Shown one piece after another: positions 1-64,000 of a DNA stretch of 64,000 nt. The DNA lies in assembly GCA_050084985.1 (NCBI GenBank), contig JBITNC010000001.1, forward strand, positions 140,368,001 to 140,432,000. Direction: 5' to 3'. Origin of the DNA: Nageia nagi. Taxonomy: Eukaryota; Plantae; Pinophyta. Position numbers and translations under genes: made by a program. Position 1 is the first letter of the stretch, and each line of letters opens with the position of its first letter. The notes beneath the pieces are model-generated. The model was not told where the DNA came from and ran no database searches. It saw nothing but the letters and a program-made list of their open reading frames with translations.

Positions 1-499
1 AAGCTCCTGTGCATTGTTTTACATTATTTATCGTACCAAAAATTCAATGGACAACAACCATGGGAGAAAACTCATTTTGAGTGGCAAGCATCATTACAGT
101 TACTAAAAGATAAGTTCATTGACATACTTTGAAGAAGCAAAAATTGTTGCCCGTCACAGAAGATAGGTTAGAAGACCAAATATTATTTAAGGGTTATGTT
201 GTGACTAAAACACATGTCCCAAAATCCTGCAATTTTGAGGACCATCAATGCATCATGTATATACTTCGTTTTGTCGTCGTCTTGTCCACCCAAACTGTGT
301 CACAAAGACCCGGATTCGTGGATAACTCTTCTTAGTTCAAGCCTTATTCTTCGTCTAGGATTAGTCATGTCAAGTTAGAAATTTCAAAATCCTCAAAAAT
401 GGCTAAGTCTGGGAAGGATAAAAGTCGATCTTAGGTGAACTAGGGAGTCTAAGAAGAGTCGAGGCCAGATCAAAGCAAACTGGGCATCTCTAAGGGCTG

Positions 500-1456
500 G
501 CGCATGATTTAAAAAGACAATTTTGTCTTTTCAAACCATGCGACCAAGCTTGGAGACCATCCAGATAGGAAGAGAGGCTCAAAGACGGAATCTAGGTACT
601 TGCCCGTCCAGCGCATGCCTCCAGGAAACAAAATTTTGTCTTTTCCGAGCATGCGCCAAACACAAGAAGCAGATTGGAGCAAAGTGAAGCATGGAAAATC
701 TAAGGCAAAGGCACAAGGCTAGCGCATGCTTCAAAAAGACAATCTTATCTTTTTGAACCATGCGACTTGGCCAGGAGGATGAGTTGAACAAGTTGGAAGG
801 TCGGAGAGTGAACCATAGGCTCCCAGGAGGCTAGCGCATTCCTCAAAAAGACAAAATCTTGTCTTTTTGAACTATGTGCCAATCCTAGAAGGGCTTCTAG
901 TTCGAGCGAAGGTGAAAATTTTGACAAGTCATGCACCCAAAAAACTCAAGACCAGCTCAAGCATACCCAGAGGAGCTAGCACATGATCTCAAAAGACAAG
1001 TTCTTGAATTTTTGAGGCATGCGCCAAGCCCAGAAAGTCTCCAAAATCCGAGAAAGACAAAAATTTGGCTAAGTCATGAGCACTTAAGAATCAAATTCCG
1101 GAAATTAAGCCATCTGGAGGCTAGTGCATGCTTCAAAAAGACAAAATCTTGTCTTTTTGAACCATGCGACCAGGCTGGATGGATAGGCAAGGCTAGCACA
1201 TGCCTCAAAAAGTCACAAACTTGACTTTTGGAAGCATGCACCAAGCTCACAGATTTCCCAGGTTGAGATGAAGGATCAAAATTGATAAGTCCAGCCGACA
1301 GAGAGACTAAAAATCAGGAGAAATCAAGTTACTGGGTGAGTTTCATGATCAAGGCAAGCAAGCATATAGGCAAGAGACCCAACGTTGGAGGCATATTCAT
1401 CCCTAGGGTTGGTGCATGGTTCAAAAAGTCATAATTTTGTCTTTTTTTTCATGCGC
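500..1456. repeat. Array of 8 interspaced 46-bp palindromes (copy A)
   Basis: Consensus GCGCATGC(C/T)TCAAAAAGACAA-AATC-TTGTCTTTTTGAAGCATGCGC. Units start at 500, 611, 722, 834, 979, 1124, 1196, 1412 and are separated by non-repetitive spacers. Confidence 0.92.
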
Positions 1457-1611
1457 CAAGCCAAATTGACCTTCAAAACCCAAACGTTTGGGCACGGGCG
1501 GCTTTGCATGAGTTTTTGGGCTAGCACACATCTTGAGGTCAGCCAGATGGATGATTAACATTGTGTCTATCTGTAATCCTAGCTAACTAGGGCAAGCTAG
1601 AAGCCAAATGG

Positions 1612-1655
1612 GCTATAAATACAAGCCTAGGGACCTCATTTTCTCAAATTCAAAA
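1612..1655 (+). promoter_or_regulatory. TATA-box promoter of the element ORF (copy A)
   Basis: GCTATAAATACAAGC...CTCATTTTCTCAAATTCAAA, conserved in copy B (30356-30398). 229 bp upstream of the ORF ATG. Confidence 0.7.
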
Positions 1656-1842
1656 CTTTCTCCTCTTCTACTTTTGCACCAAGATAGCTGCAAATTGCAG
1701 ATTTTTGTGCTTGAACATCATCATTCGTGCATCCTAGGGCTTGCGCTAGCACTTGGGAGGCTAGCTATCACCACATGGGCATCTTCTCCACCTGGAAACC
1801 CACGCACAACCCTTGAGGAGCAACACTGCAAGCAAGAATACC

Positions 1843-4800
1843 ATGACCTCCTCCAAGGGTAATTCAACCCCTAACTTCACTAGGGATCTCGAACGTTTGA
1901 AACAAGATTGCGTCATCTCCATTTGTGAGAGACAACGAGCCCTTCCCCAAGGGGTCAAATTCTCAAGGAACGGTTTTGCAAACCATCAGAGACACAAATT
2001 GGCAAAACGTTGACCCTATGCAGATGAGGGAGAGCATTCGAGGCCTTCCTACCATTGACCTGAAGCAGGATATCATCTTCTTCTTCAGACTCTCCACTTG
2101 CACATTCGTCCCATTCACAGCCCCATTCCCTGAATTGTGCATGGAAGTTGGTCACTACTGGCAGAAGAGAGAGTCCTTTGAGATATTAGAAGAAACATCA
2201 TTATGGACTTCCGCCCCGAAGCTATCAACGCAGCCTCTCAATGGACTTCCGAGGGTGATTATGAGTATAGCGAGGCTAGGTCACTAGCATGTTACCAGGA
2301 GAGTCCCAGGGCAACCGTCGCTATCAAGAGCTAGATGCTGGAAGAGCATCACGAATTAAAAGGAAACGTGCTCATCAATGCTCCTCGTTCCAACTTTTAC
2401 CTTGTAGTCAAGTTGGTGATCCTCATACTATCCAAAGTTCTCGGGAAAGAAGATGCTTCAAAGTTCAAGAAGGAGCTCTTCACGTTTAGTCTTAAGATTG
2501 CTAAAGGAAGAAAGATCCAATGGAGCAAGCTCTTGAGCAACGCCATAGCTAATCAGTTGTCGTCCATTGGCACCACTCACAAATTCTACCTTAATTCATA
2601 TCTGGTGTACATGTTGCTTCACGGCAAGTATAGAGCTACGACACAGGGTGAGACAGCTTGGATAGAAAGAGGGACCTATTCCATCTGGAAGTGTTACCCC
2701 AAATGGAAATTAGAGAGGAGATGGGATAGTTTCATGATGAAAAACGATGGATGGGAGTACGAAATATACAAGGAGCTTAAGGGAGAGATCACGATTGCCC
2801 AGATCTCCAATTCAACCCAAGACGCTTTGAAGAAGCACGAGGACTTCTTCCTCCATCACCAACACTTCTCTTACATTCGTATACATGGATCAACCATACA
2901 GCCCTATCAGTTGCCAAGGTTCGTGAGTTACAGGATATTGTTAATGGAGATGATGAGGTAATTGGCCTTTCTACATGAACAGGTATGGCAGAAGAAATCA
3001 GCCACATCCAATTTGTCGATTGCCATGGGAGAATATCAATGTAAGTTCTAGACAGATGTGGATACTATGAAAGAAGAGTTGGCCAGATACACCTTTAGGA
3101 AGATGCCGACAACTGACCATTATGACCCGGATCACAGGATGCACTCATTCTTCATGAAAGAAAGAAAAAAACCTTATGAGTATAAATCACTTGTAGACGA
3201 GGAGCCTTTCCGGAATATCAATAATGAGGTAGAAATGAAGAAGTTAAGGGAAAGGGTACAAAAGGATGCCAACAATCAGCAATATCAAGTGGAAGCTACA
3301 ATCAACAAGAGACTCTCGCAGCACAAGAGAAGAAGACCTCAAGAGTCTACTTCCAAGATCACTCAGTTCCCTCCAATAGATGAGATACTAGTTGGACAGT
3401 ATGCGTCCATGCATGGCAAGAATGCAGTCGAGCAAGTTGTACGACAGGTACAAGCCACCATGAATGAGCATGACGTAAGGGAGTTGGAGCGTGTGGCTAT
3501 GGACAAGGTAGTGAGGTGTGTGAGAAATAGACATCAAGATCCCTCTTTGCCACCTAGACCACCTAGAGCCAAAAGAGCAACGCCATCACTCATTGTTCCA
3601 CCATCCACGTCATCAGCTTCCAATTCCTCGTACCAACCTAATGAAAATCAAGAAGAAGGGGAGGTTGAAGAATTAGAAGATAAACACGAAGTGAATGCAG
3701 CCCAAGATGAGTAGATCCCAGATGCACAACAGCATGATGAATCCGTGGAGATATTGGAAGAAATCCGTAAGCCAACAACACCAGAGCCATCCCTAGATAA
3801 AGGTAAGGAGCCAGTGTCGGAGACAGTACAGAAGAGAGCTTGATTGAAGAGAACTCCGCAGTCATGGGCCACTGAAGCTTCAGGTGAACACGATGGGCAA
3901 GGAGAGAGATCCTCCAAGAGACCAAAGAGAAGTACTGTTACAATTCAGGAGGCCGTTGTGGACACTTATCAGCCATCACCCACGAATGAGTGGGGTGTGA
4001 ACATGGAGGAATGTCTTGATGTATTTAACATGAATGTCAGAGAAGAGTTTGAGACGAAAGAGAAGAGTGATCATCATGGAGAAAGCTCCACTCACCCAAG
4101 AAAGACTCAGACATATGTGCACTTAGCTGATAATGCCATACACATCAAGACCATAATAGTTGATAAGGAGAATCCACAACATCCTGAAGACCTCAAGCAA
4201 ATCAACCAAATCATCAACACAGATTTGATTGGTTTGGATGGTCGGAAACATGCAATTATCTCCAACACTGAGGCCATCACCAAGGATGGTATGATGAAAG
4301 ATAAAGAGATGAAAAGCCTCAAGGAGTTAGCTGCACAGAAGAACTTGACTAAAGAGTTAGAATCGGCTAATGCACCCATAAAGGAGCTTCGAAATATTAA
4401 ACCACTCAAGGAGGGTATGATTGCAGTTAAACAAAAGCATATAGATGAGGTCTTGTTAGCAGTACAACAATTTACCATGGCATTAGAGAGGGTGGCATTA
4501 GAAGAGCAAAAACTCAAGGACATCATCGTGGAAAGAATCAATCTTCTCAAGATTTTGGATTCTAGACGGCCTATGATCATGCAGTTTAAGATGACATGGA
4601 ATTAAAGGCCAAAAGATGTGAATTTTTGTGAAGAATTTTGGTTCTATTTGGGTGTGGTTAACCAAATAGCCACCCGATTCCAAGAGGTGCAAAAGGATGT
4701 TCAGAAGCTCAACGACAAGGCAAACACTTGTCTTGAACCAATGGAGTTCCAGGTGAAGTTTCTTGATAATGATTCGTCCATCCGAGACAAAGACCTTGTA

Positions 4801-5064
4801 GTGGCAAAAGTGAGACACTTCCTTCCCAATCTGATCATGACTAAGGATATCAACACCTTCCAAACTGGCAGTCACTTGGAGCATTTGCTCAAAGCTCATG
4901 CATGGGAAAAGGATATGCTCACGATCGTGGAGAAGGTAGAGCTTAGCATAATGAAAAATGGGCCAAAGCTCTCCGAGATGCTGCATGGACTGAAGCTTAA
5001 CGCCAAATTCTTCGATGACGACTTTGAGGGACATGTTGAGGTGTTGGGCCAACCAACCGCCTAG
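1843..5064 (+). pseudogene. Disrupted ~1,070-codon accessory ORF of element A: N-terminal globular domain, acidic/low-complexity linker, coiled-coil-like C-terminus
   Basis: ORF-track pieces 1813-2013, 1925-2287, 2335-2961, 3058-3714, 3844-4605 and 4618-5064 join across stops/frameshifts and align along their length with copy B (e.g. KFYLNSYLVYxLLHGKYR, WKCYPKWKxERRWDSFxMKNDGWEYEIYKELKGEI, FCExxWFYLGVxNQIATRFQEV). Confidence 0.85.
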
Positions 5065-5269
5065 TCATATTATTTGTTTTTATTTTATTTCATAATTATT
5101 GTGGAGACTTTAATTTATTTGTTAATAAATTCTCAAGTTTGTGATGGATGAGGATTTGCTCCCACAAACTTGGATGATATCTTGTAATGCCATGTGGCAC
5201 ATTTTTATTGGACCATGCTTTATTTCTTGGAAATTGCAATTAGGGTTAGGGCAACACTTAGGGTTGCTT

Positions 5270-5310
5270 CAAAAACTATATATAGCCCATTTGGGCTCAT
5301 TTGTAATCAT
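5270..5310 (+). promoter_or_regulatory. Second, LTR-type TATA region of element A
   Basis: AACTATATATAGCCCATTTGGGCTCATTTGTA; copy B has AACTATTTATAGCCCATTCGGGCTCATTTGTA at ~34060. This context is typical of the U3/R junction of plant LTRs. Confidence 0.6.
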
Positions 5311-5487
5311 CAGACATTTTTTGCAAATTGGACTACTTACATAATACTTTCAATCTTGCAAGTTTTCCCTTTTCGCAATTATGATATAATTCCAAGAAAT
5401 TGAAGTGAGCTTGTTTTCATTTGGGACTATGAAAGTGAATGAGTGTTACATTTTTATGCTATCTTGAGTATTTGGGACATTTTATAA

Positions 5488-5827
5488 ACCTTGTTGGTGG
5501 ATAAAAGAATACTTGTGTATCTTTTGAAATATTTCAAGAAGTGTATGACTGTAAAGTTTCATAGTTTGCACATGGGATTAGTGTGTTCTAAGATGACTTG
5601 TGTATGCCGTTTAATATAGGAACTTCACTCCACAATTAAGTTCTACCCACGTGATACCTTGTTGGTGGATAAAAGAATACTGTATATCTTTTGAAATATT
5701 TCAAGAAGTGTCTGACTGTAAAGTTTCATAGTTTGCACATGGGATTAGTGTGTTTTAAGATGACTTGTGTATGTCGTTTAATATAGGAACTTCCCTCCAC
5801 AATTAAGTTCTACCCACGTGATACCTT
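5488..5827 (+). repeat. 168-bp tandem duplication within element A
   Basis: Units start at 5488 and 5656, bounded by ACCTT microhomology (5488, 5656, 5823). Single copy in element B. Confidence 0.9.
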
Positions 5828-7540
5828 TCTTATCCATCACCTTAGCGCCAAGCTCCTCTTGTTGGGACGTTCATGTTGTTGCCTTTCGAGTTGGATTTGG
5901 GATGTGTGGAACCTATGCCAAACCCACACAAGCTCGGTCTTAGAAGGTCATACTAATCGGTGAGAACATTGCCTTAGAGCTTAATTCATATATCACTTTC
6001 TTTTCACAACTCTTTTTCTTTATTTTCTATGTGCGGCTTTCGCAACAAACCTTTTTGTTCCCTTTTTTTGAGAAACAACTATTCCTGGATTGCAGACCCT
6101 TCGAGTCCTTGATTAACAAATTTCATTTGAGTTGGTAACAGCTTCCAACATCTCCACCTTATCACTTGAGTGAACCCTTGCACCCTTTACTTTCAAACCT
6201 TTGAGGTAAAAGTCCTCATAGCAGGTAGGGGTCACGCCCTACCACTCAGGTGTGGGAGTCTTTCTACAAACCTTGTGATCCTATTTACCAATCAGCAAGG
6301 GTAAAAAAGAAAAAGCTCCAAACAGGTTATAGCAAGGTCCACCATAGATTTATAAAAATATTATATAAAATACACATAAAACAACAAACATAGTCAACAT
6401 ACGAAAGAACATAGAAATCATTAAAATGAATAGTTGTGTGAAGAATGTTAGAGGATCCCAAGGGAAATGATTAGAGTATGAGTCATAAAAACATGACAAA
6501 GGGGAATTGGTGAGAGATAAGAAAGTCTTGGATGTGGCGGATCACAAACCCATTTTAGAAGACATAAACAATCACACTTGTGCCCCATTATGATGGAATC
6601 AGACAAATGTAGAGCTAAAAATACAAGGGACTCAATTGACAAACAACTCCCCACGACATCATTATAACATAAAGACTGCATTTTTTGAGTTTTAACATTT
6701 TATAAATATGATTATTAAGTGAACAGTGGGAAACAAGACACAGTTTTGAAGCATTGCAAAGAAGGAACATCAGATCAGAGTTAAATGGATAGACACAAAA
6801 TAGTTTCACTATTCAGATTCTCAACATGCATCCAAAATAGTTTCTGGTCCATTACAAAGAGAATGGGCAGTCAACATTTTTGACTTTTCTCCTAAGCAAT
6901 TCTAAAGTTGCATGGATGTGCCTGAACCAAACTGTTCCTATTCCAACCCACTCTGCACATTGAGACAAAACTGGAACCTTTTGATCATCATGAAACAGTC
7001 AAATTCTAGCAAGTCCATCAAACTGTATAGCACAAACAGAAACAACCATGAAATTATTCAGCGCCATCTTTTACAACAGTATACTGATGTGATCGAGTTG
7101 AGGAAGAGGTGCAGCCCAGCTAGGAGGTTAGAAAGTGCACACATGAGGCAATGTCTAAGGCCACCTCAACATCCTTCCTATGCATTTCCGAAACAAGGTA
7201 ATAGCACAAGCGCAACAACAAGCATCATTGACCTTAGAATCAGACATGAATCACATTCCAATGTTGATTTATGCAGCTTTTTTCATTCCCTATAATACTT
7301 CTAGTTTCCTAAAATTGCAACCATTTGTTGCGATAACAAGACAGAATAGAGAATAATATCATGAAATAGAGAGAGCTTGTGCAATTGTTCGATGCTTCTC
7401 AAATATTTGGTACCAATTAATGTTTCAAAGTGAAAAACATTGTTGTTTGCAAACCGAGGTCCAAGAAATCCAATTATCATTAACGAGGTGCAATATTCGA
7501 TGAAGCTATAACATAAAGCCTATTAATAATGAATAGAAAG

Positions 7541-8475
7541 TGTTAAATATTTTAGCACTAAACAATTATAATCCCAGGTCTTCCTCTTCTGCTTTTATAG
7601 TAGTTATAAAAGGTATACAAGTATACAACAGAATCAACACTTTACTTCCATTGAAGAACAAGAATTACAAAAGTATACTCTCAAAAATACAAATCGAGAT
7701 CTTTCAGCATTGCAATGTAAATGAGAATATAACATTGCACAAAACTCCCACGAATCTACAATAGCAATGGACTTGATTTTACTCTCCAGAGCATCAACAC
7801 ACTTGGTCTCAACTCAACAACCACATCCAACACACCCACTATCACTTAGCCACACCAATAAACAGTTTCCTTACAAGACTCTAAACTTACACTAGCAGTC
7901 AAGAGGCTACTTGCTTACCTAAGTAGGCATTTAATTCTTGTTTGCTTGCCCTCCATGCCCATAGAGCAACTCTATTTAGAAGCTCAATTAGGTATCTAAA
8001 GATTTTCTAATAATGTGGATATCTTCTAAAAAATCTTCACTTATATAAAAATTTATTTCCTCACCTTTTAAAATATCCATAATATTTGACTTTCCTTTCA
8101 CCATCTTTTACCACATCACCACCATATCTTGTCTTTTATTACAAGACACCTTTTTATAAAAATTTAACCATATCTTGTCTTTTTTCAAGACAACATTTTC
8201 TAAAGTAATTTTAAAAATATCTCTAGCTTTTATCATAACATGGCTTTTACTTTTACTATTCACCATCTACTATTCAGCAGCGATTATTCAAGAGTTACTA
8301 TTCATTTTTTACTATTTACCATCTCATTTTTACCTTTACTTTTACTGTCATTTAGATAGCACCAACCTATAGTCCCTATATTACATTTGTAATGTACAAT
8401 GCGCATCAATGATTATTCTATCATTATCGTAACATTCTACCTATGCCATTATGCCTTTGCAAATTAACCCCTACA
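7541..8475 (-). mobile_element. Degenerate solo-LTR-like remnant related to 43544-44685
   Basis: Reverse-complement similarity to the 43.5-44.7 kb LTR (TATA block CTCTATTTAG...GGTATCTA..GATTTTCTA; terminal TGTTAAATATTTTAGCAC). No convincing TSD, right boundary uncertain. Confidence 0.5.
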
Positions 8476-9382
8476 CCATTACTATAGCTCCTTTGTGAGC
8501 ATCATAACTTGTGCAACTCATTATAATCTTCGTACTATCATTGTATATCGTCCATACTAGATATCCAAATATAATGCAAAGTTGCAGGATAATTTTAGTG
8601 AATTTAGATACTGAAGAATGATTTTCTCTTTGTTGATTAGAGTGATTAATTGATGAAGGTATCCAAAAATGTATTAATGTCATTTTAAAAATAAAACTTG
8701 GAGTTATTTTATAAAAGCATCTTTTTAATATTTCTATTTCAAGATGTATATATCTACTAACTTTTATATTAAGATTATGCTTAACTATAAATCTTTGATC
8801 ATTTCAGATTTGGATATTGAATTGGGATAAGCCAGTCATACCGAATAACCTCTCAATGAGACAATTTTTGTTCCAATGTCAAATTTGGTGCAAGGCTGTT
8901 GCAGATCATCAAAAAAGATCAAGATCGTCATAAAGGAAGTCACTGTCAAAAGTGATTAAAGTCATTTCTATAATCAGCAGAATGTAGGCAATCAATATCT
9001 TCATTAGTTGTACACACATGGTCAAAAGATCTTCACACAAGACGCAAAAGGCCAATCTCAGGATACTCTTAACATCCGAATTTATTGCCTTCAGCTTGCA
9101 AACCTAGGGTGCTCTCCAAGGCACAAGCTATCTATCGATAGGCTTCCCAAACCATATCAGTCCAACTAAGTTCTTCATCCCAATTTTGTATATTTCAGAA
9201 AATGCCTAATTTGTCTTCTTGCTTATCATTATAGCTATTTGTTTGCCATCTGTCCATTATATTTGTTGTCTATTTTTCATTCATGTAGCAACATTGTTTT
9301 TAAATTTCATGTTACAATGACAATAGGCAAAAGCAATGGGATGTCATGATAGATGAGAGGAACAAAATTCTCATCAATATTT

Positions 9383-11400
9383 TGTAATATCCCTAAAATT
9401 ATCCAGCTTTGTAGATAATTGAATTTGTATGTAAGTGTGGCAAATAGGAGTCTAAGAGGGATGTCCAACCCTTGGGCATCATTTGATGTGTTTTGTCATA
9501 AATATGGGAGTTATATGGGTTAATTAGTGTTTTTTGACAAGTTTATATGTTGGTATATGGGTTAGTAGAGTTAGTTATGGTGTTAGAAGGGTTTTTGTGG
9601 CAAAAACAAAACCATATAATTATTTTTGGCTAATTTTTGCTAAATAGGTATTAATAAGGGTCTTAGTGATGTCTTCATAGGTATTCTAAAATAAAGTTAA
9701 TTTTATTTGTGGGTCCCAGCATCACTTAAGTTATCTCACGAGATTATATCACAGCCCTTAGATCTCAAGTGAGTGAGATCTAATATCTCAACAAAAGATT
9801 ATATCACAACCCTTAAATCTTTAGTGAGAGATATAATCTCAACCATCCATGCTAAAATCAAGGATTGAGATCTATTCTCTTATTAGGTTGTGATTATAAA
9901 GGAAGAATAGGGTTTCATTTGAGCTAGCTTGGAATTGTGATTGAGGAATTGAGGAATATTGTTGTATTCTTGGCTCTTAGAGATTGTTGGTGATTTTTCT
10001 AGGAAATTTGGGGTTCCCTTTGGATTTATCCATTGGAGGCTAGACCAGTTAGTTATCTACCCAGTTTTACTGACAAAACCATTCAGGGTTTGTGTTTGGG
10101 CTGATTTGTTAAAGAAGCGAACCACATTTATCAGATCTACCACTGGTAGCAAAGTTTGCAATGTACCTTTCTAGGGTTTATCCAAATTAGCATTCAATCC
10201 GACTTATCCATGAATTAGGGCATCAATGAACATGCTCAATAACCATCCAAAACATGCGCTCAAATTGGAATGTAACAGCAATAGCTAAAGCTCATAGAAT
10301 ATGCAATCATGACCAAAACTAGGGCACAAATCAGATCTATAATATTATAGAAATATAGCTCCAAAACTACTCAATTCGCATACATTCTCATGTATAAAGA
10401 AGATAGATGTATAGCAGATATATATAGAAACATTCATTCACATTCGAGATGCAATATGAGCACCAATATTATCAATAATGAACCAAGAATAAGTATAGAG
10501 CTGGAAAAAGCCTGTAAGAAGTTCTAGGGCAAAGCCCAAGACTCTGAAATGCTCAAACTAGACTTCTCAAGGTTGGCGCATGTCCCAAGGAGGTTCCCAA
10601 GCTAGGTGCAAGCTGTCCAAGAGATGTAGAAGTGTAGATGAGCCACTTCTAGGCTAGGGAGCCGCCCTAAGCCCTAGAAGGTAGAGAAGGGAAGCATCCC
10701 TAAGCTCTGAATGATTGCACAAGATGATGTCTTCAAATGACCTAATGCCTTATAGCATTCCAAACTTGTCAATATGTCTTCCCAGGATGGCCAACCAAGG
10801 AGGGAGTAATAATAAAATATTAAATGTCTTAAAACCCTCTTCATCATGGCCGACTTGGACATGGGGCACTATAACATTAAATAGCCCTCTTTATTGTCTT
10901 TAGATAAATATATAATTCGCCCTTTTTGAGCATGGCCCTTAAGGCATAAATATGGACATGATAAATACACACTTTATCAAATAAATCATTCTAATCTAAG
11001 TGTTAAGAGTCACAATGAATATGCATGAGGGGAGATCTCTAGATGTCTCAAATTGGGGACATTACAAAGTCGGAGCAGCATTGTGAAGGGTTTTTGCCCT
11101 AGTTTCTATTCCAAAGTGTGACGTCTAGCCCTAGAAGGGTTCATATGCTGATCTAAAGAGTTTACGCTCACTTGGAAGTCTAGCGTTCCTCTTTTGGGTG
11201 ATTGGAGGATATTCTGTAGCATCATAGACTGAGATCTGATCCTCATTATCAGACATCCAGCCTAGGAGAGGCTAGTTTTGTGGTTTTGAGGGGACTTTGT
11301 GGCATACACTTATTGGTATTTCTCTTGTCTACAGTTATTAATTTGTTGTACCTGAAATAAGGGTTTCTGAGTTGGAAAACAAATAGAAAATCAGAGTACT
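9383..11400 (+). mobile_element. Truncated gypsy-type LTR remnant, interrupted by the solo LTR at 10157
   Basis: Begins TGTAATATCCC (a typical gypsy LTR start), TATA-like ATTATAAA at ~9893, internal ~60-bp repeats 9740-9850. 3' end not identified. Confidence 0.5.
10157..11066 (-). mobile_element. Solo LTR, same family as 36129-37188
   Basis: TG...CA ends, TSD AAGTT/AAGTC, reverse-complement match to 36129-37188 along its length. Confidence 0.88.
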
Positions 11401-11539
11401 GTTCTGCTGATCTTCTGTCATTTGGTGTGCATTTGGAATTAAGGTGTATGTGTTGAAAAGAAAAATAAAAAACAGAGTTTGTTTTGCTATTTTCTTGTAA
11501 TTTTTGGTATATTTGTATTTGGTATATTTCATTTTTTGT

Positions 11540-12330
11540 TTTCTTTCACAAGCAGTTTGGTCTTTTGAAGTTAGTAAATACCTCAAAAATATAAAAAATG
11601 TAAAAAAACTATGCAATTTGATAGATATCATCATTGAGGTGGGTTTTAAAAATGTCATGCAAAGCATCACCGATAATGAAGCTTTTGTATGTCTGAATGG
11701 GAAAACTTCTTGAAGAGAAGTACCTTTCAACTCTTTGAACTTCATCTGTTGACCATTGTCTCAAGTTGATTCTTGAGAACATTATGAAAACAAAATGAGT
11801 TAAAATTGCATTTTCATCCTAAATTTGATGGGACATTCATAGATGTGAAGAAGCTTGTTCAACCAAGCATTACCCCTTTGTTATAAGTAGATGAGCTCTA
11901 AATATGAATGAGGAGAGCCATTCAATAGGATGTTTGTTAGGAAAAGTGCTAAATATCCCAAAAGAACCAACATCAGTAATGTTGTCAAATGGATTTTGAT
12001 GATCAATACATCAAAATTCAATATTTTCAATAATTCATGATGAACTCAATAATTCATGATTGTTAGTAGTTTCCTAAACCCTTGGTGAAATTATTTTTCC
12101 TTGTTGATAACAGGGTTAACTAATGCCCAGCGAGGTACATTTACAAGACAATGGATAGGATGAAGGATGCCATAATTTCCTTTAACAGTCATGGTTGAAT
12201 CAACTTCAAAGGCCACTGCATGCAACAATATGGTATTTGAACTTCAAAGTTTTTTAAAACAAAGAATTTGAGGCAGATAAGGAAGCTCTAACGAGCCTTC
12301 ATGTGAACTTATGATGCCCAATGAGGAAAC
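11540..12330 (+). pseudogene. hAT-superfamily transposase remnant (DUF659-type)
   Basis: Translates to IEVGFKNVMQSITDNEA, HCLKLILENI, MDRMKDA and RPLHA..YL, matching the plant hAT EVGxxNVVQVITDNA / AHCLDLxLEDI / PLHAAAYYLNP motifs. Many stops. Confidence 0.7.
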
Positions 12331-13618
12331 AAGATACAGAAATAAAAGGAATTATGAGTTTATAACAGCAGGAAACAGTATCTCTTTTCTTCTCTGCGAT
12401 ATTTGCCAATGATGTAGTGCTTCAGGTTGTGAGTGCAATAGGAGCACCTTTGAGCATTTCCACTCTAAGAAGTACAACATGCTCACTGAATAGTCTTAGA
12501 CGATTTAATGTTCATGCCCTACATCCTTTTCCAGATAAAAATTGACGAAGAGAACAACATGGATTAAAGGAGAAACAAGCATAAATTAATAAGTTTGCCT
12601 ATAATCTTGAATAACATAAAACTTGAATCTTGAATTATATAATGATTCTTAAACAGATAATCTCATATGTTGCCTTTGGGAAAAATAACATTCAAGAGAT
12701 ATTTAGAGCCTGTCCACTAATTACTAACAAATATCATCTTCAATAGCATTCTTTAGTCCTACATGCATGTAAATTACCAAGAAGAATGGCCATGGAAAAT
12801 CATTACATAAATATCAGAATTTCGATCACCATTAGACAAAAACAAATAATAATTTGGATCATCAAAATCCATTTGAAAATATATATCCACTAATCACTAA
12901 AAAAATCCTCTTTAGTTGCACTCTTAAGTCCTACATTCGCGAAAATTGCCAAGAAGACTGGCATCACGTAATGAAAAGTAACTGAAGATCTTTACATATA
13001 GATCAAGATTTTGACCACAATTGGAGAAAAACAAAAGATAATCTTGATCGGTAGTGGCTCCATATAAACTCCAACCCACATGTATCTAGAGCATTCGTCA
13101 TAAGCTAATAGTGAAACCTAAACTTAAGGCAATGACAAACAAGACAAGCCAACCCATAAGATTTGAAAGCAAACATCCAACAATAACTACTAAGAAGGAA
13201 GCATCCTGAAGGGCCTCATGGAGATCAAAAGCATAAATTCCTACGAACAGACAGCATCATAGAAAGTACTTGGAGAATAACACACCATACCATTACAGTT
13301 ACAGTAGGCAATAAAAAGATTAGCACATACTACAAGAAATGCAAGCCCTACAATTAGGTTAACTATAATGAAATTATGAACCAACAGAATAAATAATCTG
13401 ATTGCTGCATGTGACAATAAAGGAGCAAGTAGAAAACAGGGGGTGATATTAAAAGTTTTTTGCCACCAATCAACCCGAGTTTTGCAATATTGATTTCAAG
13501 CATTTTACCCTACATTGATAGACATAAAATATTAAAAACAGTTCTTCCATCAGTAACAGATACTTATCTGCATGCTATTCAATTTAGTAAACAATGATTA
13601 TAAGACTGAAATGCTCAC

Positions 13619-13666
13619 CATTTTACTGCTGATCTGACCTTCTATCCAGGCTTTCACTTCAGCCAC
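13619..13666 (-). CDS. RAD17: RAD17 coding exon 4 (VAEVKAWIEGQISSKM)
   Basis: ag|GTG...ATG|gtgag, 48 bp, phase 0 at both ends. Continues the conserved LAVxKKK-VxEVKxW motif of RAD17. Confidence 0.88.
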
Positions 13667-13997
13667 CTATCAATGTTGCAAACAAAATACAAAAATGTAA
13701 ACCTCATGCTTTTTCCAGATCATACTACATCACTAATTTCATTAACAAATGGTACGTGAACAAATAGATGAATGGATGGTTAAAGTTAAATGGCATTCAA
13801 AATCACCATAAACCAACCTCAAAACACAGAATGCCAATACAAAAAAAAAACTTTTTATAAAGAAAACTCATTGATATATCCAGGTACATCAGACTCACTA
13901 CTCAAACATCAAAACATCCTATGATAAATCATATATCCATTTACAACAATAGAAATAACATAAAATATATAAAGCTTAAAATATAAAAACCTTAGAC

Positions 13998-14104
13998 CTT
14001 TTTCTTATTGACTGCCAGATCTTTCAATGTTCTCGGTTTATATTTTTCAATCCAAAAATTTGTTTCTGCACTCTGAACAGAACTTGGTCTCCAATTCCTG
14101 TCAT
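13998..14104 (-). CDS. RAD17: RAD17 coding exon 3 (DRNWRPSSVQSAETNFWIEKYKPRTLKDLAVNKKK)
   Basis: ttttag|AT...AAG|gt, 107 bp. Contains the RFC-box II WxxKYxP plus LAVxKKK signature of RAD17. Its phase-1 start matches the previous exon. Confidence 0.92.
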
Positions 14105-15853
14105 CTAAAATTAAGCCCACATGTAATTAGAAATAATGTTCACATCCAGAAACCTTCACAACATTCTTTACCCTTTAGTTTTAGTAACAGTGTACAAATG
14201 ACATGACATCAAAACCAAGCAAAATTTAATTCAGCAATTAAAAAAGATTGCTAAATCCGAAATGAAAAGCATGAAGAAGTTAGTGTAGCACTCAAGGAAA
14301 TAGATAGATGTTGACCTGTAAACTTTTTAGAAACTACAAAGAAGTAACAACTATGCACATAGTTGTCGATGGATTGCCAACGTACAGTAAGCATCCACAA
14401 AACAGAGTTCAAGTAGCATACATGGTAAATAGCCAAAAGTTTTACTTTTGCAAAAACTTATTTATGAATTTTTCGTGGTATAAATGAAAAGAAATTGAAA
14501 AGTAACTTTGAAAAATGTTAAAAAAAATTCGCTGAGTTAACTTTATACATTTCTCTGTGGTTCAGTCACAGCAAAAAGGGTGAGAAGAAATGAAACTGTT
14601 AGAATAATTATAAATTAGTGGTTAATTATAGATTAGCGGTTAATTATAGAAATATGTTATTTTTAGAAACCTTTTTCTACTTTTAAGTTCTCTCTTGTAT
14701 TTATACTGATTAAGGAATGTAATAAAGCAAGCATCTTATTTCAATCTTTCATAGTATCAGAGACATGTTCATAGGAAATCCTTCTCTCACTGCCAATAAG
14801 CTTGTAGAAGATTTATTCTTGCGAATATCCAATATGAAGGTGACCTTATACATCAAATCTGGCTGTTAAAGTGAAGAGGTGTAGCCTGTGAAAAAAAATG
14901 TCATTGTTCGTGTTTGAATTGCAGCAAGTATTTGAATAGAAGAATCAAAATAACATTCTTCATCTTCAAGGAAAGTTACAAAGTTTAAAGCTGAAAAGTG
15001 GGGAGACATTATAATCTTTTCTTCACCGAGTTGCATAATTTTGTGCCTCCCTACAAGCATTAGAAGAGACAGTGGAAGATAAGCTCCTTGTATCCATTGT
15101 CTTAAGAGCACTCTCGGAATCATATCGCATCTTTGAAGAGTTGGTAAATATGTTGCAATAAGAAAGGCAATCCATGAGAATTTGAATGAAGAAGAACATG
15201 AAATGGTGTCCACTCAGAAAGGCAAGAAGTAATAGAAGGGAAAATGAAAGTCATGAGACACCAACACACCAAAAAAAAGTTGCTTAATTTACAGAAAGAA
15301 GGGTATGAATTGCAAGATAGTTGATACAATTCTTTTTCTAGAGGCTCTTCAAGTGATAAGAATCCGAAACATAAAGGACCACCTCCCAAGAACAAAGGAG
15401 CATGGAGAAATAGAAGACTACAAGAGCAACAAGGGAATGTTGCTAATGTTGAAGAAGAAAATGAGACAAAAGATTTCTCTTGCCCATCAAGAGCAACCAT
15501 TCATAACCACAATTTGGTATGTGGATTCTAGTGATACCAAGCACATGATTGGCTGGAAGGATTTGTTTGTTTCATTGAATGATAAATCCTATCTTGGTCA
15601 AGTACAATTGAGAAATGACACACCCTATGCAATTGAGAGGAAAGGAGATAGGAAAACCCATCTTGGAAAACATAACTATCATAGTAAAGAGGTGGTGTAT
15701 GTGCCACGACTCAAAAAGAATCTCTTGTCTATCGATCAAATGTTGGATCATAATCTCAAAGTGGAATTTGATGCTTTGGATGGAAAGAAACATTGTCTCA
15801 TTTGATACAAATCCAAAGATTATCGAATTGTGGCTTGAGCTAGGAGTTGAGAA

Positions 15854-18800
15854 TGTGAGAGTTGAACTATAAACTAAGCAACTCTAAACTCCCAAGATCA
15901 CATGAAAGCTCACAAATAACATCTAAATAACTCACAAAGCAATCTTACAAAGATAACTCAAGATATGAAGTGGTTCCTCCAACTAGGAGTACATCCGCTA
16001 ACTAGATCTTACTTCTTAATAAATACGAACTTTTACAATCCTCTTAAACTTTTCTCCTAAACACTATCCTATAGCATAACTTTACTCCACAAATTGGCGT
16101 TTGATCCAAAAAGGGAGTCTTCTATTTATAGGCCAAAAATCCCTCTTTGGATCACCCTTTTACTCATTGTACAAAAGCATAACATGTACATCCTTTTACC
16201 CAAGGGGCATGCTCATGACATGGAGTGTAGGGCAAGTTACATTACATATTTACTTAAATACTTAAAGTATCAAATGATACCCTTAAGTATTAGTGAACTC
16301 ACATAGAAGATTATTACAAAACCATTACAATAATGCATTATACATTCCAACACTCCCCCTTAATGCAATATTTGGATAGAGCGAATAAGAGAAGGAAAAG
16401 AAAAAGTATGAGAGTTCTCCTCCAAACAAATACAACGAATTTCCTTAACAACAAGTTTTTGCCACCAATCAACCAGAGAGAACAAATGAGGGCAACTTAG
16501 AATACTTAATAGCAAGATCCTTAGTCCCTGCAACATAACTCAAGACTTGCTTAACAGCATTGAGGTGCTCAACATATGGTTTCTGTATGAATCGTGTCAT
16601 TAGATTCACTGCAAAGGCAATATCTGGCCTAGAAATAGTCAAACACAAAGACTACCAATTAATTGCCTGTAAGCTATAGCATCAACCAACTGAGAATTGG
16701 AGCTCAAAGAAACAGTGATTCCAGGAGAGACTGGGATCGCAGCATATCTACACTCTTCCATTCCAAACGTCTGCAAGATGTCTGATGGGGGAGATTAAAA
16801 GTTTTTGTTCTCTCTCTAGTTTGAGACTCACTACTTTGCCAAATAGAATCATTAACCACAACCAGTTTCAATGTACATGAAATAGTCATCCAACTAGAAG
16901 TCATGAAGAGTCTCCACAAGCCTACATACTCGAAGTAAGTAACCTACAATCTTAAGAGAACCTACAAGTCAAAAAAGCTCAGACAACAAAATCAGTTAGA
17001 TGCAACACAATCATATCAACAAAGATAGATGCCATCATAAACTGATCAATCGTGAACTATAAGTCATTACAAAGATGTCAGGCCAAAAAACTCATAGTCA
17101 CCTATTGTATACAAAACATGTGTTGATTATCATAACAAGTAAAGCGAAAAAAAAAAATTGCACATACGAGTTTCTCACGTATGGATAACTGAACAGTGCC
17201 AAAAAATACATAAGAGTTCCTCACACATGGATAACTAAACAGTGCTAGATTAGCCAATCTTTTTGCTTTAAAAATTTGTACAACAAGTTCCTCACATAGA
17301 GCAAGCTTATCACGAAGTTGTACAACAAAATCAACACTATACAAAACAAAATCCTCCTAGGGGTGAAGTTTTCATCACAAACATGAATTCAACACAAGAA
17401 TTCAAATTTCAATTCCCCTTGAGAGCAACTTCACCAACCCAATAGCATCCCTAAGCTTACAGAACTAAGCTTCCGGGAGGGGCTTGGTAAACAAATCAGT
17501 GGAATTTAAGGTGGATGGACAATACTCTAGGCTGATGCCATCAAGAACCTTCTCCCTAATAAAATGTGTCTGGATTTCCACATGTTTTGTTCTCTAATGG
17601 AACACAGGACTCTTAACCAAAGAAATCGTCAACTGATTATCTGAAGAAATCAAAGATGAGCCACCTTGCTCATACCTAATTTCTTTCAGAAGATGCCTTA
17701 GCCAAATGGCTTTCTGGGCTGCAACAAACATGGCACGGTATTCAGCTTCTATGGTGGAAAGAAAAACAGTAGACTGCTTCTTGGAAACCCAAGAGATAAC
17801 ACGTAAACCAATGTTAAACACATACGTAAGGGTTGATTTCTTATCATCTCTATCTTCCCCATAGTTAGAATCTGAGAATCCAAAAAGAACAAACGAGGGC
17901 AACTTAGAATACTTGAGAGCAAGATCCTTAGTCCTTGCAACATACCTCAAGATTTGTTTAACAACATTGAGGTGCTCAACATATGGTTTATGTATGAATC
18001 GTGTTATCAGATTCACTGCAAAGGCAATATATGGCCTGGAAATAGTCAAACACAAAAGACTACCAATTAATTGCTTGTAAGCGGTAGCATCAACCAACTG
18101 AGAGTTGGAGCTCAAAAAAATAGTGATTCCATGAGAGAATGGGATCGCAGCATATCTACACTTCCATTCCAAATTTCTGCAAGATGTCTGATATATACTT
18201 AAATTGACTGAGATAAGTACAATCCTTATATTGGTATACTTGCATTCCAAGGTAGTAGTGTAAGAGACCAAGATCAGTCATTCCAAACGTTACCTTAAGT
18301 TTGTATATGCACTCTTGAATGATTTCATCATTGTTCCCAGTAATCAAAAGATCATCCAAATAAAGGAGAATCAAGACCACATCTTTTCCTTGATTGAGCA
18401 CATATAGATCAGAGTCTAAAAAGCACTTGGAGAAATCAATATCTACAAAATACTCTAAAATCTTCCTGTACCAGGCTCAAGGTGCTTGCTTAAGTCCATA
18501 TAATGACTTCTTTAACTTGCACACAAAGGATTCTTTGCCTTCCACAATGAACCCTTCTGGTTGATTCATGAAGATTTCCACATCTAAATCACCATTGAGA
18601 AATGCACTCGTGATGTCAAGTTGAAAAACATTCCATCCTTGAGCTGCAGAAAAAACAAGGATAATTCTCACAGTAGGCATCTTTACCACGGGAGCAAAGG
18701 TTTCCTCATAATCTACACCGTATTTCTGAGCAAAACCTTTGGCTACTAACATTGCCTTGTATTTCTCAATATACCCAACAGAATTGTACTTGACCTTGTA

Positions 18801-21800
18801 AATCCACTTATTACCAATTACATTTTTCTCATAGGGATAAGGAACCAAATCCTAAGTTTCATTTTTCATAAACGCTTCATACTCCATTTTATTGGCTTCC
18901 ATCCAGCACTCGTGTTTTGAAGCTTCTTTGAAGGATGAGGGTTCATGCTTGTTGTCAAGTTTAACAAATAAGGATTTGTTCAAGGTCATACTCCTTGTTA
19001 CCCTTTGAGTTGAAGAGTTTTGTTTCTGAGGTGATTTGACTATATCAATATCCAACCAGCTAGGAGCAACTAACAAGTCATCTAGATCATCAACATCTTC
19101 ATTAGAAGCAGATTTTTCAGAAAGTTCATTGAACTTTACATCCCTTGAAACCAACACTACTTTATAGGATGGAGAGTAGAGCCTGTAGCCTCTATGTTGA
19201 CTATCATAACCCACAAAGATGCATTTTTTAGCTCTTTTGTCCAACTTTTTCCTTTTCTCAAAAGCAATGTAGGAGAACGCTTCACAACCAAACACCCTAA
19301 GGTGAGAAATGTTAGATTTTCTTCCTAACTATGCTTCAAAAGGTGTTTTACCCTGAACGGCCTTTGTAGGACACCTATTCATGGTGTAAATAGCTGTGCT
19401 CACAGTTTCATCCCATAAGAAACTAGGAAGATTACCCAGCATGCATCTAGCCATCTCCATAATTGTCCTGTTTTTCCTTTCGGCAACACCATTCTGCTGA
19501 GGAGTATAAGGAATCGTAAATTGCCTCTTGATTCCATACTTAACACAATAGTCATTGAACTTATTGTTATTATATTCTCCCCCATTATCTGATCTCAACA
19601 TCTTGATTTTAAAGTTATTTTGATTTTCAACAAAGGCCTTAAAAACCTTAAAACTCCCAAAGGTTTGATCCTTGTGCTCAAATAGATATCCAAAGGTCAT
19701 CCTACTAAAGTCATCAATAAAGGTCAAGACGTTAAGATGCTTCTCCAAGCAACTTAGTCTGAAATAGTCCCATCAAATCTGAATGCACAAGTTGAAGAGA
19801 TTGAGATGCTCTTGTTGCCTTATCTTTTTCAAACTTTTGCCTATGCATCTTGTCGATGATGCACTTCTCACATAGACCAATTGAAGTTGAAATAGAAAGC
19901 AAATCTTCCACAAGTTCTTGGTCTTTCATGACTTGAATACTCTTGTGGTTAAAGTGTCCTAGATGTTGGTGCCAAAGATTGCCTGTAGAACACACACTTG
20001 TAGCAAGACACATCTTTGATGGAACTTGATCTACAATATAGAGATCATCTTTCATTGATCCCTTAACCAAAGTGGCAAGTTCTTTCTTCATGCACCAAAA
20101 TTGAGAGTTGAACTCAAACGAGTACTTTTTTCTACCAACTTGAATCACATAGAGAAAATTCATCCTAAGCTTGGAAACATAAAGCACATTATCAAGAACC
20201 TTTCCATGAATCAACACTCTCAATTCCTTGGAATTCAAGGATAGAGTTATCACCTATCACAACCGCATCTTTTCTATACTTGTGAAAGTTCTCAAACTCT
20301 TCCCTTTCAAAACATAGATGATTAGTGCAACCAGAGTCAACAATCCAATCAGACGAAAAAATGTGAAACATAGAGTACAGCATCGCAGTAAAACCAGCAA
20401 GAATATTCTTCTTTCTTTTGAAATTCTTTACAATTCCATTTCCTTTGTTCCTTTTCTCTCTTTTCTTTTTGAAGCAATCAACTTCTTTGTGACCTTGGAT
20501 GCCACAATAGTTACAATTTCCATCAAACTTTGCCTTAAGATTTGGATTGTTTGCCTTGCCTTTTCCATCTCTTTGCTTGAAGTGGTTGTTGTTGCCATTG
20601 TTCCTACTGTTGTTGATGTTGTTTCTGTTGTTGTCGTTGCCTCTTTTCTCAAATCTTTTGGAGGAAGAAGGATAAGATTTCTTTTGATGGTAACTGCTTC
20701 TTAAAAGGAGTTTTGGTTGCTCCAAAACCAACGTTATTATCCTTAGGAGAAGAAATCAACACCTTTTTGTTGAGAGTTTTCTCGTGCTTCAAAAGAAGCC
20801 TAGAAAGACTCTCAAGGGAGAAGACTTCTTCATCATCAAGCCTTGTTTCCATAACCGTCACAAAGTTTCCAAACTTTGAAGAATGGCTTTGAAGAATGAT
20901 GAAGACCATGAACTCATCATTGATCCAATTGCACCCACAAGCAACAAGTTGGATCCTTAGGTCAATGATTTTGTTCAAGTAGATAGCCACATTTTCATCT
21001 TCCCCTTGATAAAATTGAAACAACTTTTGGGAATAGTAAACCTTCTTGAAAACTTTGAACCAAGGTAGATTTGCTTAAGTTTATCCCAAGCTTCCTTTGT
21101 CAAAGTTGAAGAGGAAATCATTAGGAGCACATCATCTGAAACTACATGGAAGATCATGGAGGTTGCCAACTCATTCTTTGTGTTGTAAGCCTTTAGTACT
21201 TTCACATCTGTAAAAGGTACAAAATTCTCATTCACTGTTTACCAAAGCTTCCTTGCCTACAATTCAACTCTCATCCGTAGTTCCTAAATCCCAAAGTTGG
21301 AACCATCAAGAATGTGTTTGGATAAAAAGGAGTCTACCATTTACTACACAAGAATGTGAAAATTAATAAGCATGTGGTTCAATAAACAACATTATACGTT
21401 AAATTTTAACCAAGTAATACATGTTACATTTAATTAACTAAGAAATGCTTGATTTGATTCACAAATGCAAATGTTTTACAATTCAAATAATAACGCATGT
21501 ACCCAAATACATTTCTCATCTCAAGAATCGTAGATATAAAATGACATTGTTGAAGCTTGTTTTCTTGTCTAAAATTAAGCCTTCACCTAGATGCTAGCAC
21601 AAGAGGAGCCCAAGTACTACCAATCCTCAACTAATTCACCTTAGTCAATTTTATACTTTCTCACAAGAAGTACCTACTATGTTTGAAGGTTATGACATTT
21701 AGTGGATCGGCCAAATTATTAATCTTGATTAAGTCTCAAGTTGTCCTCCTAAGTTATCAGAATAATCCTTGAATGGACGTGCGGATATGCGGTATCACTA

Positions 21801-24412
21801 CACACATGTCTGTCCACCTATTGGAGTTATGTCCAGACCAATAGAGGACTTAGGGGCCATTGAGAATTACGAACTTTAAACCATTTGGATCGTCGAACTT
21901 AAAGGCTCCAGTCCACCTGTCCTCACCTCATGGCTCCTCAAACAAGTTATGTTGCGGAATGCACGTGCGGATGTGTTCATTTTAAGGGGTGCTCATTTCA
22001 ATGTTTGCAATTTTTGCGTAAGTAAATAAAGCAAAAGTGCGAAACATGAAGTAAAGTACATAAATGAAACATCATCCATTTGTAATTTGGAACCTAAAAG
22101 TCCAATGGGTTTTGTATACAACCCTTAAAGGAGATCTTTACATCATTCCTTATTTTGCACAAGTCCATTTTATACTTTGCATAAGGAAAAAAAATATTTA
22201 CTTAATTTAAGTAGTAAGTAATAATCAAATGCATCATAACTTTTAAAAAAAAATTTAAGTAATGATCATGCATCATTTCATTAACTTAAAAGAATTTAAG
22301 TAGTAAACATACATCATTTACTTAATTTGCATAAGTCTATCTATCAAATATTTAATCATTTCCATAGTTTGCACAAGTTCATTTGTTAACTTTGCATAAA
22401 AGAAAAAAAAATGCATAAGTCCATTCATAACATTGCATCAAAGATCTAAAAATTTAAACTATTGCATAAAGAATCAACACTTAAACATCTAAATAATAGA
22501 CATGCAATAAGGATCCAAAAAATTAAGTAAAAGAATTTATAAAATTTTCCCCTTTTTACTTAAAATCATGATCTCTTAAGAGAAAATAGCATTAAAAAAA
22601 AATTGCTTTATTAGTTAAAGAAACCCAAAGAAATGCAATAAATGTTACTAAGTTAAAGAAAAAAGAAGGGGCGTAGGTTAATTTGAAGGCTGGCTATTAT
22701 TGAATTCTACTTCCCCCCTTTCGAATACTAAAAAAAAGGGCATGAGAAATGCAATAAAAAAGAATAGGAGGGCGGCCAAGCGGAGGAAGAAGGGACCACG
22801 CAGGGAGGAGGGGCTTTAGCCGCGAGTGCCTTTCTCAACCAAATAGAGCATAAATGGCCTCTCTAGACTTTGCTCTGAGGGCTATGCAGGTAAAGATCCA
22901 AACTACCAAGAATTCTTGTGTTCAGATCCTGGCCACGCTCTCAAACCCTCTCATCTCATGCAATATTCACAATGCCTCTCAGATTCGAAACTAAGTGGAA
23001 GCTTGCCCAGAGGATTGGGCGCATTAAAACAGTAGATCATTATCCCACAGGAAGGGAGAACAGCATAGGCTGCAAGTCGGAGGAGCAATAGATCGAGGTG
23101 GTGTATGGCAAGAACGTGTGCAACCAAGGAGCGGCTCGATGTGGAAGGCGTGGAGGATCAAAGAATAGAGGAAGGCAGCATGGTACAGGTTCGCGTGAGG
23201 TGACATGGGGGTTTTGCAGCAGTCCACGAGGGCCATGAGAGCCTCTAACCAAAAAACATTTACAGAGGCCGCCAAGAGGGAGAAATAGGGAGAGTTGGTC
23301 AAATGGTGGAGAGTCACAACGCAACCACGAGTGCGAAGGGAGCAAAGGGCAACCACTCGAGTAACAGTTCAGCAAGGAAATAGTTGCCTCCCAAAAAAAA
23401 TTTGAAACGTTGAACTTTGATATTGAATGTAAAAAAAAATCCTTTTTTTAAAAGACAACCATATTCATATATAATTTGAAAAAAAAAATACAATTCCCTT
23501 AGTTTCTTTTTTTTTAAATTGAATTCTACAACCCCCTTTTTTTTACAATTTTTTTAATGATACCAACAAAGGTAGACAACGCTATTTTTATATAAAAAAT
23601 ATATAGCAATATATAGAGTAATTTTTGTAAAAAAATATTACAACGAACATAGAAAATGTTAGTATAATCAAACAATTGCATTATATTGCTATTTAAAAAT
23701 TATTTTGCAAAAGAAAGTGAATTAGCACATAACATATATGTTAGTATCATAAACCAATAATCCAACAAATAATCGAGAAAGAAGGAATTTATACCTTCTA
23801 TTGATTTTACCTCAACAATGAAATGTAGAATAAGGAATAAAGACCTGCAAGTTGAAGATGAGTTTTCAAACCAAGGATGTGAAGAGGAGCCTCCAATATA
23901 GCTCTGATACCAATTATGAGAGTTGAACTATAAACTAAGCAACTCTAAACTCCTAAGATCACATGAAAGCTCACAAATAACATCTAAATAACTAACAAAG
24001 CAATCTCACAAAGATAACTCAAGATGTATGTGGTTCCTCCAACTAGGAGTACATCCATTAACTAGATCTCACTTCTTAACAAATATGAAATCTTACAATC
24101 CTCCTAAACTTTTCTCCTAAACACTATCCTATAGCATAACTTTACTCCACAAATTGGTGTTTGATCCAAAGAGGAAGCCTTCTATTTATAGGCCAAAATC
24201 CCTCTTTGGATCACCTTTTTACCCAATGTACAAAAGCATGACATGCACATCTTTTTACCCAAGGGGCATGCTCATGACATGGAGTGTAAGACAAGTTACA
24301 TTATCATATTCACTTAAATACTTAAAGTATCAAATGATACCCTTAAGTATTAGTGAACTTACATAGAAGATTATTACAAAACTTTTACAATAGTGCATTA
24401 TACATTCCAACA
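15854..24412 (-). mobile_element. Full-length Ty1/copia LTR retrotransposon (element C)
   Basis: LTRs 15854-16352 and 23915-24412 (about 34 differences counted by eye, ~7%), TSD GAGAA both sides, Met-tRNA PBS (revcomp TGGTATCAGAGC) at 23901-23912, PPT revcomp at 16353-16364. Confidence 0.96.
17402..21340 (-). pseudogene. gag-pol of element C, disrupted
   Basis: Gag zinc knuckle CNYCGIQGHKEVDC, protease WIVDSGCTNH, integrase LRSDNGGEY / TPQQNGVAERKNRT, RT YLDDLL, RNase H. Copia domain order, multiple stops and frameshifts. Confidence 0.95.
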
Positions 24413-24643
24413 GAGAAGATGCTCCTACTTGATGTTGTGGCTTCCAACAATCAGGCACTCACATTTAATGTTGCAGATAACACCACTCTTTGGCACTGCA
24501 AATATGGACACATGAATCCCAACTACCTAATTACCTTGCAGCGAAAGAAGATGGTTCACAATCTTCCCTCTCTTACTTCTCCACTTATTTGTTCTTCTTG
24601 CAATGCAGGAAAACAACATAGGGTACCTTTTGAGGCTAGCACC

Positions 24644-25500
24644 TATTGTGCCTGCACAACACACCCCAAAATACAAGATTTTGGGGACCCTATTTTTACT
24701 TAAGCATAGTAGTATATTGCCTGAGGGATGACTAGATTGAGATGGTTTTGAAGATTCAAATTGGTTGAACAAAAAAGTGATACAAGGAGACCATCCACAA
24801 TAGGGAATGAGACAATTTTGGGTGCTAAGCCATCAATTTTGGACTTTCAGGATCCCCAACTCTGAAGAGTGGCATTCTCAAGCAATGGGCACAATTTTTG
24901 AAGATTTGGCAAGTGTAAACATGAGAGTGTGTACATGGAAAATGAGCTCAGTTTTGAGCTTCAACAAATGCAAGATGTGATCCTATGGGTGTATGGAGGA
25001 GCTCATGGCAAGTATTTTTAAAGTTGAAATTTCTAGCAACCAACCAACAATGCAAAATTTGTATCAAAGAGGCATTTTTTGAGGTTTGATGTCATCAAAG
25101 CTTGGGAAATTATGCCTAAAGAAGAGAGATCATTTTGAGCTTTGGCAAATGCGAAAATTGAAGATGATAGGTTGTGAAGCACGAGAAATCAATCATATTT
25201 AAACTTGGAACTTCTTGAAAAAGATCAAAATTGCACAATCTATGAAGAGGCATTTTTGGAGCTCTGATGTCATCAAAGCTTGGAAACATGTGCTTAAGGG
25301 AAAATTGACCAAGTTTGAACTTTGGCAAAATGGAATTTTGAAGATATGACCCAATGAAGGACCTAATTTTGAGCACCTTTAACCTTGCAACTTTCAAAAA
25401 AAGAGCCAAAATTGCACTCCATAAACCTAGGCGGCATTTTTTAAGGTTTGATGTCATCAAAGGAAAAAAAATGCGCCTAGTAAGGAATGCAAAATATCAA
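24644..25500 (+). mobile_element. Truncated 5' end of an LTR related to elements A/B, with ~180-bp repeats
   Basis: Starts TATTGTGCCTGCACAACACACCCCAAAATACAAGATTTTGGGGACC versus A TGTTGTGACTAAAACACATGTCCCAAAATCCTGCAATTTTGAGGACC. Near-palindrome TTTGATGTCATCAAA at 25085, 25263, 25447. Confidence 0.6.
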
Positions 25501-25509
25501 AGAATGATC

Positions 25510-25945
25510 TAACCATTGATCCATTGGTAAACTTGTTTCTGAATGAACTCACCTCGTATGCCATCATCCCCATTTTCTACTTCCCTTTAACTTTACTTTG
25601 TTATTTTTCCTTTTTGTCACCATCAAAAGTCTATCCTTTCAATCGATGTAAAACAACTCCGAGGCCTACATTAAACGTGGTTAACAATTGCTATCTCTAT
25701 CCTCCCGCTGAACATTCCAAGTCTAGCTACTATCACCATCACATATGACACTTTTAAGATACTGGAAACCTTGGGGTAAACAATCCTTGCAAGCAAGGGT
25801 TAGTAACGCAACCTCAACCACATGTTGGACACCCTTTCCTGTTATCATCTAGGTGGTCTTCATAAGTGGAAGGAAACACATCCCAACAAGTCCCATTGAT
25901 CGGTTTTGGTCACAAGTGGACATTAATATATTTTCTTTCTTTCTC
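25510..25945 (+). mobile_element. 5'-truncated LINE 3' end, same tail as the 43.2-45.8 kb LINE
   Basis: GTCCCATTGAxCGxTTTTGGTCACxAGTGGACATTAATATATTTTCTTTCTTTCT shared with 45767-45820. Confidence 0.6.
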
Positions 25946-26212
25946 TATTATAAAAACATTTTCAGTTTTTGCTTCCAATTTTGTATTTGCAAAGTGTAAA
26001 ATGCCAAAAAAATGCAAAAGAGCTTTCAATGCATTCAAACATGATTCCCTACAACAACAACACATGATGCAATAATCTAGCAAAAGAACTAGATTAACTT
26101 GGGTAAGATCAAACAAGGGATCTTTGAGACTCTATACCAATACCTGAAGAGTATCAGAAGTATCTTGCATGACTGGTATCCTGCATTCTTATCGATTTGG
26201 CTGAGACTAAAC

Positions 26213-26630
26213 AACCCTTTGCACAATGCCTAATGAAATCAAGCAAAAGAAAGATGTGATTAGCATAATAGTTAAAAAAACCTTTCATGCATAAAAAACT
26301 TGGGATGATGGCGAACGAAAGCGGGACAATGCGTAGTGGAGGCGGTAGTAAGGACAAAAGGGAGGGTTTGGCCCTAGTGCACGACAAGGGAAAAAATCTA
26401 GATGGTCCGGTCTCTTGCATCACACTACACAACCCTTTGCACAATGCTTGATGAAATAAAGCAAAAGAAAGATGTGATTAATATAACAGTTAAAAAAATA
26501 TTTAATGCATAAAAAAACTTGGGATGATGGTGAACGGAAGTAGGAAAACACGCAATGGAGGGGCCAACAGGGACAACAACAAGGGTTTTCCCCTGGTGTA
26601 GGTCAAGGATGAAACTCTAGATGGTGCACC
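26213..26630 (+). repeat. ~218-bp diverged tandem duplication
   Basis: AACCCTTTGCACAATGC...AGCAAAAGAAAGATGTGATT...CTTGGGATGATGG at 26213 and 26431. Confidence 0.8.
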
Positions 26631-28662
26631 AACCTTCAGAAGTAGGATAGGACGCCATAGAAACAAAGACTTGGTGGTCCTAGTTTTGGGCGTAATGGCA
26701 CATGATGCAAATGAGGACCCAAGCATAGGGAGGAGGATTAGTAGAAAGAGGTACTACTATCCGATGCTAACTAAGAAGGAATTCCATGGTTGCACAAGGA
26801 TGTTGTTGCAAAGCAAGATAATGATGTGGATGTAGACACGGATCAAGAAGAGAATCGCAAGAAGAATGGCAGTTGAGATGGTGACGACAACATCAGAGGG
26901 AAGGCAGGCCTATTTGAAATGAACGACGAGTGGAGAATAGGTTGGTTTGATGACCCTCTAAAGATGAAAGATGTGGCTCTAAATATGAAGAATTGGAATA
27001 ACCTTGCACACAAACTGCAAGATGTGGTTGGGACTACATGTGAGGGTGAACTCGTAAGTGTGGTAGAGGGCCAAGGCCAGGTTGAAAAAATTGGCCTAAC
27101 GGGCTTATTTACCTCTACCCGTGCAATCATTCTTGGGCATAGGTAGTGATTGGAGAAAAGGGGGATAAAACCCAAAGAACAAGCTTCGATGTACATATGA
27201 AGGATAACGAGATATTTGTCCCAAAGGACCTGGTCAGTTTGGCACTATCAAAAGGATCTCATCACTTAGTTGGATAATTCGTAGGGGCTCAACTAGATCT
27301 AAACTCTATCAGGAATGGGCCTCTGTGAAGTGGCAACCAAAACACAGCATGGAAATTGTGGTGTTGTCAAGGGTTTTTTTATGATCAAGTTGAACAAACA
27401 TGAGGATTCAAAGAAGATACTCCTAGAGGAATTGTGGTTCTTTGGTCGGCAATGTCTATTTGTGAGAAGATGGGGACCGAATTTCAACCAAGAAACCTAA
27501 ACCTTCGATCATAGCTTTAGAAGATGGGAATATTGAAATTCTGGCTGGGATAGCAAATGGCTTAAGACATTTTTTTAGCTTTAGATCCACCTACTAAAGC
27601 TAAGTTGCACCTCATTTATGCAAGGACGTGCATTAATATGGATCTAGAAAGAACCTTTCTTGATTCGATAAAAATAGTTGCACGAATGGGGGTATAGACC
27701 CAAGTAGTAGAATATGAAACGCCCCCAAGTATTTGCAAAAGTTGCAATATCTAGGGACACAAGGAAAGAGTTTGCCCTAAGCTATGACAAATTCCTCAAA
27801 AGCAAAAAGCTTGGACTTGAAAACACTCTATTGAGGGATTAGAGGAGCTAAGATCAGAAGATTCAAAACCGGAAGAGGTTCTAGAGGAAGGATCTACTTA
27901 GAAGGGAAATCTTTAGAGGGGCGATGGAGTGTCTCTGAAAGCCAGTGTCCTGTCTCAAATCAATTCGATTTCTTAGAACCGAGAGAACCAGAAGAGCCAT
28001 AGGAGGAGGGAGAGAAAAAGGATGACTCTCTAGAGGCAACAAAGAATTCCTCCACACCCTTGGAGAAAACAAAATCCATCTAAAAAGGAGGAAAGAGACA
28101 TAAAAGGAGGGAGGACTCCCCATACAAGATGTCAAACCAGAAAGGAAACTTCATGTGATGTTCAAAACAAGAAAATCAATCTCTAGAATGAGAAACTCTA
28201 AAAGCAGAGGTCATGCAATATTTGAATTCCGCAACCATCATAAATATAGACAATGTCGAGAGGATCCTCTTAAACAATATGAAAAAACTTTCAAAGAAGA
28301 CTAGAGGACAACTTTTCTCGGTAGACAACTCTCCATGCTTCCACCAGGCCAGATCCCAGACGAGATAGGGTTTTATCCCTAGGGATGACAATCCTCCAAG
28401 ATGATGCCTGGACCACTCAAAGGGTTTCCAACATGTCTCAAATTTAAGGGGATTCAAAACCCCTAGGAAATACAAGAGATGTAGCCTCTGTTAATCTCTA
28501 TTTTTGCTTTGTTTTGGATGTCACGATTTGATCTGGTTGTATTCCCTTTGTTGGTGATTTCTATGATGTTCTTTTTGGTTCTTCCTCTTTCTCTGGCATT
28601 GTAAAAAGGTTTTTGGGGAATCCTTTCAGGACCCACTCCTTTCACTAATAAAACAAAAACAA
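26300..28662 (+). mobile_element. L1-type LINE remnant: ORF1 (DUF4283-like domain + zinc knuckle) and A-rich 3' tail
   Basis: KGFFMIKL...ILLEELWFFGRQCLFVRRWGPNF at 27370-27490, CKSCNI*GHKERVCPK at ~27735-27780, tail AATAAAACAAAAACAA at ~28647. Boundaries approximate. Confidence 0.65.
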
Positions 28663-29252
28663 TTCAAAGAACATTGCAAGGATCAAATTGGAGTCACTGC
28701 ATCGATATTGGATAGGATATTAGAAAGAATTCAAGCATGTGTAGAGGTTCTCCCCACAATCTCTAAAAAAAGTTAATAATGCATTCCTTTAACCATTGAA
28801 TGATTAAAAAAAAAAGTCAAGTTCCACCTCTTTGTTATCTCATTATTACATAACATCTTCAATTTCCTTCTCTTTAAGAATCCAAAACCTTCTATTTAAT
28901 AATCCAAAACCTGCAAGTCCTATGCTCTCATAAAATAAGATGATCCATTTGTTGTAACTAACACAATACGCCTGAAAATCCTGTAATTTTGGCGACCCTC
29001 AGCAACTTGTGTTCATGTAGTGTCATATTTTTATCTCAACCAACTCAAGAGGTTTCGTAAGACCTGATTACCATGTCAAGTTGTCCCAATCTTGAGCCTT
29101 ATCATTCGCCTAGCCTTAGTCATGTTGAGCCAAAATCTGAAATTCTAAAAAATAGTTAAGTTTAGAAAACCAAAAGTCGGCCTTAGGCAAATTAGGGGAA
29201 TCCAAGTCGAGTCGAAGCCAAGTTAGTTCAAACTGAACCACTCCTAGACCCA

Positions 29253-30201
29253 GCGCATGCCTCCAAAAGACAAAATCTTGTCTTTCTAGGACATGCGCCC
29301 TTGTCAAAGAGTCGTCCAAACCAAAAACAAGTCCAAAAAAGGCAAATTGGGCCACTTTGAGGCCTAGCGCATGCCTCCAAAAGACAAAATATTTGTCTTT
29401 CTAGAGCATGCGCTAGGGTCAGGGAGCAACCTGGATCGACACGACGCAGGAAAAACGCAAGTAAAAGGCATTCCAAGGCTGGTGCATGCCTCAAAAAGAC
29501 AAAATCTTATCTTTTGGGAGCATGCGCTAAAGCTAGAAGGTCACACAGGTTGAGTTCAAGGATGAGAAAGTGAAGTTCAAGAATCGAGGAGGCAAGCACA
29601 TGCCTCAAAAAGACAAAATCTTGTCTTTTGGGGACATCCACTCAAGACAAAGAGGTATTCAATTTGTTCGAGCATGAAGCCTCTAAGCCTGAATCTAACT
29701 TTAACAGGACCAAAGGGGTTGGCACATGATTTTAGAAGACAAAATCTTGACTTCTTGAAGCATGCGCCAGACCTAGGGAGACTTCAAGATGGGAAAATCA
29801 CGAAAATTTGGCTATGTCCTGAGAGGAGAAACTCGAAACTCAGTCAATCTTGGCATCTGTAACCTAGCACATGCCTCAGAAAGACAAAATCTTGTCTTTT
29901 TGGAGCATGCACTCAAACTGTGAGAGCTGGAGAGTTTGGCGCACATTTCAAAAAGACAAAATCTTGTCTTTTTGAATCATGCACTTGACTTGGGAAGTGT
30001 CCAAGTTGAGCATAATGATCAAATTTGACAAGCTTGGGCACCAAAAAGAGCAAAAATCAAACAAATTCAGATCTCAACATGAGCTTCAACGTCAAGACAG
30101 ACGAAGAAGGGAGCAAGAAACACCAACAAACAGAGAGCATGCATCTCCAAGGTGAGCGCATGCTCCAAAAAAACAAAATCTTGTCTTTTTTGGGCATGCG
30201 C
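29253..30201. repeat. Array of 8 interspaced 46-bp palindromes (copy B)
   Basis: Units start at 29253, 29367, 29482, 29596, 29722, 29867, 29939, 30156. Same consensus as in copy A. Confidence 0.92.
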
Positions 30202-30585
30202 TTGGCCTAGAAGGACTCCAAAACCCCACATCCAGTTTCTGACAATCAGACATGAAATTCCAAGTAGGCACACATCTCAAGGTTGGCCATCTAGATGGTT
30301 GGAATGGATTTTTCCTCATACATGGCCGACTAGGGTTTCTTGGAGACCAAATTCAGCTATAAATACAAGCTTGAGGATCTCATTTTCTCAAATTCAAATC
30401 GCAATCCTCTTCTACTCTTACGCCAAAATTGCAAAAGAAGACCACTTTTTGAGTTTGGAATCCGTCCCATTGCTTCTTAGGGCTTGCATAAGGAGTTTAG
30501 AGACAAGACATGCAACGTTGGGCAGCCTCATCCCTAGAAGACCCATGCATCACTCCTAGAGAATCCCATCATGAAGTTGAGCATC

Positions 30586-33500
30586 ATGACCACTTCCAAA
30601 AGCAGTTCAGCCAAGGACTTTGCAAGAGATCTCGAAAGCTTGAGGTAGGATTGCATCATTACTATCTGTGAGAGACAAGAGACCCCTTCCTCAAGGGGCC
30701 AAATTCTCTAAGGCCAAATTCTCTAAGAATGGATTTGCTACAATTGGAGACACAAATTGGTAAAATGTAGACCCCATGCAAATGAGAGAGGATACGTGGA
30801 ATGCAAATCAATGAACTCAAGCAGGATATTGTATTCTCCTCTAAGCTCTCCAATTGCACCTTCGTCCCATTCACAACCCCTTTTCCATAATTATGCATAG
30901 AAGTCAACCAGCATTGGCAAAAAGGAAAGAGGGTGCTCTGAGATATCAAAGGCAACGTCATCATGGACTTCAGCCCCAAGGCTATCAAAACAGCATTCCA
31001 ATGGAATTTGGAGAGAAACTTTGCATATAGCAAAGCAAAGTCATTTGCATGCTATCAGGATACTAACAAAGCTATCGTTGCTATAAGGAATTGGATGCTA
31101 GATGAGCACCATGTCCTAAAGGGGAATGCTCTCATCAACACCCCTCACTCCAACTTCTACCCTTCTGTTGAGTTGATAATTTTGTTGTTGTCTAGAATCC
31201 TGGGAAAAGAAGATGCATACAAGTTCAGAAAGAAATTCTTTGGCTTCATCGTGGAGATAGCTAGAGGGAAGAAGATTAAGTAGAGCAAGATGTTGAGTGA
31301 CACTATTGCAGACCAGTTGTCATCTATGGGTACCACACGTAAATTCTATCTCAACTCCTACCTAGTGTACTTGTTGCTTCATGGCAAGTATAGGTCCACA
31401 ACCAAAGGGGAAGTAGCATGGATTGACAAGGGAACATATGTTGTTTGGAAATGCTACCCCAAATGGAAAGTTGAAAGAAGATGGGATAGTTTCATTATGA
31501 AGAATGATGGATGGGAGTATGAGATCTATAAGGAGCTTAAGGGAGAAATCATAGTGACTATGATCTCAAATTCAGCCCAAGACACATTGAGGAAGCATGG
31601 GGACTTCTTCATAAGTTCATCCATCATCAACACTATTCCTACATCTGAATCTATGGATCAATCGTAGAGCCATATCAACTGCCTAGGTATGTGAGCAACA
31701 GATTGCTCCTAATGGAGATGATGAGGCAGTTGACCTACTTGCTTGAGCATGTATGGCATAAGAAATCAGCCACCTCAAACTTGTCGATCATAGTTGGAGA
31801 ATAACAATGCAGAACACGGGTGGATGTTGATTCCATGAGAGAGGAGTTGGAGAGATTCAACTTCAAAAAGATGTCCGTCACAAATAACTGTGATCCAGAG
31901 CACAAGATTCACGACTTCTACATGAAGGAGACGAAAAGAGCTTATGAACATAAGCCACTCAAAGAAGAGGAGCCTTTTAGAAATATAAACAATGAGGTGG
32001 AGATGAAGAAGATTCATCCTACGATGCACGAGAATGCTCAGAAGCAATAGCAAAATGTTGAGGCCACTATTGGCAAAAGGTTATCAAAGTCGAGAGGAAG
32101 GGGACCACAAGAATCCACATCCAAAGTCACCCAATTTCCCCCTACGATTGTGGAGCCTGTTGGCCAGTATGCCTCAATGCATGGTAAGAATCCAATGGAG
32201 CAGGTAGTACAAGAAGTTAAAAATACCATTGATGAGCATGACATGAGAGAGCTGGAATGTGTTGCCACAGATAAGATGGTGACGTATGTCACGAATTGAG
32301 ATAAGGATATGTCCCCACCACAAAGACCACCTAGAGGATCAACTTCATGTCCATCACCAATCATTCCACCATCTGGGTACTCATCCTCCGTCCCTTGTAT
32401 GAACCTGATGACAGTCAAGAAGAAGGACAAGAAGGTGAATCAAAAAATGAACAGGAAGTAAGTACAACTTAACACAATATATTCTGGATGCCCAACAGGA
32501 GGATAGGTCTTTAGAAATTTTGAAGGTAGTCCCAAAGCCTACTTCTTCAGAGCCTTCCACTTCTCAAGGGAAGGGTAAAGGTCCAGCTTCAAAATCAGTA
32601 CAAACGAGAGCATAGTTGAAAAGAACCTCTTAGTCTCGATCGTCGAAGTCATTTGAGGAGCACATAGAAGAAGAAGATAGAACTTTGAAAAGAAACAAGA
32701 GAAATGTCACCAACACTAAAGAGACAGTTGTTGAAACCCACCAGCCACCACCCACTGATGAGTAGGGCATTAAAATGGATGAATGCCTCGATGTTTTAAC
32801 ATGGACGTCAAGGAGGAGTTTGGAGTTGGAGAAGTTAATGACCAAGTTGGAGAGAGCTACACTCATTCCTGGTAAGAGTCAAACTTATGTGCATTTGGCC
32901 AACAATGCAGTTCACATTAAGACTATAATTGCTAACAAAGACAACCCACGACTTGGAGACCTCAGGCAGATAAACCAGATCATCAACACAGGTCCTATTG
33001 GTGTGGCTAGCAGAAAGCACATAATCATATCCAACACAGTGGCAATCATCAAAGATGGGATGCTAAAAGAAAAAGAGATAAAGATCCTCAAGAAGGAGTT
33101 AACTACTCAAAGGAGATTGACCAGAGAGATTATGTTTGCAAGGGTGCCCCCAGAGGAACTCTGAAAGATAAGGCCTCTCAAGGAGGGTATGATTACAGTA
33201 AAACATGAAGTGATCAACAAGGTCTTGACAATGGTGGAACAGTTCATTGGTGCTTTGCAAAGGGTTTCATTTGACGAGCAAAAATTAAAAGACATTGTGA
33301 CTGAAAGAGTTAGCATCCTCAAGATACTAGAATCACGAAAGCCAATGATAGTGAGATTTGAGATGATTCAAAACCAAAGGCCCAAAGATGTTAAATTTTG
33401 CGAAGATTATTGGTTCTACTTGGGTGTAATCAATCAGATAGCCACTCGCTTCCAAGAGGTGCCGAAGGAGGTTGAAATAATCAATGACAAGGCTAACACA

Positions 33501-33835
33501 AGCCTTGAACAGATGGATTTTCAAGTTAAGTTTATAGATGACAATACTACTATCAAAGAGACAGACTTGGTAGTGACAAAGGTTAGACATCTTCTTCAAA
33601 GCTTGCTCATGATGGAAGATGTCAACACCTATCAGACTGAAAGTCACCTCAGACACATGATGAGAGCTTATGCATGGAAGATATAGATGTAGAGACTAAT
33701 CGATGAAGTTGGACGCTATGTTGCTAAGAACAAGCCCAAGATTTCAAAAATGTTGCAGGGTTGGAGCTTGCTGCGAAATCTCTAGATGAGGATTTCGAGG
33801 AACGAGTTGCGGCCTTGGGCCCACCATCATCTTAG
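30586..33835 (+). pseudogene. Disrupted accessory ORF of element B, homolog of 1843-5064
   Basis: Starts MTTSKSSSAKDFARDLESLR*DCIITICERQ (A: MTSSKGNSTPNFTRDLERLKQDCVISICERQ), ends ...ALGPPSS* (A: ...VLGQPTA*). ATG lies 228 bp after TATAAAT at 30358. Confidence 0.85.
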
Positions 33836-35799
33836 TTCCAATTTTCAAGTTTATTTTTATTTCCAAGAAAATAACATTTATTTTGATAAAATACTTTATT
33901 ATATTATCATTTAATTTTCAAACTTATGACGGATGAGGATTTGCTCCCACAAGTTTGGAAGAAATCTTGTAATGCCATGTGGCACTTTATGATTGGACCA
34001 TTTGTATTTTCTCATATTTTGGACTTAAACTTAGGGCAACACTTAGGGTTGCCAAGAAAAACTATTTATAGCCCATTCGGGCTCATTTGTAGGGGATTAG
34101 ACATTTGCACTTGTAAGAAACTTAACTCTTATTTCCAAATAAACAAGTTGCTCCATTTGTGAATGTTCTCATTGATAGAATCATGAACATGTGTTGAATG
34201 CCTTATTGAATCATTTGGATGAATGATCTTGCTATCTTGTTTTGCTCAAGTTTGCTTGGTCCATTTCATAAACCTTGTGTTGAGGTGGATGAAAGAGTTT
34301 GTTGAATACCATTTGAAGTGATCATTAAGTGAGATATAATGTGCGATGGTTCATGATTTGCATACAAGACTTGTGTTGTTTGGGATGACTTATTTTTTGT
34401 CGCTTAATGCAAGAACTTCACTCTATTACTGAAGACTCACCCATGATCTACCTTATAGCCACCCGTGTCTATTGCTTCATGCTCTTTGCACTAGTCCATT
34501 CGTGTAGTTGGTTAGTGATAAGGATAAGGAGTGCGTGGAACTTGCATCAAGCTCTAAAGAAGTAGATCCCAATCCTTACACTAGTCAGTGAGACCATATG
34601 CACTTGTGCCCAACTCATATACCACCATCTAGTCTACCTTTTTCTTTTTTTTCCACTTTTTTTTTGCGACTTTCGCTTGATTTTTACCTTTTTTTTTTAG
34701 AAACAACCATTTTCTGGAAGCAAGGACAGTTTGAGTCCTTCAGTAACAAATTTCATTTGAGTTGGAAACAGCTTTAAACATCCTAACCAATCTCTGGAGT
34801 CACTTCTTGCACATCCCATTACAAGACCTTTGAGGTAACCAGTCCTCATAGCGGGTAGGGGTCATACCCTACCACCTAGGTGTTGGTGCCTTTCATAAGC
34901 CTTGCAAGCTAATTTGCCTATCAGCAGGGTAGGAAAGAAAAGGCCCCCAACACCATCTAAATCTAGAACTAACGTGACTGTACTCTCATTTAGCCAGATT
35001 AGGTCAACTAACTCGAAAGCACATCAAATTGCAATAACTAGGACTAAAAAGAACTCCCAAGTCCCAACAACAAAAGTAAAGCATCCAAAGGTAAATCCAG
35101 GAAGAAAAAGAACCAAAGAATAAGGGGCAAACCTACACAAGAAAATGCCAGGCACCTCAACATGTACAAATGACACAAGAATTCAAATCAAGCATGTTAC
35201 ACCTACCATCAATGGGATGCCCTTGACAAAAAGAGCTGCTCACAAGCCCAACAAGAGAAGAAAATAACAAATAAAGCTCTATTATGGACTTCACAACCAA
35301 GTTGAGAACTCAAAGACTAGCAATTTTGCAGATTAGATGAAATGACTAGCAATATGGTAGATTATCAATACAGTACACGCAGGCAGATACAGAGGGGCAC
35401 ATCTCTAAAAGTTGGCCCCCCACGCATAATTAGGTCTATAACACAGACCTACAAAAGACAGATAGACAAGACCATAAACTTAACAAATAGTTAGGAAATT
35501 AAACGAACTGTAACTAAAGGTGCACCAGTCAATCTAGACAGCAAATTTGACTATATCTTCCATGTAACAAAAAAGTTCAGAAAGTGAACAAAATTACATC
35601 ATATATGTTTTAAATTGTATATGGTTTCTACAATATTAATTTAAAATTGGCAATTGCCAAAGAATGCAAACAATTTCTTGATGCCACTACCCATGCATGT
35701 TCATGAGGATAAGGATTTGCATCAGGCCTGTCACTTAATGCATATGTAATCTTACATCCAAAAATAACCATTGAAACAAGATCTCACATAAATTCTAAT

Positions 35800-37420
35800 A
35801 GTTTAGGGCTAATAAGCCAATAGAAAACTATTTAATGCAAACTCGTAGACAACCTTCTCAAGGACAACATGCCCTTTCCCATGGATGGATGGGTAAATGC
35901 AATTCTTGTTGGTTCTTAAGTAAATAACAATGAAAAGGAAAATTTGAAATCAACTACAGAAGAGAGCAGTGAAGAAAGAATGGTGACTAATAGGGATAGG
36001 ACTTTTTTGGAAGCACCATGGATTATGGATGAGCCACATTCTTTATGAAGCCATGGACAGAACAGTTCAACCTGAGCCTTGAGTCCATCTCAAAATTATC
36101 CCTTTAGGTTCAGTTATACGGCCTTCCCTGCAATGTCCCCAATTTGGGACATCTAGACGTCTCCCCTCATACCTCTTTATTGTGATTTTTAGGACTTAAT
36201 TTAGGAGTCTTTTATTTATCAATTAAAGTATTTTAATATTCATATTTGTGCCTCATAAAGAAAGCACTCAAGTAAGAGCAATGTATATTTGTATTATACT
36301 ATTAATCATATAAAAAGGGCAACTTTAATGATATAATGCCCCACATCCAAGTCGACCATGATGAGGAGCCTTAAGGGCCATTTAATGTTATAATATTACT
36401 CCCTCCTTGGTCAGCCATCCTAGGAAGACATTTTTGACAAGTTGGAATGCTATAAAGAAAAGGCATTTGGTCATTTGAAGACATCATCTTGTGCATTTGA
36501 TCTTGGATCATTCGGAGCTTAGGGATGCTTCCTTTCTCTACCTTCTAGGGCTTAGGGCTACTCAGCCTAGAAGTGGCTTATCTACACTTATACATTCTCT
36601 TGGAGAGCTTGCGCCTATCATTCTTGCCACTTGAGAGCTTGCACCAACCATTGGGAGTCATCTTGAGACTTGCACCTAGCTTGGAAGCCTTCTTGGGGCA
36701 TGTGCCAACCTTGAGAAGTCTAGTTTGAGCATTTTTGAGTCTTAGGCTTTGCCCTAAAACTTGTTACAGCCGTATACTTATTCTTTGTTCATTATTGTTG
36801 ATATTGGCTCTCATGTGAATGAATGTTCCTATATATTTCTTGTGTCTCGAATGTAAATGAATGTTCCTATATATTTCTTGCATCTCGAATGTGAATGAAT
36901 GTTCTTATATATTTCTGCTATGCATCTATCTTCTTTGTGTATGGGAATGTATGCGAATTGAATACGTTTGGAGCTATATTTCTGTTACGTAACAGATCTG
37001 ATTTGTGCTCTAGTTTTGGTCTTGTTCATATGTTATGAACGCTTTATATCAGATTTGGTTACTGCTGTTATATTCTAGTTTTGAGCGCATATTTGGATGG
37101 TCAATGAGCATGTTCATTGATATCCTAATTTGTGAATGCATGCGGAATTGAATGCTAAATTGGATAAACCCTAGAAAGGTATATTACATTCCCCTAATAT
37201 TCTACAGCCAACAAAATTTTCAACATATCAAAATATCTCTTGGAGAATATAAAAATTTAAGTCTACCATAGACATGTTGACTATTTACACCAGAATTCAT
37301 TTATGCTGGACATCTATAAACATCTCCTAACATACTAAAATTTGATTAACAGACACGGCTCCAAACACTTGACTGTGAAAGCTGAATATGAAACTGGATA
37401 ACTGGAACACAATTGTCTTT
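35800..37420 (+). mobile_element. Degenerate LINE ORF1 fragment split by a solo LTR
   Basis: APWIMD...KPW...FNL...VQLYGLP (DUF4283-like) immediately before 36129, continuing after 37193. Confidence 0.5.
36129..37188 (+). mobile_element. Solo LTR (1,060 bp)
   Basis: TGCAATG...ATTACA ends, perfect TSD TTCCC, TATA-like GCTATAAAG at ~36449, internal short tandem expansions relative to the 10157-11066 copy. Confidence 0.92.
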
Positions 37421-37881
37421 TTTTTCCTTCACAAACCCACGGAAACCCTCACAAGGACATAATCCTATCTTTGACCACGAACTCAGTTGTTCTGGATGAC
37501 TGTATCATGTATCAATCATAGTAGAAAAAAACAATAATTACTAGGCCCTCAATAAGTTGCACCTACAAATGGGTGGTAATGAACAGTCACCAGTGAAGAA
37601 CCCTTACTTTATATCCTTAATGTGAACAGTGAACATACATGTTTAAGAATCTTATAATTATCGCATATAATTACAAAGGAAAACAGCAAATTTCACATCA
37701 TCTTGAAAACATCAAGACAAAGACTAATGATGAAAGAAGTAAATAGGTGCCTGCAAAGCAATATGTAAAAGTGATACAAATCACATCATATAATCTCCAG
37801 TTCCACAATATAAATCCCAGTATAAAATAAACTAATCCCAGAAAATGATAATTTTAATAGATTAAATAAGATAAATCATAC

Positions 37882-37951
37882 TTGACACCGTGGACTGCTT
37901 CTGAAGAGGTAGAACTTCAGAAAACGTCTCAGGAAAAAAAGCAGGCCAATT
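37882..37951 (-). CDS. RAD17: RAD17 coding exon 2 (NWPAFFPETFSEVLPLQKQSTVS)
   Basis: tttgtgcag|AAT...TCAA|gtatg, 70 bp. Phase 0 in and phase 1 out, which exactly bridges exons 1 and 3. Confidence 0.75.
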
Positions 37952-40900
37952 CTGCACAAAATAAACATAAGAGAGTTATACCTTTGTCTTTCACTAGATC
38001 CATAATCGAAACTTCTTGCATATACTTGCATCTGTAACATATAAAACATTTCTCAACAGTGAAAAGCATCAGTTGTAGTATGAAGACTTCAACTTGTAAG
38101 AGCAATCACATCCACATTAATGTCATGCAACGTCAATGTAGAACTTGCAATCATTTTGTGTCATTACTCATATGTTCCTCCCAATGAAAATGCTACAACT
38201 ATTATTGAAACTATGGTACATGGTACATTGATTAAGAGCACTCGCATAAGAATGATCAAGAGTTGGAACTTAAAGTTGTCAGGTCCCAAGAAAGGTGATC
38301 TTATATGCATTGGTCAAGTTGTAGAACAAAGTAAATGCTATAAGCGTAGACATAAAGATGCCCACCAGGGAAACAAATGTGAATTCAGCTGCCAACAAGA
38401 ATGAAGTGGCAACGGTGAGGCAGAAGCTAGACTATACCAGCGTACTGGAAGAAAGTAATAAGCCTGTAGCAAAAGAATAAGCTATAATCTTCAATATTAA
38501 ATGTTTCATGTTTTCTACAGGTTCATGCAAACAGATACTGTACTAAATTTGGATATGAACATGCCAGATTTTTCAGAACCCCTTGAAGCGAATACCTTTG
38601 GATATAATATCTAGCAAAAAAAGCATAATTTATATCTTTAAAAAATAAAATGGAACAAATATTTTAAAAGATGGCATTTTCTTTAATAAAGAGTAGCAAT
38701 ATAGGTTTTTTTTATTGTTTTTAATGTTTTGATTTTGCATTTAAGATTCAATTAAAAATCATTTTTTTCTTTTTTATTTAGTGTCATAATGCTGATACAG
38801 CTTCAGAGATACTTGAATTGTATTCATATGCATCTGACACAACTCAAATACAAGCATGCACCTGGATGCATCAGGATATAATATTCAGGCTGTATCCATG
38901 CAATATTGTATCCATATATGTGTCAGACTGTAGACACATGGATACAAGTATCTGTCCATTCATGTTCACATAGTGGAAAAGACACACCATAGTGCAGTTG
39001 ACCGATGGAAAAGTTAGGTACAAATTCTAAAGAGAAAGCAGGGGGTGGGGAAAAGGCATCAAGTGGCATTGTAAAGCCATTGAGAGTTGCTTTTGGACAA
39101 TTGACTTGAAAATGATATTGCACAATTACAACAGTGTAGGAGTTATATCCTCAAGAATCCTCATTTGTTGTGCATCTCTAGCTGAAACAGCATTTAGTTT
39201 ATGTGTTGGCAGCCTATAATATCATTTCATAAATAAGTTTTTCAAAAAACTCCTGTGGCAGATTGGAAAATGGTTTCATTGTAGGCAGTTTATAGTTGGA
39301 ATATTCGAGCAACTATCTGTATCAACAATTATATAGTATAAATTGACCTCTTTGTTGCCCACATGTTTACTCCAAATGGACCTTGGAATCTGAGAATTGA
39401 GAAGATATGATCAATAGAAGAGAAATTTATTTGAAGAGCACAAGGCATTGATATGTTACATGTTTCTGAACACAAAGACATTGATGTTTCAAAACAAAAA
39501 AACAGATTATGATATATTTAACAATGAACCAACATTGGCACAGTTTGTACACAAATACAGTATACACACTAGTTGAGCAATAAAAAGCAATGACACCAAA
39601 TGGAAAAGACAAACAAGACATCCATAGCTTCAAGTTGGTAGTATAAAGAGAGGAAGCTAACAAGGCCTACTGTAAATATTCTGGGATTTAGATAACTCTC
39701 ACATCCAAAGGATGCCCATCCCAAAAATGTTAGAGGTGACATCATCAAATATCTGGTTCTGCATGTATTAAAAGAGAAAAAATACTAATGAACTCTAAAA
39801 GTTAAAAAAAATAAATCAGGCAAAGCCTAAGTGTACTCTAGGAAAAAGGGTAATGTTTTTTTCCTGGTTTTTAAGTATGAGAATATTCACTATAACAAGA
39901 CATTCAGCTTATTAAATATAATCCTTTTCTTTTTCCAGCAATTCTCTATTGAGGATTTGTTCTTCTTCTGCACTGGGAATGACTCACCTATCAGCTTGAC
40001 TTCATCTAGCTGGAATAAACATATTTTCCAGATAATGTATTTTGTTTTTAGCTTAGAATAACAAATCTGTCATCTGTGCTAAAGTTTATCCAATTCAAAT
40101 ACAAATAGCAAAAAAGATCATTAAAGTGGTATTAAAGCATTTCATAAATCTGTTTTTCCTTATCTTCCAGCATATTTATATTGTCTCATTAATCCTTCAT
40201 TGTATCAGAGATCCAGGAAAAAATTGCTAATTACCCAGTGATCTAAGAGGATCTGTCTATGAAGTTAGCAGCATAGACATCAGCAATCATCATTAATTTT
40301 GCACACATAAAATAATGTTCTCCTGAAGACAGGCCTGTCCCTGCTATAGTCCAGCTGGCCAGTTCAGGAGTAGCAGGAGGGATGCACCCACTCTGAGAAG
40401 TCAGGGCAGACCACTTCAAGAGAACTGGCAAGCCAGTGTTGAGAATACAAAGAAACATCAGTTACAGTTTCTGACATTGCTGGGAATTGGAAACAGCATG
40501 GGGCTTCAACATGCCTTACAACAGATACCAAACTTAATTTTTTTTATGGACAAGTATTGTAATATATAATATATATAACATAGCATAGGGTTGAGGAACT
40601 AGTAGAAAAGTGTGATTTTCAGTAGTACTGAGACACTAAGATGTAACCTGAGTTTTCATTATCCCCAGAGTGTGTTTGTGTTATGATGTAGTTACATGAT
40701 TGTTTGTTCACTGTCTAACTTCATAACAAGACATTCGAAGTCATTTGTGTGCAGTTGTTTTCTAGGTTAGCTTCTTTGACCTGGATCATCTGCAGAGGTA
40801 GGAAACATGGACCAATCTTGCTGTATAGTGTATTTACATCTTTTGGAAATGAATCTTGGAATGGTAATGGTACACCACATGAAATAAATGTGAGAAGGCT

Positions 40901-41917
40901 ATGACTAAAATTTCGACCTTATTTGAGTTTGGGTGACTGAGTTATCAAAAAGATTCTGTTTTCAAGAAAAGTGCAATATTGAAGGAACAGTGTAGAATCT
41001 CACAAATCCAATTGTTGGCTCGTATTACTTGTGCTTATTTTTCCAAGGTGGGTGTCAAAGTTTGGAATTTGTGCTTGTTCCACCATCTTCGCCTCCAAAT
41101 TGACAAGAATTTCTGTTCCTAAAAAAGATTCTATTATCAAAACATGAGTCTGAAATTCAAATCTGGGAATCTTCAGGGCAGCAGAACAGGTGGATTTCAA
41201 AGGAATGATTTTACTTTTAAGAGCAACATTCATTTCACCTGCACCTTTCTACGTGACCTTCTCTGCTTGTTTTGTAATTTGAACAACAAAAATTTTGCCA
41301 ACATGGTTATAAAACAAATTTCTTCCTCAATTATGAAATTCGATATTCACAACAGCGAAAGGAGTGCAAGAAAGCTGCTGGCTAAGGGAGGACAGTTGCT
41401 ATGCCAGTATCAACATTTTTTGATGTAGGATTCTGTTGGCTACACTAACAACATATTTGCTGAAGCAGAAGAAACTAAAATTAGGTTTACACGTAAAAAA
41501 GCCAATTTTTTATACAATGGACTCTAAAATATCAGTAAATATTAAATTAGAGGTTTAAAGTAAACATTTAGGGTGAGTGTTGAAAAAAAAAACTTTTCAG
41601 TATATGAATTTTACCACACCCAGATACCTTCTCTGAGGTTTTGTTATTATGTTTATTTCTTTCATATTCTTGGACCTAAAATCTGACTAAGTAATGATAA
41701 ACAGATTTATTATTAAAAAATCAAAATGTATTGAATATGAATGATTTTGGAACAAGGAAAGCAACTATCACAAGGGGCAAGCCAACATCTTTTAAAGAAA
41801 ATCTAGAAAAGCAATTACAGAAAAACAAAAGCACTTTTAATAAAGGATGCATTATAATGATTTGTAAAATGGGTTACTATATTGTAACTCAGATGGCTAT
41901 CAAATAAGAATCAATAC

Positions 41918-42112
41918 CTCAGTTCCATTAAGGTTTGAGTTTTGTAACTTAGTGCAACAAGAAGAGCCTTTTTCTGCCTTATGTTTCTTGTGTTCGCCAT
42001 GGAATCCCAATTTGGAATTGCATGCAGTACAATTTGATGAGTACACATTTTGACTGTAATCTTCTTTATCTGAGGAAGAAAGTACTACCAGTTGATGGGG
42101 TCTCTTCCTCAT
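41918..42112 (-). CDS. RAD17: RAD17 first coding exon (MRKRPHQLVVLSSSDKED...NLNGTE)
   Basis: ATG at 42112. The N-terminus resembles the plant RAD17 MxKR..VVLSSS(D/E) start. Ends GAG|gtattg, phase 0. Confidence 0.8.
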
Positions 42113-43199
42113 TATTGCAGTCCATAGAATTTGAATTAGCTGGCTGTAATTGTTACCACCAATACATGGAAGGAATTCAAGATTTAAAAAACTGCAAACT
42201 TTTGAATTTATTAATATTGTATCAGGTATTGTTTACCATGATCCATGGGAATGACTACAGTCACTATACTGTCTGTTTGTAGCCTGTGGACCATCAGATC
42301 GTAAACCTGTAAGTAATGGAGTATAGCTGTTCAGAACTTTCTTTAAGAATATCAAAAACTACAAATTCTAAAGAAGCTACATGAAACCCTACAAATAAAT
42401 ACCAACCAGAATGCATATAAATCATAGACTAAAAATTCCTGCATGCTCAGAATATATTTTAAATGTGACAGTAACTGAAAGCAGCAACAAAAGTTTCAAA
42501 ATAATCATCAGAAATCTCTAGCAATGCAAGTCCAGAAAGATCAACTAAGAAAAACTGACTTTCACGCAAGGACCAGTAACGAGAACTAGAGATACATGTT
42601 GTAAAACTCAAGATTCAATTTCTGACACGGAATAAATTGTTATTAAGATTCGTATAATTTTCTTCTTTTACCAGTCTAATGTTTCTTTGAGAATTTGTCT
42701 GCATTCCATAGCTTAAAGGTCAATTAAAAGTATGGACACCTTATAATGTAAAACCAAAGTACTCTGAAGTTCAATTACAAACAGAAACATCTTATACATA
42801 CTTGGATACAAAACTGTCAGCAGAATAGGAAGAAAAACCAAGAAAGTTTTGCACATAGTAAGATCTCTAAGAAAGGCAATAATACACAAATTTACCTAAG
42901 GGCTCCAATTTCTAATACCAAAATAAATTACTCTTAAGATCCGTAGAGTTTACTTATTTACCACAATATTTGTTTCAACATTCTCATCAATATTTTTGGA
43001 TGTCCACAGCACAATTCACATCTGCTGGATCCTTTAAGACCATTTAACTATAACAGTTCATTATTTAACATTTTCTTACGAGTTCCCATGCCTCTTCTTG
43101 AAATATTAAATATACAGAACAGGCTTGAAATATTTACATTGTCCATGTGGATGTCTTTGAAGCCTGCAATGGCTCAAGGGTGACTAAGGCATTATATCA

Positions 43200-45820
43200 G
43201 CCACCTCATACACATAATTGAGAGAATTCTTCTCTAGACCTAGATTCACGATGCGAGCAGCAGCCCCACCTAGAGTCCAAAGACGATACGCGGCGGTCTC
43301 CTCCCTCGAGAGATAGTGTGTACAGCTCCAAGGACATTCCATCCAAGTTACAACTATTCCATACCCTGGTCACTCCCATGGTACTATATGGTGCAGAGGT
43401 ATGAAGCCCTAGCTTGAGAGTGACATACTGGACCAAGATAGAGAGGATCTTGGTCAATACATTATCCTACTCCATTCAAAGCAAGAGGACTGTCCTCCAT
43501 TATACTTGCAAAGTTTGCTTGCCAACCCCTTTAGGTTTGGGCCTGTTGTCGTTAAATTTTTCTAGTAAATATACAGTATCTCTATGTAAATGGTATGTGT
43601 CACAGTCAATAATAGTGCCTAACAATCAGCTTGTTGTGCAAGGTAATGGCGCCCACCAATAAGCTACAATTATAGCCGCAATGGAATAACAATGTAATCA
43701 GAATAAAGAGATAGCAATGTAACAATGATTAGTTGTACAAGTGTACTATGGAGGCTTTAAGTTGGTGAAGTCCAATAAAAAGTAAAACAGTAAATGGTAA
43801 CTGGTAAATGGTAAACGGTAAAAGGTTAATGGTGAAAGTAAGTAATGGTAAGCAGAAGAAATATCCATGGGTAATATCTATAAGATATATGTTCTAGAAT
43901 TATCCATAGGATTATGTGGCACAAGGAGATGTGATGATGTGGAAGTAATTGTTGACATTTAAAAAGGGTTTCTAGAAAAGGGTTATTTGGCAAAAGATCC
44001 ATGTGGTATCTCATGGATAATTTTAAAATTGGGTTGGATATTTCTAGAGATGGAGATATAATGTATTTTAAAATTCAAGTTGTAGAAAAATCTAGATACC
44101 TTCTCTAGCCTATAAATAGAGAAGTGCTATGGGCATGTAAGGCAAGTAGTGGAAGCCAAAAGAAGGCAAGTCAAGTGAAGTGAAGTCTAGTGGAAGTCAA
44201 GTGCAAGTCATGTCAAGTTGAGTTGAAGTTGTGAGTGAGTAGTGAAGTTGTGAAGAAGTTTATATACGTGTGGTGAGTATTGAGTCTTAGTGTCACTAGT
44301 GTGTCAAGTATTGTATTGTGTTCATGATTATCCAAGTGAAGAGAAGATTAGAGTTTTGTTGTAAGAAGCCTCTCTCTATGAGGTTGTGATAGTGGTTGTG
44401 TTGGATTGGTTGTTGCGCTGAGCAAGTGGTGGTGCTCCTCATGGGATAACCAAGTTCGTTGCTATCATCACGGTGAGAGTTTCTTACCATTGCATTGTAA
44501 CTCTTGTTGTATTTGTATCTTCACTTTCATCAATAATATTATATCATTGTTCTATTCTACGATTATTGTGTTGCTCATAGTGTCTAAACTACATTACCAC
44601 TAATTAGAGTGGTGCATGGAGATGAAATATCATTGCAATAGGAAGGCTCGGTATTATAATTCCTGGTGTGCTAAAATAGTTGACAGGCCCTTGCTTCATT
44701 GGTTCTCTACCTTCATTGCCTTCAAAGTTTTACAGTATTAGGTAGGTCTAACAAACTTTCCTCCAAGGCGTTAGCATCATTGATGGCATTGGCAGCATAA
44801 GGTTGTCGTTGGTATTGGTTCACTAAGGTCTTTGAGGCAGTGCAGCAACTCGGCTCTCATTTGATCAGCTACCTTCCCCCACATAGGATCTGTCCACTCC
44901 TCTGAATGATTCATTGCTATCGACGATTCACAAGATAATATATAGAACACATATCCAAAGTACTTGAGTCACCCCTCAACAGCCCCTCGCATCCAAGTTA
45001 CTCCATTATTCTCAGCACTTTTTACAAATCAAAAAAGGGTTGATCCTTGCCCCCACATATACCAGCCTACACCTATCCCCTAGGTTAAGGGTATTCTTTG
45101 GTCAGTTTCAGATTTGTTCACACTAGCTGCGGATTGAGATTGATCACCACCTACCTCGCAAGTAGAGAGTCTGTCACCTACACGATATGGAGACCAAGTT
45201 TAAGAATCATTTCGTTTTTTGATATCTATTCTATTATGAGATTCGAGATGGATACCATTGTCTTTTTTGTGACTCTCACAAATTGATTTCCTCCTTTCAG
45301 TATATGGATCACAGATGTGTGGCACTTAATATGCAAGAGGCTTTCCTTATTCAAAAACGCCTCCTATCCCACTCCCAACACCAGAGTAATGATCATCGCA
45401 TTACATCCTTCTTCCAAATTACCTTAGAGAGTCTTCCTCTAGGAGGGAGAGGGATGCCTCCCCTATCCAATGCACCAAGAGACACCTACATGACATCCAT
45501 ACTCCCCCCCAAGTCTCAACGGATTGCATCCTTCTTCAAAGCCATTATAGATGACAATTCCAAAGAGCAGAGAGACCTCAACACAACATCACCTTTGAGA
45601 GCATCCTCAAACTCTCCCTAGTCCAATCGATATGGTGCTCCTTATCGAATTCATCTCGCTTTTACGATTTTAACCCATTTTGTAGCTTTTGTTTCTTAAT
45701 GTTTTTAGCTTTAGTGGGGATCAACTTGGACCCCGTACTGCTATCACACCTACTATGTATACTCCAGTCCCATTGACCGCTTTTGGTCACCAGTGGACAT
45801 TAATATATTTTCTTTCTTTC
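43200..45820 (+). mobile_element. 5'-truncated LINE (RT C-terminus, probably RTE-like) split by a solo LTR
   Basis: LFHTLVTPMVLYGAEV* at ~43355-43405, FGQFQICSH*LRIE at ~45097-45140, 3' tail ...GTGGACATTAATATA(TTTC)n at 45790-45820. Confidence 0.7.
43544..44685 (+). mobile_element. Solo LTR (~1.14 kb)
   Basis: TGTTG...TGACA ends, flanks GGGCC/GGCCC (imperfect TSD), CCTATAAATAG TATA at ~44109. LINE sequence resumes after it. Confidence 0.8.
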
Positions 45821-48645
45821 TAATAGAGTTTTTTTATCTCTTAAACCAATTGTCGTTTCTTGCTCAAACCATGGTATTTTCTGGAATATTTTGTCTAATC
45901 AACTGGTTACAGGAAGAACTCAGACATTTACTTTTTCGGTGCATATTTTCCAAGAATAAACAGAATCTTTCGATGTAACTAATAAAAAAAAAACAAGATA
46001 ACTCAAACTGCAATTTCTATCAAATAAGCCATCCAAAGGACCATAGCTGATAGAGACCCTTTTTCCTGCAAAATGTTGTGTCAGATAAGATCAAGTTGGA
46101 CCAACTAACAATATTATTTATCAAAGCCCATAACAAAATCTTCTGTTCTGCAAATTCACTTACATTCTCCTGCTGCCAAAACAATGTTGTTTCCAAATTG
46201 AATGTTTAGCCTACTTAGAATTTATGACTGTGAACCCTTCAAACTCATCCCTGCTAAGGGGAGTATTAAGGATATAGTAAAGAAACAAGGAAATTATATC
46301 AATATTAACAGATGAGCAAAGTAAGTCAACCAAATTCAAAAGTACAACTTAGTATAAACAGCCTAACAGGAAAAATTGCATCTATAAAGAAATTAAAAGT
46401 AAAAACAACAAGAAAGAATCCAACCAGGAGGGGTAAAGCCAAAATGATAGAACTACAAAACACTATTTTGGCGCAAATCTAATGGTTGCATTTAAGGGAT
46501 ATGTGAACATCATTATCTAAAGATTTAATATAAATTTTAAGGAGGATTGACAAGCTTCGCATCATTAAATTGCACCTATCTTCAAATGTTAGAGGGCATA
46601 CACTCCTTGGAATAATGTGGCAATCTTGGTGCAATTTAAATATTGGTGTCTACACTTCGAATTATGCTATATACAATAATTTGATTAATATTAATGCAAT
46701 ACTATTAATATGCAAGGATGGAGTATAAAGTCAAATTCAACCTTAAATATGAAGCGTTTTGGTGTGACAGCTACTAGTTTATGATAACTTTTTCTGAATT
46801 CTTTTGGATCATAGGTGAAGACTTAATACATATAACTGTCAAAAATAAGAGGATTTAATTAAGCCGAGTTTATTCTTAAGTATTTAAGACAATCTTGTAG
46901 ATGTGATTTCAATACAAGGTTATTTCACATAGACAAATGGTAAAAATGGAAATTCTATTGTTGAAATGTTATTGGACAAATAGTTCCAGAGGCTTTCAGA
47001 TCGGTCCGTTTGCCATAACATATTGCATAGAATATGGAATCAGAACATGTTCTTAGGAGTATCCATCCAAAGCTACTACAAAATGTTTTGGAAAGAATAT
47101 ATCGATAAAACTTGTTGTGCAGATTGTCATTTGCCACTAAAATCTCATATCTGAGTGTTGTGAATTCTCAATTCCTCTCTGAATTTTAAATTATGGCAAT
47201 ATCTTAGGATATTGCATACATTTACATGTTACATAAACTCATGCTAAGGATATCAATAGCCCATCACTCCTTCAGAATGTGCTAGACCATTTATTCATGA
47301 ACTTCATCTTCACTTGTGCTCTGTATTGTTCATTGACCCCATTAAACACATCAGGAACACCTAAAATGACCAGGCCCTTCCAATTGGACACAACGTAGTG
47401 TTTCTTTGTGTTTTAGCTCTACTTTTAATCAACAGATGGCTCAACAGGTACATATTAGTCCCCTAGCAAAGTCTTCTACAGGATTAAGCTTTGTCACTCC
47501 CAGATCTCAGTTTCCTGGAGCAAAAAGCAATGAGAGCAAACGTATCAGAGGTGAAAATGAATATGCTCATTTTGTAGAACTGTCCCAACAAATGGCAGTG
47601 TTCTGTATCAAGTTTACAGTGCTGAGCAAACGTTCAACCATATCTTACTCTTCTAATCATCTATTACGCACACCCTTGTCTAATAGACTGTTTTTCCGAA
47701 TTTTACCATCACATTGAATAAATATAGTCTATCTTATTGCAAATTGATTGCCCTCATTTAAAATTTTAAATAATACCATTTAGTCGTATTGGTTGTCTTC
47801 TACGTATATCATCAAGTTTCAAAACAATGGACCCATTTTTTCATCTTGAGATAATATGCTTGAATGTCTGGATAAGACCTGGCCTTTGACAGTATGTTAG
47901 ATTTCCGAATATAACTACAATAAACTTTGTTGTTTATCTTTTCAAACAATACCTATACATTTCTACCTTCTAGATAGATAAGATGAGTCTTCTAATGTCC
48001 TTTTAAACCCGTTTGTTTGTAGGAACTTATGTAGCTTATAAACCATTCAACAGATATTTGCCCATTATTCAATTTTTATTGTGTATAAATTTCTTTACTA
48101 GTGAATTTTAGGGCTCAAACACTGAAACAGTCAGCTTCAGAACTAAAGAAAACAGTTTCCACAGGTTGCCTTAGGCCACAAAAAGCCAATAACATGGGAA
48201 AAAAAAATATTGCGCATGATGATTCACCCTTACTTCTGCGAGCATTAAAAACCCAAATAGTCTCACCTCTTCCTATTTGCCTTGCACAATCTACCATTGA
48301 CAAAAAGAGATGACAAAATATACCAGAACCCAACTACATATAAAACAAAAGAGGATAAAATCCCATTACTTTCAAAAATTTCCAAGCATTTCACCTCATT
48401 TTTAAATTCAAGGAGCATTCTAGAACACCTCCTAGCAGGCAATGTAAGAGCATGGCAGAGGCATTAAAGATGAACAATGCCATTGAAAAAAATGGAATAG
48501 TATGAAGTAACACCCTACAACAAAGCAAATACTATATGCAGAAAGATTGATGCAGAAAAACGGAAGAATTGACGACATTCAGGTATGTTTTGAAGAAAAT
48601 TGATTTTAAGTACCGTGAAATGAAAGCTAGCGGAGCAGGTATGCT

Positions 48646-48653
48646 TTTCGCGG
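48646..48653. promoter_or_regulatory. E2F-type element TTTCGCGG in the putative RAD17 promoter
   Basis: Exact TTTSSCGS match in a small CpG-retaining patch (48560-48665) upstream of the minus-strand gene. TSS not proven. Confidence 0.45.
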
Positions 48654-48987
48654 TTCGTCGAAACCAGTAACATATAGAAGTTGGAAGGGTTGAGATATTT
48701 AAAATAGTAATAATGTTTTATTTTTTTATTATTTATTTTTTTCAATCATATTTGGAGTTATTTCATTTATTTTTGTTTATTTTATATAGGTTGATTTTTT
48801 TAGATGAACTAGGTGGGTTTCTATTGCATCAATGGAGAGTATCTGGTAAGTTATGTTATCATCTAGATTCTTCATAAAGTGGATAGTCACATTAACTTTG
48901 ATATAACTTTTTATATATAAAAAAATATCAAGAGATATTCTTCCTTATGATCCTATCTTATTTAATGTTAATTTATTAATTTATTTT

Positions 48988-49175
48988 ATTTAATGTTATA
49001 TATTATTTATTTTATATGCTATCTAATGTTATAATTATATTTTTGAAGTTGATTTTTTTAATAATAAAGTCAATTCATTTTTTTAATATTATATATTATT
49101 TATTTTATATGCTATCTAATGCTATTATTATGTTTTTGAAGTCGAAATTTTAATAATAAAGTCAATTCATTTTAT
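48988..49175. repeat. ~93-bp AT-rich tandem duplication
   Basis: TTATATATTATTTATTTTATATGCTATCTAATG...AATAATAAAGTCAATTCATTT occurs twice in tandem. Confidence 0.75.
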
Positions 49176-52100
49176 TTTTAATATTGAAGTTGACATTTAA
49201 CGAACGGACTCACATGCAACATTTTGCTCCCCACTCCACCCCTCATACTTCAGCTAGAGAATGCCTTTCGACGTTAATTATCGTTAGATAATTAGTCATC
49301 ATCTCAATACATACATTCAAATTTCAAACATTGACTTCCTTATTTGGGTTGTTTCTTATAGAACATTTATATAGATTAATTTTTGTGTTGTGTTTTAAGA
49401 GTTGTAAATTGTTAGTTGAAATATATTAGGTATAATCATTTGATATTTTATGGGTTTAATATGTTGTCCAAGTTCTTTAAATTCTTTTAGGTTTTGAATG
49501 TTTCTGTATAAATATTATTTTGCATCCATATCAAAGATAAAAAAAAATGAAGATATCAGCATTTTTATTATAACTATTTACACATTTGATTTGTGACATG
49601 TTATTTGAATTTTAATTTCTATAATTTTGATACTACCTTGATTAATTACATGACATTATCTTTTGTCTTAGGACCCCAATCACCTAATCATAAATTAAGC
49701 CTTTAGATTATAATCTTAATTACTCTTAACTTCATTTCATGAAATAGAGTACATAGTGTGTGTTTGTGTGTCACATGATTTGATGAATATTAGATGATAC
49801 ATGAGACACAAAGTTATAGGAATTAATATATCTTGCATACTTGATCTTATTAAAACTAGATATGGGATTTATCCATCATTCAATGTGAATAAAACTTGCT
49901 TTTACATCATATTATGTTGTGAGCATAACTTATTATTACATCATCCTTTATGTGAGTATGTTTAAGTTGTTGTTTATGACATCTAATTAATAGTATACAT
50001 ATTTAACATACTTGGTTGGTTGGACTAAGATATCTATTAAGTATTCATATTTCATGGTATACTTAATATTTGATTTGGTATAAATCGAGTGCTCTCATGA
50101 TTATATACAAGTAAATTATAATTTACTATATATTAAAGTTAATAATTGTTAGAATTTGTAATGAAATATTGTGAATATCTAAACTCCTTGTAAATTCAAT
50201 TAATCACTTAAAGGATATGTAGATACCTTAAGGGATTAATTGAATTCTTTATTATGTAAACTTTGACCTTACCATGTGGTTAGTTGGTAGGTTAAAGTTA
50301 GGTAATACATTTATTGTAACCCTAACCTTACCCTTGGGTTAAAGGGAGGTTAGGGAGGTGCTCTCATGCTATAAATAGAGGGCCTCTCCTCTTGTAAAAG
50401 AACTAAGAGTTTGAGTAAGATTACTAGTTTGTGTAGAAGAGAAAGGAATTGTTGTAAGAGGGTGCATAGTTTGAGAATTGAGATCTAGTTGTGGATGTAC
50501 TCCCAAGGAGGGAGGAACCACATTATATTGGTGTTATCTTGTGTGAATGGTGTTATTAGTTTGTAGATGTTGAATGATTGAGTTTCCTATAGTCTTGGAC
50601 CTTGAGGATTAGTGTAGTTCTAATTCCTTCAATTGGTATCAGAGCTTGGTGTGGAAGCTCTTCTTCAACATCTTGAAGGCCTTTATTTCTCAACCTACAC
50701 TCCATTGTTGAGGTAAAATCAAGAGAAGGTATAATTTTTTTTTATTATTGTGATACTAACATAATTCTTTGAAGATGTGTTAATATGCTTAAAATGATGC
50801 AATTGATTACTAACCCTCCTTTTTTAAGTTGCAATCTTTTATTGATTAGCTTATGGTTATTTTATAAAAATTGGGGTTAGTATATATATATATATATATA
50901 AATTGCATTTGTTTATGTTCCAAATAAGTTCTTCTCTTTGGAAAATAAAAATTAGTGTATTTTTTACATATTATAGAGTGTTCTTTTCTAAACTACTACT
51001 CTAGTTCCTATTTTACTCCTAAAATATTTACAATATATTCTAAAATATATGTATTTATAAAAAAAAGGGGTTTATGGGAGTTCTTTTTGTCATAAAATTT
51101 ATGATTTTTGCATATATATATTTTAAAAATATATATATATTTATCAGCATTTTTTTGTATATATAAAAAAAATATATATATATATATATATAAAATAAAA
51201 ATGTGGAGGAACACAAAATGCTTTAATCCTATTATTAAAATGGATATGCACAAAATGGATACATTGAAAGGGTCTGCGAATTGTTTGACACAAAATGCCT
51301 CGCCGAAATGCAGTCTTATGAACTGCAATGGTCGCCCACTGCTATTCTTCTCCTCTCCAGAGATTGCAACTGCTTTTGCAACATTTTCTGTGGTCTGTGA
51401 AGAAAAATCCCAACTTTGGGCACCTGAATCCTCGTCTTTTCTCATTTCAAATACTATAATGATCATCCTCCTCGTCAGAATCCTCAACACTCTCAAAAGC
51501 ACTTACAACAGGAGATTTTGGTGTTGTAGGTCTAATCAATGGTGCTACTGCTCTCTTTCTCAAGCTTGAATGATTCAAAGATTGGTTGCTACCTTCTCGT
51601 TGTGTGTGGAGGTGAGGAAGACCCAGAGGAATCGAATTGAGGTTGCCAAATGAGTCGTTCGCATCAAGGCTTCCGTTAGACCAGCCGACAGCGCTCACAT
51701 CGGGCATCGAGTTTGGCGCCGCCCTATTATTCATCCATCGATGCTTCTTATCATTATTATCAAAATGTCATCACCTTTATCTCAGCATATAACCCTCTCG
51801 AGCAGGACCCTGCTACCTTTGCTCGTTGCTCCCTTGTGGCCTCCATCACTTGGTCGCCCCTGCCGCCTCCGCCCGCCACTACCCACGCGGCTTAACGATC
51901 CTACGCATGGCCTTTCCATTTTTTTTTAAACATAGTTGTTGAGCATTTAATTTTTTACCAACAAAGGAGGGGGTTTGACTTTTTATGTCCTTGTTTAATT
52001 ACTCCCAAGAAGCAACGTATTGTCCTTCTTGGTAAGGGAAGGGTAGCCATCACTATTTTACCTAAAAGCATTTTTTTTTTTTGACTTGGAGTATTTTTTT

Positions 52101-53636
52101 ATTTACTTGGAGTACTTGAGGTAAAAGTAGCATTAACTAAGCATAGGTCTCCTTTTTTTTTCATTAATACTTACAAGCTCTCTAGAAGCAAACGTATACT
52201 TTTTGGTAGGCATTTAATATTTTTGCTTGCTTACAAGTCATTTGTTCCTATTAAATGCACTTAGAAGTACTTATACTCCAACTTTAAGCATTGTCATGAT
52301 GACTATAATACTTTAAAGTAAGTAGATACATCATTTCTCTTCAATGCTATCCAATTTTTTAGAAAAATGTGGCAAATAAAGTTAATTCTTTAGGAGTATA
52401 TTTTTATTTGCCTTAAATACTTTTAAGTTTGGCAATTTACTTAGGTAAAATGATAAATATTAGTGTAAAATTAACACTTTAAGGGATTTTTTACCTAAGT
52501 ATTTTTCATGTTTCCTAAAAGGGAAACCTATGCTATTTTTTAAGTAAACAAGGGAAATTTTTTACTTAAAATATAAATGCATACTTAAAAGATAATTTTT
52601 TTTTGTATACAAGTTTTAGGGATAAAACTTTAAGTAAAAAAGGGGGGAATTTGTATCTTTTTTACTTAAAACTTTATCTAGATCTTGCATGCTAAATTTA
52701 TAATGCATGCCTCTAAACCTTGTGAGGAATAAAGCATGCTTAGTACTTAAAATTTTAAGTTAAATAATGCATTTTTAATAAGATAAATGATGCATGTTTA
52801 TTACTTAATTTTTAAGTTATGGAATAATGCATGTTTAAGTTATGGATTAATGCTAAGTAGGACTTAGCCTTTTTAAATTCATTAAAGTGTTGAATGAATT
52901 TATGAACTTAAGCAAGTATACAAAATGTAAAAATGTCCTTTAAGGGTTAGTACAAAACCCATTGGACTCTTAAGGTTTCAAGTTCTTGTGGATGATGTAT
53001 TTTTAATACTTTATATTTTTGCATAATTGCTTTATACTTGCAAAACGCAAAATATTGAAAGTAACCCCTAAAATAAACACATCCGCACGTACTTTTCCAC
53101 AACATGACTTGTTTGGGGAGCCATGAGGTGAGGACAGGGCAGACTGGAGCCTTTTTAGTTCGAAGAACCAAGTGGTGGTAAATCCGTCTTAATTACCACT
53201 GAGACCTCTGTTGGATTGGACATAACTCTATTAGGTGGACAGGCATGTGTGTAGTGATACCACATGTCCGCACATCCATTCAAGGATTATCCTGATAACC
53301 TAGGAGGAAAACTTGAAAACCTTAAATAAGATAATTAAAATGGTCGGTCCAAGATACGTCGGATCCTTGGAAAATAGTTGGTACTTCTCCTTGAGAGAGT
53401 ATATTACTGACCAAGGTGAACTGGTTGAGGACTGGTAGTACTTGGGCTCCACTCTATGGGCATCCAGGTGAAGGCCTAATTCTATACAAGAAAACAACCT
53501 CAACTTTATCCTTCTACAGATCTTAGTTTATAAGTTTGCACATGTGGGACATGTTTACTTATTAATGTTTGATTTGTATAGATGGTAAATTGTAAAAATT
53601 TATTCATTCTTCTTGCTTATTTACTTTTATGTAGCA

Positions 53637-56600
53637 ATGGTTGAAACCTTCATACCCAAGCATATACTCGACGGTTCTAACTTCGACATATGGGAACCTC
53701 GTATGAAAGTTGAGTTACAAGCAAGGAAGTTATGGCAAACAGTTAATGAAGAATTGGTCGCTCCTACAGATGAGAAGGCTCTTGAAATCTACAACTCAAA
53801 GAATGAGTTAGCAACTTTAATGATTTATCGTGCAGTTTCAGATGACATACTTCTTATCATCTCTTCTTCAACATCAGCAAAGGAAGCTAGGGATAGGCTG
53901 AAGAAAATTTACCTTGGGTCAAAATTTTCAAGGAGGTTCACTATTTTACAAAAGTTGTTGCAATATCATCAAGGTGAACATGAAAGTGCTTCTATTTACT
54001 TGAATAAAATCATTGACCTCAGGACATAACTGGTTGGCTGTGGGTGCAACTGGATCAATGATGAGTTCATGGTCTTCATCATTCTTCAAAGCCTTTCTAC
54101 AAAGTTAAGTAACTTTGTCATGGTTATGGAAACTAGGCTCGATGATGAAGAAGATGTCATCTCTCTTGATAACCTTTCTAGACTACTTCTGAAGCATGAG
54201 GAAACTTTGAATAAGAAAATGTTAAACTTTTCTCCAAAGGACAATACCATTGCTCTAGGAGTAACCAAAACTCCTTTCAAAAAGAAGTTCAATCATTATA
54301 AATCCAAAGATAACAAATCCTCATCTACCTTCAGGAAGCATGAGAAAAAGGGCAACAATAATGGTAAATTCATGCAAAGGAATGACAAAGCTGGATCAAG
54401 CAATCCAACACCTAAGAAAAAGTTTGATGGAAATTGTAACTTTTGTGGCATCTTTGGGCATAAAGAGTATGATTATCGTAAAAAGAAATTTGCTCAAAAA
54501 GGCAAGGGAAATGCAAATGTGAAAAATTTCTATAATAAAAAGAAGAACAAACATGTTGCTACTGTTGCCTACTACTCAGTGACTCAAACTATTTCAAATG
54601 ATTGGATTGTTGATTAAGGATGCACTAATCACATGTGTTATAAAAAGGATAAGTTTGAAAACTTTCATAAGTACAAGAAGGATGCAGTTATGATAGGTGA
54701 TAATTCAGTCCTTGATGTTCAAGGAATAGGGAGTGTGAAGATTCATGGAAAGGTTCTTGATAATGTCTTTTATGTGCCTAAACTAAGGATGAATCTTATC
54801 TTCGTAATTCAGATTACAAGGAAATTTGAGTTTAACTCACTCTCCTGGTGAGTCAAGAAAGGACTTGCCACCTTGATGAAAGGATCAGTAAAGGATGACC
54901 TTTATATTGTGGATCAAGTTCCTTCAAAGATGTGTCTTGCTACAAATGTTTGTTCAAAGGGTAATCTTTGGCATCAATGATTAGGGCACCTTAACCACAA
55001 GAGTATTCAAGATATGAAAAATCAAGAACTTGTGGAAGGTTTACCTAATATTTCACCCATAATTGGTCTCTATGAAAGGTGCATTCTAGGAAAGATGAAT
55101 AGGCAAAAGTTTGAAAAAGATAAGGTAACTCAAGCTACTCATCCTCTTCAACTTGTGCATTCAGATTTGATGGGTCCATTTTAGACTAAGTCTCTAAGGG
55201 GAGCTTTTTATGTTCTGACCTTCATTGATGACTTCAGCAGGATGACATTTGGTTATCTACTTGAACACAAGGATCAAACTTTTGACAGGTTTAAAGACTT
55301 CAAAGCTCTTGTTGAAAATCAAATTAATTTTAAGATTAAGATGCTGAGATCTGATAATGGGGTGAGTATAATAGCAATGAGTTTAACGACTATTATGTTA
55401 AACATGGGATCAAGCAGCAATTCACAATCCCTTACACCCCTCAACAAAATGGAGTTGCTGAAAGGAAGAATCGAACCATTATGAAAATGGCAAGGTGCAT
55501 GTTGGGTAACCTTCCTAGTTTCTTATGGGGTGAAGCTGTTCACACTACTATTCACACCCTAAATAGGTGTCCTACTAAAGCAGTTGAAGATAAAACTTCG
55601 TACGAAGCATGGACAGGAAAGAAACCTAACATCTCACACTTTAGGGTCTTCGGTTGTGATGCATTTGCCTTCATTACCTCAGAGAAAAGAAAGAAGTTGG
55701 ATAAAAGATCAGAAAAATGCATCTTTATGGGGTATGATAATCAGCATAGAGGTTACAGGCTCTACTCCTCATCCCATAAAATAGTCTTTGTTTCTAGGGA
55801 TATCAAGTTCAATGAACTTCCTAAGGATACGACTTCTCATGCTGAGGTGTCTGATTCAGATGATTCTTTGCCTGCACCTAATTGGTTGGATGATCATGTA
55901 GGGAAGTCACCACAAGAGCAAAATTCTCTAGCTCAGAGAATTACAAGGAGTATGACCTTGAATAAATCTTTATTTGCCAAAATTGATAATACGAATGAGC
56001 CATCAACCTTCAAAGAAGCTTCCAAGCAAGAGTGTTGGATGGAAGCTATGAAAGTTGAGTATGAGGTGCTCATGAAAAATGAAACTTGGGATTTGATTCC
56101 TTATCCAAATGAGAAAAATATGATTGGAAATAAATGGATATATAAGGTCAAGTACAATTCTGATGGAGAAATTGAAAAATACAAAGCAAGGTTAGTGGCC
56201 AAAGGATTCGCTCAGAAATATGGTATTGATTATGAGGAAACCTTTGCTCCTGTGGCCAAGATGCCTACTGTTAGGATAATCCTTGCTCTTTCTGCAGCTC
56301 AAGGATGGAAAGTTTTTCAACTTGATGTCAAGAGTGCATTTCTCAATGGTGACTTGGATGTAGAAATCTACATGAATCAACCAGAAGGATTTATTCCAGA
56401 AGGTAAAGAGTCTTTTGTGTGCAAGCTAAAGAAGTCTTTGTATGGACTTAAGCAAGCACCTAGAGCATGGTACAAGAAAATTTCAAGATTCTTTGCAGAT
56501 ATTAGTTTTTCCAAGTGCTTCTCTGACTCAGATCTCTATGTACTCAATCAAGGAAAAGATGTGGTCTTAATTCTCCTTTATGTGGATGATCTTCTCATAA

Positions 56601-57541
56601 CTGGAAATAATATTGAAATCATCCAAGAGTGCATATCCAAACTAAAGGTAACATTTGAAATGACTGATCTAGGTCTATTGCATTACTATCTTAGGATGCA
56701 AGTATACCAACACAAAGATTGTACTTATCTTAGTCAATCTAAGTATATATTAGACATCTTGCAAAAGTTTGGAATGGAGTGTAGATATGCTACAATACCT
56801 GTTTCTCTTGGAATCATTGTATCTCTGAGCTTAGATTCTCAGTTGGCTGATGCTACAGCTTATAGGCAATTGATCAGTAGTCTTCTGTATCTGATTATCT
56901 CTCAACCTGATATTGCCTTTGCAATGAATCTGATGGCACAATTCATGCAAAAACCATATGTTGAGCACCTCAATGCTGTTAAGCAAATCTTGAGGTATGT
57001 GGCAGGGACAAAGGATCTTGCTCTTAAGTATTCTAAAGTGCCCTCGATTGTTCTCTTCGGGTTCTCAGATTCTGATTATGGGGGAGATAGAGATGACAAA
57101 AAATCAACCTCTGCATATGTGTTCAGCATTGGTTCAGGTGCTATCTCTTGGGCTTCCAAGAAGCAACCTATTGTGACTCTTTCTACCACCGAAGCTGAAT
57201 ATCGAGCCATATCTGTTACTGCCCAAGAAGCTATTTGGCTGAGGCATCTTCTGAATGAAATTAGGTATGAGCAAAATGGCCCATCTCTTATTTCTTCATA
57301 TAATCAATCGACTATCTCTTTGGCTAAGAATCCTGTGTTCCATTAGAGAACCAAACATGTGGAAATCCAAGCCCATTTTATCAAGGAGAAGGTTCTAGAT
57401 GACATCATACACTTGGAGTATTATCCATCTATTGAAAACTTTGCTGATTTATTCACCAAGCCCCTTCCTGAAGCTCAGTTCAGTAAGCTTAGGGATTCTC
57501 TCAGGTTGGTGAAGTTGCCCTCAAGGGGGAGTGAAGTTTGA
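53637..57541 (+). pseudogene. gag-pol of element D, disrupted
   Basis: Gag zinc knuckle CNFCGIFGHKEYDY, WIVD*GCTNHM, integrase, RT YVDDLL and QLDVKSAFLNG, RNase H. Several in-frame stops and a frameshift near 55360. Confidence 0.95.
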
Positions 57542-57608
57542 ACTTTTGTTAGTGATGACAACTTCACCTCTAAGAGGCCCTTTTATTGTATATAGTGTTG
57601 ATTATGAT

Positions 57609-58012
57609 ATACCTCTGTGGTAAGTTTGCTCTGCATGAGAAACTTGTTGTACATTTTATACCTCCGTGGTAAGTTTGCTCTGCGTGAGAAACTTGTACAT
57701 TTTATACCTCCGTGGTAAGTTTGCTCTACGTGAGAAACTTATTGTACATTTTATACCTCCGTGGTAAGTTTGCTCTGCGTGAGAAACTTGTTGTATATTT
57801 TATATCTCCGTGGTAAGTTTGCTCTGCGTGAGAAACTTGTTGTACATTTTATACCTCTATGGTAAGTTTACTCTATGTGAGAAACTTGTTGTATAATTTT
57901 TGAGCATATAATTGATATACCTCCGTGGTAAGTTCGCTCTGTGTGAGGAACTTCTTGTACATTTTATACCTCCGTGGTAAGTTTGCTCTATGTGAGAAAC
58001 TTATTGTACAAT
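57609..58012 (+). repeat. Tandem array of 8 x ~49 bp in the 3' UTR of element D
   Basis: Unit ATACCTCCGTGGTAAGTTTGCTCTGCGTGAGAAACTTGTTGTACATTTT. Confidence 0.92.
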
Positions 58013-60439
58013 TTTTTATGCTCTATTAATAATCAACACATGTTTATATACAACAGGTGACTATGAGTGATGGCTTGGCATCTCCGTGATGACTTATAGT
58101 GCACCATTGATCAGTTATTTATAAGATGGCATTATTTGATTCTTTTATTTGAATATATGATGCATCTAACTGATTTTGTTCATGAGTTGCTTGTATCATG
58201 TAGGATCTTCTTCAGAAATGCAGGTTACTCACCTTATGTAAGCAAGCTCATGGAGACTCACATGTCAGCTTAAAGTTGATCGACTACTATGTACAGTGAA
58301 ACTAGTTGTGGTTAATGATTGTATTGTAAACCATTTTGTCAAATGGTAATGTAGTGAGTCTCAAACTAGTTCTCAAAAAGATTCTCAAATATGTAAATGT
58401 TCTCATCTCCACTTGTATCTCTATGGAGGAGAACTCTCTCTTACTCTCTCTCTTCTCTCTTCTACGCTGTATCCCAATATTACATTAAGGGGGAGTGTTA
58501 GAATTTGTAATGAAATATTGTGAATATCTAAACTCTTTGTAAATTCAATTAATCACTTAAAGGATATGTAGATACCTTAAGGGATTAATTGAATTCTTTA
58601 TTATGTAAACTTTGACCTTACCATGTGGTTAGTTGGTAGGTTAAAGTTAGGTAATACATTTATTGTAACCCTAACCTTACCCTTGGGTTAAAGGGAGGTT
58701 AGGGAGGTGCTCTCATGCTATAAATAGAGGGCCTCTCCTCTTGTAAAAGAACTAAGAGTTTGAGTAAGATTACTCTACTAGTTTGTATAGAAGAGAAAGG
58801 AATTGTTGTAAGAGGGTGCATAGTTTGAGAATTGAGATCTAGTTGTGGATGTACTCCCAAGGAGGAAGGAACCACATTATATTGGTGTTATCTTGTGTGA
58901 ATAGTGTTATTAGTTTATAGATGTTGAATGATTGAGTTTCCTATAGTCTTGGACCTTGAGGATTAGTGTAGTTCTAATTCCTTCAATAATATGGTAGGAA
59001 AGTTATTATTTTTGTCCATATTTTGTAAGCAAAATGCTATCCTCCAACCAAATTAACTTATACCCTAGGTGTATATCATCTTTGGATCACATACAAAATT
59101 AGTTGGAAACTATTAAAATGGGATCATATTGGCTTGAAATCCTTGAATCTGATTGACTTTGGTTATGATTCTACCAACTTGATATGTTTTGGCTTCTTTG
59201 AGGTATATATGCCAAGGTTTATTTGATATACTTCGTAATATGTAGTTTAATTTGGCTAGAGGATAGTTGCATCCAATTTGTATATGGTCACATTACTCTT
59301 TCTAAGCTTTAGATATGACACTTAGTTCTACCTAATTCTATCGAGACTTAGATCTTATTCGAGTGCATGTAGTTACAACTTCAATCATAAATTCTTCCAT
59401 GGAGTTATAATTCAACTCTTAATTCATCCAACTCTCTAATAATTTTTAAATTATAGCCATCAAAATACAATTTATATTTAATATAAAATCATAATTTACG
59501 TAACAAAAGATATATATTGTAAAAATGGTGTAAATATCAATAAAGGCATTATAAATAATGTAATTGATGTCAATATTAAGAAAAACACTGAAAGTTATGT
59601 AATTCATGTAGATCATAAGAAACACAAATGCCAAAGATGTTCAACTACAAAATAAGAATATGAGAAAAATATTCCATATTAGATGAGATCAAATTATAAT
59701 CCTCAAAGCATCTCAATAGATCAACTCATGATTAATCCACATTTTGAATAACAATGTTGTCTCTTGATACCACCTATGATTTGCTCTTTATCTTAATGCA
59801 ATTTTTCTTGCATTTATTTGCTTATATCTCAAGAAAACTAATGCACTCAAGGTAGGAGGATTGTAACTATGGCATACACATTGTACTTTTTCTACCTTTG
59901 TAGCTCCAAATCTTAGAGATAACTCACTTAAAAGTTGAAATTATTGAATTTAGCACAAAAGCATTTGATCCAATTCATAAGGTTCTTCGTGATGCCCTTG
60001 ACCTATCTCAATAAATACCATAATTTATATTTAGTAGTTCATTAATAATGAATTATCTAACTGTAATTCATTATTTAGCAATTACATTTTGGTGAACCCA
60101 AATAATTAAGAGATCTTATCTTCATGCACAAAATATTATGCATATCTACAAAAGAGTTTACAACTTCAATAGTGTTTAGTGTCTAAAAACACAATGCACA
60201 CATCGTTCAAATGGACCAAAATAGGAATCTTATCAATCAAGTTTTCAATAATCTAGAGTTCATGACTTAGTCTAAAGCACTCTTTAGCTATTCCCTAACC
60301 AACAACTAGGGAGAACAACAAGCCTCCATGAGTGTAAATCAAGCACCAATTTAATTCTAAATGACTAATCAAGAAAAAGAATTAAGGATTTCAAATTTAA
60401 ATATCATCCATAGAAGAAAAATGAATATTATGATGGTGT

Positions 60440-60860
60440 CTTCACCTCACCCTTGTTCAAATAGATTCTCAATTTTCCCCTACCACCTGATCTCAAGACC
60501 CCAAAGTTTGAGATGTTCAACGACGACACAACATCTCATTAGCTTTCAGGAAGATCACTTTCTCAAATTGGGAACTAAAGAAAAATTGATTGCCAAATTC
60601 TTTCCAAGGAGTCTAAGGGAGATGTCAACCAATGGTTTTATAATCTACTATACAAATCCGTTGATTCTTTAAAAGAGCTTGCCAAAGCTTTCATGAACCA
60701 ATACAAACATAACACCAAAGATAATATCAAGATCATAGCTCTATGCTCATTGTGTTAAGGACCAACCAAACCTATAAAAAAGTACATTCCTTATTTTAAA
60801 AAGATATGGAAATCCACTAAGAGTATATTAACCGAGGATGAAATTGTTGATATGTATTTT
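60440..60860 (+). pseudogene. Degenerate Ty3/gypsy gag fragment
   Basis: IAKFFPRSLR / DVNQWFYNLLYKSVDSLKELAKAFMNQY matches the Retrotrans_gag pattern FPxSLxxxAxxWFxxL...SxxELxxxF. Confidence 0.65.
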
Positions 60861-63118
60861 GGTATCACTTAAGGTTTTACTCTAAATGAACTAAAAGCAC
60901 AAACATTTATTGTATGATTTATCTAAGCTAATTAACCTAAATAAACATATATGAACAATAGAATATAATAATGTAGTAATAGAATAACGAAATTACATTG
61001 ATGTCAAGATGTAAAATGAAGTTACATACACAAAAAAGAAAGGAATTGAGTTTAAAAGATAAATACTTGTATGTCCTTACCTGTGTCGAGGTTGAGGATG
61101 TGATAGACAAACTTGTTGAAGAGTAGTGACCTTACTATGTGAACCCCAAGGCCAACTACAAATGAAACACTAGCATGGGCATGGATCTTTGAGAGCTTAG
61201 CATGAGCATAAACGTTTCTGAAGAATGAGGTTCGCTAATAAGGATCAATAATAGTAGAGATGATGATAAGCCAAACTGAACATATGATGGAAAAAGTAGA
61301 TAACAGATATTTGCTTGAGTCGTAACAAGATTCCAATCTCAATAAGAAGAATTTAGAAACACCTAAGTGTAGGGTATTGATCATTGAGATGTAATTTTGA
61401 CATGCTTTTCTCAAGTTAGATATACTTACATTATATCAAGTATGATTCACCATTTTATCCCTTGAATATTGTTTGAATTCATCCTAAAGTACCAAACATA
61501 AAACATAAGAATACAACTTGAGAAATATGTGATAATAAGGTAAATATAACTAAAATATAATCAAATATGATTAAATATGTGTGTAACATTGCACCTAAGG
61601 GGGATCATGTTAAGTGAACCACTTTTAGGTGTTAAAAGATATCTGCCTTTGTAAGTATAATGAAATTGAATCTTAAAATAACATTATGCTTACAAAGGAA
61701 CTAAAGGTAAAGAGAAGAAAAATTTGACACTTCCCTAGTTTAGTTTTTTGAATCATCAAGGATTTGTTGATGTATATTCCTCTTCTTTGCCTTGTTTGTG
61801 AAATGTAATGGTTTGCATGTGGTATAATAAACCAAGGGAAAAGAATGAAACCTAAAAAATGGGAGGCAAGTACTTCCAAGCACATATATGATTCTTAACT
61901 CATAAAAGATATATAAGCGATAATAAGAGAGAACATCATAACATTTCATTACAAATGATATAGCAATAATGGACTAAGAATGAAATTAATATAATATGCA
62001 TACATCATCTTAGGAACACTAAATACAAAAATATTCAATGTTTCATTCTTATACGCATACATAAGAAATCCTAATAAAGGTGTATCCACATCATCATGGG
62101 GTACATACCCCATTCTTAGATGGAACACATGCAATCAGAACCATATATGTTAACATCATCATGAGGTACATGCCCCATTCATAGATGCAACATATGAATC
62201 ATAGAGAATTACATGGTGGTCGTTACTTGAGACCTAATTGACAAAAATGACTCAAGAATGGAGGTTAGTTTGGACTTAACCAAGAAAGGTGACTCAAAGA
62301 CATGGTTGGTTTGATATATTATCCAACTATGTTATGTGATGTGATGCTCATCATCATGAGGTACATGCCCCATTATTAGATATGATTAAGGGATGATTGG
62401 TTTGAATATTTCCATGCATCGTTATAATAACAATGATAATGTGGCCATTGAACTAATGATTAGTTTAGTCCCAATCACTAAACTAACCTAAGAAAATGGT
62501 TGATTTAATCCCAACCAAATGATTAAAAATAGCAATGGTTATTCAATGTCCACTCAATAAGGACATAATGTGCTAAGCATGATAATGAAGCATAAAATGA
62601 TTAAATTACAATATTAAATGTAAATATAAGAGGGTAGAAAATGATACATGCACTTACCTATGACAAACAATGTGATTTGATATAAAAATGTTAGTACAAG
62701 TGCTAAGCCTCATGTTGATTTTTACCTTGCAACTTTTTTGAAGCTAAGATGTAATTGTACTAAGCATTTTGAATTGTGTGGTGTCTGATAACTATACAAG
62801 ATCGCTTAAGGCATCATCTACACGATTGATTGAAATAATATCGATGGTTTGAAAATAACAACTAATTGGTGGATCTCTAAAGGTGCCACATGGTTTATCT
62901 GACTCGGATAAGACTACTGGTCCCTTTTATTTTTGTTTAAACCTGAAATATGTTAAGAATTCCAACATGGGAATTGGGATGATTGATAAATTTTACATAA
63001 AATCCTAGCGTGGGTGCTAGCTCAATAAAATGGAAATGAATCTAGGATTCTGACACCTAACATTTGTACTAATGATTTACTAAATAATGACCTCTAAAAC
63101 CTATGTGATAAGCTTCCT

Positions 63119-63570
63119 TTATGCATACAAGGGCTTAAGATGCTTTGCATTTATTGAAAATTTATTAACTTACCCTTCAATTGTTGCCAACCTGTATGTG
63201 TTGTTTGGATATTTGGTTTTGATGCAAGGACCAATATAATTGGTCTCAACCTTGCCTTTGTCCTACTTAACCCGTGACTTGTGATGGTTCTCATTGAGTG
63301 CTAGATCACCCACTTGGAACTATCTTGGCATAATCTTCTTACTATATGCATTCTTGGCTGATTTATGATAAGTTCTAATATGTTATAAGGTATGAAATCT
63401 CTTTTCATCCAACCCTTCTAGTTGCCTTGGTCTTGGTTTTTGTAGCTCTTCCTAATCAATGATGCCTTACAGGGATACCCTTAATAATGGTATCTTTACC
63501 TCCAATGGTAGGACTTCCTCATCTCCGTATATCAATAAAATGGAGTATAACTTGTATTTGATCTAATGCT
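63119..63570 (-). pseudogene. Tat/Ogre-type gypsy pol C-terminus (end of integrase)
   Basis: QLEGLDEKR...AYSKKIMPR*FQVGDLALNEN...INAKHLKPLYA* on the minus strand. Confidence 0.7.
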
Positions 63571-63574
63571 TGTT

Positions 63575-64000
63575 TTGAGATATTTGAACTATAAAATAAA
63601 CAACTTTAAATTTCCAAGATCACATGAAAGCTCACAAATAACATCTAAATAACTCATAAAGCAATCTCACAAAGATAAGTCAATATGTAAAGTGGTTCCT
63701 CCAACTATGAGTACATCCAATAACTAGATCTCACTTCATTCATAAATATGAATCTCTTACAATTCTTCTAATCTCATCTCCTAAACACTATCTTATAGCA
63801 TAACTTTACTCTACACATTGGTGTATGATCCAAAGAGTTAGAATTCTATTTAAAAGCCAAAATCCCTCTTTGGATCACCTTTTTACCAAATGTACAAAAA
63901 GCATGGCATGCACATCCTTTTACCCAAGGGTCATGCTCATGACATGTAGTGTAGGACAAGTTACATTATCATATTCATTTAAATACATAAGGTATAAAAT
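63575..64000 (-). mobile_element. LTR of the element-C copia family, cut by the window edge
   Basis: CCAAGATCACATGAAAGCTCACAAATAACATCTAAATAACTC... matches 15854-16352. Left boundary approximate. Confidence 0.88.

Follow-up and report, generated by a model that had tools for sequence, protein, structure and literature searches.

What kind of mobile element is a 6.1-kb unit of Nageia nagi DNA which has the ends of an LTR and encloses a palindrome array, a promoter and a long gene? The unit lies in a 64-kb stretch of genomic DNA, the whole of which is called the window here. It is probably an LTR-with-gene structure of a gypsy retrotransposon, most plausibly a solo LTR, and the parent element is likely a gymnosperm gypsy of the TatII/Athila type. 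This reading is preferred because integrase-type ends and target-site duplications (TSDs) were found on two independent copies, and because a PBS and a gag region lie behind the matching terminus of a distant relative, the metagenome locus L006.

Organization of the unit

Copy 1 spans 6128 bp on the plus strand, with TG at 197 and CA at 6323-6324; its inverted ends are only 5 bp long. The flanking GGTTA repeats match at 5/5 letters, which is expected by chance at about 0.0014. The TG...CA ends with their perfect TSD, the palindrome array and the two TATA boxes reported by the first-pass annotation were all found, laid out as follows.

192..196, no strand: left TSD, GGTTA
197..6324, plus strand: copy 1, likely a solo LTR
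497..1461, plus strand: array of eight palindromic units of ~45 bp (example unit, 1121-1172)
1613..1620, plus strand: TATA box upstream of the ORF, found in 5/5 close members covering the site (copies 1 and 2, L001-L003)
1843..5064, plus strand: broken accessory gene of ~1070 codons
5137..5331, plus strand: conserved block resembling an LTR core promoter, second TATA at 5276; also in L001, L003, L004 and L006
5332..6324, plus strand: R/U5-like tail of ~1 kb, purine-rich terminus ending in CA
5488-5827, plus strand: 167-bp tandem duplication inside the tail
6224-6243, plus strand: short stem-loop in the tail
6325..6329, no strand: right TSD, GGTTA

Comparison of copy 1 with itself (blastn, word size 7) detected nothing beyond the palindromes of the array and the tandem duplication of 167 bp, and no terminal direct repeats within the unit, a feature named beforehand as a sign of an ordinary non-autonomous element. 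In LARD, TRIM and TR-GAG elements a pair of terminal direct repeats encloses PBS and PPT, an arrangement which copy 1 does not have.

The stem-loop lies where the tail is most conserved; copy 2 and L001 retain it, and L004 has it in altered form. It has no Rfam match; the Rfam search gave four weak matches, all far under the gathering scores, and no ribozyme. Over ~20 bp the two TATA regions of copy 1 (1601-1625 and 5273-5297) form a nearly perfect inverted pair, less clearly so in copy 2. The ORF promoter may have arisen from the LTR promoter, copied in inverted orientation, or the second TATA may be bidirectional.

Relatives and neighbors in the window

A second, colinear unit and a shorter relative reside in the window.

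24644..25888, plus strand: short relative of 1.25 kb, ORF-less
28950-34952, plus strand: copy 2, TG...CA unit of 6003 bp, 68% identical to copy 1 over 5.1 kb
29249-30205, plus strand: palindrome array of copy 2
30357 and 34062, plus strand: TATA boxes of copy 2
30586-33835, plus strand: broken ORF of copy 2

Copy 2 is flanked by CCATT and CCATC (4/5 letters equal). As each copy has its own target duplication, the two are separate insertions and not the two LTRs of one element. The short relative joins a 5' end of the family type (E 2e-5) to a tail which matches that of L006 up to the terminus (E 6e-43). It has its own array of three units ~180 bp apart (25067-25481), which differ from the main family in the palindrome core and resemble it in the outer arms. 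No TSD was found around it.

The surroundings of the two 6-kb copies are rich in copia sequences. Two copia elements, 78% identical and in opposite orientation, reside at 17277-21351 and 53627-57653, the latter with a 662-aa open stretch containing RVT_2, and an array of 49-bp tandem repeats lies beside it (57608-58016). A 56-bp sequence found at 25889-25944 and 45766-45821 (95% identical) is probably the end of another LTR family. The interval 6325-28949 was covered by a Pfam scan of some larger ORFs and by eye; a decayed reading frame at 27000-28400 resembles LINE ORF1 by eye.

Relatives elsewhere and the probable end of the LTR

In each of four public runs 2,700-9,700 contigs, mostly less than 95% alike, were found along the whole unit, which is therefore a member of a high-copy family. 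At the 3' end, the contigs with depths of 181 and 109 break off precisely at 6324, the pattern to be expected if many different flanks diverge from this point. Five loose ends continue beyond 6324; four differ, and one, reading TAAATTGGCAC, gives the spacer of L006 followed by 5/6 letters of the primer site, this close-family contig covering only the first 11 letters of spacer plus primer site.

The accessory gene is present in six metagenome loci, at most 15.6 kb long. L006 is distant (31-39% aa identity) and informative in its order: ORF, promoter block, TATA, tail, terminus, spacer, PBS, gag region. Its promoter block matches that of copy 1 (E 3e-30) and its terminus is homologous to the copy 1 terminus (E 0.003), the position of the L006 terminus being fixed independently, since the tail of the short relative at 24644-25888 matches it to the end. 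Behind the terminus come TAAAT and a site complementary in 16/18 letters to a CCA-ending small RNA, the sequence of which we take to be the 3' end of plant tRNA-Asn. The RNA is listed as pab-miR3711 (PMC8747174). A Retrotrans_gag region (PF03732, E 0.0012, below the curated cut-off) lies ~550 bp past the primer site. For the L006 LTR no 5' start was found; a 5' terminus upstream of array and ORF is common to four close members.

The TSD-bounded copies place the ORF between the termini, and the L006 terminus is an LTR end; by this alignment of ends the ORF is most likely inside the LTR. The proposal of the first-pass annotation, a gypsy solo LTR with gene and array in U3, thus gains support from the L006 order, its PBS and gag region, and the SRA contig.

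Searches with the 3'-end DNA pattern in metagenome and viral contigs found nothing. A PBS pattern match in another locus, L007, was discarded as a chance phage match with no tRNA. The 3' end of L001 was counted once, as the locus shows two 100% inverted duplications, likely assembly or amplification chimeras. L003 features at 1-2817 a very distant second element, 31 bp upstream of the family copy. The C-terminal part of its ORF is 23% identical (E 8e-15), and the order of gene, TATA (at 1880) and tail is that of the family, with a similar terminus and no PBS behind.

Alternative explanations

The 6-kb TG...CA segment could itself be the mobile unit. A helper integrase would then move or copy it in trans, one-LTR intermediates being one possible route, and most copies in the genome would never have flanked a full element. 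Six of seven 3' ends on long DNA lack a PBS, a PPT was found at none of five 5' ends on long contigs (a small sample biased to unique flanks), and two TSD-flanked single copies reside within 35 kb. Neither a pol gene nor a second LTR was found among the loci, the longest being 15.6 kb. Conifers, moreover, are reported to have low solo-LTR rates, forming few solo LTRs whatever the LTR length (PMC5751070). Against this, the homologous terminus of L006 is followed directly by PBS and gag, and a close-family contig repeats the L006 spacer and the start of the PBS. The unit also has no priming site of its own. The PBS pattern gave no match in the window. Short-read assemblies favor ends which run into unique DNA, and the absence of PBS and PPT may in part be explained by this bias. 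The stand-alone alternative of the first-pass annotation, weakened by L006 and the close-family contig, is thus kept as an unlikely one.

Less likely still, the gene might be an ordinary internal accessory gene on the 3' side, and the unit a derivative, rearranged or non-autonomous, in which the short LTRs decayed or recombined. According to PMC7264820 and PMC4408406, the usual place of plant accessory ORFs is between pol and the 3' LTR; the block 5137-5331 is found in other families too, and L006 alone could be a tandem junction. Copy 1 however has no internal terminal direct repeats, and no PPT precedes the promoter block. The TSDs enclose the whole unit in both window copies, and the four close members share a 5' terminus located upstream of array and ORF.

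A Mutator- or Ginger-like DNA transposon which lost its transposase and kept a VANC-like accessory gene would account for the best fold match, a Mutator-encoded protein, and for motif arrays, a VANDAL feature, but is very improbable given the 5-bp TSD with TG...CA, inverted ends of only 5 bp, the absence of any match to a transposase family or fold, and the PBS-gag region behind the homologous end, L006 by itself largely refuting it.

The accessory gene and its product

The ORF of ~3.2 kb described earlier at 1843-5064 is not an open frame. Two frameshifts, one close to 1980 and one close to 2175, interrupt it, as do in-frame stops at six positions (2332, 2959, 3049, 3712, 3841 and 4603), and the longest open stretch is 253 aa. 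The only stop common to both copies, 3841, was considered as a gene boundary and rejected, since the homologs P0007 and P0020 read through it. Over 857 aligned codons, copies 1 and 2 differ with pS 0.73, near saturation, and pN 0.20, giving dN/dS ~0.09 (bootstrap 0.05-0.14, from the 397/500 resamples with a defined dS). To judge from these codons, the accessory gene was functional while the lineages diverged and decayed after insertion. As both window copies are pseudogenes, they lend no support to the expectation that solo LTRs stay coding.

The product features a folded N-terminal domain, an acidic Pro/Ser-rich linker and a C-terminal part with hydrophobic periodicity. No Pfam family reached its curated cut-off in the six ORF pieces scanned, in agreement with the reported absence of gag, RT, integrase and DDE transposase, and neither a transposase family nor a transposase fold was matched. 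Relatives of the protein are fragments, 34 in one search and 177 in another (150 of these listed), and no homolog of 528-1680 aa was found. One of the ten relatives looked up is annotated as a hypothetical protein of Taxus chinensis (E 3e-11); with the copia-rich surroundings of the unit, this suggests a conifer host. Viral and prokaryote contigs gave no match to the protein query.

The PMD profile (PF10536) matched one of 22 members (E 0.023, not significant by sequence), and neither 30 further homologs nor the ORF pieces from the window. A VANC21-like fold was matched weakly. The structure model of the family's own protein has a pLDDT of 76.9; Foldseek searches with two models and PDB sequence searches gave no match, and the ESM Atlas no usable match for P0086.

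The palindrome array

In the eight units of copy 1 the arms pair at 11-18/20 positions, whereas 300 random sites average 10 and reach 14 at most. A pattern allowing 8 substitutions finds eight palindromes each in copies 1 and 2, L002 and L003, two in the truncated L001 and none in L006. Over the remaining 51.7 kb of the window, both strands taken together, it counts 12; 100 shuffles give a mean of 0.11. In 6/6 pairs the units are more alike than the spacers (for the window copies, 78% vs. 55%); array and gene alike bear the marks of past purifying selection. Covariation among 32 aligned units does not exceed that of shuffles, and selection for a hairpin was ruled out on this ground. Unit conservation in the absence of covariation is easier to reconcile with a dyad bound by a protein than with a hairpin under selection, making the palindromes candidate binding sites.

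A possible mechanism

In the LTR-with-gene reading, U3 would hold the palindrome array, a TATA box and the accessory gene, now broken, and full elements would carry this cassette in both LTRs. Unequal recombination would have left the two window copies as solo LTRs. The first TATA would drive the accessory mRNA, the second the genomic RNA. The accessory protein is a predicted DNA-binding regulator that would act on the array; we tentatively suggest, by analogy with VANC21 and VANDAL21, that a protein of the MAIN/PMD/VANC fold binds the dyads as a dimer and keeps the LTR unsilenced or active. That a gymnosperm lineage built an anti-silencing module into its LTR, made up by a MAIN/VANC-fold protein and the family-specific array it binds, is a more doubtful extension of this analogy.

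Comparison with known systems

Coding sequence inside an LTR is known from retroviruses, where MMTV sag and HIV nef reside in or overlap U3, and Sirevirus U3 regions carry palindrome arrays upstream of the LTR TATA box. The unit resembles both in these respects, and differs from them in its gene of ~1070 codons, its own array and TATA, and its 6-kb LTR.

TatII elements, gymnosperm Ty3/gypsy of the OTA clade, are 8-18 kb long; according to Neumann et al. 2019 (PMC6317226), 15% prime with tRNA-Asn, as do 12% of Athila elements, and forward extra ORFs occur on the 5' side in 23% and on the 3' side in 26% of 27 elements. TatII is recognized by its RT phylogeny, an aRH between PROT and RT, and primers of tRNA-Asp or tRNA-Asn. 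The TSD class of 5 bp recalls the present family, as may the tRNA-Asn priming and the forward extra ORFs, a comparison which rests on features other than RT/aRH and on a primer common to Athila. Judging by the TatII figures, databases may already contain elements of this kind that have passed without comment, although the parts of PMC6317226 dealing with extra ORFs do not place them in the LTR. PMD-coiled-coil extra ORFs of TatIII/Ogre (Ustyantsev et al. 2015, PMC4408406) similarly combine, in Tat elements of gymnosperms and angiosperms, a globular N-terminal domain with a C-terminal part resembling a coiled coil, but are 3' antisense or 5' sense, whereas the present gene is sense, has a TATA of its own and lies within the TG...CA unit.

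VANC21 of VANDAL21 (Hosaka et al. 2017, PMC5735166; 9LNK) is likewise a TE accessory protein encoded beside repeated non-coding motifs, the weak fold match and a sister element with a different motif adding to the likeness; VANC is reported to be related to MAIN in structure (PMC13547354). VANC belongs to dicot Mutator-like DNA transposons with 9-bp motifs in tandem repeats, in contrast to the retrotransposon LTR and ~45-bp dyads found here; for the present family, binding and demethylation would be predictions. Searches of the open-access literature found no account of a promoter-array-gene cassette in a plant LTR, nor of a described family with this architecture.

The feature is real, and is a variant of the LTR element with an accessory gene, the gene being placed inside the LTR. 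PMC7264820 and PMC4408406 describe the role of accessory ORFs in plant retrotransposons as an open question; with gene and candidate target array in one LTR, binding and demethylation become directly testable. If the anti-silencing reading is true, each LTR, whether solo or not, would serve as a source of the factor and as its target, different motifs would co-evolve in sister families, and the system would be an independent retrotransposon parallel to VANC. LTR finders usually apply a 6-kb limit (as in PMC6317226); a 6-kb coding LTR is at or above it, and such families may therefore be missed or annotated as host genes. Solo-LTR counts in giant conifer genomes may be too low, and an LTR anti-silencing module, if it exists, may help explain how such elements fill these genomes.
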